Of a stretch of DNA of 43,108 bases, positions 1 to 43,108 are shown piece after piece. The notes under the pieces are model-generated. The model saw only the letters and a program-made list of their open reading frames with translations. It had not been told where the DNA came from and made no database searches. A program made the translations under genes and the position numbers. Each line of letters opens with the position of its first letter. Within the stretch, counting starts at the first letter, position 1. Source of the DNA: a virus; IMG/VR virus record IMGVR_UViG_3300002461_000252, positions 1-43,108 of that record. One strand, given 5' to 3'.

Positions 1-36
1 ACGCGGAGGGCCTTACCGACACATTCACGTGCAATG
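1..36. repeat. 36-bp terminal identity with 43073..43108 (circular-assembly overlap or short terminal redundancy)
   Basis: ACGCGGAGGGCCTTACCGACACATTCACGTGCAATG is present at both extreme ends of the window. Confidence 0.95.
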
Positions 37-395
37 AGATGCACCGCACAATGGCAGATCGCGGGCTGCGGTTGGCGTCCACGGTGCCATCGGCTCAATG
101 CGTAAGAGAGGAGGAGGAAGATTTCTGCGCCGCATGTGGGCGTCACCGTTCAGTTCACCCTTATGATCTGTGCGGCATCTTCATTCCGCGCGAATCCTCA
201 ATTCCATCGGCGGATCTGGCACGGGATACCGAGTGCGACCATTGCCGAGGAACTGGAAGAGTCAACGTATCCCCATTCTCCTCCACTATGCACCATTGCG
301 ACCACGCCAAAATCATCTGCATGGACGGCGAATGGCACTGCCAAAGATGCGGCGCCGCCGTGTCATCCACGCATCCTTCGCAGGAGCGCCAGTGA
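1..395 (+). CDS. 3' portion of a junction-spanning Cys-rich protein (about 203 aa when joined to 42856..43072)
   Basis: The frame of ORF 39..395 is open back to nt 3 and matches the frame of the ORF starting at 42856 once the 36-nt duplicate is removed. Contains CAAC, CDHCRGTG (CxxCxGxG-like) and CQRC pairs. Confidence 0.7.
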   Translation, partial: AEGLTDTFTCNEMHRTMADRGLRLASTVPSAQCVREEEEDFCAACGRHRSVHPYDLCGIFIPRESSIPSADLARDTECDHCRGTGRVNVSPFSSTMHHCDHAKIICMDGEWHCQRCGAAVSSTHPSQERQ

Positions 396-396
396 C

Positions 397-576
397 ATGA
401 GCTACGACGACTGGAAAACGCACAACCCCGACGATGACCGCTGCGAATTTTGCGGCGCAGCCCCGTGGGAATCTCGCGGCGGATGGCAGCCAAATGGCTG
501 CACCGGCAAGTGCAACACCAGTTGGCGCGATCCGGATCACGAGTACGAGAAAATGCGAGATGAACCTCATTTTTAG
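397..576 (+). CDS. small hypothetical protein (59 aa)
   Basis: ATG lies 1 nt after the upstream stop, in the internal part of ORF 136..576. Contains a CEFC motif. No family recognised. Confidence 0.55.
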   Translation: MSYDDWKTHNPDDDRCEFCGAAPWESRGGWQPNGCTGKCNTSWRDPDHEYEKMRDEPHF

Positions 577-590
577 CAGGAGAGAACGCT

Positions 591-1034
591 ATGGAAATCA
601 ACGGCAAGAGAGTTGTGGACGCCACCAAGCCCATCGCCATCCACATCACCAAACGCGACACCACGGATGGCGACAACAAGAACCCGTCGTCATGCGCCGC
701 CGCGCGGGCGGTGAAGCGAGAGATTCCCGATTGCGTGAATGCTCGCGTCCATATCGGACGGGTCTACGTCGAAACCCCTAAGCAATGGGTTCGCTATAAC
801 ACGCCTGACGCGCTCCGAACGGAGATTATCGCCTTCGATCGCGGCGGCTCATTCGCCCCCGGAGAATACAAGCTGCAAGTGCCCGAGAAGCGCGACTACA
901 AGAAAACTCCATCAGGCACGCAATGGAACGGTGGCAATCGCGGTAAGCCAGCGAAGAAGCGGGCCAAGTTACTTGTCGCCAAGATCAAGCGGCACGAGGT
1001 GGCTGGCGTCCGCCCGAAAGGCGCCAACCGATGA
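591..1034 (+). CDS. hypothetical protein with a basic C-terminus (147 aa)
   Basis: AGGAGA Shine-Dalgarno upstream of the ATG. Long ORF in the operon orientation. KPAKKRAK tail. Confidence 0.75.
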   Translation: MEINGKRVVDATKPIAIHITKRDTTDGDNKNPSSCAAARAVKREIPDCVNARVHIGRVYVETPKQWVRYNTPDALRTEIIAFDRGGSFAPGEYKLQVPEKRDYKKTPSGTQWNGGNRGKPAKKRAKLLVAKIKRHEVAGVRPKGANR

Positions 1035-1039
1035 CCCAG

Positions 1040-1115
1040 GCCCCGGTAGCTCAATCGGTAGAGCAGTCGCATTGTAGGCGAACGGTCGGGGGTTCGACTC
1101 CTCTCCGGGGCACCA
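1040..1115 (+). tRNA. tRNA-Thr (anticodon UGU), CCA encoded
   Basis: Hand-folded cloverleaf: acceptor GCCCCGG/CCGGGGC, D arm GCTC..GAGC, anticodon stem GTCGC/GCGAA with loop ATTGTAG, T arm GGGGG-TTCGACT-CCTCT, then A-CCA. Confidence 0.8.
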
Positions 1116-1140
1116 CCACGCTTTCGTCGCGAGACCGAGC

Positions 1141-1392
1141 ATGACAATCGCACAGCTCTGGTCAATCATTCGAGGTCGGCGCACCAACTACCGATGGGCC
1201 AATGCCTCTTGGACCTCGGAAGAACGCGGGCGCTACATCGATCGAGACCAAATGAACGTGCTCGACGCGGTAGGCCCGATGCTCGACGCATGGGATTCGC
1301 TCAGTAATGACGAGCGCGGTAGCATCAACCAAGATGCGCCTTTGTTTGTGAAGCACCTGACAAAACTTAGGTATCTAGCGGAGGCGCAATGA
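1141..1392 (+). CDS. hypothetical protein (83 aa)
   Basis: ORF in operon orientation. Its stop overlaps the next start (ATGA). Confidence 0.65.
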   Translation: MTIAQLWSIIRGRRTNYRWANASWTSEERGRYIDRDQMNVLDAVGPMLDAWDSLSNDERGSINQDAPLFVKHLTKLRYLAEAQ

Positions 1393-1649
1393 CGATATTC
1401 AAACCCGAAGGGCTTTCATCTGCGGCGGTCGAGATGCTGGGCCAGCTTTACGTCAGCGGCCCCACTTGGGATGGTAACGTGTCCAGCAAAGTAGGGCGCG
1501 GCGAACTCTGCCGGGCTGGCCTCGCATGGCACGAACACGGCTATGCTTCGTTGACGCCAGAGGGCGTCCGAACGGCTGTGGAGTGGCCGATTGCCGATCT
1601 CCAGCGCCGCCATGACGACCGCTGGCTTAAGAAGCGGAGGGATTCATGA
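1389..1649 (+). CDS. hypothetical protein (86 aa)
   Basis: ATGA start/stop overlaps at both ends (translational coupling). Confidence 0.7.
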   Translation: MTIFKPEGLSSAAVEMLGQLYVSGPTWDGNVSSKVGRGELCRAGLAWHEHGYASLTPEGVRTAVEWPIADLQRRHDDRWLKKRRDS

Positions 1650-1900
1650 CCAAGACACAATATTATTCGGCAGATTACGTTCAAGGCTATCATGCCGGCC
1701 TTGAGCGCGCCGCCAAATATCACGATGACCATGCCAGCGATTGCCGAGCGATAGCCGCAGTCAACAGCGACAACGATCTCGGTCCCGACTGCGAGACGCA
1801 CGCCATTGACCATGATGTGGCCGCAGATGAAATCCGGGGTATCTCGCAGGCAACGAAGCCTGTCACTCGCGATCCTGTGGGAACACGGGGGACGACATGA
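1646..1900 (+). CDS. hypothetical protein (84 aa)
   Basis: ATGA overlaps with both neighbours. Confidence 0.7.
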   Translation: MTKTQYYSADYVQGYHAGLERAAKYHDDHASDCRAIAAVNSDNDLGPDCETHAIDHDVAADEIRGISQATKPVTRDPVGTRGTT

Positions 1901-2115
1901 GCGGCTGTCCCTTGATGACCGACATCGCCCATTGCCCTCTCTACATCGAGAGCCACAACGCGGCCGGGCTTGGCTGCGTTGATGACATGGCGCGACCCTG
2001 CCGCGTCGCTCGCGGCGAACTGAATTTCCAAGCGCAAATTTTGGTTTTGGCGTCGAAGGGCATCCAGCATCCGGGGATGTTGGAATCCGTCCAGACAGTC
2101 GGGAGGATGCAATGA
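1897..2115 (+). CDS. small Cys-rich hypothetical protein (72 aa)
   Basis: ATGA-coupled to both neighbours. Four Cys in the first 35 residues. Confidence 0.65.
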   Translation: MSGCPLMTDIAHCPLYIESHNAAGLGCVDDMARPCRVARGELNFQAQILVLASKGIQHPGMLESVQTVGRMQ

Positions 2116-2444
2116 CGCACGGCCCCTATTTCCACGTCACCCAAAACGAGAAAGATATGTGCGAGGAGTGCTATCGCGAGCAGCAGGCGGCTGCGAAACT
2201 GGCGCCGTCGAAAAGTGTCGAGCGCCTAGCCCTTGCCCAGATGGTTTATGAAGCTGTCCGCTTCGCGAATTTCATGGCCGGCGAAGGCATCTGTCCAGCC
2301 GACGACTGCCAAGAGGCCAGAGACCCAGCCATCTTCCTGTCCGAATACGTGACCGCCATCGATGGCGACGATTACGAAGGGCTCGCCGAGGTCGCAAGGG
2401 CGGCTGTCATCGCTGGTGTTGTCGGAGCAACGAAACAGCCATGA
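2112..2444 (+). CDS. hypothetical protein (110 aa)
   Basis: ATGA-coupled. Contains CEEC. Confidence 0.7.
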   Translation: MTHGPYFHVTQNEKDMCEECYREQQAAAKLAPSKSVERLALAQMVYEAVRFANFMAGEGICPADDCQEARDPAIFLSEYVTAIDGDDYEGLAEVARAAVIAGVVGATKQP

Positions 2445-2821
2445 CCCTCCCGGCCGACGACGAGCCGATCACGCTGAAGGAAGCCTCGGAGATATTCTTC
2501 CGCGGGCGCCGGTCGCCGGCTGTGCTGAAGAACCAAGCTGAGGCCGGCAACCTTGCTGTTTCCAAAATCGGCGGTAAATACTTCACGACGATAACTGACC
2601 TGAAGGTGATGGTGGAAAAATGCCGCGTCAAAGCAGAGGCCCCCATCTCTGGCTCGACAAAGACCGCGATCGGTGGACAATCATCGACCGAAAGCGCCGT
2701 ACTCGCACTCCGTTCTCTTCAGAGCAGCTTTCGGAAGCCGAAGGCGCGCTCAGCGACTACCTCACCGACAAGCACACGCCCGCGGTCAAAGACGACAACC
2801 CGCCACTCGCAGACCTATTGA
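2441..2821 (+). CDS. excisionase-like / HTH DNA-binding protein
   Basis: N-terminus ITLKEASEIF...LAVSKIGGKYFTTITDLKVMVEKC resembles the short HTH proteins found upstream of tyrosine integrases. The ORF overlaps int by 202 nt, so the true 3' end or function is uncertain. Confidence 0.55.
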   Translation: MTLPADDEPITLKEASEIFFRGRRSPAVLKNQAEAGNLAVSKIGGKYFTTITDLKVMVEKCRVKAEAPISGSTKTAIGGQSSTESAVLALRSLQSSFRKPKARSATTSPTSTRPRSKTTTRHSQTY

Positions 2822-3672
2822 AGGCATATTTGGTGGAGCATCTGCATCAGATCCCGTCCGGCTCGAACACCGAATACAACGTTCGGAACCTCGCCAAATG
2901 GTGGGGCCTGAAGCGGCTTGCCGAAGTGACGGCGGCCAATTGCATCGCCTATGCCGAGACGAAGAACCGGCCCGGCGCGCGCAATGACCTGAAGGTGATG
3001 CGATCGGCTATCAACCACTGGCACAAATTCCACGGCCCGTTGAAGGCGATTCCGCCGGTCGTTTTGCCGAAAGCGTCGGCGCCGCGGGAACGCTACCTGA
3101 CCCGCACCGAGGCCGCGAAGCTGCTGAAGGCCGCGCGCCATACGCCCAGGCTCGCCCGGTTTATTGTGATAGGCTGGCACACGGGTTCGCGCTCGAACAA
3201 CATCTTCGGGCTGCGCTGGGACATGATCGATTTCAAAACCGGGATGATGCAGCGGCGCGCGGCCGGCGCTGTCGAGAGCCACAAGCGGACACCGCCGGTT
3301 CGGGTTAGCGGCCGGTTGCTGGCGCACCTGCGGCGATGGAGGCGGATCGACGTAGCGGAGCTCGCAGCCACCAACGAGGTGCGGGCCGCCAAGGGCGAAG
3401 CGCTGCTGAAGCCATGCCCTTATGTGGTGCACTGGCATTTCAAGAGGATTTCGAAGCTGCAAAAGACGTGGCCGAAGGCGGTCGAGGCTGCCGAGCTCGG
3501 CGACGACGTGACACCGCACGTCCTGCGGCATTCCAGGGTCACCCACCTGCTCCGGAACGGCATATCCATTTGGGACACGGCGAAGGCGGTCGGGATGACC
3601 GCGGAGATGGTGGAGCGGGTATACGGCCACCATCATCCGGACTGGCAGAAAGGGGCTTCACAAGTCCATTAG
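2620..3672 (+). CDS. int: tyrosine recombinase / phage integrase
   Basis: HTGSRSNNIFGLRWDMID (catalytic Arg box), HVLRHSRVTHLL (HxxR) and VYGHHH (Tyr) motifs. Lies next to a tRNA-like att site. Confidence 0.95.
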   Translation: MPRQSRGPHLWLDKDRDRWTIIDRKRRTRTPFSSEQLSEAEGALSDYLTDKHTPAVKDDNPPLADLLKAYLVEHLHQIPSGSNTEYNVRNLAKWWGLKRLAEVTAANCIAYAETKNRPGARNDLKVMRSAINHWHKFHGPLKAIPPVVLPKASAPRERYLTRTEAAKLLKAARHTPRLARFIVIGWHTGSRSNNIFGLRWDMIDFKTGMMQRRAAGAVESHKRTPPVRVSGRLLAHLRRWRRIDVAELAATNEVRAAKGEALLKPCPYVVHWHFKRISKLQKTWPKAVEAAELGDDVTPHVLRHSRVTHLLRNGISIWDTAKAVGMTAEMVERVYGHHHPDWQKGASQVH

Positions 3673-3727
3673 GTTACCGTAGGATTACCAAACTGATTTT
3701 CGAAATGCGAGAAGTGGTTGGTTTTAT

Positions 3728-3772
3728 TGGTCGGAGCGAGAGGATTTGAACCTCCGACCCCTAGTCTCCCAG
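3728..3772 (-). other. attP core: copy of the 3' part (anticodon loop to CCA) of a tRNA-Pro(GGG)-like gene
   Basis: The reverse complement reads CTGGGAGACTAGGGGTCGGAGGTTCAAATCCTCTCGCTCCGACCA, that is T arm GGAGG-TTCAAAT-CCTCT plus a 3' acceptor strand and CCA. There is no matching 5' half. Lies 55 nt downstream of int. Confidence 0.7.
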
Positions 3773-3829
3773 CTACATTCTCACCTCGCAAGTCGTTGAT
3801 ATATAGACAACTCACGCGAGCGAATAACC

Positions 3830-4627
3830 ATGAACGAACAGAGAAACAATCCGGGTAGTGTTACCGATGGGTTACCGCTTCACCCCGGCCATCGCCCTGC
3901 CCCTATCGGCGAAAAGTTCGGGCGCCTGACCGTCCTCGGGGCCGTCCATGTCGGCACGGGCCGGGCCGGTCATTACCAATGGCGCTGCCGCTGCGATTGC
4001 GGAACCGAGGTCGTCACCAAGGCAAACGGCGTTCGCTCCGGACACACCGTCTCCTGCGGCTGCTTCAACCGGGAGAGGGTCAGCCAAACGCACCGCCGGC
4101 ACGGAATGAGCTACACGCCAGCCTATCTGAACTGGCAGAACATGATCCAGCGATGCGAGAACCCCAAGAACCCGAAGTTCCCGATTTATGGTGCCCGCGG
4201 TATCACGGTTTGCGAGCGATGGAAGACCTTCGAGAACTTCCGAGACGACATGGGGCCGCGCCCATCACTGCACTACACAATCGACCGGATCGACAACGAC
4301 AAGGGCTACTCACCGGACAACTGCCGATGGGCGACGAAACGAGAGCAATCATTGAACACGCGGCGCAGCATCGCGAAACGCGCCAGAGCATTGGGAGTTA
4401 GAATTATGTCAAACGAGAACACCGAATCTACTTGCCACGACTTGCTCGTCCTGCGGAAGAAATTCGGGGCACATTCGCCGGCCGGACACGCCTGCTCAAA
4501 CCTGAACGAGCAGATCCTTGCAATGAGAACCTACGTCCGGCCGGCCTGGGCGACGCACGAGGCGCAAACCCTGCAATGGAAAATGCGGCAACAGATGCCG
4601 GCGCTGGGGCAAGCCGTCGCGATCTGA
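3830..4627 (+). CDS. HNH-like / IDRID-motif DNA-binding protein with an extra C-terminal region
   Basis: GRLTVL...W.C.CDCG...SCGC zinc-ribbon-like N-terminus, then YLNWQNMIQRC..YGARGITVCERW...IDRIDNDKGYSPDNCRWATKREQ, as in phage HNH_3-type proteins. No clear SD. Confidence 0.75.
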   Translation: MNEQRNNPGSVTDGLPLHPGHRPAPIGEKFGRLTVLGAVHVGTGRAGHYQWRCRCDCGTEVVTKANGVRSGHTVSCGCFNRERVSQTHRRHGMSYTPAYLNWQNMIQRCENPKNPKFPIYGARGITVCERWKTFENFRDDMGPRPSLHYTIDRIDNDKGYSPDNCRWATKREQSLNTRRSIAKRARALGVRIMSNENTESTCHDLLVLRKKFGAHSPAGHACSNLNEQILAMRTYVRPAWATHEAQTLQWKMRQQMPALGQAVAI

Positions 4628-4652
4628 GTGATGACCGACAACCGAGGATGAC

Positions 4653-4904
4653 ATGGATGAATATCGGGCCGTGCCGGGATATGAAGGTTTGTACGAATTG
4701 ACCCCGGACGGTCGCCTGTTCTCGGTCGAACGGAAAATTCTGCAAGAGGATTCGGATGGTCGAAAATTCTATCGCCTGATTAAGAGGCGGCAAAAGGCAG
4801 TAACCGCCAACGGGCGCGGCTACAAGGCGTACAACCTGCACAAAGATAACCGGCAAACGTGCCGGTTGATTTCAACACTGATCCGAGACACCTATGGGAG
4901 ATAA
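4653..4904 (+). CDS. NUMOD4-motif protein (N-terminal module of a homing endonuclease only)
   Basis: YRAVPGYEGLYELTPDGRLFS matches the NUMOD4 signature. GAGGA SD. Only 83 aa and no nuclease motif follows. Confidence 0.7.
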   Translation: MDEYRAVPGYEGLYELTPDGRLFSVERKILQEDSDGRKFYRLIKRRQKAVTANGRGYKAYNLHKDNRQTCRLISTLIRDTYGR

Positions 4905-4906
4905 AT

Positions 4907-5128
4907 GTGAGCGCCGATGACCATCTCGATCTTAGATACATCCCGATCACCGGCCCAGGAGTTGACGCTCTAGAGGCCCGCAAAGAATGTGACGACGGCC
5001 CGTCAGAAGGTGAAGTGACGGAACGGGCAAGGCAATATTTCAGAAGGTATGGGCCGCCCGACTGGTCGGCTGATGTCCTTCGCAAGGTTCAAGAACTGTG
5101 TCGGGAAAAACGTCACTCGCGGTCTTGA
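4907..5128 (+). CDS. hypothetical protein (73 aa; alternative GTG start at 4859)
   Basis: GTG at 4907 is preceded by GGGAG and starts 3 nt after the upstream stop. The 4859 start has no SD and overlaps the upstream gene. Confidence 0.5.
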   Translation: MSADDHLDLRYIPITGPGVDALEARKECDDGPSEGEVTERARQYFRRYGPPDWSADVLRKVQELCREKRHSRS

Positions 5129-5150
5129 GCAGAGCGTTGGGAGGACAACA

Positions 5151-5378
5151 ATGGACGATATAATGCAGCGACTGGCGAAGCAGATGGAGGCGGAATTGTT
5201 CGCGACGATCACAGGTCCGCCCCGCAAGCAGCCCCAGACGGCCCTGCGGATGCACGGCAATGGCTTCGAGACGGTCGAGCTAGACGACGCCGGGAAGATC
5301 ATCGAACCGCCGCCAAGGTGCTGCTACGGCGGCGCCCTGCACGCCCCGAATTGCAAGACCTGGGGCAGCCTCACATAA
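5151..5378 (+). CDS. hypothetical protein (75 aa)
   Basis: GGGAGG SD 6 nt upstream of the ATG, in the internal part of ORF 5049..5378. Confidence 0.6.
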   Translation: MDDIMQRLAKQMEAELFATITGPPRKQPQTALRMHGNGFETVELDDAGKIIEPPPRCCYGGALHAPNCKTWGSLT

Positions 5379-5401
5379 CAACTGCTAAACAGGAAATACC
5401 G

Positions 5402-5554
5402 ATGACACTTAAAATGAAACCGATCCCGCCTAATCCCGATATGGAAAAGGCACTCAAAGCGGCAAAAGAGCGTTGGGAAACCCTGACGAAAGAGGAACAA
5501 GAAGCCGAACTTCGATTGCAGCGCGAGAGTTGGACGCGGCAGGATATGGATTAG
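5402..5554 (+). CDS. small hypothetical protein (50 aa)
   Basis: ATG preceded by CAGGAAA. Charged helical sequence. Confidence 0.5.
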   Translation: MTLKMKPIPPNPDMEKALKAAKERWETLTKEEQEAELRLQRESWTRQDMD

Positions 5555-5583
5555 CTGGTGCTAAGCGAAAGGTGAAAGAGACA

Positions 5584-5826
5584 ATGGCAGACCCAACGAA
5601 TTTCCGCCGCGAACGGATCGAGAAACTACTGCACGAGCTGCGGTACGAGGTCGAGCGCGGGATGCTGGAACGCGACATCGACGAGGAAATGGGATTCCGA
5701 TTCTACGTCCCGATCAGCAACAAGATCCCTGACGGCGTGGTGTTCTGCGAATTTCGGACGCGGCCGGTCCCGCGTCAAGCAATGAGCCCCGAGGACATGC
5801 AGCCTAGGCTTCGCGTCGTCAAATAG
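5584..5826 (+). CDS. hypothetical protein (80 aa)
   Basis: AAGGTGAAAGAG upstream of the ATG. Last gene of the plus-strand arm. Confidence 0.6.
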   Translation: MADPTNFRRERIEKLLHELRYEVERGMLERDIDEEMGFRFYVPISNKIPDGVVFCEFRTRPVPRQAMSPEDMQPRLRVVK

Positions 5827-5859
5827 CATTCCCGGTGCTGGCCAATCCTCACTGGACTG

Positions 5860-5895
5860 AAAAAAGCCGCGACGCCCAATCAAGGACGCCGCGGC
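5860..5895 (-). terminator. hairpin with a U-run (minus-strand sense) at the convergence point of the two arms
   Basis: AAAAAA-GCCGCGACG-loop-CGCCGCGGC on the plus strand. On the minus strand this is a GC stem followed by TTTTTT. Confidence 0.5.
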
Positions 5896-6084
5896 CAAGT
5901 CACAGGAGGGCGTTGCCAGATACAGAGGCAACAACTGCCGGCAGAAAACGGAAACCGGCAGTAGCGGACGGCGCGGAAAGCGCCGAATTACTTGGCTGCA
6001 TTAAGCATTCCGACAACTACCAAGATAACAAGGGCAGTGACGATGATCCCCTCTATGCTCATTGGCCTGATCCGTTTAAATCAG

Positions 6085-6306
6085 TCACTTGAGGCACCGC
6101 CGGGCTTCCTTTATCTGTGCCGCCGAGTAGCCCTGCAGCTTCGCCCATGCGAAGGCGTACAGCTTGCCATGCTCTGCCACCTTGGCGCGGACAAGCGAAC
6201 AGGTGACGCCCGGAGGAAGTTCTGGAGGGTCTGCCGCCCTCGCCGTGACGCAAGTTGCGACCAGGACAAGGGCGGACAGCACGGGGATTGCCCAGAGGCG
6301 GATCAT
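6085..6306 (-). CDS. small secreted protein (signal peptide, 73 aa)
   Basis: MIRLWAIPVLSALVLVATCVTARA-AD looks like a Sec signal. The mature part has 2 Cys. The start is 2 nt after the upstream stop. Confidence 0.6.
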   Translation of the reverse strand: MIRLWAIPVLSALVLVATCVTARAADPPELPPGVTCSLVRAKVAEHGKLYAFAWAKLQGYSAAQIKEARRCLK

Positions 6307-6308
6307 TA

Positions 6309-6488
6309 TTAATCCATCGGCAGACGTTGGCCTTGAATAAAACCCATCAGCCACAAGGGCCAAAGAGCGCCCCGCAGAAGCGCAAGGCCCAGTGTGACCG
6401 GCCCGATGCTCATATTGAAGAAAAACGCCAATATTGCTGCCACGCCGTAAATTGACGCCACGATCAAGAGAGTGGTTCCGAGTGACAT
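6309..6488 (-). CDS. small membrane protein with two hydrophobic helices (59 aa)
   Basis: LLIVASIYGVAAILAFFF and GLALLRGALWPLWLMGF segments. ATG at 6488, with a GTG at 6491. Confidence 0.6.
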   Translation of the reverse strand: MSLGTTLLIVASIYGVAAILAFFFNMSIGPVTLGLALLRGALWPLWLMGFIQGQRLPMD

Positions 6489-6492
6489 CACT

Positions 6493-6822
6493 TTAGGCGT
6501 CTCCGTTCCCTTTGAAGTACGTTATAAAGCCTCGCCATAGTGCCCGCATGCCGTAGCGTTTAGTGTCGCCAACAGGCGTAGACATCGTACTCCAAAAACC
6601 AAAGGGCGAGGTTGCATCCAGATCGTGAGGAAATCGGCCGGCACTTACCCATCGCGTCTGAAATGTTCCATCTTCCATTGATCCGCCGTATCCCGGAAAA
6701 TCACGACGCTCCATAAATTCGGCGCGCATCAAACCGAAACACCACGGCGCAATACGGCAGTCGCCCGTGCGGTGCCATGGAGTTGGGCCATGCTTCTTCC
6801 ATGGCTTGTTGCGGTTACTCAT
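6493..6822 (-). CDS. Trp-rich hypothetical protein (109 aa)
   Basis: ATGA overlap with the upstream gene. No family recognised. Confidence 0.65.
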   Translation of the reverse strand: MSNRNKPWKKHGPTPWHRTGDCRIAPWCFGLMRAEFMERRDFPGYGGSMEDGTFQTRWVSAGRFPHDLDATSPFGFWSTMSTPVGDTKRYGMRALWRGFITYFKGNGDA

Positions 6823-7022
6823 GGCGCTTCGTCCTTTTCGATCGTGATCCGGTACGTCTCGCCCGGCGCGAAGTCACCATGCTCTTTCAACACGTTCAAC
6901 AACGCGGTTTCCTCCGGATGGTTCGGGGATTTCTGCCAGGTGAAGAGAGCCTTCACTAATCTTCCGGTGGGAACAGCGGCTTGACATTGGGCCTTGACCA
7001 ACACCTCAGTTTGTCCGCGCAA
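6819..7022 (-). CDS. hypothetical protein (start uncertain; TTG at 7022 or GTG at 7004)
   Basis: ORF fills the gap between neighbours. There is no ATG start. Confidence 0.45.
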   Translation of the reverse strand: MRGQTEVLVKAQCQAAVPTGRLVKALFTWQKSPNHPEETALLNVLKEHGDFAPGETYRITIEKDEAP

Positions 7023-7575
7023 TCACAAACCCGATCACGCCGACCGCTGCGGCAACGCTGGCAACAACCTGCACAATCACGGCGGCCGATAGTCCGACGC
7101 CCCTCGATTGACCTTCCCTGGTGTCGTTCCGCGACTTGAGATCGTTGATCTTGTCGTCCATGTTTTTCGCCACGGACTGCAACAGGGTTTGCCCTTGGTC
7201 GATCAACTTGGTAAAGTTGTTTTCCATCTTGGCGAGGGCGACGCTGTTGCTCTCGTTGGTTGCTCCGGCAGCTTCCTTTTGTGCCTGTAGCGCCGCCGCG
7301 ATCGCCGTCTTATCGGCTATCGATAGCTGTTCGGTGCGCTTGTCGCGCTCGGCAAATTGTGTGGCGATGCCTTCGAAGCGCTGTTGCGTGACGTTGCCGA
7401 GAACCTTTAGCTCTACGGCGATTAGCTCGTGAAGCGCTTCCCGTGCCGCATCGCTCGCATTGAGCCGCGTTTCCATCAACTCCTTGAGGTTCTCAATTTC
7501 GCGCCGGAGATTCTCCGTGGTGAGCAGCGTCGGATCTGGGTCCGGCTTGCTGATAGTCGGTGATTGGTTTACCAA
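7006..7575 (-). CDS. coiled-coil protein with a C-terminal transmembrane anchor (189 aa)
   Basis: Heptad-like N-terminal 150 aa, then GLSAAVIVQVVASVAAAVGVIGFVI. TTG start preceded by AGGGG. Confidence 0.7.
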   Translation of the reverse strand: MVNQSPTISKPDPDPTLLTTENLRREIENLKELMETRLNASDAAREALHELIAVELKVLGNVTQQRFEGIATQFAERDKRTEQLSIADKTAIAAALQAQKEAAGATNESNSVALAKMENNFTKLIDQGQTLLQSVAKNMDDKINDLKSRNDTREGQSRGVGLSAAVIVQVVASVAAAVGVIGFVIARTN

Positions 7576-7607
7576 TTCATGCCCCTGTTATAGGGGCGAT
7601 GCCCCCG

Positions 7608-7970
7608 CTAAGTCTTTGTCTTGAACAGCGTCGAAACTTTTTCCCACACGCCCAGCAAGGTCATCACGGCGCCCGCGACCATGAACCATAGTATTTTGAC
7701 GAGTAGCTTTGTGGCTTCCATGACCTTGATGCTGTATTGTAGTTGCGCGATATCTTCCGGGTGAGCGCGCTCAAGCCATTTCAGGGCTGACTTGTCGGCA
7801 TTCTTCAGAAGGTCTTTTGCCTCCTGCGGCAAGTCCGCAATGAAGTCGGCGGCCTCCAGCATGTTGGCGGCGCGCTGATCGGTTAAGCAGACCAAGAACG
7901 CCTTTTGCACGTCCGTCATTTTATCCGGATCAAATACTCCCAACGGCGCCATCAAGTGACCGATGAGCAA
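7608..7970 (-). CDS. hypothetical protein with a C-terminal transmembrane segment (start uncertain)
   Basis: LLVKILWFMVAGAVMTLLGVW near the C-terminus. TTG at 7970; in-frame ATGs at 7952 and 7919. Confidence 0.55.
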   Translation of the reverse strand: MLIGHLMAPLGVFDPDKMTDVQKAFLVCLTDQRAANMLEAADFIADLPQEAKDLLKNADKSALKWLERAHPEDIAQLQYSIKVMEATKLLVKILWFMVAGAVMTLLGVWEKVSTLFKTKT

Positions 7971-8101
7971 AATTGTACAGGCCCCCTCCGGGAGACTGTG
8001 GTTTGATGGGTCGCAACTTTCATTTGGAATTCTACCTTCCGGATGGGAGCCAGGATCGTCGCACTGTGCAACCAGCGCGTCGGCCCGCTTGTTGTTATCG
8101 T

Positions 8102-8311
8102 TTAGATCGGCCGATTAAACCGATCAATCAATCCATCCAGGTCCGTCTCGGTTTCGGCAAGATCGGCCTCGGTCACCGTGCCGGCCTCTGCCTTCTTGAG
8201 CAGGACGCGCACGGCGCGATAGGCCGGCCCGGCGTTCTGGCCGGTGTTGACCAGCGTCTGCACCGCACCAATACCCTTGAGAATAACCGGAAGAAGTTTG
8301 CTGAAATCCAT
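8102..8311 (-). CDS. hypothetical protein (69 aa)
   Basis: AGGAGG SD. Follows the lipoprotein gene. Confidence 0.65.
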   Translation of the reverse strand: MDFSKLLPVILKGIGAVQTLVNTGQNAGPAYRAVRVLLKKAEAGTVTEADLAETETDLDGLIDRFNRPI

Positions 8312-8313
8312 GG

Positions 8314-8721
8314 CTATCGAGCCTCCTGTATGACGACGCCGTTTTCAGCGGCCCTGCCCTTTACGACCCCGATCAGATCGACCACCTGATTGAACACCAC
8401 GGAAGCGTTGACTTGATCGTTTGTCCGCACAAACCGACGCAGTTGCGTCAGGTACGGCGGTATCTGCCGGGTATAAACCTGCACCGCGGAAATTTGCTCC
8501 CGACAAGAGACGTTGATCGTGCCGGCCTCGCAGGCGTCGCGCCAGGCATTCAGCCCGGTAAACACCAGCACCGCGCCGGCCTCGATTTGCTGCAGGCGAT
8601 CCCGCGTTACAGGATTGGAGATCGACGCGGTGCCAAGGTCCGCGAAGGTCTGGAGCTTGGAGAAGAACTGACAACCGCCAAGAGCAAGAGTTAGCGTGAT
8701 GGCGAGGATGATGCGCTTCAC
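8314..8721 (-). CDS. lipoprotein (136 aa), possible spanin component
   Basis: GTG start with a GGGAGG SD. VKRIILAITLTLALGGC lipobox. GTGA overlap with the holin-like gene. Confidence 0.7.
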   Translation of the reverse strand: MKRIILAITLTLALGGCQFFSKLQTFADLGTASISNPVTRDRLQQIEAGAVLVFTGLNAWRDACEAGTINVSCREQISAVQVYTRQIPPYLTQLRRFVRTNDQVNASVVFNQVVDLIGVVKGRAAENGVVIQEAR

Positions 8722-9005
8722 TTTATGACCTCCCTGGTTGGAGTTTCTGGCCCAGTGGCCGACGCCGGCGTGATGGTGGTGGTGAACCATGTTTTAGCGA
8801 CCCAGGTCACGGCAGCCTGAATCCCTTGAATGCCAGTTACAATCGCCAACTGCGTCTCAACTGGAATCTCGTATTTGTTGCCAGAAAGGATAGCGAGGAC
8901 TGTTGCCGCTATGCCGACGGCTTGCGTCCAGTTTATCTTGCTCATCCACGCGGACTTGATATCAACCTGCGCAACCGTAGTAAGATTTGTTTCAGTAGTG
9001 TTCAC
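8718..9005 (-). CDS. holin-like membrane protein (95 aa)
   Basis: GTG start with an AGGAGA SD. Hydrophobic segments AVGIAATVLAILSG and LAIVTGIQGIQAAVTWV. Lies immediately downstream of the endolysin. Confidence 0.65.
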   Translation of the reverse strand: MNTTETNLTTVAQVDIKSAWMSKINWTQAVGIAATVLAILSGNKYEIPVETQLAIVTGIQGIQAAVTWVAKTWFTTTITPASATGPETPTREVIK

Positions 9006-9051
9006 TTTTTAATCTCCTGTGATGCTGGTGACGCGATGCCGTCGCGCGGCG

Positions 9052-9711
9052 TTAGTCCAGTTGGTTCAGTTTGTTCAGCGCGGCCCATGTTTGAGGCCCG
9101 GCTTTCCCATCAGGTTCCAGCTTGTGCCGGACCTGAAACAGCCGGAGCGCAAATTCCGTCTCCGACCGGGCTTCGTATTTCCCGGTGACCGCGCAGCCGA
9201 GCCACTTTTGAAGGCGCTCCACATCGGCCCCGGAGGCCCCTGGAGCGAGCGTTGCGGGAGGGCGCACAAACTCCTTGGCCGCCGCAGGATCGACCAGCGG
9301 AAGCCCCGCAAGCTGCCACGGGGACATGTCGTCATACTTTCCCTTGTCGGGAACCACCGAAATATGGACATGGTGGTTATGCGGGTTTGAGCCGCTGTAT
9401 TTCCGCCACTTCCATGGGCTCGGCCCGGCCGCTCCGGAACCGATCCGGCCATTGCTGATGACGTATTTGATGCGCGGGTCTTTGTTGCGCAGCAGCGTGT
9501 CGGCAAAGGCGTAGGAGTCGAACCCGCCTTTCGGGTCATGGGTGATGTCGACGGCCTTGACCACGCCGTTCGCATCCGGGTTATGATCGGACGGCCGGGC
9601 GGAATGTGAGGTGTCCCCAACGGCACCATCAGAAGCCTTGCTCCTCTTCGGCCATTTGGTGTTGACCTGGGAACGCAGGGTTTCGAGCGCGCGCGCAAGC
9701 CGCCACGACAT
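9052..9711 (-). CDS. endolysin: metallopeptidase-like N-domain plus a PG_binding_1-type C-domain
   Basis: SHSARPSDHNPD...AVDI...NHHVHIS resembles M15-type zinc ligands. The C-terminus VERLQKWLG...FALRLFQVRHKLEPDGKAGPQTWAAL is a peptidoglycan-binding repeat. Confidence 0.8.
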   Translation of the reverse strand: MSWRLARALETLRSQVNTKWPKRSKASDGAVGDTSHSARPSDHNPDANGVVKAVDITHDPKGGFDSYAFADTLLRNKDPRIKYVISNGRIGSGAAGPSPWKWRKYSGSNPHNHHVHISVVPDKGKYDDMSPWQLAGLPLVDPAAAKEFVRPPATLAPGASGADVERLQKWLGCAVTGKYEARSETEFALRLFQVRHKLEPDGKAGPQTWAALNKLNQLD

Positions 9712-9791
9712 GGCAAATTCTCCGATTTCAGGGGTGTTCTAGGTGGGGTTGCAGTGCTAAGGAACCTGCCAGACATTCTGACGACGGGCCT

Positions 9792-10832
9792 ATGACGTTT
9801 CAGTGCAATATCTGCCGATCGAAGCAGATCGGAAAAGCGGCGCTACGAGGCGACGGTAAGCGCATCCTGTTCTGCATGGATTGTGGGATGGGAACGATAG
9901 AAAACCCGCCGGAAAGCACAGGCGAGTTTTATGAGGACGGATACTACGGCGGAAACGCCGAGGGCCACGGATATGCCGACTATCATATGACTGCGGAGCA
10001 TACCCAGCTTTGGGTTCGGCTGATGGTCGAAGCGATCCGCAGTAGCGGACGCATTCTGGATATCGGTTGCGCAGACGGTTACATGCTGTCGCGCCTGCCA
10101 AAGGGCTACGAACTATTCGGCATCGAAGCCAACGTATCGGCGACCGAACAAGCCAAGGCAAAGGGCATCACTGTACTTTCCAATGACATCGCCGCGCTAA
10201 GCGACAGCGCCGAACGGTTCGACGTAATCTCCTCAATTGCTACATTCGAACACGTTCTAGACTTTCGCCAAGCGTTCGATTTGTCGCTACGATCGCTCAA
10301 ACCGGATGGCGTCCTCATCTTCGATGTTCCTCTGATGTCCGAGAGCGAAGACAACCGCGACTGGCTAAACGCTTCCTATGAGCATATTTCGTATCCCACG
10401 GTTAGCGGGATGCAACGGCTGTTCAGCGAATTGCCTGCATATTGCCGTGGCTTCGAATCGAAAATCCGCGGCTTTAGCAGCACCTACATCGGCCTCGCCT
10501 CTCCCGATGAGGAGGCGTTCAACCATGCCGATCAACTATTTGAGGCGATGACGGCCCCCACCTTGTCCGGCCTGACGCCGGCGCAACGCTGCCTAAATCT
10601 GTCTTACCATGTAGTCCACGGGTTTGACCCGAACTATGAGCGGATCGCCGCATTGCCGGAGATGGCGAAATCTATGGACATAAACGACTTGATGCCTCAT
10701 CTTTGCCGACTATGGCTTTCGGACAGTCTGCTGGCTGAAAGGTCCGCTTTTGCGGAGCAGCAAGCGAAAAACTGGAGAGCTGCTTACGACCAACTCCTTC
10801 GCGATACGACGGCTCCCGCACAAACCAAATAG
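9792..10832 (+). CDS. class I SAM-dependent methyltransferase with an N-terminal 4-Cys zinc ribbon
   Basis: CNIC...CMDCG, then RILDIGCADGYML (motif I) and PDGVLIFDVP. Opposite strand to all the surrounding late genes. Confidence 0.8.
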   Translation: MTFQCNICRSKQIGKAALRGDGKRILFCMDCGMGTIENPPESTGEFYEDGYYGGNAEGHGYADYHMTAEHTQLWVRLMVEAIRSSGRILDIGCADGYMLSRLPKGYELFGIEANVSATEQAKAKGITVLSNDIAALSDSAERFDVISSIATFEHVLDFRQAFDLSLRSLKPDGVLIFDVPLMSESEDNRDWLNASYEHISYPTVSGMQRLFSELPAYCRGFESKIRGFSSTYIGLASPDEEAFNHADQLFEAMTAPTLSGLTPAQRCLNLSYHVVHGFDPNYERIAALPEMAKSMDINDLMPHLCRLWLSDSLLAERSAFAEQQAKNWRAAYDQLLRDTTAPAQTK

Positions 10833-10843
10833 GGATTGTTCAA

Positions 10844-11029
10844 ATGAACCACGACTCCATCGAGCAGATCGAGAAAGCTATCGCAGTATTGATGGATGAC
10901 AGCCTGCCGAAGGATGCCCGCGCACTTGTTGCCGAGGTTCTGATTGCGGATATTCAGCAGAGGTTTGGGCTTCCCGCAGCTCGGCTAGATACTGACGCTG
11001 GTATTGTTGGCCGCAAACACCTGTCCTGA
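10844..11029 (+). CDS. small hypothetical protein co-oriented with the methyltransferase (61 aa)
   Basis: AGGGA upstream of the ATG. The 3' end overlaps the convergent tailspike ORF by 45 nt. Confidence 0.45.
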   Translation: MNHDSIEQIEKAIAVLMDDSLPKDARALVAEVLIADIQQRFGLPAARLDTDAGIVGRKHLS

Positions 11030-12250
11030 CGAAACGCCAGACTGATAGATTCCGGTCAGCATCGTCGGCAATCCGCCCTCGTTCTGAAAACGGTTGCCGT
11101 TGATCATGACCGAGCCGAGCGATGTCGGCTGAAAGTCGATCAACCCGATTGCGTTGCGTCCGACGACGCCGACAGCCGCGCCGCCCATGCCGCAGCTAAT
11201 GATGGTATTGTTTCGGATAGTGGTATCGCAAGACAAGGTGCCGTTTGCGACCGACTGAACGCCAACCCCGGAACCGCCAGCGTAATAGATATTGTTGTTT
11301 TCGATCGTGGTGTGCTGGAGATAATTTCCCCCCTCAAAGTTGTGGATGACGATTGCGCCAGAGGCCCCGTAATATAGTTCATTCCCGGCGATGCGCGTCC
11401 GCCATGAGTTCCCGATGTTAATCATGTCGCCAGTACCGACAATGAACTCTACTCCGCTGGCAGAGGTCGCGGCGGCATTTAGCGTCAGCACATTGCTGGA
11501 CGGAACTCCAACAACATATCCCTCGGTGAAGTTGCCGCCCGGCGACATGATGCAGAACCCTCCCGGCTTGAGGCCCGCGAAATCGGCACCAGACACTCGC
11601 GTCACCGTCGTGCCGGAAACATTGCAAACGCCCCTTCGCTGCACGCCCTCAATGCGATTGTTGAGTATCTGATTACCGTGCGACTTCTTAACGACAATGA
11701 CGTGCTGACCAAGATTTTCCCAGAACGTATTGAAGGCGAATAGCCCGTTGGTGACGACGGCACCCCCAATCGTGGACACCGCAAGGGCAATGCAGTTGAT
11801 GTTCTGGAAATCATTGTGGCAAACTATCGGCCGCCGACCGTTCGACACATTGACGCCAGTTCCAACCATATTCCGAAACTTATTCCATTCCAGAACTACA
11901 TCATTCGCGGACCCGATGTAGACGCCGTTTCGGTTCGGGTATTCCTCGTTGTTGTCTCTGTTCTGGTCAACAATACAGCCGCGCATTGAGGACCCATGCG
12001 CCGCGCCGGTGTCAAAGTCCACCAGCGGATGAAGGTTCGCGCCAGCTCCCTGCTTAATAACCGTGTTGCTGCCGACAAGCTGCACGCCAGGTCGCATCAC
12101 AAGGGGTGATGTCAACGTGAACGTACTGGCGTCCGCATAGACCGTCCCGTTAGGGCTGGCAGCGTCAACCGCGGCCTGCAAGGTAAGTTTGGGACTTTCC
12201 GGGTTTAGCCCGCTGTTTGAATCGCTGCCGGACGCCGAGACGAAGGTCAT
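10985..12250 (-). CDS. tailspike / polysaccharide depolymerase (right-handed beta-helix)
   Basis: SGSDSNSGL..PK.TLQAAVDAA N-terminus typical of pectate-lyase-fold proteins. Repeated N-x-I/V rungs (NNRIEG, NNNIYY, NNTIIS). Confidence 0.75.
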   Translation of the reverse strand: MTFVSASGSDSNSGLNPESPKLTLQAAVDAASPNGTVYADASTFTLTSPLVMRPGVQLVGSNTVIKQGAGANLHPLVDFDTGAAHGSSMRGCIVDQNRDNNEEYPNRNGVYIGSANDVVLEWNKFRNMVGTGVNVSNGRRPIVCHNDFQNINCIALAVSTIGGAVVTNGLFAFNTFWENLGQHVIVVKKSHGNQILNNRIEGVQRRGVCNVSGTTVTRVSGADFAGLKPGGFCIMSPGGNFTEGYVVGVPSSNVLTLNAAATSASGVEFIVGTGDMINIGNSWRTRIAGNELYYGASGAIVIHNFEGGNYLQHTTIENNNIYYAGGSGVGVQSVANGTLSCDTTIRNNTIISCGMGGAAVGVVGRNAIGLIDFQPTSLGSVMINGNRFQNEGGLPTMLTGIYQSGVSSGQVFAANNTSVSI

Positions 12251-12252
12251 CG

Positions 12253-13905
12253 TCAGATTTTCCCCGAAAGGCTTATCATTTGATAATCGGCGCCGAAAAA
12301 CGTTGCGTTATTGATGCCGTCTGCAAATTCAAGGGCCTGATAATAATGCACCCCGATAGCCGGTATCTTGGAGTACGAGGTAACGGGTATGCCCGCCGCC
12401 GTAGTGACGCCGTTTGCCAGCACGTTGGAAAGCGTGCTGGAAACGGCGGTCGCTGAATCTTCACCAATTCCGATGACCCCGTAGGCGTTTGTATTTGCAA
12501 TGCGGATGTTTGATTTTGTCGTGACGATGATACTGTCTTCCGAAAGACCGACAACGATCGTAACCCGGTTGCCGGCGGAGTTGTTAGCTTGGCGGGGAGT
12601 ACCAGAGGAATAGGTCCACGAAGCCGTGGAATCCCTAACTTCAGTTGAAACATTTACACGATTGTAAGCGTTCCAAACCCCCAAAAATCCAGCCGTGCCA
12701 CCTGCTGCGGTAGCCCCGAAAATAAAATCCAGTTGTGACGAACCGTTGCTCCGCGTGGTCCCAACGTAAGTTCCGCGCGAAGCGGCAGGACCGTTGGTAA
12801 TGGCGGCATTGTTAAGATAGATGCCGTTGACCATGACAAGAGCGGTGCCGGCCGAACGCGCCGTGTCGCTAGTCCAATCCGGCCCATGGCTCAGACGGAC
12901 GGTTCCAGCGTCGTTCCACACAAACCAGTCGTTGACCTTGCTGGCACCGATGGCCGCCGGGTTCTTGACCGTGTCTGTCGTCGCTACGGAGATTTCAGCA
13001 ACTGCTGTCGGGACCATATTCGTTCCGTCATAGAGCGGAACCATGTTTCCGACATAGGGAGTGTAATAAATCGTCGTCTTGGCGCTTTGCGTCGTCGTCA
13101 TGACTGGGACGCTGGTCGCCAGCGTCAACCGCCCCTGCGGCGGGAAATAGGACACGACAGCGCCAGTCTTGCCGTTGAGCGATGCCACGCCCGCAACACC
13201 ACCAGCAACCTGCGCGTCAACGTAGGCCGTTGTAGCAATTTGCGTGCTATTGTTGCTGGGTGCCGCGGTTGGTGCGGCAGGAACTCCCGTAAAAGTCGGA
13301 GATGCAATCGGAGCCTTTAGCGCGTCGTTTCCGTAGAGCTTCTGAACTGCCGTCAAGATCGAATCGGTCGCCGTCACCGTGCCTGTGCTGCTGGCGAACC
13401 CGGTCAGAACCTTAGCGATAACGGGAGCGTTGGTCAGCGTGGTTGCGTTTCCGACGCTGGTAACGTCTCCAGTAAGATTTGCGTTGGTGGTGACGTTGCC
13501 GGCGGTGAGGCCCGAGGCAGTTCCGGTCAGGTTGGTGGCAACACCAGAGGCTGGCGTCCCCAATGCCGGCGCCACAAATGTCTGCTGCCCGGCCCAGCTA
13601 TGCGCAGTCGAGAACACGTCCGCATTGAGCATGGCCGATGTAACTTTGGTGGCGCCGATGGCCGTCACGCCCGCAGCGGAAAGCGTCACATCGCCGGTGA
13701 GTGTCCGGCAGATCGGGGCGGCTGCGGATTGTCCGACCGCAAGCTGCGCCGAGGTGCAGAGCAACGAAGCATAGCCAGTTGTCCCCGGCCCTCTACCGAT
13801 CGCAAAGGCATTGGCCGTAACCGTGCCGGGGTTCTGCGCCAGTGCCGGAGAGACAATAAAAAAGGCCGCCGAAGCGACCGCGAAAAGCCTATGCAGGTAT
13901 CTCAT
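12253..13905 (-). CDS. tail fibre-like protein with a signal-peptide-like N-terminus (550 aa)
   Basis: TQIATTAYVDAQV fibre motif and T/A/G-rich repeats. N-terminus MRYLHRLFAVASAAFFIVSPALA-QN. Confidence 0.75.
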   Translation of the reverse strand: MRYLHRLFAVASAAFFIVSPALAQNPGTVTANAFAIGRGPGTTGYASLLCTSAQLAVGQSAAAPICRTLTGDVTLSAAGVTAIGATKVTSAMLNADVFSTAHSWAGQQTFVAPALGTPASGVATNLTGTASGLTAGNVTTNANLTGDVTSVGNATTLTNAPVIAKVLTGFASSTGTVTATDSILTAVQKLYGNDALKAPIASPTFTGVPAAPTAAPSNNSTQIATTAYVDAQVAGGVAGVASLNGKTGAVVSYFPPQGRLTLATSVPVMTTTQSAKTTIYYTPYVGNMVPLYDGTNMVPTAVAEISVATTDTVKNPAAIGASKVNDWFVWNDAGTVRLSHGPDWTSDTARSAGTALVMVNGIYLNNAAITNGPAASRGTYVGTTRSNGSSQLDFIFGATAAGGTAGFLGVWNAYNRVNVSTEVRDSTASWTYSSGTPRQANNSAGNRVTIVVGLSEDSIIVTTKSNIRIANTNAYGVIGIGEDSATAVSSTLSNVLANGVTTAAGIPVTSYSKIPAIGVHYYQALEFADGINNATFFGADYQMISLSGKI

Positions 13906-14456
13906 AATGCGTATCCGACTCCTGGAATGGGCCGCAGGAAGACGCTGCCGGTATCGGCTGCAATCGTCCAGCTCGTGAGGTTGCCGGGAAATTTGTCTGC
14001 CCCGGAAAGGTTGATGGTGATTGCGTTGGTGCCGGCGTCAGCCTTCCAATCCGAGATCAGAACAGGGCACGTTTTCGCCGACGCCAGCGGCATGGTGAGC
14101 GAGATCGGAGCGCCCACCGCCTGATTAACGCGAACAATGCCGGTGTTATTGTTGATCGCAACCGGGCCGGCTGCCGTGATATGCTGCTCAATCTGAGTCG
14201 CGCTGGCAAGCAGCGAAGCCAGCGTGACGGTGCGATAGAGGCCGGAGGACCTATCCTCTACCGCGACATACGCCGTTGTCGGGTCCGTGATCGGTCCGGC
14301 TGTCAGGATAGAATAGTCAACGCCGAACGTGTAGGTTTGATTGGCCCTGGTGACGGTGATAAAATCCTCACCCGCGACATTGGCCGGGAAGTGAACATCC
14401 ATCTTCCCCTTGATGACCGGCTTGGGGAAAACCTTGATTTTAATGATGGGCGTCAT
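13902..14456 (-). CDS. tail-associated structural protein (184 aa)
   Basis: ATGA-coupled on both sides within the fibre cluster. Confidence 0.7.
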   Translation of the reverse strand: MTPIIKIKVFPKPVIKGKMDVHFPANVAGEDFITVTRANQTYTFGVDYSILTAGPITDPTTAYVAVEDRSSGLYRTVTLASLLASATQIEQHITAAGPVAINNNTGIVRVNQAVGAPISLTMPLASAKTCPVLISDWKADAGTNAITINLSGADKFPGNLTSWTIAADTGSVFLRPIPGVGYAL

Positions 14457-14794
14457 ATCCGCGCGATCCCGTCGCGGGCCGAAATCGATCCGGTAAACAG
14501 CGAGATCGTCTCGCCGTTCAGCAAATAGACCCCGCCCATGTTATAGGTGCCAGCGCAGAGGTTTTTCATCTCCAAAACCGGAACAGTGAGTTCGAAGATG
14601 CCGGGCGAGATGATGGCGATCTTGCCATTGCCGGTCGTTGCCTCAATCCTGATACCGCCGTCTTGATCCCTCACCTCGATTTCAATCGTGGCCCCGGTGA
14701 AGTCGATGAGATCGCCGGTTTTGCCGTCGTTAAATTGGAATTGCGTTTTCCAGTCGGCGTTGTTCGGTACGGCGGTGTTGAGGGTGATGGACAT
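14453..14794 (-). CDS. tail-associated structural protein (113 aa)
   Basis: Coupled starts and stops. Beta-rich sequence. Confidence 0.7.
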   Translation of the reverse strand: MSITLNTAVPNNADWKTQFQFNDGKTGDLIDFTGATIEIEVRDQDGGIRIEATTGNGKIAIISPGIFELTVPVLEMKNLCAGTYNMGGVYLLNGETISLFTGSISARDGIARI

Positions 14795-15309
14795 CAGGCA
14801 GCCCTAGCAAATTCGCTGTGAAGTTTGGCGCGCATTCCGTTGGCGTGCTTCACGGCTTGGCCGAAACACTTAAAATGCGTGATGTAGTATTGCCCGCCGC
14901 TATGACCGACAGCCACGCGCCACCTAGTTTCCTTATTCCATTTGACTTTGAAAACGCATTTGATCCCCGTCTTATTGCGAGTACTGAGGCGGCGGTTCTG
15001 GTTGTTCTGCGATGATGTCGCGAGGCGGAGATTCTCTTTTCTGTTATCGGATCGATCGCCATTAATATGGTCAACTTCGCCGTTCGGATGCTCACCGTGG
15101 TACAAAGACCATGCGATGCGATGAACGGAATAAATCTTGCGGCCAAGCATCACTTGCCGATAACCAATATTGTTTAGATACCCAGCCTCCATTCCGGCGG
15201 CGCGTTTCTTCGTCGCCGCCAGCAAGATCAGCCGACCATCATTCGGATCAATTGAAAAAACCTCCCACAGAATTTCTACGGAAGGCAATAACACCTTGAT
15301 TTTGTTCAT
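14794..15309 (-). CDS. free-standing HNH homing endonuclease with an AP2-like C-domain
   Basis: YSVHRIAWSLYHGEHPNGEVDHINGDRSDNRKENLRLATSSQN (HNH_3), then GIKCVFK..RWRVAV (AP2-like). The ATG at 15309 is 5 nt after the upstream stop. Visibly more AT-rich than its neighbours. Confidence 0.85.
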   Translation of the reverse strand: MNKIKVLLPSVEILWEVFSIDPNDGRLILLAATKKRAAGMEAGYLNNIGYRQVMLGRKIYSVHRIAWSLYHGEHPNGEVDHINGDRSDNRKENLRLATSSQNNQNRRLSTRNKTGIKCVFKVKWNKETRWRVAVGHSGGQYYITHFKCFGQAVKHANGMRAKLHSEFARAA

Positions 15310-15313
15310 TGTT

Positions 15314-16327
15314 TTACAATTTAATATAAAATGTTGCGAGCTTGGTGGGCGTAATCGTCGGATGCGCCCCACCGCCGCCGGTTGTGGTGCCGCTAAACGG
15401 GTGGTTATGGTTCTGGCTTTCGCCGCCGCTGTTCTGCCCCAAGCCGCCGATGCCAGTGAACGACCCCGCGTTGACCGCGTAAGTCTGCCCATTCGACGCG
15501 GGCACGGAATGTGTATGACCCACGTTGTTGGTGCCAGTCGTTCCGCTGAACGTCAGCGCCGGAACCTGGGCAACAGACAATGTATGACTTTGACTGCCGC
15601 CGATCGCACCCAGCACAACCGCCGTGCTGCCGAAATACGTGGGTGTCAGCACGCCCGCCGCCGAGTTGCCCATATCATCGAGGCCGGCCAATGCGCGGCC
15701 TCGCCAGTCAGGCAACGCGATTGTTTTGTTTGCAACCCAATCCGCATTGGCCGACGCACCGCGTCCGGTGGATACAACTAGATTGGGATCAATGCTCCAG
15801 AGATATTCAAATAGGGCTTGCGCGTCCGCATTGGCCCTCTCGGTAGCCCCTGACGTTGCACTGCCGACCGTTCGACCGTTTGCCCTGACGAAGCCGGTAA
15901 GGCTGCCTGTTCCGTAGCGGGCCTTCAAATCGCCCGTGGTAAGAACCGTGGTCGCGTCAACCGGAGAACCGCCGCCGCCTCCGGAGGATGCGCCAATGAC
16001 AAGGATGCCATCCGCTGCGATCTGGGTAACGCCGGCCGCGTTGGTCAGCCGGATTTTGATCGACCCGTCGGCAAGGAAGAACTGCGGAATTCTGCCGGCG
16101 CTATCGAGTGTGATCGGGTTTGGTAATGGAAGGGTCAGAGAGGTATCGGAAAACGCATTTTGCGGCGTCGTGGTGCCGGCCTGGAAGAAGTAGAGCTTGC
16201 CACCGTTTAGTGGTTTTCCGAGGTTGTCCAGTTGCTGCGAGAGCGAAAGCGATATCGTCCCGGCGCCGAACGCGGACGTGAGCAGCAGAAAAAGCCCCGC
16301 AAAAGCGAGGGAAAGACGTTTCAGCAT
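15314..16327 (-). CDS. tail fibre with a phage tail-collar (MdpB-like) domain and a signal-peptide-like N-terminus
   Basis: LPDWRGRALAGLDDMG...GGSQSHTLSVAQVPALTFSG...HTH matches the tail-collar signature. N-terminus MLKRLSLAFAGLFLLLTSAFG-AG. Confidence 0.8.
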   Translation of the reverse strand: MLKRLSLAFAGLFLLLTSAFGAGTISLSLSQQLDNLGKPLNGGKLYFFQAGTTTPQNAFSDTSLTLPLPNPITLDSAGRIPQFFLADGSIKIRLTNAAGVTQIAADGILVIGASSGGGGGSPVDATTVLTTGDLKARYGTGSLTGFVRANGRTVGSATSGATERANADAQALFEYLWSIDPNLVVSTGRGASANADWVANKTIALPDWRGRALAGLDDMGNSAAGVLTPTYFGSTAVVLGAIGGSQSHTLSVAQVPALTFSGTTGTNNVGHTHSVPASNGQTYAVNAGSFTGIGGLGQNSGGESQNHNHPFSGTTTGGGGAHPTITPTKLATFYIKL

Positions 16328-16337
16328 TTTGGAACCT

Positions 16338-18980
16338 CTATTCTTCGCGGGCTCGGGTGCCGAGATAAGTCAACCGCGCAACGATGGCGCCGGCCTTGGC
16401 CGAATTCGTCGGCGCGGTGGCGAGTTGCCGGAACAGTTGCGCAGCGGCGGGGTTGGTCAGAAGATCGGCGATCTCAGCCACGTTGCCGCCCATGCGCCAT
16501 TGCTCGATACGCTGATTGATCTTGGAGGGCAGCTTCAGACCGCCGCTCGCAACCGACGAAAGCGCCTCAGCTACCGTGCCGCCGGTTTTCAGTCCGGCCT
16601 GCACTTCCTGATTGAACGCGGTTTGCGAGCCGATGCGTTGGCGCGAGCCTTGCGCCTCCAGCACGTTCAGAAACCGATCGAAGCCCTGATAGGCCTGTCC
16701 GCCCCGCAACGCGGTAACCGCAGCCTCCAAATTCGCGGCCTGTTGCGGATTGCCGCGGAGAACCGCGACAAATCCGGCTCCTCCGAATTCGTTGGCACCG
16801 CTTTGCAGCCGCTGCACTGCCTCATTAAACACACTCTCGACATGGGTGCGGACAAGCTGCTGTGCGACTTGCGGTCGCTGCTTCGCCAACGCTTCAATAG
16901 CGCTACCTATTTCACCAGCTGAACGCGGCAGGGGATTCTCTGGAAACAGCGCTGCAATTGCCTTCTTGGTCGATAGGTCTCGCTTGGCGAGATGCCCAAT
17001 CGGCGTTTGCTCAATACGTGCCAATCCATCCCTAGCAATGGCTACACTTTCCAGCCTGTCGCGAACGCCAGGGTACTGGCGCAATATATCTGCATTTTGC
17101 AAAAGCGCCTTACGAATGGCATCGGTTGAAAGGTCAGCGCCTTTCTTTGTCGCCTGATCCAAAACCTGTGTAACCAGATTTTGTTCAAAAGCTTCACGCG
17201 CCGCCTGGGAAGCAACGGAGTTAAAATCACGAACAGCGGACGGCCCGTTATTTTGGATTGCACCGGGCGCGCGCTCCGGCGGCATAACAAATCGATTATT
17301 AAACTGATCTCGCTCAATGATTTGACCCGGAACACGCGCTTTATCAAAAGCATTGAGCGGTTGCGAGGCGGCGCGGAAGTTTTCGCTGGCCTTGCCATAA
17401 GACGGCACGCGCTCAAGGGTTTGATCCAGAACTTGCTTGGCTTCCTGAAGCCGCATGACAGTCTGATTAGCGCCAGCCAACTTGGCTTGGCTGATAAGGT
17501 CGTCAATAGCCACTCTAGAGTTGTGTAGCCCCGCTACACTGGTATCCAGCGTTCCGTCTGGGCGCATCAGCGCCGATTTTGCAGCCTGTAGACCTTGGCG
17601 TACCGCTCCCTTCGCTGTGTCAAGAGCCGCGTCAATGTACTCAAGAACCGGCCCGGAATTAACTTGGGCAAATTCGGTTGGTCGCTCACCCACAATTGGC
17701 ATGCGCGTGGTTGGGTTGTTATCGTCAAACCACCTACCCTTGGCCGCCGCTCTTTCGGCTGGGTCCAGAATAATGGGAATATCGGGCCGATCGAGGTAAT
17801 GGGTCGTCACATCAGCTACACGATGACCGCCGTTAGTCGGGATGGTGGCCGGAGCATTGCGAGCTGCTGTATAATCTTGGTCCGCAAGTGCGGCTCTCAT
17901 ACCTTCGCGTCGGTCGTAAACGTTGCTCAAATCCTGCTGTATGACGTTCCCGGCGCGCTCGGGAGTTATGCGCGGGCCAGCCCGCCAGAGGGTGTCAGCC
18001 AGAATTTCTCCTTCTGGACTCTGGCGCATTATTTGGCGTGCGGTTTCACCAACAGCGGAGCCTATCTGGGACGGATCAAGGGGCGGCGGCGAAATCGTAT
18101 CAAACGCTTGTCGAGCCGCATCATCTACCTGCCCCGGCCGAGCCGCCATGAACGGACGAAGCTCGCCCGAGCCTTCGACAACCCGCTGCAGGTTGCCGAG
18201 ATTGGTTGCGCCGCCGGTGACATGCTGCACCGCCTCGGCCCGGGTGATCGGAAGGCCAAGGCCTTGCGCGTATTCAAACAGCCGCTCGGCTTCGTCGATC
18301 TGTGCCTGGTTTGCCCCGCGAGAGCCGCGCGAGACAGCCGCGCCGGCCGCGTTCGGAGCCGTGGCCCAGTGACCGGCCACGCCTCCTGCAATAGCAGCCC
18401 CTGCCCTTGCCCATGGCTCATAGGCCGTGCCTTCCGTGGCCTGCCCGGCGGCTTCCGACGCCAGCCCGGGGCCGACGCCGAGCGCTACAGCGTTGCGGGC
18501 CATGTTCCCGGGTCCAAGCAAGGCGGAAGGGACGAATTCGGCGCCAGATTGAACATATTTCTCTGGCGTCGTTTGCGGATCATATCTCAGTGGAGACGCG
18601 CTATGCGCCGCTTTCGATCCCCATTTTTCCAGTGCTCCGCGGGAAATAAGCGCGGTCTTGTCGTTTTCGGCCTGCACTTCTTCAAGCGGTCGCCCTTGAA
18701 CCTTTGATTGTCCCTTGGTGACTAAATCTTGAATGAACCCGGCGATGTCGGCGGGCGCTCCGGCCAGTCCGGCCACCCCTTTGTCGATACCGGAGACCGC
18801 AGCCTTCCCCAAGCCTAGCGCTACCTCCCCGGCCGATTTTGGGGTAAACTCGTCAAACGTAAGTGCGTTTGACTTGGCTTCCGCCTTCGGACCGATCACG
18901 ACTCTCGGCAGACCGTTGGCGCCCACAGGGACACCCCCCGCGGTCGTTCCGATCACGTCATCAAAGGTCAAAGCAGGCAT
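16338..18980 (-). CDS. large virion / ejection-type protein (880 aa)
   Basis: Longest ORF in the window, Ala/Gln-rich. Its position between the ejection-like proteins and the fibres matches P22-type layouts. Confidence 0.8.
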   Translation of the reverse strand: MPALTFDDVIGTTAGGVPVGANGLPRVVIGPKAEAKSNALTFDEFTPKSAGEVALGLGKAAVSGIDKGVAGLAGAPADIAGFIQDLVTKGQSKVQGRPLEEVQAENDKTALISRGALEKWGSKAAHSASPLRYDPQTTPEKYVQSGAEFVPSALLGPGNMARNAVALGVGPGLASEAAGQATEGTAYEPWARAGAAIAGGVAGHWATAPNAAGAAVSRGSRGANQAQIDEAERLFEYAQGLGLPITRAEAVQHVTGGATNLGNLQRVVEGSGELRPFMAARPGQVDDAARQAFDTISPPPLDPSQIGSAVGETARQIMRQSPEGEILADTLWRAGPRITPERAGNVIQQDLSNVYDRREGMRAALADQDYTAARNAPATIPTNGGHRVADVTTHYLDRPDIPIILDPAERAAAKGRWFDDNNPTTRMPIVGERPTEFAQVNSGPVLEYIDAALDTAKGAVRQGLQAAKSALMRPDGTLDTSVAGLHNSRVAIDDLISQAKLAGANQTVMRLQEAKQVLDQTLERVPSYGKASENFRAASQPLNAFDKARVPGQIIERDQFNNRFVMPPERAPGAIQNNGPSAVRDFNSVASQAAREAFEQNLVTQVLDQATKKGADLSTDAIRKALLQNADILRQYPGVRDRLESVAIARDGLARIEQTPIGHLAKRDLSTKKAIAALFPENPLPRSAGEIGSAIEALAKQRPQVAQQLVRTHVESVFNEAVQRLQSGANEFGGAGFVAVLRGNPQQAANLEAAVTALRGGQAYQGFDRFLNVLEAQGSRQRIGSQTAFNQEVQAGLKTGGTVAEALSSVASGGLKLPSKINQRIEQWRMGGNVAEIADLLTNPAAAQLFRQLATAPTNSAKAGAIVARLTYLGTRAREE

Positions 18981-19296
18981 GTGGCAGAACCTCGTTAAAG
19001 TCGTTCAGGTGGTCTTGTTTTTCGCCGTCGTTGTGTGGGGTATTCGGGAGCACCAGCTTCGCCCCGACGAAATTCCGAGTAACGGTCTTGCCTTGGGCAT
19101 CGTTGCCGTCATGGTCGTGGCGGTCTTCACCGTGATTCCGTGGCTGATATTCAAGATGATCGGCCAAGCCGTGTTCGATTTTCGCCGCTGGCGATCAAAG
19201 CCCGTCAGTGGGAAGCCCGTTGTCCCGGAGTTTCTTGATAACGGCGTCCCGCGCCGCCGGGTTGGCTTTGATCGCATTCCGCGCATTGGAAAGTGA
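18979..19296 (+). CDS. possible antisense-oriented 2-TM membrane protein (105 aa)
   Basis: VVQVVLFFAVVVWGI and LALGIVAVMVVAVFTVIPWLIF helices. Fills the only roughly 210-nt gap in the virion operon. Weak SD, and the 3' end overlaps the gene at 19195. Confidence 0.35.
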   Translation: MWQNLVKVVQVVLFFAVVVWGIREHQLRPDEIPSNGLALGIVAVMVVAVFTVIPWLIFKMIGQAVFDFRRWRSKPVSGKPVVPEFLDNGVPRRRVGFDRIPRIGK

Positions 19297-20730
19297 CTGG
19301 TCGATCTCCGGCTTGGTGAAGGGCACCTGCTTTGCTCCGTTGTCCTTCTGCCCGCTCTGCGCGCCCTTCAGGGCCTGCCCGTAAACCCCGGGATTGGCCT
19401 TCCGCCATTCCGTGAAGCTCTGCATCGGATCGGGAAGCGCCCGCAGTTGCTTTTCCGCATCCATGCGGTTGATTTCCTTGGTCGCGAGTTTGGTGGCGAT
19501 TTCCCCGCGGGCCATTTCATCACGGGTAAGGGCTTCCATCGTGTTCAGCGTGGCATCGCGAGCGGCCGGGTTTTGCGAAAGCGTTGGCAGCGATTTAAGG
19601 AACCCCTTGAACTCGATGTCCGAGGTCGAGCCGGACCCTTCGGCGCGTTGCTGAGGCGCAAGGCGCTGAACGATCGAACTGTAAGCCTGAACGTCGGACA
19701 ACCCTTCGATGTTGACGCCGAGCGCCTCCGCATAGGGGCCGATTGCCTCCTTGATGTTCGCCGCAGCGCCCTGCGACCCCATGCGCTGCGAAATCTCGCG
19801 CATGGAGTTGATGTCCACCATTTTTTTCTGGGCAGCCTGACCGCCCTCAATATAACCATTCCATCGCTTGGCCTGCCCCTTGCCAAACTCCTTTTCGAAT
19901 TCATTTTCGCCCTTGGTGTCTACGTTGACCTCGGTTTTCCCGGCGCGCTTTAGCTGCATCTCCATGTCAAGCAAACGCGGGTCTGCCTGCATCGCGCGGA
20001 GCGTTTCAATCCGCTCCGGCGGCTTCATGTTCTTGAAGGCCTCGCCGAGCAAAATCTTGGCGGTTTCCTTTTGTCCGGCCGGCAGGTTCGGATTCGCCAT
20101 GGCCTGAAGCAAAGTGGGGACGTGCTGCGCGCCAACCATGGGAGCCGCTGCGGGCTGCGCGGGCGCGGCTTGCGCTACCTGGGTGGGTGCTGGGCCCACC
20201 GGAGCGGCGCGCGCGTCAGTCGCCGTCTGCGGGGCAAGAGCGGCCATGCGGGTGGGCCTCGGCTCATACAGTCCGGCGGCCTCGGCCTCGTCATCGCCCC
20301 AGACCTTCGGTGTGGTAGCAACCGGCGTCCGATCCATCGCCATCGGTGCGGTTGCAGCCGGCACGTTCACCGGAGCGCCCGGCACCGGCATCGGATTGGA
20401 TGTCGGCGGGGCCGCGCTGGGCTGGGCGCCGTACAGGTTGCCGAGGCTGGTTTGGAAGTTCGCCGACGCCGCCTGCTCGAGCCCCTGCTTTTTCTGCTGC
20501 TCGGCCAGCGCCAGGAATTGCAGCGTATGCGTGATATCGCCCATGTCGGCGGTTTGCGCCGCGGCCTGACGATAATCCACGTTCCCGCTCGCCAATTGCT
20601 TGCCGAGATCGGACAGCTTTTGCTGAGCCTGCGCTTTCTTGAATACTTCCCCGAGCTGCGACAGCCCGCCTTGCAAATCGACCTGGGGCGACTGAAAAGC
20701 GCCGGGGAGCTGGAGCGGAGCGATCGCCAT
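19195..20730 (-). CDS. virion internal / ejection-type protein (511 aa)
   Basis: The ATG at 20730 overlaps the upstream stop (TGATG); the ORF-track start at 20739 is a GTG. Ala/Pro/Gln-rich central region. Confidence 0.8.
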   Translation of the reverse strand: MAIAPLQLPGAFQSPQVDLQGGLSQLGEVFKKAQAQQKLSDLGKQLASGNVDYRQAAAQTADMGDITHTLQFLALAEQQKKQGLEQAASANFQTSLGNLYGAQPSAAPPTSNPMPVPGAPVNVPAATAPMAMDRTPVATTPKVWGDDEAEAAGLYEPRPTRMAALAPQTATDARAAPVGPAPTQVAQAAPAQPAAAPMVGAQHVPTLLQAMANPNLPAGQKETAKILLGEAFKNMKPPERIETLRAMQADPRLLDMEMQLKRAGKTEVNVDTKGENEFEKEFGKGQAKRWNGYIEGGQAAQKKMVDINSMREISQRMGSQGAAANIKEAIGPYAEALGVNIEGLSDVQAYSSIVQRLAPQQRAEGSGSTSDIEFKGFLKSLPTLSQNPAARDATLNTMEALTRDEMARGEIATKLATKEINRMDAEKQLRALPDPMQSFTEWRKANPGVYGQALKGAQSGQKDNGAKQVPFTKPEIDQSLSNARNAIKANPAARDAVIKKLRDNGLPTDGL

Positions 20731-21497
20731 CAGCGCCACATCGGCATGGAATAGCCGCCAATCTGGGAATTCTGCGTCTGGCCGTAGTTACCAGCACCAC
20801 CGCCGCCGCCAAACCCGAACGCGCCGCCCAAGCTGCTCAGGCCGCCGCCGCCCATCAACATTTGCGCCCCGCCCATGATGCCGCCGAGCAGGTTGCTGGC
20901 ACCGCGCGCCTCGCCCTGGGCCTGCATCTGGTTCGCATTGGCGTTCCCCGAGGTGATATTGCCCTGCAGGCCGATCCGGTTGGTGGCGTCGGTCTGATAG
21001 AGGTTGGCAAGACCGGTATCGACCCCAGCCATGGCGCCCGCCGCGCCCATCGCCTTGGTGTCATATCCCCCAAGATTCGAAAGCCAGTTGTTCCATTCCT
21101 TGTTCTGCGCGTTCTGGCCGAACGTCAGCGCGTCGATGTCGGCGTTGCCGCTGTTGAGCATCCCGCCCGCCGCGCGGCGCCGGTTCAGCACGTCAATGCC
21201 GGCGTCAATGCCCTGCTGATAGCCCGGGCTGGTCGTGAAGGCCGCCTGTGCATTGGCGTTGCCGGTAGCGCCGTTCACCCCGAGTGCATCGGCGTACAGT
21301 CCAGAGCCGCGGTTGTAGAGGCTGGACAACGGCGCGAACTGGCCCTTGGCGCTCGCCAGCGCGTCCCTTGATCCGGTCATCCCGGCGTCGAGATAGCCGG
21401 TGCCGGCCTTGCCGTACTGGTCATACAGCGCCCGGTTTCTTTCCGCTGCTTCGCGCTCTGCACCGCCACCGAACAGGATGTCGAAGAATCCAGCCAT
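20730..21497 (-). CDS. Gly/Asn-rich virion internal protein (255 aa)
   Basis: Low-complexity, Gly-rich C-terminus (GGGGLSSLGGAFGFGGGGGAG). Operon context. Confidence 0.8.
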   Translation of the reverse strand: MAGFFDILFGGGAEREAAERNRALYDQYGKAGTGYLDAGMTGSRDALASAKGQFAPLSSLYNRGSGLYADALGVNGATGNANAQAAFTTSPGYQQGIDAGIDVLNRRRAAGGMLNSGNADIDALTFGQNAQNKEWNNWLSNLGGYDTKAMGAAGAMAGVDTGLANLYQTDATNRIGLQGNITSGNANANQMQAQGEARGASNLLGGIMGGAQMLMGGGGLSSLGGAFGFGGGGGAGNYGQTQNSQIGGYSMPMWR

Positions 21498-21498
21498 G

Positions 21499-21642
21499 TT
21501 ACACCTCGGTCCTTAGAATTTTCACGATGGCCTCCAGCGCCTTCAGCCACGCATACCAGTCGGGATTGATCAGACCGTCCTTGTTCACGACAGACACATC
21601 CGGCCCCGGAAGGGGCGGAAGCTTTTGCGATGTAGTCGGCAT
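21499..21642 (-). CDS. small ORF (47 aa), below the ORF-track cut-off
   Basis: ATG overlaps the upstream stop (TAATG). Its own stop is 1 nt before the next ATG. Translates to MPTTSQKLPPLPGPDVSVVNKDGLINPDWYAWLKALEAIVKILRTEV. Confidence 0.5.
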   Translation of the reverse strand: MPTTSQKLPPLPGPDVSVVNKDGLINPDWYAWLKALEAIVKILRTEV

Positions 21643-23060
21643 TATTTCCCCAGCACCTGCAGGTCCAAGTCGCCGCCCATCAGCGCGACGTGGACCGGAT
21701 CTGATATCTGGAACCTAAACTTCGCGCCCTGCGGTCCGACATGGCCCAGATTATTCACCGTGACCTTGGTGTTTCCGATCATCTGCTTGCCGAGCCGGCG
21801 CAGCCACGGAATCGACCACGTAAGCCCGTTGTCGCGGGAGATCGAAATCTCAATGGACGGATCAGTTTCGATCGGATCAATGCCGGTCGCCACGCCGACG
21901 CCTACCGACATGAACAAATCCAGCCGGTTGATCCGCGCGCCGTTCGGGAAATTGCCCATTGGCCCAGTTTCGAGGATGGCCACCAGCGGCTGGCTTATTT
22001 CGGTCTGTGCAACCGGATCGATCTGGATGATGTTGGCCGAAAGCGCATCTCCGACATACCATTTGCCGTTGAACTTGTGGCCGCCGATGCCGCGCCAGCG
22101 CTGCTGCTGATAGCTCTTCCGCTCCTGCCACGTCGAGGTATTGATATCGTATTCCCACGACCACGTTGGCGATTGCACCACAAGGAAGGAATGCCCATCC
22201 GCGACATGGACCGACATCAGGATGGTGGTCTTGTCGGCTACCGCCTGTATCAAGCGGTCCAGATCGGGCGTGCTGATTTTCGAAAGCTGGTAGCCCGTCA
22301 GCTTGTGGACGCCGAAGTCCGAACCGACCAGAAAAAGCCCTTGGCCCCAACCGTCTTCATATCCCGCGATGCAGTAGGGCCCGGCGATCCCCATGTCGAT
22401 GGTTGTGATATAGGAGAAAACAAATCCCGTGTCGTTGATCCCGCCCCAGACTTCCAGGGATTCCGAGCCGCAGGCCAGCATTTGACCGTTGGGCAGCGGC
22501 ACCGAACGGAACAGCGTATCGGGCTTGCTCTCAGCGGTGGCAGAATTCAGCGTATTGATGTTCGTCGAATTCACGTCCGACGATCGCATTTTCCCATCGC
22601 CATAGGTGTAGATGAAAAAGCCCCTGATGTTGGTGACCGAATTGGGCTGCCCCACGTCAACATCAGGATATGCGCTCACAGAGCTATTCGTCACCACGAA
22701 CGCGCCGTCGCCCGGAGCAACCGCCACCAGATCGGGCAACGCCGCGTTGTTGCGCGCGAAGATCACCGGTTGGGTGCCGGGCAATGTCCCTGTCAGCACC
22801 GTCTCGGCACCCCCTGATGTACCGTGCCGGACGGCCTTGCCGGACCATGCCGAAAACAGCGTGTTGCCGATCGCGTGCATCCCCCGAAACCCGGCTTGAA
22901 CCGTCGTTCCGAATGCGATCAGCCCCGGCACCCGTCGAAGCACCAGTTTTGATCCCGCGGTAGCCCCAAGCGATTCCGCGTAGACGTTGATGAGCCGGCC
23001 GCCGCTCTCTTGCGGATAGGCGCCGGGCGCGGTTGAGGTGGGAAGGATGATGGCTGTCAT
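21642..23060 (-). CDS. tail hub / head-completion protein (472 aa)
   Basis: Its position after the small head-completion genes and its size are the same as P22 gp10. This is positional inference only. Confidence 0.8.
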   Translation of the reverse strand: MTAIILPTSTAPGAYPQESGGRLINVYAESLGATAGSKLVLRRVPGLIAFGTTVQAGFRGMHAIGNTLFSAWSGKAVRHGTSGGAETVLTGTLPGTQPVIFARNNAALPDLVAVAPGDGAFVVTNSSVSAYPDVDVGQPNSVTNIRGFFIYTYGDGKMRSSDVNSTNINTLNSATAESKPDTLFRSVPLPNGQMLACGSESLEVWGGINDTGFVFSYITTIDMGIAGPYCIAGYEDGWGQGLFLVGSDFGVHKLTGYQLSKISTPDLDRLIQAVADKTTILMSVHVADGHSFLVVQSPTWSWEYDINTSTWQERKSYQQQRWRGIGGHKFNGKWYVGDALSANIIQIDPVAQTEISQPLVAILETGPMGNFPNGARINRLDLFMSVGVGVATGIDPIETDPSIEISISRDNGLTWSIPWLRRLGKQMIGNTKVTVNNLGHVGPQGAKFRFQISDPVHVALMGGDLDLQVLGK

Positions 23061-23431
23061 CAGAAATTCTGAAACGGAATAACGTCGTCGGGACTGGCAG
23101 CGGTCCGCCCCAGCGTGCGAAGCTCCAACTCCGACTTGCGGGGTTCGGTAGTGGCCAGCGTCGGGCCGACAAATCCCACCAGGGAACTCAGCGGGACAGA
23201 GAAGTCCGTCGCGATGGTTGCGGCGATGATTCTTGCCAGCGGCAGGAACATAGCCTCCTCGATTTCCTCAACATCCGGAATGTAAGTGACCCCGCGCGCA
23301 TTCAGGTTTTCAACGATAGAGGGGATTTCCTCGTCGATGGAGGCGTAATCCTCGGTTGACAAAGCCTGCCCGGCAACGAGCTTGCCGAGAAACTTCGCCG
23401 ACCGATTGACCAAATCCGCGCGGGTTCTCAC
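23060..23431 (-). CDS. head-completion / adaptor-like protein (123 aa)
   Basis: GTG start directly after the upstream TAA. TGATG coupling downstream. Confidence 0.65.
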   Translation of the reverse strand: MRTRADLVNRSAKFLGKLVAGQALSTEDYASIDEEIPSIVENLNARGVTYIPDVEEIEEAMFLPLARIIAATIATDFSVPLSSLVGFVGPTLATTEPRKSELELRTLGRTAASPDDVIPFQNF

Positions 23432-23950
23432 TTAACTGGCCTTCGGAGGCCGGCCGCGCCGAGGCTTGTCGGAATCCTCGTCGTCCTGAGCCGCCTTCAG
23501 TTCGGCTGCCGCTTCCTGAGCCCGGGCAATACGCTCGGCCTCACCCGGGGGCGAGTTGGCGAACTGGGTGCGGCCCTCGAGATATTCCCGGGACCGCTCC
23601 CGCGCCACGTTCTCGTCGAACGTCACGTCTTCGATCTCTTCCGGTTCGGCGGCAGCCGGAGCAACATAGTCCTTCTTGCCGTCGGTCGAGAGATACGGAT
23701 TGCCGGCGATCTTGTCGGCATATCGGGCCGGCACATCGACGGCCTCGCCGGCCACAACCTTCTGGCCGAAGATTTCCGACTTCTTCGGATCGCCGGGGCC
23801 GGGGTTGTAGGTCACGCTGATCGTGCCGTCGTCTTTCTTGACGGGCGTGCCGGTCACGACAACTTCCTGCTTTTCGCTGGATTGGGTTGTGATTGGCGGT
23901 CGGGTCGGAGTAACGCCGGGCTTCACCGGCCCCTTGCGGGTTTCTGCCAT
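23432..23950 (-). CDS. virion-module protein with an acidic centre and an AT-hook-like C-terminus
   Basis: AGGAG SD. Ends in KPRRGRPPKAS. Confidence 0.7.
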   Translation of the reverse strand: MAETRKGPVKPGVTPTRPPITTQSSEKQEVVVTGTPVKKDDGTISVTYNPGPGDPKKSEIFGQKVVAGEAVDVPARYADKIAGNPYLSTDGKKDYVAPAAAEPEEIEDVTFDENVARERSREYLEGRTQFANSPPGEAERIARAQEAAAELKAAQDDEDSDKPRRGRPPKAS

Positions 23951-24005
23951 GTCAATGGCTCCTGAATGAGAGAAAAGGGATGGGGGCTAGATGCCCCCAT
24001 CAGGT

Positions 24006-24467
24006 TCAGTTGGCCGGCCACGCCACGCCTTCGACCTCGCGCTTGACGGCGAACTTGAGCACGATGTGTGCCTTGCCCGCTGTTGCCGCCGCTCCGGTCT
24101 GGGCATATTTGGCGTAGACGATCGTGTTGGCCGCCAGCGGAATGCCGGACAGCGTGCCCGCCAGGTTCTGCTTGAACCCGGTTGCGCCGGCCAGCGTCGA
24201 AGCCGCCGCGGCAAGGCCAGCCGGAGCAGCCGCCGTGCCGATGTCGAGCGTATTGGTCGTGGCCGCGTTGAACGCGGTCTCGATCGTGACATCGCACCCC
24301 AGCGGGATGCACCCGGCCTCCAGTGCCCCGATCGGGACGCCGTTGACAGGTGTCACGCCCGGCGCGTCGGCGAAGGGAGTATCGAAGCTGACGGTGCGGC
24401 GCAGATACATCACGCCGACATCTTCAGGCGGCCGAACTGCGTTCAACCAGAGTCTGTTGGTGGGCAT
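24006..24467 (-). CDS. structural protein downstream of the capsid gene (possibly a decoration protein)
   Basis: GGGAGA SD, starts 2 nt after the capsid stop. Ala/Thr-rich. Confidence 0.7.
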   Translation of the reverse strand: MPTNRLWLNAVRPPEDVGVMYLRRTVSFDTPFADAPGVTPVNGVPIGALEAGCIPLGCDVTIETAFNAATTNTLDIGTAAAPAGLAAAASTLAGATGFKQNLAGTLSGIPLAANTIVYAKYAQTGAAATAGKAHIVLKFAVKREVEGVAWPAN

Positions 24468-24469
24468 GA

Positions 24470-25555
24470 TTAATCTCCCGTCGCGTTGAAGAAGCCGGTG
24501 ACGACACCGCGCTGCTTGCCAAGAACTGCCGCGTCAGAGCCATAACCGTAAGAGAGCTTCTTCATGCCCCACTTTCCGATCATGCCCAGACCTTCGACCT
24601 GCTGATAGTCGTCCTTCTGCTCGCGAGACGCGTAGCGGGACTTGATCGCCCAGCCCAGCGCCTCCTGACCGAGCAGATAGACCGGCGAAACGTCCGTTCC
24701 GCCATTGCCGATGCCGGCATAGATCGGCATGTCATCGACTTCATGTAGGATCACGCCGTCCCATTCACGGTCGCCGCCGAGGAAAATCCCCTCGTTGCGC
24801 TCGATCACGGACACCTGCGCCGTTACGCTTTCCGCGTCGTTGGCGAAATCGCGGAACACAAACGGATGTGCAAACGCGATGAAATACCGCCGATTGGATC
24901 GCTTCTCGACGCTGATTGGCGTGATGCGCGGCTTGGCGGCCAGCGCGACACGCTTCAACATGGAGATGCTACGACGGGTCAGCTTGTCGTTGGTCGCATC
25001 GACGTTGGCCGCAGCGGTGGCAAACGTCGCCGAGTAGTTCGACTTGGACGCGCCGAACAGCACCCGATCGACGTTGTTAGCCGTCCAGGTATTCTTCTGG
25101 GCGGCGGTCGCGGTCTCGAACGGAACGTCGCAGTTCGTGCCGACATCGCCGAGCCGATCGATGGTCTCGAACTTCACGTCTTCGTCGGCCCAGGTCTTCA
25201 GATTGCCCTTGGAGGCTTTCCGAAGATCGATGGCGGCCAGATCGCGATCCAGCTCATGCAGCGAAATGCCTTTCTTTCGCATCCGCCAATAGATGATGTC
25301 GCCGTACTCGCCGAGCACGTCTTCATGGCCCCGAAGCGGCTGACGATCGAAGATCGCGCCCTTGGCGAGGTTGGTGATGAATTCGAACGTGATGCCGTTG
25401 CCCCGCTTGGAGGCAAAGTCTTCTTTCATCACGATCGGGTTATTGTTCGACGTGCCAGCGTACATGCTGAACGGATTGGTCTGGTAGAATTCGGTCGAAA
25501 ACTGGTCGTCCCAAACCTGGGGCGACAAGCCAGCGGTAACCCTGGTCTCAGCCAT
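24470..25555 (-). CDS. major capsid protein
   Basis: 361 aa, directly after the scaffold-like gene. N-terminus ...VWDDQFSTEFYQTNPFSMYAG...GNGITFEF resembles the N4-gp56-type capsid family (recalled from memory). Confidence 0.8.
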   Translation of the reverse strand: MAETRVTAGLSPQVWDDQFSTEFYQTNPFSMYAGTSNNNPIVMKEDFASKRGNGITFEFITNLAKGAIFDRQPLRGHEDVLGEYGDIIYWRMRKKGISLHELDRDLAAIDLRKASKGNLKTWADEDVKFETIDRLGDVGTNCDVPFETATAAQKNTWTANNVDRVLFGASKSNYSATFATAAANVDATNDKLTRRSISMLKRVALAAKPRITPISVEKRSNRRYFIAFAHPFVFRDFANDAESVTAQVSVIERNEGIFLGGDREWDGVILHEVDDMPIYAGIGNGGTDVSPVYLLGQEALGWAIKSRYASREQKDDYQQVEGLGMIGKWGMKKLSYGYGSDAAVLGKQRGVVTGFFNATGD

Positions 25556-25575
25556 GGTGTGTCCTCATGGGGCGG

Positions 25576-26385
25576 CTAACGGCCGCCCATTATTTCCGAA
25601 AGGGGGCGCGGTCCGCTGAAGCCCGGCGCCGAGTTCGGTCCCGCATTGCGGGAGCCGGCAAACGACGTGGGCATGACGGGAGGCGTCTGTGATGTTGGGG
25701 CCTGCTGGCCCGATTGCGGTTGACCATTGCGCTCGGCCAGACGCCGCTCCACTTCGGCATTGATTGCCGCCTCTGGATCGTCGCCATAGGTTTTGAGCGC
25801 GGCCTGTGCCTTGTGCCACTTGACCAATTCCCCGTAGGGATGAGGCGATGCCATGATCCGCTGGTAATCAAACAACGTTCCGCGGGGATCACTGGCGACA
25901 CGACTTCGCAATTCGGCTTCGGCAGCGTTAACCGCTTCCTCGCCGAACTTGTCGCTCGCCATCATCTTGGAGAAGTTTTCGACAATGTCCCGCTGGCCCT
26001 GCTGGACCGGCTGGATTGCCTGCTGGAGACGAAAATCAACCGCCGCCTGGGGGTCCTCGTAATAGTCCGGCTGTTTCACCGGCTCCGCTGGCTTTTGAGG
26101 CTGAAGCTGCGCAAGTCTCTGCTGCATCTCGGCAGCAAAATCCCGGCGTAGTTTCTCTTCCTGCTTTGCCAAGCGGGCATCGAGGGTCTGGATCGGAACG
26201 TAGCCGTCCAACGGATTGACTGGCTGTTGCTCCTGGGGCTGCGGTTCCGCTGCGGGGGCTTGAGGCGCTTCCGGTGCCGGCTGCTGTGATGCAAACCGTC
26301 CCTGTTCGTCTCGTCCATCGTCGCGGGTCTGCTCGGCCGGCTGATCTGCCGGGCGTTCAGACATGATCGTGTCCAAATCGGCCAT
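25576..26385 (-). CDS. scaffolding protein
   Basis: Acidic, Gln/Pro-rich, helical, 269 aa. Lies between the portal and capsid genes. Confidence 0.7.
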   Translation of the reverse strand: MADLDTIMSERPADQPAEQTRDDGRDEQGRFASQQPAPEAPQAPAAEPQPQEQQPVNPLDGYVPIQTLDARLAKQEEKLRRDFAAEMQQRLAQLQPQKPAEPVKQPDYYEDPQAAVDFRLQQAIQPVQQGQRDIVENFSKMMASDKFGEEAVNAAEAELRSRVASDPRGTLFDYQRIMASPHPYGELVKWHKAQAALKTYGDDPEAAINAEVERRLAERNGQPQSGQQAPTSQTPPVMPTSFAGSRNAGPNSAPGFSGPRPLSEIMGGR

Positions 26386-26515
26386 GTGGTTTTCCTGTTA
26401 TCGTGAGGTACGGTCACCCGAATAAGCCCGGCGGCGGCTGTCACCCTTGACGATGGCGGCTCGGCTGGTTTTAGGGCTCAGCAGCCCGTCGCCCGATAAC
26501 GCCCGGCGTCAGCGA

Positions 26516-28639
26516 TCAGTGCGCGCGCGATTCCTCACGCTGCGAATTCATGTGTGCGTCCCGAGTGGCCATAGCGCGGGACGCCTGCTCAAGCTGGAAT
26601 TTCTCGCGGGCGAAGGCCAGCTCCTGCTCATATTTGCGGGCCTCGAACTGAAGCTGCATTTCGAGCTTCTGCTGTTCCATCTGCATATCGACAGTCTTTT
26701 CCTGCTGCTTCATTTGCAGCTCGGCCAGCTTGAGATGCAATTGCCCTTGCGCCTTGGCCTGCTCCAGCTTCAACTGCGCTTCCATCTTCTGCTGCTCAGG
26801 ATTAGGCGCGCCCTGCTGGGCCTTCTCAGCGTCCGCGATGTCCTTGAGCATTTCAGCCTTGGACCGGAACGACGATGCCTTGATCAGCGTCTTCGGAGAC
26901 ACCGGGAAGCCCGTGCCGGCGAGCTTGGCCAGTTCTTGGAATTCCTCTTGCTGCATCGTACCGACGCTCGGCGCATCGTCGATCTCGATGTCTATATCGA
27001 GCTGGGCAATTTCGTTCTTCAGCTTGGGCTGGCCCGTCATCGGGTCGATTACCGGCTGCATGACAGGCTGGCCGGACGGCCCGATCGCGGGCTGGCCCGT
27101 CATCGGATCCATGACCGGCTGCATGTCCGGGGTGTTCATGCCGACCCAGCGGATAGAGTTGTCATCGTCGGTGACGCGGATCCATTCCTCGGCCTTCCAG
27201 AACTGGCGCACCCGGCGAAATGCCTTGCGGTAGGCTTCGTGATCCATATCCTTGGCGGTGTCGAACAGCGGGCTGATCGCCAGCGCACCACCTGCCTGAT
27301 TGGCTAGAATAGCCCGCCCCGAGGCGTCTTTCCCTCCGGTGCCCTGCATCGAAGCGTTGGCGCCCTGCGATTCCATGTCGGCCATGTTGAGATTGAGCAA
27401 CTCGAGCATGACCTTGGCTTGGTCATTGGTCGGGAGAATACCAAAGTCCTTTCCGAAGTCGCCATCGCCGATATCAACGTGCCCGTCCGGCTTGGCCAAC
27501 TCCTTGCGCCGGTCCAGGTCGCTCTGATCCCCCAACGAGCGATTGTTGCCGAAGGTCTGCCGCACACTGCCCAGATGCTGGATTTTCGAGGCCAGCTTGT
27601 TGATCTGGTCCTGGGTGTCGATCAGGTCGCGAATGTCGCCATAGCGGTTGTTGTCGCGATCGACATAGGCCGATCGCCAGGAATACTCATGCTCGGGCTT
27701 GCCGTCGTCATCTAACCACGGCGAAACCCCTGATTTCAGGTAGCCGCCCTTGGTGAACTCGCAGAAATGCCATTGGCCGTCATCGCCGATGTAGTACATT
27801 TTGACGACGCGGACCCGGTAGCGCTTGTCATAGCTGACCCAGGTCGAATCCCTCGGCTTGTCGTCGAACGTTCCGCCGATCTGGGCAATGGAAACCGTCT
27901 CGTCGAATACCTTGGCGGCGGCTTCACCATACTTTCGCACCGCGTCGTCGCGGTCCATCCAGATCACTTCACCGAGGTAATTGGCATCGGAGAAATTGAC
28001 CTCGGACGAGAACGGATCCCAGAACATCCGATCCCAGCGGGTTCGCCGGATGACAATGCGCGGGTTGGCCTGCGGCGGTTTGAATTCCACGGTGATGCTG
28101 AAACCGCCCCAGCCCGGGACCGCCAAATCCCACCATGAGGCCGACCTGATCTGGTCATATCGGTTGGACTGCATGATGAACCGCAGCGCGTCGGTGCAGT
28201 CGTTGGCGTCGAAATCGTGCTTGGGTGTCCTTGGCAAGGCCCGGGGTTGGGTTCGCTGCTGCTGCTCAAGGCCCTGAAGGTATTTCACCTTCATGCGGAT
28301 TTTGTTCTTGACGACGGCGGCCTGCCCGCGATCGGCCAACACCAAGGCGTCCTTGGAATCCCACTGCTTGTTGTCGAAATAATCCACGTCGCGCTCGGAG
28401 CGCTCACGGGCGGAACGGCTGGCGTCCTCCGAGGCTTCGAACATCTCAACCAAACGAGTATGCAAATCCTTCCAGTTCACGGCCGGCGGGTTCAGGCCTT
28501 GCCCAGCCGCCGGCAACTGTGCGGAATCGGTCGCAACCGGCAACTGTCCTGTCGTCACGAGCGCGCGGCTCGGCACAACAGCCGGTATGGCCTGGGTCCC
28601 GAACGGGGATTGGCCTTGCTGGACGCGGGCGATGGGCAT
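26516..28639 (-). CDS. portal protein (707 aa) with a long C-terminal coiled coil
   Basis: Size and position after TerL. The C-terminal 100 aa are Q/E/K/L heptads, like the P22 portal barrel. Confidence 0.85.
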   Translation of the reverse strand: MPIARVQQGQSPFGTQAIPAVVPSRALVTTGQLPVATDSAQLPAAGQGLNPPAVNWKDLHTRLVEMFEASEDASRSARERSERDVDYFDNKQWDSKDALVLADRGQAAVVKNKIRMKVKYLQGLEQQQRTQPRALPRTPKHDFDANDCTDALRFIMQSNRYDQIRSASWWDLAVPGWGGFSITVEFKPPQANPRIVIRRTRWDRMFWDPFSSEVNFSDANYLGEVIWMDRDDAVRKYGEAAAKVFDETVSIAQIGGTFDDKPRDSTWVSYDKRYRVRVVKMYYIGDDGQWHFCEFTKGGYLKSGVSPWLDDDGKPEHEYSWRSAYVDRDNNRYGDIRDLIDTQDQINKLASKIQHLGSVRQTFGNNRSLGDQSDLDRRKELAKPDGHVDIGDGDFGKDFGILPTNDQAKVMLELLNLNMADMESQGANASMQGTGGKDASGRAILANQAGGALAISPLFDTAKDMDHEAYRKAFRRVRQFWKAEEWIRVTDDDNSIRWVGMNTPDMQPVMDPMTGQPAIGPSGQPVMQPVIDPMTGQPKLKNEIAQLDIDIEIDDAPSVGTMQQEEFQELAKLAGTGFPVSPKTLIKASSFRSKAEMLKDIADAEKAQQGAPNPEQQKMEAQLKLEQAKAQGQLHLKLAELQMKQQEKTVDMQMEQQKLEMQLQFEARKYEQELAFAREKFQLEQASRAMATRDAHMNSQREESRAH

Positions 28640-28642
28640 TAT

Positions 28643-28906
28643 TTAATCGCCGCGCTTGCGGAGGGCAGTAACGGCTGATCCCTCTTGTGGTGCCGGCTCA
28701 TGCTTGTCGGTAAGGGCAATTTCGATCATCTCATTCCAAATTTCGCCCATAGTCATTTCTTCCCAACCTGGGCAATCAAGCATTTCTTCGGTAGGATTCT
28801 TCATAGCATCAATGGCAGCGCGGGCCGCACGCTCCCATGCTCTTTCGTCACCGTACAATTCGCCGGATAGCGCAACGATAACTCGCTCAAGCATCTCGCT
28901 TCTCAT
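28643..28906 (-). CDS. small acidic protein between terL and the portal gene (87 aa)
   Basis: The ATG at 28906 overlaps the terL stop (ATGA). The ORF-track start at 28918 is a TTG. Confidence 0.6.
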   Translation of the reverse strand: MRSEMLERVIVALSGELYGDERAWERAARAAIDAMKNPTEEMLDCPGWEEMTMGEIWNEMIEIALTDKHEPAPQEGSAVTALRKRGD

Positions 28907-30357
28907 GCCGTTTTCCAATTCGTGCTGTCGTCTTCAGCCTTCTCGAACCAGTCGAGCTTGGGCTTTGGCCCTTCGGCCACGGGCTTCTTGCCCTTCATCA
29001 TCCGGTCGAGGAGCTGTCCGACGAGGCCGAGGGCATCGACTTGATCGTCGTGCTTTCCGGCTGGGAACGACAACAACTCACTTCGTAAATCTGCATACCA
29101 AGTAGCGTTGATCGGAACGTATAGCCCTTCAAGAGCCATCCTGCCTCGGATAGACTGCGCTCTAACCGCTTTGTCGCCTCTAGTAGGGAACTGATCTCTA
29201 AAGACATAAGCCTTTCGCTCCCGTTGCCGCTTGTCCAAAAACGGGCCAACGCCGGACCGGATTTGCCCCTGCTCTTCAGCCCAGCCGACCGGCTTCCATT
29301 GCTTCACAAGATCGCAGAACGCTTCAATCCATTCGTCGGAAGCGGTTTGCTTGCGCCACAAATCGAGCAGGTACATTCGCCCTTCGGGGTCAATCCCGAC
29401 AACGGCGTGGCAAGTCCAATCTCCTCCGTCAGCGGTGACAGCGTAATCAGATCCGCCATAGACCCGGAGCGTATCGAGTGCCGGAGCTTTTTCATAAGGC
29501 TTCAGCCATTCCGTCTTGAAGTAATCGCCCTCTTCCGGCGCGGGCCGCTGCTGGTAAAGCGCGGACCATGTTCTTGCCGGCGTATTGGCGCGAAGCTCCT
29601 GCAGCTGCTCGCCGTAGCCGTAAGCATCGTCATCCCAGAGCGGCTCGCCAACTGTGCGGCCTAACTGATCGTTCTCCTCGGCAATGGCCGGAAGGGAAAC
29701 GACGTGCCAGTTCGAATGATTTAGCGCGCGTCCGGCGAGATCGTCCTCATGCCAGCGGGTTTGAATTAGTATCTCCGCAGCTCCAGGAACCAGACGAGTG
29801 CGGAAATCGTTAATGTACCAATCCCATATTCGATCCCGTATAAGTTCGGAATCAGCGTCTTGTCGTGACCTAATAGGGTCATCAATAAGCCCAAACTTAG
29901 CGCGGAAACCAGCGATGCCCGTGCCAACACCAGCAGCATAATATTCCGCGCCGCTCGTGAGTGACCATCGTCCGGCTGCTTGGCTGTCCGGGCTTGGACT
30001 AACCCCGAGTTCAATCGAGTGCTCATTGACGATGTTCCTGACCCAACGACCCCACTTCTCGGCCAGTTCAGTCGTATGCGATGCGGCCAGGATATTGGCC
30101 TGCGGTTGCCGCTGCATCAGCCACGGTGGAAACAGCTTGCTCGCATAGGTGGACTTTGCCGAGCCCGGTGGCATAAAGACCGCCAACCGCCTAAGTTCGC
30201 CACGCTCTACCGCCTCCAAGGCATTGATAAGCAACGCATGATGTCGGGCCGGCTCAAAACCGCAGAGCCTTGCAAATTCAGTTAAGCTTTTGCGGATTGA
30301 CCGGCGGCGCAACAACTCCTTCGCTGCGTCCGGCGGCGATACGTGCAAGGTCATCAT
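28903..30357 (-). CDS. terL: terminase large subunit
   Basis: FMPPGSAKST (Walker A-like), ILIQTRWHEDDLAGR, and a nuclease-half motif around GGSDYAVT. Confidence 0.9.
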   Translation of the reverse strand: MMTLHVSPPDAAKELLRRRSIRKSLTEFARLCGFEPARHHALLINALEAVERGELRRLAVFMPPGSAKSTYASKLFPPWLMQRQPQANILAASHTTELAEKWGRWVRNIVNEHSIELGVSPSPDSQAAGRWSLTSGAEYYAAGVGTGIAGFRAKFGLIDDPIRSRQDADSELIRDRIWDWYINDFRTRLVPGAAEILIQTRWHEDDLAGRALNHSNWHVVSLPAIAEENDQLGRTVGEPLWDDDAYGYGEQLQELRANTPARTWSALYQQRPAPEEGDYFKTEWLKPYEKAPALDTLRVYGGSDYAVTADGGDWTCHAVVGIDPEGRMYLLDLWRKQTASDEWIEAFCDLVKQWKPVGWAEEQGQIRSGVGPFLDKRQRERKAYVFRDQFPTRGDKAVRAQSIRGRMALEGLYVPINATWYADLRSELLSFPAGKHDDQVDALGLVGQLLDRMMKGKKPVAEGPKPKLDWFEKAEDDSTNWKTA

Positions 30358-30844
30358 CGCTCATCTGTGAGACTTCATGCCGAATGACGTGTTCCGTCTT
30401 GTCGCGCCACTGTTCCGGCCGGCGGTTCTTCAGCCAAAAGATCATTGAAACCGTATCGGGCGGCACATGTTCACGGGTCGAGGCCCGTACGATCTCGCCC
30501 TGGAACTGAAATATCTTCTCGCTCTCAAACGTGTAGCCCGTTGCTTTGTGGTACAGGCTGCGCTCTACGCGATCGTCCGCCGCTTCCTTGCCAGCTTTTA
30601 GGGCCTGACAGAACTCAGGATACTTAAGCTGCCAGCGATAGACAGTCCTGTCTGAAACATCAAAGAAATCAGCTATTTCGATATCAGTCGCGCCTAGTTC
30701 GCATAGCTTGCGAGCTTGTTCGGCATACTCAGGCTGATAGGACGACGGACGGCCACCTTTGTCAGCAGGATCATCAGGCGGCAAACCAAATGCGCGATCG
30801 GCTGCGGCTTTAATCTGTTCCTTGGTGAGTGGCTTATCCTTCAC
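30278..30844 (-). CDS. terS: terminase small subunit (HTH)
   Basis: GRPSSYQPEYAEQARKLCELGATDIEIADFFDVSDRTVYRWQ...FWLKNRRPEQWRDK is typical of TerS. GTG start. Overlaps terL by 80 nt. Confidence 0.85.
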   Translation of the reverse strand: MKDKPLTKEQIKAAADRAFGLPPDDPADKGGRPSSYQPEYAEQARKLCELGATDIEIADFFDVSDRTVYRWQLKYPEFCQALKAGKEAADDRVERSLYHKATGYTFESEKIFQFQGEIVRASTREHVPPDTVSMIFWLKNRRPEQWRDKTEHVIRHEVSQMSDDDLARIAAGRSEGVVAPPVNPQKLN

Positions 30845-30987
30845 GCACTGTCCTTCGGAACCTGTGGGGCCAAAAGCTCCTGCATCGGATCGAGCGCGAT
30901 CTTCATGATCTCGGATGCCAGCGCTTCCAGTTGCTTTTCACGGTTGGGATTGGGGCGGGGGATGAATTGGACGATGTTGTTGGTCAT
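30841..30987 (-). CDS. small ORF (48 aa) opening the late operon
   Basis: GGAG SD 6 nt upstream of the ATG. Its stop overlaps the terS GTG (GTGA). Below the ORF-track cut-off. Confidence 0.5.
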   Translation of the reverse strand: MTNNIVQFIPRPNPNREKQLEALASEIMKIALDPMQELLAPQVPKDSA

Positions 30988-31000
30988 GTCCGCTCCAATG

Positions 31001-31031
31001 AAAAACCCGCCGCGAAACTAATCGGGGCGGG
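31001..31031 (-). terminator. intrinsic terminator immediately upstream of the late operon
   Basis: The minus strand reads CCCGCC-CCGATTAGTTTCGC-GGCGGG-TTTTT. The U-run ends about 5 nt before the SD of the ORF at 30987. Confidence 0.7.
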
Positions 31032-31156
31032 CTGTCTGCGAAGCATTGCTCGGCAGGTTACACGACGCAAATCCTGCGCCTACCTGATTCGTTGCATAGT
31101 TCGCCCCTGAGCGCAAGATGGAATTACACAGGTCGGTGTTATGCACAGAACTACCC

Positions 31157-31708
31157 CTACTTCATGCCCCACAAATCCACGAACTTATCCGCCATGCCCC
31201 GAACAACAACCACCGCCGCCGACCTCGCCCGATACGGCGAGCGATACCCCAGCCCATACCCACACTGTTCCGCCGTCATGGTTTCCGAAAGGATCAGGTT
31301 CGTCGCGATGACCCGCTCCTGAAACGCCAGCTTGTCCAGCGCCCGGTTATATTCCTTCCGGTTGAACCATTGCCGCGCCGAGGCGTCCAGATAATCAAAC
31401 GGGTCCGGCGCATATATCCGGTTGAAATCCACGCTACGGCACCCGCCACCCAGTTTTGCGTTGAACCAGTGCTTGTGAAACTTGTCCAAGGCCCCGAACT
31501 GCTTCCCGTCGATCTGGCGGGCCTTCAGCATAGCCACGATCGGCCGCTGTTCGATAAAATAGACCCGCCGCCCCTGACGGTCATCCCCTACCTCATGCCC
31601 AAGGCTGGCCTTCCCAAGGCGTTGTGGCGTGGGGCCGCGATCATCGACCTGGCGGGCCGTCCTGATCTTGTCGAAGTCGATCTCTCGCCGTTTCAATGCT
31701 GTCCCCAT
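31157..31708 (-). CDS. hypothetical protein; positional candidate for a late-gene regulator (183 aa)
   Basis: Last gene before the terminator and packaging genes. The ATG at 31708 is 2 nt after the upstream stop. Confidence 0.7.
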   Translation of the reverse strand: MGTALKRREIDFDKIRTARQVDDRGPTPQRLGKASLGHEVGDDRQGRRVYFIEQRPIVAMLKARQIDGKQFGALDKFHKHWFNAKLGGGCRSVDFNRIYAPDPFDYLDASARQWFNRKEYNRALDKLAFQERVIATNLILSETMTAEQCGYGLGYRSPYRARSAAVVVVRGMADKFVDLWGMK

Positions 31709-31710
31709 GT

Positions 31711-31929
31711 TTAAGACCTCTTGACGATCTGGAGCCCGGCCTTGCTGAGCGCATACCAAACTTCATTGGTTGCTTTCGGCCCGATGATGTCGTGCATCAC
31801 CGTCCACGCATTGACGGGTTTCGACTCATCGAGCTTGAGCATTCCGAGAGATTCAAATGCCCGGATCAGCTTCGGGCCGACCAGCGAGAAATCTGCCGCA
31901 ATTGCTTTTTCTGCCTCGTCTCTCGTCAT
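31711..31929 (-). CDS. hypothetical protein (72 aa)
   Basis: Tightly packed in the operon. Confidence 0.65.
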   Translation of the reverse strand: MTRDEAEKAIAADFSLVGPKLIRAFESLGMLKLDESKPVNAWTVMHDIIGPKATNEVWYALSKAGLQIVKRS

Positions 31930-31932
31930 TTC

Positions 31933-32118
31933 TCAGCCCTCTCCGCTATCAGGTGATCGCAATTCAGTCTTTCGATGATGCCAGTTTTCCAACCACTCAC
32001 GCGATGCTTCCAGTCGCGCCAGGTATTCCGCCTTCGCCCTGCTAATCGGCAGGCCGGAGGTTTCCACGTCTAGGACTGGTTTCTCCCGTACCGTGCCGTC
32101 TGAGGGGTCGCGTATCAT
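31933..32118 (-). CDS. hypothetical protein (61 aa)
   Basis: The ATG at 32118 overlaps the upstream stop (ATGA). Confidence 0.6.
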   Translation of the reverse strand: MIRDPSDGTVREKPVLDVETSGLPISRAKAEYLARLEASREWLENWHHRKTELRSPDSGEG

Positions 32119-32789
32119 TGCATGGTCCTCAATCCGTATTTTTCCAGCAACTCCGGCGGGGCTCGGCATGATGGCGATGTCGGATCATTGCCGTGCCCCT
32201 TGGGCCAGTTGTTGTAGCGTTTGTAGCTCTCTAGGATCGCCGGCCAATCAACGCCAGATGTATCGACAACACCCACGGCAGCACCCTTTTTCGGCGCCCA
32301 CTCCTCGGAATTGAGTAGCCATTTATCCCAAGCAAAATTCCAGTTTTTGAAAACCGTGCCCTTCGCTCGATGGTGCGAACCGAATTTTTGCAGCTCCCGT
32401 TCGGCCTGGTCAGCCCCCAGCTTTCGGCAAGCGGCAATCCAGCGGATTTCATCCGGCCTCCAGCCGTCCGGCAATTGAGCGCCCCTACCTTCTTTCTTTT
32501 TATTCTTATCTAAAGATATAGAGGGCGGCGTTACTTCGTTACGGTTCGTTACGGTTTCGTTACGGTTCGTTACGCTTGGCTTGACGGTTTCCGCGTTACA
32601 CGGCGTTACGGTTTCGTTACGCTTCGTTACGCTTTTCCGGTCGCGATACCGTTGCTGCCGCTCTGCGTTTGACGACCGAAAGGAGGTTGATGCAACGCCA
32701 GCCGCAAATATCTCAGCGGCAATCGCGCCGGCTTCCCCAGCAGGGACGCCAGCGGCTATCATGCGGTTGATCAGGTCGGACAGTATCAT
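32115..32789 (-). CDS. putative replication initiation protein with iterons inside its gene (224 aa)
   Basis: The ATG at 32789 overlaps the upstream stop (ATGA). The central segment VTKRNETVT..VTNRNETVTNRNEVT is encoded by the CGTTAC array. The analogy to lambda O/ori is inference. Confidence 0.75.
   Translation of the reverse strand: MILSDLINRMIAAGVPAGEAGAIAAEIFAAGVASTSFRSSNAERQQRYRDRKSVTKRNETVTPCNAETVKPSVTNRNETVTNRNEVTPPSISLDKNKKKEGRGAQLPDGWRPDEIRWIAACRKLGADQAERELQKFGSHHRAKGTVFKNWNFAWDKWLLNSEEWAPKKGAAVGVVDTSGVDWPAILESYKRYNNWPKGHGNDPTSPSCRAPPELLEKYGLRTMQ
32529..32630. repeat. iteron array: nine CGTTAC cores with mostly 10-11 bp phasing
   Basis: Cores start at 32529, 32537, 32547, 32558, 32568, 32594, 32604, 32615 and 32625. 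The extended unit is TTCGTTACGG(T). Confidence 0.85.
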
Positions 32790-32995
32790 TGTTCCGTGTG
32801 ATGCCCCTGTACTGCCTTGCCACGAACCGCCAAGGCGGCTTCGAGCGCCAAACGAGCCTGCCATAGCCAGTTTGCCCCGGCGCCGGTCTCCTTGAGAGCC
32901 CGCTTGTTTTCGTCGCTCTCCCATAGGATACGCAGGGCATCCGCAGCGGCTTCTATCTCAGCGGCTGGGACTTGGCTTCCGTCAACGATGTTCAT
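32786..32995 (-). CDS. hypothetical protein (69 aa)
   Basis: TGATG and ATGA coupling at its two ends. Confidence 0.65.
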   Translation of the reverse strand: MNIVDGSQVPAAEIEAAADALRILWESDENKRALKETGAGANWLWQARLALEAALAVRGKAVQGHHTEQ

Positions 32996-33246
32996 CAGAT
33001 CATCCCCATCGCGGTCATGTAGGCGTCAACGTCGGCTTCCAGATCGGCAGCCTTCTTGGCGTCGGCCCGCTGCTTTCGGACGACCACGCGTAGGGCCTTG
33101 GGGTTGAACCCGTTGCCTTTGGCTTCCGCGTACAATTCGCGGATGTCGTCGGAGGTCTGCTTTTTCTCATCCTCCAGATTGTTGATCCGCGCCAGAATGG
33201 CTTTCAGTTGCTCGTTCGAATTATGCCCCGTGCTTGGTTCTTCCAT
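32995..33246 (-). CDS. GapR / DUF2312-family DNA-binding protein
   Basis: QLKAILARINNLEDEKKQTSDDIRELYAEAKGNGFNPKALRVVVRKQR...AYMTAMGM matches the UPF0335/GapR signature along its whole length. Confidence 0.85.
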   Translation of the reverse strand: MEEPSTGHNSNEQLKAILARINNLEDEKKQTSDDIRELYAEAKGNGFNPKALRVVVRKQRADAKKAADLEADVDAYMTAMGMI

Positions 33247-33448
33247 TATCTTCGCTCTGTTGCTTGAGGGAGGGGACGCGGTGGGGGTACTGTTCGTAAA
33301 ACGCTAATGCCGTTCCGGTGACGAGAATGTTCGCCAGATGCGCCTTTGATATTTCCACGCGGGTTAAATCGTCTTTGCCCTCTTCCTGATAGTTCAGGAT
33401 GTAGACCCCGGCCTGCGGGCTTGTCAGAAATGCGAGCTTGGCGATCAT
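33221..33448 (-). CDS. hypothetical protein (75 aa)
   Basis: The ATG overlaps the upstream stop (ATGA). Confidence 0.6.
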   Translation of the reverse strand: MIAKLAFLTSPQAGVYILNYQEEGKDDLTRVEISKAHLANILVTGTALAFYEQYPHRVPSLKQQSEDNGRTKHGA

Positions 33449-33612
33449 GCCGCCATCCTCCGCAGCGCCCGCTCCTGCTTCGCCATTTCAAGCGCGTATT
33501 CCAGCTTGCGCAGCCGTTCGCGCGCTTGATTGCGGTATTTCGGGTTGCAGGTGTCCAGCGCTATCTGCGCCTTGTCGCGGAGAATCGTTAACTTGCGAAT
33601 GTTGAAGGTCAT
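33445..33612 (-). CDS. small basic helical protein (55 aa), below the ORF-track cut-off
   Basis: ATGA overlaps at both ends. Translates to MTFNIRKLTILRDKAQIALDTCNPKYRNQARERLRKLEYALEMAKQERALRRMAA. Confidence 0.55.
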   Translation of the reverse strand: MTFNIRKLTILRDKAQIALDTCNPKYRNQARERLRKLEYALEMAKQERALRRMAA

Positions 33613-33926
33613 GCGCGCCCCCCGCTCAGTTCAAGCAGCACCCGCACGAACTCCGGGCTTGGGCTGCGAAGGAATAGCGGCGGCTCGGGCGGTGCGATCG
33701 CATCGAACAGCGCATCAAAGTCCGGCTCAAATTCGCGCCGGCATTCCAGCGGCGGGTTGACGATCGGCATGCTGCGCCGCCGCGCGTACTCGGAGAACGG
33801 CTCCGGGATGTAGTTGACGGCCACCGGGTCCGCAGGATGGGCTGTTGCGGGCCAGTGGCCGTCATCCGCAGCCATTGCTGGCTCCAGCGCGGATTCCTGA
33901 AAAGGGTTGGGAAGATCGATGGTCAT
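33609..33926 (-). CDS. Pro-rich hypothetical protein (105 aa)
   Basis: ATGA-coupled at both ends. Confidence 0.65.
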   Translation of the reverse strand: MTIDLPNPFQESALEPAMAADDGHWPATAHPADPVAVNYIPEPFSEYARRRSMPIVNPPLECRREFEPDFDALFDAIAPPEPPLFLRSPSPEFVRVLLELSGGRA

Positions 33927-34285
33927 GCTGCGCTCCCAAAAACAGGCTCAATCGTGACGCGAGTGCCTTCAATCGTCGGATTCCATGTGAGGCTGATCTG
34001 TCGGACAATCGAGCCGTCATCGGCTTCAATGATACGGTGCGAGACGAGAAGGTCCGTGGTTGCCTTCTCCAAATTCCCGAGGTCGCGCTTTCGGTTGTCG
34101 CGCCCTTCCTGGAATTCGTAGTGCAGGTTTACCGGCCCAACGTGTTTAGCGGGCCGCTGGCGCATCATTTCAACGCCGGCCTCCATGATCCATGCTTCGT
34201 ATTTCGGCGAACGGAAGCGGCCCCGCTTGCCGTTGACGAACAGGTTATTGGTCGATGGCGGAAATGGGAGGATGATGGGTTTCAT
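33923..34285 (-). CDS. rusA: RusA-family Holliday-junction resolvase
   Basis: MKPIILPFPPSTNNLF..GR..SPKYEAW...DLGNLEKATTDLL is the RusA pattern. The ATG at 34285 overlaps the upstream stop. Confidence 0.85.
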   Translation of the reverse strand: MKPIILPFPPSTNNLFVNGKRGRFRSPKYEAWIMEAGVEMMRQRPAKHVGPVNLHYEFQEGRDNRKRDLGNLEKATTDLLVSHRIIEADDGSIVRQISLTWNPTIEGTRVTIEPVFGSAA

Positions 34286-34473
34286 GCCGCAAAGTTTGTC
34301 CCGTGGTAGATGCGAGACTTGGCAACAGGCGTTCGAGCGTTGTTCCAACAAATCTCATGATGGTGCGGGCAATAGCTAGACTTGTCCTGCTTAGGGTCGC
34401 CGCAGAACAGAAATGGGCCATCGCCGGTAGGGTAACGGCATTCGTTATCTTCCAGATCAACGAGCGTCTTCAT
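34282..34473 (-). CDS. mini-GcrA: protein resembling only the C-terminal region of GcrA (63 aa)
   Basis: LVDLEDNECRYPTGDGPFLFCG....SSYCPHHH matches the C.WP.GD...F.FCG...YC..H block of GcrA. There is no N-terminal GcrA HTH. ATGA-coupled. Confidence 0.7.
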   Translation of the reverse strand: MKTLVDLEDNECRYPTGDGPFLFCGDPKQDKSSYCPHHHEICWNNARTPVAKSRIYHGTNFAA

Positions 34474-34976
34474 AGCATTGCCTCCACGTGGGCCACGTCG
34501 TAAGCGATTTTCCAATCCGCCAGGATACCAGCCTCAATCTTCCGCGCGCCGTGCAGCACCGTGGTATGATCCCGCCCGCCAAACTGACGGCCGATTTCCG
34601 GGAGCGAGCGCGTCGTAAGTTGTCGGGCTAGGTACATCGCCACGTGCCGGGGATAGACCACGTTCTTGGTGCGGCGCTCCGAGTTGAAGTTGACTTTAGT
34701 AATGTTGAAATGGCGACAGGCCGCGCGCCGGATATCGTCGATCCTGGGTTCGTCCCGAGTGACATCCATCTCCCCGATCACAGAAAACCAAATCTTCTTC
34801 GGTTCCGGATCGACCGTCGCTACCGCAACCTGGGGCGGGCTTGGCGCCACCACCACCTCGGCTGGAAGGGCTACGTTGAAATCGTGATGTGCCTGCATCG
34901 ATGCAAGCAATTTTGCTGATCCATTCCGGGCGCCTGCAATCTGCTGTGGGGCGCAATCGCTTATCAACTGCGGCAT
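34470..34976 (-). CDS. DnaA domain-IV (DNA-binding) protein lacking the AAA+ module
   Basis: YPRHVAMYLARQLTTRSLPEIGRQFGGRDHTTVLHGARKIE is a near-canonical DnaA C-terminal HTH. The N-terminal 90 aa are unrelated and have no Walker A. GGAGGGG SD. Confidence 0.9.
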   Translation of the reverse strand: MPQLISDCAPQQIAGARNGSAKLLASMQAHHDFNVALPAEVVVAPSPPQVAVATVDPEPKKIWFSVIGEMDVTRDEPRIDDIRRAACRHFNITKVNFNSERRTKNVVYPRHVAMYLARQLTTRSLPEIGRQFGGRDHTTVLHGARKIEAGILADWKIAYDVAHVEAML

Positions 34977-34985
34977 CAGCCCCTC

Positions 34986-35348
34986 CTATCTCTTATGTCG
35001 AGAACGGCTTTCGCCCATTCCAGAAGTTTGCGCCCGCAGGCCGTCAATATACGGCTGGTGAAAGTCAGCATCGCCCGTACTGTTAAGGCGAGCTTCGACC
35101 TGTGCGAGGAGGAGCTTTGCTTGCTGTAGTTCATTCCGCGCCGCTCTTTCGTTTTTGGTCCGAAGGGCTTCCTTGATCGCGTCGATCTCGTATTCCTCAA
35201 CCTTCCGGGCCTTGCAGTACCAAATATCAAAAGCCCGCCAGTAACCGAGCCCCGCAAGCCTTGATGCCCGGTCGATCGCGTTCTTTACGAACTCGCCGGA
35301 CGGTCGCGGCTCCGACAGGTTGCGAAGCATCACCGAAGCGTCAGACAT
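34986..35348 (-). CDS. hypothetical helical protein (120 aa)
   Basis: ATG at 35348 with a GGGAGGGG SD. The ORF-track N-terminal extension was rejected. Confidence 0.65.
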   Translation of the reverse strand: MSDASVMLRNLSEPRPSGEFVKNAIDRASRLAGLGYWRAFDIWYCKARKVEEYEIDAIKEALRTKNERAARNELQQAKLLLAQVEARLNSTGDADFHQPYIDGLRAQTSGMGESRSRHKR

Positions 35349-35418
35349 CAGCCCCTCCCAAGCATTTTGGGAGTGTTCTCGTTTCCCTCCCAAGCCAATG
35401 GGCAAATAAAAACAACAT
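35341..35418 (-). CDS. possible leader peptide (25 aa)
   Basis: AAGGAG lies 8 nt upstream of the ATG. The ORF runs through the repeated TTGGGAGG/CTCCCAA elements, and its TGA overlaps the start region of the next gene. Confidence 0.35.
   Translation of the reverse strand: MLFLFAHWLGRETRTLPKCLGGADV
35352..35395 (-). promoter_or_regulatory. SD / anti-SD / SD-copy triplet (mutually exclusive hairpins)
   Basis: The minus strand reads GCTTGGGAGGG-N13-CTCCCAA-AATGC-TTGGGAGGGG-CTG-ATG. The middle element can pair with either flanking copy, and the 3' copy is the SD. Confidence 0.5.
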
Positions 35419-35449
35419 GATTTTGCTCCTTGTTTTTTAAGGGTTGGAA

Positions 35450-35674
35450 ATGGACAAAGAAGAAGATTGCGGGGCCTGGCTGACGTTCTCGGAGATCGGA
35501 ATAAATGCCCGCATGCGAGATAAGCTCGAGCTGTTCGCAAAGAGATCGCCGACGCATGGGCCTGGATCGAAGGAGCTGCCGGCCGCCGTTGGGGTTGGAG
35601 GCGAAATTTCGGCGGCCGGCCTGCCGTCGGAGGATGCTACCCACGACGGAGAGGGATTGGTGAAACGTGCTTGA
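35450..35674 (+). CDS. possible opposite-strand ORF (74 aa) in a gap of the early operon
   Basis: The only non-Arg-rich reading of 35440..35680. No clear SD and no family recognised. Confidence 0.3.
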   Translation: MDKEEDCGAWLTFSEIGINARMRDKLELFAKRSPTHGPGSKELPAAVGVGGEISAAGLPSEDATHDGEGLVKRA

Positions 35675-35678
35675 CCTG

Positions 35679-35888
35679 TCATGGAAGCACCGGGGGAGAA
35701 GGAAGGGGCTGCCAATGGGTGCAGTCAGTGCGAAAGTGGCCCGACATTTCCAGCTTCCACTGCGAGCCGTTCCAAACGCCAAGCCGGATCGTCCCCCAAT
35801 TCTTTTTTGCATACGGGACGGGAGGCCAGTACAAAAGAACAAGCGTCCCGTCTTTCGGTGCCGTGCTGATATCTTGCCACTCACCCAT
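35679..35888 (-). CDS. DUF551-like phage protein (69 aa)
   Basis: The MGEWQDISTAPKDGTLVLLYWP N-terminus is typical of that family (recalled from memory). Confidence 0.7.
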   Translation of the reverse strand: MGEWQDISTAPKDGTLVLLYWPPVPYAKKNWGTIRLGVWNGSQWKLEMSGHFRTDCTHWQPLPSPPVLP

Positions 35889-35994
35889 GCGAGCCCCGTG
35901 AATTTGTGCCGGCCACGATCAGAAGCACCGCAGCGATCATGAAAAACGCCAGCAAATACGGGGTGACGGCGAAGATGATCGCGGAAATGGTCAT
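35881..35994 (-). CDS. small hydrophobic peptide (37 aa)
   Basis: MTISAIIFAVTPYLLAFFMIAAVLLIVAG. The ATG overlaps the upstream stop (ATGA), and there is an 8-nt overlap downstream. Confidence 0.45.
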   Translation of the reverse strand: MTISAIIFAVTPYLLAFFMIAAVLLIVAGTNSRGSHG

Positions 35995-36188
35995 GCCGCG
36001 CCCCACAGATTTGTGGTTCCAATGTGAACGCGATGAACGGATTGCGGCTGAAAAGTGGTCAATGCACAGAGCAAAATTGACCACCCACAAGGTTGCAATG
36101 TACGAAACCGGACGGTTGTGTTTTTATGCTCTTGCGCCTTGTGCGACAGGAGAACATCAAAACAATGAGCGAGATAATTGGCGGTCAT
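35991..36188 (-). CDS. hypothetical protein (65 aa)
   Basis: ATGA overlaps with the cro-like gene upstream and the 37-aa ORF downstream. Weak codon bias. Confidence 0.45.
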   Translation of the reverse strand: MTANYLAHCFDVLLSHKAQEHKNTTVRFRTLQPCGWSILLCALTTFQPQSVHRVHIGTTNLWGAA

Positions 36189-36418
36189 ACGCGAGCCTCA
36201 GCAGGAGCGCGCGCAGCCAAAATCATCAACTTTTCCGCATTCAAACCGGCGGCCAAGGCTCGCTCAGTTCCCAAAACGGAAGACCACCATTCGGCGGGGA
36301 TACTGTCTCTTTGCCCCCATTTGGTCACAGCCGGAACGCTGGCACCGATATCCGACGCCATGGATGACAATGAAGGCCAGAGGCCGATGACTTCGCGGAA
36401 AGAGGTGATTTCTGTCAT
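36185..36418 (-). CDS. Cro-like small DNA-binding protein, first gene of the minus-strand arm (77 aa)
   Basis: ASDIGASVPAVTKWGQRDSIPAEWW is an HTH-like block seen in YdaS/Cro-type proteins. Diverges from the cI-like gene across the operator region. Confidence 0.7.
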   Translation of the reverse strand: MTEITSFREVIGLWPSLSSMASDIGASVPAVTKWGQRDSIPAEWWSSVLGTERALAAGLNAEKLMILAARAPAEARV

Positions 36419-36430
36419 GTCACCTCGTAT

Positions 36431-36502
36431 AGGACAATCGGTCCTTAAATGCAAGGCCATTCTGTCCTTAGACGATAGACTTTCTTTAGGACATACTGTC
36501 CG
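36431..36502. promoter_or_regulatory. tripartite operator region (OR-like) with divergent promoters
   Basis: AGGAC-AATCG-GTCCT (36431-45), AGGCC-ATTCT-GTCCT (36454-68) and AGGAC-ATACT-GTCCg (36488-502). On the minus strand, TTGCAT-N17-TATACG (36454..36426) brackets the first site. Confidence 0.7.
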
Positions 36503-36503
36503 C

Positions 36504-36818
36504 ATGGCGGATGCAGAAACAGCTGCTCAACATAAACAAGGCTTTACGGCCCGCGTGAAGGCGGCCAGAACCGCTCGCGCGTTGAAGCAATGGGAACTCG
36601 CCGACGCACTCGGAATGACACAGGACCGATATAAGCAATATGAAACCCGGTCCTATCTGCCACCACATCTGATTGCCCGCTTTTGCCTGATTTGCAGGGT
36701 CAACCCGGAATGGCTCATGACCGGCAACGGCAAGATGGCTCCCCAGGAGCGCCAGGAGGCCGCCAGCGAGGCCCCGCCCCTTCAGGTCAGCAAAGCCCGC
36801 AAGAAGTCCGCCGCTTAG
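36504..36818 (+). CDS. XRE/cI-type HTH repressor (104 aa)
   Basis: FTARVKAARTARALKQWELADALGMTQDRYKQYETRSYLPPHLIARFCLICRVNPEWLMTG is a classic HTH_3 fold signature. Monocistronic and followed by a terminator. No SD before the ATG. Confidence 0.8.
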   Translation: MADAETAAQHKQGFTARVKAARTARALKQWELADALGMTQDRYKQYETRSYLPPHLIARFCLICRVNPEWLMTGNGKMAPQERQEAASEAPPLQVSKARKKSAA

Positions 36819-36864
36819 CCACAGTCCGCCTCTAGCCCTTTAACCATCGGCATAACCTTGATTC

Positions 36865-36893
36865 GCCCGGTTGCTCACGCAGCCGGGCTTTTT
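36865..36893 (+). terminator. intrinsic terminator after the repressor gene
   Basis: GCCCGG-TTGCTCACGCAG-CCGGGC-TTTTT. Confidence 0.75.
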
Positions 36894-36916
36894 CGTCCTA
36901 AAATTATTTTCGTTCT

Positions 36917-36960
36917 AAGGACAAATAGTCCTTGACGCTAAGGACGGAATGTCCTAGAAC
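36917..36960 (+). promoter_or_regulatory. PL-like promoter overlapped by two operators
   Basis: TTGACG (36932-37)-N17-TAGAAC (36955-60). AAGGAC-AAATA-GTCCTT (36917-33) overlaps the -35, and AGGAC-GGAAT-GTCCT (36941-55) fills the spacer. Confidence 0.65.
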
Positions 36961-36985
36961 TTGCTCATCAGAACGGAGCAAGCAG

Positions 36986-37135
36986 ATGGCCTACCAGATC
37001 GCAACCCACGAAGTTACCGGCGCCCTCTACGTCGTTTGCGTGGCCGACGGCCGGATCGTTCGGGTCTGCCGCGAGTGTGAGAGCCGCGCCGACGCCGATC
37101 AGCTTCTCCGTGATCTCGCTGGTTGGAGGTTCTGA
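36986..37135 (+). CDS. small protein (49 aa), first gene of the plus-strand early arm
   Basis: GGAG lies 9 nt upstream of the ATG. Contains CRECE. Confidence 0.55.
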   Translation: MAYQIATHEVTGALYVVCVADGRIVRVCRECESRADADQLLRDLAGWRF

Positions 37136-37362
37136 TGTCAATCGATTACGCCGAAGCCCTTCGCCTGATCCGCAAGCATATGCATCCGGGCGACACGCTC
37201 GGCATGATGTTCATGCGGGTTGCGAAAGCGCTGGAGGAAATTCCCGCCGTCACGGACTGGGAGGATGTCGAACAGCGCTCGAATGTAATTCCGTGGTGCG
37301 ATCCTTGCCAGAGCAATCATTGGGAATGCAATCCAGACTTAGACCAGCAAAGGGGTTTGTGA
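37135..37362 (+). CDS. hypothetical protein (75 aa)
   Basis: TGATG coupling. TGGAGG SD. Confidence 0.65.
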   Translation: MSIDYAEALRLIRKHMHPGDTLGMMFMRVAKALEEIPAVTDWEDVEQRSNVIPWCDPCQSNHWECNPDLDQQRGL

Positions 37363-37565
37363 TGAGCGTCAACCTTTGTGACAAGGGCTGCGGTCAACTC
37401 ACCGTGAACCCCGAAAACGAATACGGCGAGTTCATTTGCGCCGAATGCGAGCAGAGCGCCGCCGAGAGCGCTTACGAGCGCTACTGTGAGGATTTTCACG
37501 ACGGCGGATCAACAAGCTTCCGCTCGCTGCAAGACCAGCAAATCGAGGCGATGAAGCTCAAGTAA
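37362..37565 (+). CDS. small Cys-containing protein (67 aa)
   Basis: TGATG coupling. Contains CDKGC...CAEC. Confidence 0.6.
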   Translation: MSVNLCDKGCGQLTVNPENEYGEFICAECEQSAAESAYERYCEDFHDGGSTSFRSLQDQQIEAMKLK

Positions 37566-37604
37566 CCCTTCCCCAAGCAGCTACCAGATGGATGGAATAG
37601 CAAA

Positions 37605-38378
37605 ATGACCGAATGGCTCACCGACGCAAACGGCAACAAGTGCAGTGTTGAATACTTCGACACCAAAGAGGCCGCACAGGCGGCACTGGATAGCCTGAAG
37701 AATTGCGACGGTTGTATCAACTGCTCGGACTGCTCGGACTGCTCGGACTGCTCGCGCTGCTCGGACTGCTCGGGCTGCTCGGACTGCTCGGACTGCTCGG
37801 ACTGCTCGCGCTGCTCGGACTGCTTGGGCTGCTTGGGCTGCTCGCGCTGCTCGGGCTGCTCGGACTGCTCGCGCTGCTCGGACTGCTCGGGCTGCTCGCG
37901 CTGCTCGCGCTGCTCGGGCTGCTCGGGCTGCTCGCGCTGCTCGGGCTGCTCGGGCTGCTCGGGCTGCTCGGGCTGCTCGGGCTGCTTGGGCTGCTCGGGC
38001 TGCTCGCATGTCGCGAAGCTGTACAACAAGAAAAATTTGCAAGGCGACCCGGAAAAGGCGAGCGAACTCACCGGCTCGCCGCCGGTCCCGACCATACCAA
38101 ACATCCATCAGACGGTCTACGCCGCGGCTTCAAATCCGAAGGCGCTGAACATGAACAGTTGGCATACGTGCGACAACACGCATTGCTGGGCCGGATGGGT
38201 TGTCACCTTGGCTGGGCCGGAAGGCAAGGCGCTGGAATCATTCTTCGACACGCCTCTGGCCGCGATGAAAATTCTTGACGCCAGCTCACCGCATCGAGTT
38301 TCTCCGGTTCGTTTTTTTGAACAGAACGCCGATGCGCTGCGGCACATGAAGGCCATGGCTGATATCGAAGCCGCCTGA
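37605..38378 (+). CDS. protein with 34 consecutive Cys-x-x triplets flanked by unique N- and C-terminal domains (257 aa)
   Basis: Continuous ORF: 33 unique aa, then CDG-CIN-(CSD/CSR/CSG/CLG)x31-CSH, then 122 unique aa including WHTCDNTHCWAGW. Confidence 0.75.
   Translation: MTEWLTDANGNKCSVEYFDTKEAAQAALDSLKNCDGCINCSDCSDCSDCSRCSDCSGCSDCSDCSDCSRCSDCLGCLGCSRCSGCSDCSRCSDCSGCSRCSRCSGCSGCSRCSGCSGCSGCSGCSGCLGCSGCSHVAKLYNKKNLQGDPEKASELTGSPPVPTIPNIHQTVYAAASNPKALNMNSWHTCDNTHCWAGWVVTLAGPEGKALESFFDTPLAAMKILDASSPHRVSPVRFFEQNADALRHMKAMADIEAA
37722..38009 (+). repeat. 32 tandem copies of a 9-bp unit (TGCTCGGAC and variants)
   Basis: Units counted by hand: 288 bp in phase with the CDS. Variants are TGCTCGCGC, TGCTCGGGC, TGCTTGGGC and TGCTCGCAT. 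Confidence 0.95.
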
Positions 38379-38383
38379 ACCAC

Positions 38384-38402
38384 GGGGCTAGCCCCTCTTT
38401 TT
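38384..38402 (+). terminator. weak terminator-like palindrome after the repeat gene
   Basis: GGGGCTAGCCCC followed by TCTTTTT. The stem is short (4-5 bp). Confidence 0.3.
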
Positions 38403-38431
38403 AATCGCAAGCAAATAGACGGAGACCGGAA

Positions 38432-38671
38432 ATGCAGATCGAAACCCAATCAGGCCTGACCGTCTTCACCGGCACCGCCGCTGAAATAATTGAACTGCTG
38501 TGTGGCCCCCGCCCCGCTCCCCAGCATGACGAGCATATCAAGGGCTATCAGTGGGAACTGTATCTCCAGAGCGCGCGGGAAGCCGAGGCGCGCGTCAGGG
38601 CGGAAGTCCGGCTGATGATCGCCGAGAGGAACGCGCGGTACGAAACGGCTTACCGGCAAGCGGCGGAGTAA
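38432..38671 (+). CDS. hypothetical protein (79 aa)
   Basis: GGAGA SD. Confidence 0.65.
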   Translation: MQIETQSGLTVFTGTAAEIIELLCGPRPAPQHDEHIKGYQWELYLQSAREAEARVRAEVRLMIAERNARYETAYRQAAE

Positions 38672-38676
38672 CGGGA

Positions 38677-38973
38677 ATGGCATTTCGAGTTGGGCAGAAA
38701 GTGGTGTGTATCGTGGATGGCTGGCCTCCGATCCCCAGCGTTGTCTGGCCGTCCAAGGGCGGAATCTACACCGTGCGCGAGATGCTTGGTGTCGGCGAGG
38801 AGCCGAGCCTCCGTCTGTATGAAATACAAAACCCGATTGTGGAATACTCGAATGTAAGTCCACGGGAGGTAGCCTTTGTTATTTGGGCATTCCGCCCTCT
38901 AGTCGATAGCAAGACCGACATCAGCATATTCACTGCAATGCTGACCGACTCCAAGATCGGAGCGGACGCATGA
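38677..38973 (+). CDS. hypothetical protein (98 aa)
   Basis: ATG lies in the internal part of ORF 38551..38973 and starts 5 nt after the upstream stop. Confidence 0.6.
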   Translation: MAFRVGQKVVCIVDGWPPIPSVVWPSKGGIYTVREMLGVGEEPSLRLYEIQNPIVEYSNVSPREVAFVIWAFRPLVDSKTDISIFTAMLTDSKIGADA

Positions 38974-39068
38974 CCGTCCCCCTTCGCTTTCTCATAGAGG
39001 CCCTGATCTTCTGCATTGGCTTCGGCTCCCTTGTTTCTGTTCTGGCGGTGATCAGGAGTGTTCCATGA
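38970..39068 (+). CDS. small hydrophobic peptide (32 aa)
   Basis: ATGA overlaps at both ends. Translates to MTVPLRFLIEALIFCIGFGSLVSVLAVIRSVP. Confidence 0.45.
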   Translation: MTVPLRFLIEALIFCIGFGSLVSVLAVIRSVP

Positions 39069-39325
39069 GCGAATACGAGACCACCTTGGAAGCCGTTCGC
39101 GCTGAAATGGCTGGGCAGCCCGCCGAAGTTCAAATCGAATATCGGATTGACTGTATCGTTCGTGAGTTGGACGAACTTTGCGCCATGGCGAACAACGCCG
39201 AGACGGTCGATCTCGTTGACGCCCAGCGCATCGGGATAGGTCAGGTCATCTCCCGCGCGCAACTCATTCAATCGTTCCTTATGGCCCGCAAGCCTGCGCC
39301 GCCGCATATCCGGAGGGTGTCGTGA
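39065..39325 (+). CDS. hypothetical protein (86 aa)
   Basis: Coupled to both neighbours. Confidence 0.65.
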   Translation: MSEYETTLEAVRAEMAGQPAEVQIEYRIDCIVRELDELCAMANNAETVDLVDAQRIGIGQVISRAQLIQSFLMARKPAPPHIRRVS

Positions 39326-40005
39326 GCAACTACGAAACCGCACAAGACCTGTTTGACGCCCTCTGTATGCCGTTTGCTGCCGAGGAAATTGACTGGCGCG
39401 TAGGTTCCACCACGGCAGACAAAACCAAGGGCATGGCACTTGCCTACCTTGACGCCCGCGCCGTGATGGACCGCCTTGACGCCGTATGCGGCGCGGACGG
39501 TTGGCAATGCAACTACAGCCCGGCCCCTGGTGCCGCTCTGATCTGCAACATCGGCGTTCTGATGCCGAACGGGCAATGGGTTTGGAAGGCAGACGGCGCT
39601 GGCGCGACGGACGTTGAGGGCGAAAAGGGCATGATGTCCGATGCCCTGAAGCGAGCCGCCGTTCGGTTCGGCGTTGGTCGTTACCTTTATGAGACGGATT
39701 CGCCTTGGGTTGCTCTAGAGGCTGCTGGCCGCTCCTACAAGATCGTCGCGACGGAACGAAAGAAGCTGGACGAGGCACACGACAAGGCCGCGTCGAAAGT
39801 GGGTTGGGGCGGCCCTACTGCGGTTGCTTCCTATCGTTTTCTTCTGCGCGTCGTTCAGGAAACTGTTTCTCAGCCTAGCGACGCGGAAGCGTTCTTGGAG
39901 AAATACAAAAGCATGTTCCCGCTGCTCCGCGTCGGGATGAGGCGGCATCTCGAAAGCTACCTCGGCAATATCGGATCAACCTCGCACCAACAGGCGGCAG
40001 AATAG
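39322..40005 (+). CDS. Rad52/22-family single-strand annealing protein
   Basis: [22 protein letters not shown]...[19 protein letters not shown] are the conserved Rad52-type blocks. GTG start with a GGAGGG SD. Confidence 0.8.
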
Positions 40006-40006
40006 C

Positions 40007-40510
40007 ATGGCCGGATCAGTCAACAAAGTTATCCTTATCGGCAACCTCGGAAAAGACCCCGAAATGCGCCGCACTCAGGACGGCAAGCCAATCGCCAACC
40101 TCACGGTTGCGACCTCCGAAAGCTGGCGCGACAAGTCGTCAGGCGAGCGCAAAGAGAAAACCGAGTGGCACCGTGTGGTGATTTTCAGCGAAGGGCTCTG
40201 CAAGATCGCTGAGCAGTACCTGAAGAAGGGCTCGAAGGTTTACCTGGAGGGTTCGTTACAGACCCGCAAGTGGACGGATCAGGCCGGCGTCGAAAAGTAT
40301 TCGACCGAGGTCGTCCTACAGCAGTTCGGCGGTGTGCTGACAATGCTTGACGGCCCGGCTAAGGCCGCAAGCGACGATGAACACCATGACCAGCGGCCAA
40401 TCAGTGAGCGAGCCGCTCCGAAGCGACCGGACCCGATTTCCAGCGGCCCCGGACACGTCCGTCACAACGACATAAACGACGATATTCCTTTCAGTGCGGA
40501 GTTCCGATGA
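40007..40510 (+). CDS. ssb: single-stranded DNA-binding protein
   Basis: [16 protein letters not shown]...[11 protein letters not shown]-fold signature and a C-terminal DDIPF tail. Confidence 0.95.
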
Positions 40511-40902
40511 GCCGCGCAACCCTCGTTCTTGTCAGTCCCGACGTTCGCGACCGCGCCACCCGCTGGATTGCGCAGGCGAAGCCGGGAACCCGTGTGGAAT
40601 TCAAGGAAGCCAAACGCTCGCTTCCGCAGAACGACCGCTTCTGGGCGATGCTGACAGACGTTGCAACACAGGTTGTGTGGCATGGCCGCAAACTCACGCC
40701 GGATGACTGGAAATACATCTTCCTGGATGCGCTCAAGCGCGAGGTCCGCGCGGTGCCAAACATCGACGGTACTGGCTTTGTGAACATCGGCCGCTCGTCA
40801 TCAGATCTGAGCAAGGCCGAAATGTCGGACCTACTCGAATTGATTGCTGCCTTCGGCGCAAACCACGGCGTCACGTTCCATGAGCCGGAGACGGCAGTAT
40901 GA
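40507..40902 (+). CDS. ninB: NinB/Orf-family recombination mediator
   Basis: [36 protein letters not shown]...[14 protein letters not shown] aligns by eye with lambda NinB. Confidence 0.85.
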
Positions 40903-41471
40903 TCTGCACATTTTGTCAGAAAGACTTTCAGCGGTCTTACCGGATCAGCGCGGCACGGGCAGCGCGCCCGCAATTCTGCTCTAAGGCGTGCTACGGCCTG
41001 CATCATGCCGCCAAGAGTGCGGCGGCCTTCGCTGGCAAGTTTTGGGCGCGCCTCAAACCGGCTAACGAGCGCGGCTGTCGAGAATGGAGCGGAAGGACGT
41101 ATTTCCGCTATGGGCTGGTGGATCTCGCCAACAAGCCCCAGATGGCGCATCGCGTCGCCTATTATCTTGCTACCGGCCAAGAGCCGGGAGAATTGGATGT
41201 TTGCCACACGTGCGATAATCCGCCCTGCTGCACACCAGAGCATCTGTGGCTGGGCACCCACCTGGAAAACATGCAGGACCGGACGGCCAAGGGCCGCAGC
41301 AACCCGCCAAAACTGCGCGGCGAGGCACACGGCCAAGCAAAACTAGACGCCGCCGCAGTGCGGGCCATCAGGGCCAGTTCGGAGCGAGATAGCAAGTTGG
41401 CTTTGCAGTACGGCGTGACGGCAGCGAACATTTATCGCGTAAAGGCCCGCATCTCATGGAGGCACGTCTGA
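40899..41471 (+). CDS. HNH endonuclease with a C-terminal HTH
   Basis: AHRVAYYLATG...VCHTCDNPPCCTPEHLWLGTHLENMQDR motif. Confidence 0.85.
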   Translation: MICTFCQKDFQRSYRISAARAARPQFCSKACYGLHHAAKSAAAFAGKFWARLKPANERGCREWSGRTYFRYGLVDLANKPQMAHRVAYYLATGQEPGELDVCHTCDNPPCCTPEHLWLGTHLENMQDRTAKGRSNPPKLRGEAHGQAKLDAAAVRAIRASSERDSKLALQYGVTAANIYRVKARISWRHV

Positions 41472-41836
41472 TGTCTCGCTCGACTGAGGAGTGGATCGGA
41501 AAGAACGACGACACGGCTATACCACCGCGCGTCAAGATCCGGGTTTTCGAGAAACACAATGGATATTGCCAGGACTGCGAATTGCAGATCAGAGGCAAGT
41601 TGCTGCCGGCTTACGACCACATCATAGCCCTGATCAACGGCGGCCAGAACCGTGAGAGCAATATCACGCTTCTTTGCGTGCCATGCCATGCGGTCAAGAC
41701 GCGCGCAGACGTTGCCGAGAAGTCAGTGACTGCCCGCAAGCGCGCCAAAGCTATCGGGGTCAAGAAGCCACGCACCATCACACGCTGGCGCCGGTTCGAC
41801 GGATCAATTCGAGAAGCCGGACGTACCCGGTGCTGA
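41471..41836 (+). CDS. HNH endonuclease (HNHc type)
   Basis: CQDCE...YDHIIALINGGQNRESNITLLCVPCHAVKT. The ATG overlaps the upstream stop (TGATG). Confidence 0.85.
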   Translation: MSRSTEEWIGKNDDTAIPPRVKIRVFEKHNGYCQDCELQIRGKLLPAYDHIIALINGGQNRESNITLLCVPCHAVKTRADVAEKSVTARKRAKAIGVKKPRTITRWRRFDGSIREAGRTRC

Positions 41837-41849
41837 AGGGAGAGTTCTG

Positions 41850-42032
41850 ATGTCATGGGAACGGTTTAACGACCAATTCCGCGAGACGTTTGACGAAACG
41901 CAGGACCGCTGGCGCGCGACCAGAGCGAAGCGCAAAGCCGAAGGCAAATGCTGGCAATGCGCCAAGCTGATCGCCGAATGCAAATGCCCGAACATCGATC
42001 ACTCCACCGCGCTCCGGCCCCCACACTTGTGA
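41850..42032 (+). CDS. small Cys-containing protein (60 aa)
   Basis: GGGAGAG SD. Contains CWQC..CKC. Confidence 0.6.
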   Translation: MSWERFNDQFRETFDETQDRWRATRAKRKAEGKCWQCAKLIAECKCPNIDHSTALRPPHL

Positions 42033-42078
42033 TGACAATTTTGTAGCAGTGCGTACCAACCCCAACGAAGGAAACAGA

Positions 42079-42324
42079 ATGGCACACGTTTTCGAAGGCA
42101 AGCCGGATGATCGGCAGGCTGATACCGCAATCCCGGTCAGCCGCTTCCGGCCGAAGTATCGGGCGCTCACGGATGACGAGAAGGCGCTGCACGACGCCCT
42201 GAAAGACAAGGCCGGCGAACTGGAAGCCTTGTACGCCAAGGTTAAGCCTGGCCGCTACAACGCGCTGGCGATCACCTCGCTCGAACAGTCCGTCATGTGG
42301 ATCGTCAAGGAACTCACGTCATGA
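42079..42324 (+). CDS. small helical phage protein, possibly N4 gp49/Sf6 gp66 (Acb2-like) type (81 aa)
   Basis: GAAGGAAA SD. C-terminal block GRYNALAITSLEQSVMWIVKELT. The family assignment is from memory only. Confidence 0.65.
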   Translation: MAHVFEGKPDDRQADTAIPVSRFRPKYRALTDDEKALHDALKDKAGELEALYAKVKPGRYNALAITSLEQSVMWIVKELTS

Positions 42325-42599
42325 CCGATCGCCTCGGAGACGCCCCGATTCAACAGAAGTACCACGACCTCATGAACACCGTGGCGCGCGGCTTGGACGA
42401 GGTGTTCAACGGGGCGGCCAAGGGTGCCGAACGGGAGACCGGCTTTGTGTTGATGGTCTATCCGTTCGGCAACCTCGCCAGCGGCGATGCGCGCTGCAAC
42501 TACATTTCGAACGGGGCGGATCGCAGGGACGTGGTGACGCTCATGAAGGAAATGATCGCGCGCTTTGAGGGTCAGCCTGAAATGACGGGGAAAGCCTGA
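42321..42599 (+). CDS. hypothetical protein (92 aa)
   Basis: The ATG overlaps the upstream stop (ATGA). Confidence 0.65.
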   Translation: MTDRLGDAPIQQKYHDLMNTVARGLDEVFNGAAKGAERETGFVLMVYPFGNLASGDARCNYISNGADRRDVVTLMKEMIARFEGQPEMTGKA

Positions 42600-42859
42600 T
42601 GTCTCAGTTTCAATCTCAGCCAGGCAGTGCGCTTGCCAGCAACGAAATCGCCTTGCTCGTATGGCTGAGCAAGGAAGACGGCCAGTATGGCGAGTGCTAC
42701 GGCGGCACGCTTGACGGCCTGATCGCGAAGGGCCTCGCCAAGGTCCAAAGCGAGGAGAGTGGCCTAAACAACAGCTTTATCTCCAAGGGCACGTCGATCA
42801 TGTACCGCGCCGTTTCGATAACGGATGCCGGCCGCGCGGCCTTGGGGGCATCGTCATGA
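42599..42859 (+). CDS. hypothetical protein (86 aa)
   Basis: TGATG and ATGA coupling. Confidence 0.65.
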   Translation: MSQFQSQPGSALASNEIALLVWLSKEDGQYGECYGGTLDGLIAKGLAKVQSEESGLNNSFISKGTSIMYRAVSITDAGRAALGASS

Positions 42860-43108
42860 CCACTCCCAAGACAGCACCGTCCGAGCCGATGAACCTAACC
42901 AATTCGGTTCGCTGTGCTCTGGCAAGGCACGACGCGGGCCACGCATGGGAAGTCGATCCCGAGGATGTCGCGAGGTTGCTTGCGGACTACGATCGGCTGG
43001 CTGTGCCACGATCAGACGTGCAGACCGAGCACGCATCCCCGCGCGATTGGACGCCAGAGCAATTCTGGGAATACGCGGAGGGCCTTACCGACACATTCAC
43101 GTGCAATG
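42856..43108 (+). CDS. 5' portion of the junction-spanning Cys-rich protein (continues at nt 37)
   Basis: The ATG overlaps the upstream stop. There is no stop codon before the window end, and the frame continues into 37..395. Confidence 0.7.
   Translation, partial: MTTPKTAPSEPMNLTNSVRCALARHDAGHAWEVDPEDVARLLADYDRLAVPRSDVQTEHASPRDWTPEQFWEYAEGLTDTFTCN
43073..43108. repeat. second copy of the 36-bp terminal identity
   Basis: Identical to nt 1-36. Confidence 0.95.

Follow-up and report, generated by a model that had tools for sequence, protein, structure and literature searches.

A phage early gene with a length-variable ladder of cysteines at every third residue, and the modular protein family to which it belongs

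Near the right-hand end of a 43,108-nucleotide stretch of viral DNA (the whole of which is called the window below), a 257-residue protein is encoded in which a cysteine occupies every third position 34 times in succession. We find that this protein belongs to a large phage family in which a tandem-repeat module of variable length lies between a small N-terminal cap (N-cap) and a conserved C-terminal domain. Its translation frame, family membership, modular architecture, copy-number variability and early-region context, taken together, are established with very high confidence. The folded scaffold, the metal binding and the host-interaction role that we propose for it are inferred, and there are no experimental data for any member of the family.

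Results

Gene layout and predicted structure

The protein is encoded by the open reading frame at 37605..38378 on the plus strand of the ORF list, and its layout proved to be exactly that given in the preliminary description of this DNA, including the 34 cysteines at a spacing of three. The features to which we refer are the following.

36865..36888, plus strand: terminator-like hairpin of 10 pairs, 8 of them G-C, with a T-run (consensus match only)
37605..38378, plus strand: complete gene of 257 codons plus stop, comprising N-cap, Cys ladder, linker and C-terminal domain (ORF list)
37605..37703, plus strand: N-terminal cap domain, residues 1-33 (MTEWLTDANGNKCSVEYFDTKEAAQAALDSLKN), conserved in type-A relatives (AlphaFold2)
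37704..38009, plus strand: Cys ladder, residues 34-135, 34 consecutive Cys-x-x units (sequence, unit census)
37721..38006, no strand assigned: 9-bp in-frame minisatellite, consensus CTGCTCGGG (Tandem Repeats Finder)
38010..38084, plus strand: linker, residues 136-160 (VAKLYNKKNLQGDPEKASELTGSPP...), of low pLDDT and variable among relatives
38085..38375, plus strand: conserved all-alpha C-terminal domain, residues 161-257 (PHROG 31265, AlphaFold2)
38160..38186, plus strand: signature W-H-T-C-D-N-T-H-C, residues 186-194, invariant columns in alignments A1 and A2

The ladder reads CDG-CIN-(CSD/CSR/CSG/CLG)x31-CSH, i.e., 34 cysteines at strict period 3. Its second position is Ser in 29 units, Leu in three, and Asp and Ile in one each, and its third position is Gly (15 units), Asp (10), Arg (7), Asn (1) or His (1). 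Thirty-three non-repeat residues precede it, and no signal peptide is evident when this N-terminus is read from the sequence; the 122-residue region that follows it begins VAKLYNKK and contains WHTCDNTHCWAGW.

AlphaFold2 models the N-cap with a pLDDT of 90-94 as a beta-hairpin (residues 4-6 and 12-14) and a helix (residues 21-29), and N11 is invariant among type-A relatives. Residues 47-146 of the full-protein model have a pLDDT below 50 and no secondary structure, a prediction that fits disorder and a metal-dependent fold equally. At the start of the linker, which is poorly conserved and gapped in both alignments, the first 20 residues of the C-region model reach a pLDDT of only 58-59. The C-domain itself is predicted with a mean pLDDT of 86 and seven helices, and the window protein meets the criterion by which this domain is recognised (about 95 residues, all-alpha, with invariant W, H, C, H, (C) and G-W). 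In W-H-x-C-x3-H-C, the W, H, C and H are invariant and the last C is (nearly) invariant in alignments A1 (68 sequences) and A2 (30 sequences). In the window protein this motif lies in a loop before the helix WAGWVVTL, and it is a candidate metal or active site on sequence grounds. A Foldseek search of the PDB found no neighbour of the C-domain model (best E 2.7) and none of the full-protein model, and a search of BFVD with the C-domain model gave nothing beyond the homologue in phage FL-1.

The repeat DNA and its effect on gene calls

Tandem Repeats Finder describes the array at 37721-38006 as 31.8 copies of a 9-bp period with 90% matches, 0% indels and a score of 432, and reports no second such array in the window except for a short 10/21-bp array at 32535-32635. 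The unit census comprises TGCTCGGGC (11 copies), TGCTCGGAC (10), TGCTCGCGC (7), TGCTTGGGC (3) and TGCTCGCAT (1) in addition to two degenerate leading units; variation is therefore limited to codon 3 (GAC, GGC, CGC or CAT) and to TCG>TTG. Both results agree with the 32 copies, varying at the third codon and by TCG-to-TTG changes, that had been read from the letters. All six frames are indeed free of stops across the array, giving spurious ORFs of 175-202 residues.

The suspicion that such a repeat would corrupt gene calls was justified. PGAP and another caller place the start after or inside the repeat, which leaves a RefSeq protein of 113 residues and one of 130 residues, respectively, and the GenBank annotation of Flavobacterium phage FL-1 uses the wrong frame. 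The full 257-residue protein was not found in a collection of about 15 billion proteins. In this family, gene callers need to take repeats into account.

The longest exact internal repeat in the array is 50 nt, so the array can be resolved by ordinary reads or by k-mers above 50, and its arbitrary collapse in assembly is unlikely. Identical 26-unit ladders are shared by two loci from two samples (L005 and L006). In 10 of the 42 ladder-bearing loci a contig end falls within the ladder, and copy numbers taken from short-read assemblies call for caution.

The cysteine frame is the selected frame

The proposal that C-x-x is the coding frame is upheld by dozens of relatives in which this frame links conserved N- and C-domains without a break. 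In the window, as in 32 complete loci, one frame encodes N-cap, ladder and C-domain collinearly, and full-length homologues share the start MTxW[LI]xD with the window protein. Codons are homogeneous within the ladder of each locus; Ser is encoded by TCG, TCC or TCT in some lineages and by AGC or AGT in others. Ladders whose DNA is not repetitive and whose Cys codons are a mixture of TGC and TGT (L031, L021, P0210 and P0155) keep the Cys period of 3. The third ladder position is occupied by D, G, R, N, Y, S or H, while Ala is absent and Val rare, both being one mutation away. Because the Cys frame joins two conserved domains, because Ser is reached via TCN or AGY codons, and because old ladders keep their cysteines, we take it to be the frame under selection.

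A large family with exchangeable repeat modules

PHROG 15341 matches residues 5-141 (E 1.5e-21) and PHROG 31265 matches residues 161-257 (E 4.7e-27). These two PHROGs, both of unknown function, are all that was found; scans of Pfam, NCBIfam and PADLOC with the full protein and with each part gave nothing meaningful, in line with the earlier remark that no described family was recognisable. Matches to AP2 and SPOR (E only about 0.1) and to Tarp (E only 0.85) were dismissed, and the Pfam scan of the window protein gave no hit at E<=10 for the pentapeptide model PF00805. PDB sequence searches with the window protein and with profile A1 returned nothing significant.

The N-terminus and the C-domain had also been called unique. 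They are indeed the non-repeat regions that flank the ladder, but they are not unique, since they belong to a very large family: a word-index search found 225 C-domain homologues, and a profile search at E<=1e-3 found at least 1794 clusters (50% identity). A single-protein scan of genome contigs had no match, but a profile scan did, and it placed the family in hosts among the Alpha-, Beta- and Gammaproteobacteria, Bacteroidota, Acidobacteriota, Cyanobacteria and Patescibacteria. Many members reside in prophages of complete bacterial genomes. No near-identical phage was seen in a metagenome scan.

Ahead of the C-domain, relatives carry a Cys ladder (4-65 units) or pentapeptide, LRR-like or DUF4116 repeats. 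Of the 329 family sequences whose N-termini were usable, 96 have ladders and 65 are pentapeptide forms, the rest being LRR-like, DUF4116 and others; PF00805 is matched by P0113, P0094, P0204, P0233 and P0216. Ladder loci (L005, L006, L017 and L039) and pentapeptide loci (L025, L034, L044 and L047) lie at equal distance upstream of homologous Erf-like/RecE-like genes, and the C-domains of the two types fall into separate sequence subfamilies. The equivalence of the two modules is positional and is not proven to be functional.

Named pentapeptide homologues include two in Ralstonia phages, where RSK1 ORF34 (BAO04699.1) and RsoP1IDN_4 (AUG85443.1) have a homologous W-H-x-C-x3-H-C domain with 44-54% identity. 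Both are annotated 'putative pentapeptide repeat protein'. Phage pentapeptide homologues share with the window protein the three-part plan of a small N-cap, a tandem array of variable length and the C-domain, as well as the place in the early region upstream of recombination/replication genes. They differ in that their repeat is A(D/N)LxG (PF00805, a right-handed quadrilateral beta-helix) and not Cys-x-x, in having another N-cap sequence type, and in falling into a separate C-domain subfamily; no function has been demonstrated for them.

Copy number and side chains of the ladder

The locus had been predicted to vary in length, and the range of 4-65 units in relatives agrees with this. The 34 units of the window are many, yet they are exceeded by ladders of 46, 48, 56 and 65 units. 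Two proteins with C-domains that are 96% identical (P0011 and P0012) carry 6 and 14 units, respectively, and 10 of the 11 differences between loci L003 and L004 fall within the 132 nt of the ladder, against one within 580 nt of flank. In the old ladders of P0237 and P0246, short linkers split blocks of 5-10 CxxC units.

The net charge of the ladder ranges from negative to strongly positive among relatives (e.g., D11/R22 in L014). Because its net charge varies in sign, we rejected the idea, which derives from pentapeptide proteins, that the ladder presents a DNA-mimic surface. Diverged ladders show a deficit of like charge classes at a lag of 4 units (z -3.1), and all ladders together show an excess of opposite charges at lags 2 and 4 (z 3.1 and 2.1), but higher-order repeats at the DNA level confound both. 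Beyond these weak, confounded signals at lags of 2-4 units, no higher-order side-chain period that would reveal the length of a coil was found in the ladders.

Genomic context

Placement in an early operon, as had been suggested, is consistent with the neighbourhood: the ladder gene has an HTH regulator on its upstream side and Erf, SSB, NinB and HNH genes on its downstream side. The hairpin at 36865..36888 separates the HTH regulator gene from the small-gene block in which the ladder gene lies. The lytic, T7-like Ralstonia phage RsoP1IDN carries the homologue as its fourth gene, before primase, helicase and DNA polymerase, and the homologue is the first gene in the record of phage Bakoly.

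Clustering of the ORFs of 58 loci revealed no conserved adjacent partner gene; the only recurrent genes are recombination and methylase genes 2-3 kb away. No Rfam RNA element was found around the ladder gene. The tRNA scan returned tRNA-Thr only, and the phage is therefore without a tRNA-Cys. There is no YcaO-type or other RiPP enzyme among the large window ORFs that were scanned.

Likeness to known repeat proteins

Cys-Xaa-Xaa repeats are the hallmark of heterocycloanthracin precursors, in which copy number varies between strains (Haft 2009, PMC2674419). As in the ladders of this family, whole tripeptides are inserted or deleted between strains in heterocycloanthracin and sonorensin, and gene callers often miss them. 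However, these are short precursors with a leader and a C-terminal core, which are matured by a cyclodehydratase, a docking protein and a dehydrogenase, whereas the window ladder is internal (residues 34-135 of 257), between two folded domains. One relative (P0107) is tagged with PF27784, the Pfam model used for sonorensin detection in a bacteriocin survey, but against TIGR03601 it scores 18.3 bits, below the cut-off of 35, and in the repeat region only; the window protein has no hit to TIGR03601. Membership of the sonorensin/heterocycloanthracin group was rejected on the grounds of the sub-cut-off score, of the ladder not being C-terminal and of the conserved folded domain that follows it. 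Apart from the heterocycloanthracin paper and what PF27784 stands for, a literature search yielded nothing on phage repeats with Cys at every third residue or on literal ladder strings.

The best PDB sequence match of three independent ladders was TmAFP (1EZG), a Cys-rich beta-helix, without reaching significance (phmmer E 0.012-0.029). This protein of Tenebrio molitor is a Cys-periodic solenoid with 12 residues per coil, and the ladder matches span almost its whole chain. It differs in having Cys at every sixth residue, a TCT ice-binding motif and disulfides from an oxidising compartment; furthermore, AlphaFold2 predicts no beta structure in the window ladder.

For P0210 and P0155, the next weak PDB matches are Zn-binding CXXC, LIM, SWIM and PHD-type domains. 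Metallothioneins and CXXC zinc fingers are, like the ladder, about one-third Cys with Ser and Gly, and CXXC domains, of which those of TET3 and KMT2B are weakly matched, ligate Zn with a CxxCxxC spacing. They differ in their irregular C-x-C, C-C and C-x-x-C spacings and fixed lengths, as opposed to a strict period of 3 over 4-65 units. Pfam, NCBIfam and PDB sequence searches gave no significant match to a metallothionein, Fe-S or other metal-binding family.

A further likeness is to in-frame tripeptide minisatellites of surface or host-interaction proteins, of which block 2 of Plasmodium falciparum MSP1 is an example: it consists of 9-bp tripeptide units whose copy number and order vary between isolates with the frame intact. 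MSP1 chains also occur among the weak PDB matches. MSP1 differs in being a eukaryotic surface antigen under antibody selection with Ser/Gly/Ala-rich repeats, and has no relation to the ladder in sequence or context.

Discussion

In our preferred explanation, the locus is a real early gene that is translated, and the temperate phage of lambdoid type that carries it probably infects Bradyrhizobium; the product represents a widespread three-part family consisting of a beta-hairpin/helix N-cap, a tandem-repeat module and an all-alpha C-domain of about 95 residues with the W-H-x-C-x3-H-C motif. The 9-bp array may grow, shrink and reshuffle via replication slippage or unequal recombination without the frame ever being broken, while selection keeps a Cys at each third residue, followed by a small or polar residue and then by a turn-forming or charged one. 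Since pentapeptide, LRR-like and DUF4116 repeats are found in the same position, and the genomic slot is shared, we infer that the ladder is a folded scaffold or rod and not a random linker. In the reducing cytoplasm it would most likely be held by metal-thiolate (Zn-type CxxC) coordination, and the whole protein may be an early host-interaction factor, for takeover or counter-defence, with a fast-evolving repeat surface and length. In favour of a folded, metal-bound ladder we count the confidently modelled N-cap, the CxxC blocks of old ladders, the non-significant matches to TmAFP and to Zn-binding domains and the absence of an evident signal peptide, and in favour of an early host-interaction role the neighbouring genes in the window and the gene positions in RsoP1IDN and Bakoly. 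Against the explanation stand the unresolved ladder model, the lack of a significant match to a metal-binding family, of a coil period, of a conserved partner gene and of a structural neighbour for the C-domain, and the separate C-domain subfamilies of ladder and pentapeptide forms. The complete statement, from translated early gene to metal-thiolate scaffold and host-interaction role, remains tentative, and we put its chances a little short of even.

A bolder version, which is conceivable but on balance unlikely, would make the ladder a new architecture: a metal-thiolate (Zn/Fe-S) rod or solenoid with its length set by slippage in the 9-bp minisatellite. Phages would use it within the first minutes of infection, interchangeably with the pentapeptide beta-helix, to bind or block a host target, for instance a complex for defence or DNA handling, and the all-alpha H/C/H/C domain to which it is joined would likewise be new.

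Alternatively, the ladder might be a tolerated, near-neutral selfish minisatellite, a flexible disordered linker without structure or chemistry of its own. The low pLDDT over residues 47-146 would be expected of such a linker, and copy number is loose enough that some relatives function with only 4-6 units of the possible 65; position 3 is free among D, G and R, and the homogeneous codons of each locus are what recent slippage predicts. Against this, the four ancient, non-repetitive ladders still hold the Cys period with mixed codons, Ser is reached via two codon families that are not connected, Ala is missing and Val rare at position 3, and the slot is filled elsewhere by well-folded solenoids (pentapeptide, LRR). 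We thus regard a neutral linker as rather improbable.

It is similarly hard to see the ladder simply as a metallothionein-like sponge that buffers Zn, Cu(I), Cd or Fe or carries Fe-S, with the C-domain as its anchor or regulator. CxxCxxC is the classical ligand spacing for Zn (in the CXXC finger) and for Fe-S, the composition of 33% Cys with Ser and Gly is typical of metallothioneins, and the CXXC, LIM and PHD Zn domains that were weakly matched in the PDB point the same way. However, no metallothionein or Fe-S family was matched significantly, some ladders have only 4-6 units, and the occurrence of Cys-free pentapeptide, LRR and DUF4116 repeats in the same slot is difficult to square with metal chemistry as the function itself. 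A sponge in this sense is improbable.

Many immune proteins follow the logic of a variable repeat 'sensor' combined with a constant small domain. A prophage defence or superinfection-exclusion protein, with the hypervariable repeats as sensor and the W-H-x-C-x3-H-C domain as effector, would resemble this logic and would account for the rapid turnover of the repeats and for the many members in prophages of complete genomes. Yet the PADLOC-DB defence HMMs found no match in the window protein, two relatives or six neighbouring small ORFs; homologues sit in the early region of strictly lytic T7-like and other virulent Ralstonia phages; and the gene lies within an early lytic transcription unit beside recombination genes and not in a moron-like island. 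A role in defence therefore appears very unlikely.

The similarity to heterocycloanthracin precursors (strain-variable Cys-Xaa-Xaa repeats, PMC2674419) and the PF27784 tag and weak TIGR03601 match of P0107 would also allow a RiPP-like substrate, whose Cys (and Ser) a host YcaO/TOMM cyclodehydratase turns into thiazol(in)es/oxazol(in)es, or a decoy for such an enzyme. Such a conversion is known from heterocycloanthracin, sonorensin and microcin B17. We consider this highly improbable, given that the TIGR03601 score is below cut-off and confined to the repeat, with no hit at all for the window protein, that the ladder is followed by a conserved 122-residue region and is not the C-terminal core of a short peptide, that the large window ORFs include no YcaO-type or RiPP enzyme, and that the family spans many phyla, with pentapeptide repeats able to replace the ladder.

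Finally, the notion that the Cys frame is untranslated or the array an assembly artefact, so that only the C-terminal 113-130 residues are a real gene, can appeal to the start sites chosen by PGAP and another caller and to the 10 of 42 loci with contig ends in the ladder, but it is practically ruled out by the N-cap, whose reading frame is without exception that of the cysteines and the C-domain, by protein-level conservation across codon families, by exact repeats of no more than 50 nt and by the identical 26-unit ladders from two samples.

The preferred explanation bears on a phage family of great breadth, with members in many phyla and in the early region, the part that first meets the host, whose function is unknown and whose C-domain is without a structural neighbour found so far. 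The ladder has remained hidden from databases because gene callers cut it, as in the RefSeq protein; in FL-1 the wrong frame is annotated, and one relative, P0107, bears a bacteriocin Pfam tag purely owing to the repeat. Should the ladder fold around metals, it would represent a new kind of repeat-protein architecture, adjustable in length three residues at a time, which would interest structural biologists and protein designers alike. Should the protein be a takeover or counter-defence factor, the swaps of ladder, pentapeptide, LRR-like and DUF4116 repeats next to an unchanging domain would illustrate in compact form a modular, fast-evolving conflict between phage and host.

The ladder gene and its repeat array

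The open reading frame at 37605-38378 (+), the ladder gene, matches the preliminary description exactly, and its demonstrated architecture is that of a cysteine ladder between two stretches of unique sequence:

N-terminal segment, +, 33 residues, unique sequence
37704-38009, +, Cys ladder, 34 consecutive Cys-x-x units
C-terminal region, +, 122 residues, unique sequence, includes WHTCDNTHCWAGW

Tandem Repeats Finder places an array of period 9 at 37721-38006, within the ladder, and gives it 31.8 copies with 90% matches and no indels (score 432). Two degenerate units, TGCGACGGT and TGTATCAAC, precede the regular ones, which are TGCTCGGGC (11 copies), TGCTCGGAC (10), TGCTCGCGC (7), TGCTTGGGC (3) and TGCTCGCAT (1). 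This census therefore bears out the proposal that variation in the array is confined to the third codon and to changes from TCG to TTG. It had also been pointed out that all six frames across the array lack stops and so generate spurious ORFs, and these are indeed present, with a 202-aa 'EQPEQP' and a 175-aa 'AARAAR' ORF on the minus strand and an 'LLGLLG' ORF on the plus strand. The longest exact internal repeat of the array is 50 nt, such that it assembles unambiguously with ordinary reads. At 38384-38402, directly 3′ of the stop codon, lies a short palindrome, GGGGCTAGCCCC, with TCTTTTT behind it; the element is weakly terminator-like and absent from the scan output, since it has fewer than five stem pairs given a proper loop.

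Translation of the cysteine frame

We have high confidence, on sequence evidence, that the Cys frame is the real coding frame of the gene, because of its collinearity with conserved flanks, its conservation at the protein level, the retention of Cys in old ladders and a constraint on the third position of the unit. The frame is unbroken from the conserved N-terminal segment to the conserved C-domain, and this collinearity is repeated in dozens of relatives from unrelated samples. The ladder is conserved at the level of protein, not DNA: the Ser at position 2 is encoded by TCG in the window and in the related loci L005, L011, L014, L017 and L023, by TCC in Flavobacterium phage FL-1, L019, L020 and L039, by TCT in L004, by AGC in L008 and L037, and by AGT in L026 and L056. 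TCN and AGY serine codons cannot be interconverted by a synonymous step. Furthermore, in old ladders that have ceased to be repetitive as DNA (L031, L021 and the related proteins P0210, P0155 and P0206), the Cys period of 3 has been kept while the two non-Cys positions drifted. Position 3 is occupied by D, G, R, N, Y, S or H; Ala and Val are each one mutation away, and Val is rare and Ala absent. As judged from these comparisons, this is a real feature, one that is translated and selected as a protein.

The family is systematically under-annotated. A collection of some 15 billion proteins lacks the exact 257-aa sequence. The public call for the window locus, RefSeq WP_291869709.1 (P0001; Bradyrhizobium sp., 43,572-bp contig), has only 113 aa and starts at a TTG directly after the ladder, and a second call (P0273, 130 aa) starts at a TTG within it. 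Similar N-truncation, through alternative start codons just 3′ of the ladder, affects about half of the homologues in the database. In phage FL-1 (L002, KY421186.2), a type-B homologue whose ladder has 36 units lies at 3533-4349, but the GenBank record has an out-of-frame 'VAPIAP' ORF annotated over the ladder, and the C-domain, which is split by a frameshift in the record (WHSCETT | CRAGWVV), is called only as a 74-aa fragment. The frameshift is either a sequencing error or the mark of a pseudogene. In 10 of the 42 ladder-bearing loci, the contig ends within the ladder. At 3881-4369 of the 62-kb viral genome of a relative (L007/L070, IMGVR_UViG_3300031902_000007), a ladder of 13 units follows an in-frame stop and has no N-cap joined to it, which could be a truncated allele, an assembly frameshift or a collapsed repeat.

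A large family with diverse N-termini

The combination of a period-3 Cys ladder and this C-domain had not been recognized as a described family, yet the protein is not a one-off; it demonstrably belongs to a large uncharacterized family of phage early proteins. The C-terminal region alone retrieved 225 homologues in a word-indexed search, and a 68-sequence profile matched 1794 clusters (at 50% identity) at E<=1e-3, 1229 of them at E<=1e-10. Hosts of the genome matches are Alpha-, Beta- and Gammaproteobacteria, Bacteroidota, Acidobacteriota, Cyanobacteria, Planctomycetota and Patescibacteria. W186, H187, C189, H193, (C194), G197 and W198 are invariant, as are a few glycines, alanines and glutamates. 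AlphaFold2 confidently models seven short helices (mean pLDDT 86, pTM 0.76), with the H/C/H/C cluster in the loop preceding helix WAGWVVTL. Foldseek found no structural neighbour of the C-domain in the PDB (best E 2.7) and only the FL-1 homologue in BFVD, and a profile search of PDB sequences with the family yielded nothing. No model in Pfam, NCBIfam or PADLOC matches the ladder protein; it is covered by PHROGs 15341 and 31265, neither with an assigned function.

Among 329 family sequences, 96 carry a Cys ladder, 65 pentapeptide repeats (PF00805) and 30 other N-termini, including LRR-like ones (P0221, P0235, P0247, L060) and DUF4116 repeats (P0270). In 129, the N-terminus was too short for classification (truncated calls, contig-edge fragments or C-domain-only proteins), and in nine the search pattern found no C-domain signature. 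Ladder proteins have two related, mutually alignable N-caps, type A ('W[LI]xDxxGNKCSVEYFGSxEAAxxALxSL'), confidently modelled by AlphaFold2 as a beta-hairpin plus helix, and type B ('IFKxYxEFxxRxDKxxNGVS...GCWNC'). Ladder loci (L005, L006, L017, L039) and pentapeptide loci (L025, L034, L044, L047) lie at equal distance upstream of homologous Erf-like/RecE-like genes, and the two forms therefore share one slot. Since ladder-type and pentapeptide-type C-domains are distinguishable subfamilies, the swap is old, not frequent. Xanthomonas sp. NCPPB 1128 has two identical pentapeptide-type copies 37 kb apart.

Variability of ladder length

That the ladder is a length-variable locus, as had been predicted, holds across the relatives; the population of the window phage itself is not covered, and no near-identical relative of it was found. 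Ladder lengths range from 4 to 65 units (median 13), which places the 34 units of the window in the upper tenth; longer ladders are found in L011 (46), L056 (48), L014 (56) and L020 (65, in two runs). The proteins P0011 and P0012 have 6 and 14 units with C-domains that are 96% identical, L003 and L004, from two samples, show 11 differences in 712 aligned nt, 10 of them within 132 nt of the ladder, and the 26-unit ladders of L005 and L006, again from two samples, are identical. The array is thus fast-evolving, not chaotic. Ladder codons are homogeneous within each locus, as would result from concerted evolution through slippage or unequal exchange. The pentapeptide arrays of L040, L047, L045/L046 and L009 are near-perfect tandem repeats of about 6 to more than 40 pentapeptides, so that rapid repeat turnover is common to the whole family and not to the ladder alone.

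Genomic context

The phage in the window is temperate and its genome lambdoid in style, with the following features:

1040-1115, +, tRNA-Thr(TGT), 1.5 kb from the integrase gene
2620-3669, +, tyrosine-type integrase
3830-4624, 40899-41468 and 41456-41833, +, three HNH endonuclease genes
no coordinates given, -, large terminase, portal and major head genes
32115-32924, -, replication-initiator-like gene (weak similarity to PHROGs 2509 and 1032, E about 3e-4 to 9e-4)
36093-36815, +, HTH regulator, upstream end of the plus-strand block
36865-36888, strong terminator-like hairpin after the regulator gene
39322-40002, +, Erf
40007-40507, +, SSB
40507-40899, +, NinB

The plus-strand block runs from the HTH regulator through small ORFs to the ladder gene, Erf, SSB, NinB and two HNH endonucleases, whose genes overlap by 13 nt; the genome has three HNH genes in 43 kb. 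Directly upstream of the ladder gene, 37365-37562 (+) encodes a 66-aa product that, by its CxxxC...CxxC pattern (MSVNLCDKGCGQ...FICAECEQ), resembles a zinc ribbon and has no match in PHROG, Pfam or PADLOC. The tRNA gene may be phage-borne or mark the attachment site. Inside the initiator-like ORF, about nine copies of the 10-bp unit TTCGTTACGG at 32535-32635 (also scored as 21-bp units) resemble, by analogy with lambda O, origin iterons lying within the initiator gene. In the structural module, four large ORFs on the minus strand (16338-18980, 12253-13905, 19195-20739 and 21642-23060; 472-880 aa) have no Pfam match; of these, only the 880-aa ORF was compared with PHROGs, again without a match. 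The neighbouring ORF (421 aa, 10985-12250) contains a right-handed beta-helix domain, and its product is a probable tail spike or depolymerase.

In relatives, HTH regulators lie upstream of the family gene, and Erf-like or Sak4-like annealing proteins, RecE-like exonuclease, SSB and DNA methyltransferases recur 2-3 kb downstream; no conserved adjacent partner gene was found among these loci. The homologue is gene 4, before primase, helicase and DNA polymerase, in the virulent T7-like Ralstonia phage RsoP1IDN, gene 1 of the record in the virulent phage Bakoly, and among the small early genes in RSK1, listed among virulent phages. Such positions fall in the part of a phage genome that, as established for the early regions of lambda, P22 and T7, is the usual place of host-takeover and counter-defence genes.

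What the ladder might be

AlphaFold2 gives residues 47-146 no secondary structure (pLDDT <50). For three independent ladders (window, P0210, P0155), the top PDB sequence match is TmAFP (1EZG), a Cys-rich beta-helical antifreeze protein, a likeness that is not significant (E 0.012-0.029), nor are the next matches of P0210 and P0155, to Zn-binding CXXC, LIM, SWIM and PHD-type domains. In the old ladders P0237 and P0246, short linkers divide the CxxC units into blocks of about 5-10, a hint of separate folding units. The protein shows no evident signal peptide, and disulfides are therefore unlikely as the native state, which points, by inference only, to metal-thiolate coordination.

Of the period-3 Cys repeats described so far, those of heterocycloanthracin/sonorensin precursors come closest. 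In these TOMM precursors, the Cys-Xaa-Xaa unit repeats and is strain-variable (Haft 2009, PMC2674419), and the relative P0107 carries a precomputed tag for PF27784, the sonorensin detection rule in a 2026 bacteriocin survey. However, membership fails, as P0107 scores 18.3 bits against the heterocycloanthracin/sonorensin model TIGR03601 (cut-off 35), in the repeat region only. Moreover, the ladder is internal and followed by a conserved 122-aa region, whereas the bacteriocins have a C-terminal core, and the replacement of the ladder by pentapeptide repeats in relatives also counters membership. The phage ORFs that were scanned included no cyclodehydratase, another point against membership; without mass spectrometry, modification by a host enzyme remains possible. 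A DNA-mimic surface is argued against by net ladder charges from negative to clearly positive among relatives.

With fold, metal and target inferred, the most defensible mechanistic reading is that the gene product would be an early host-interaction protein of modular build, pairing a conserved all-alpha H/C/H/C domain with a repeat scaffold that evolves fast; in the window protein, this scaffold would be the Cys ladder, probably stabilized by metal.
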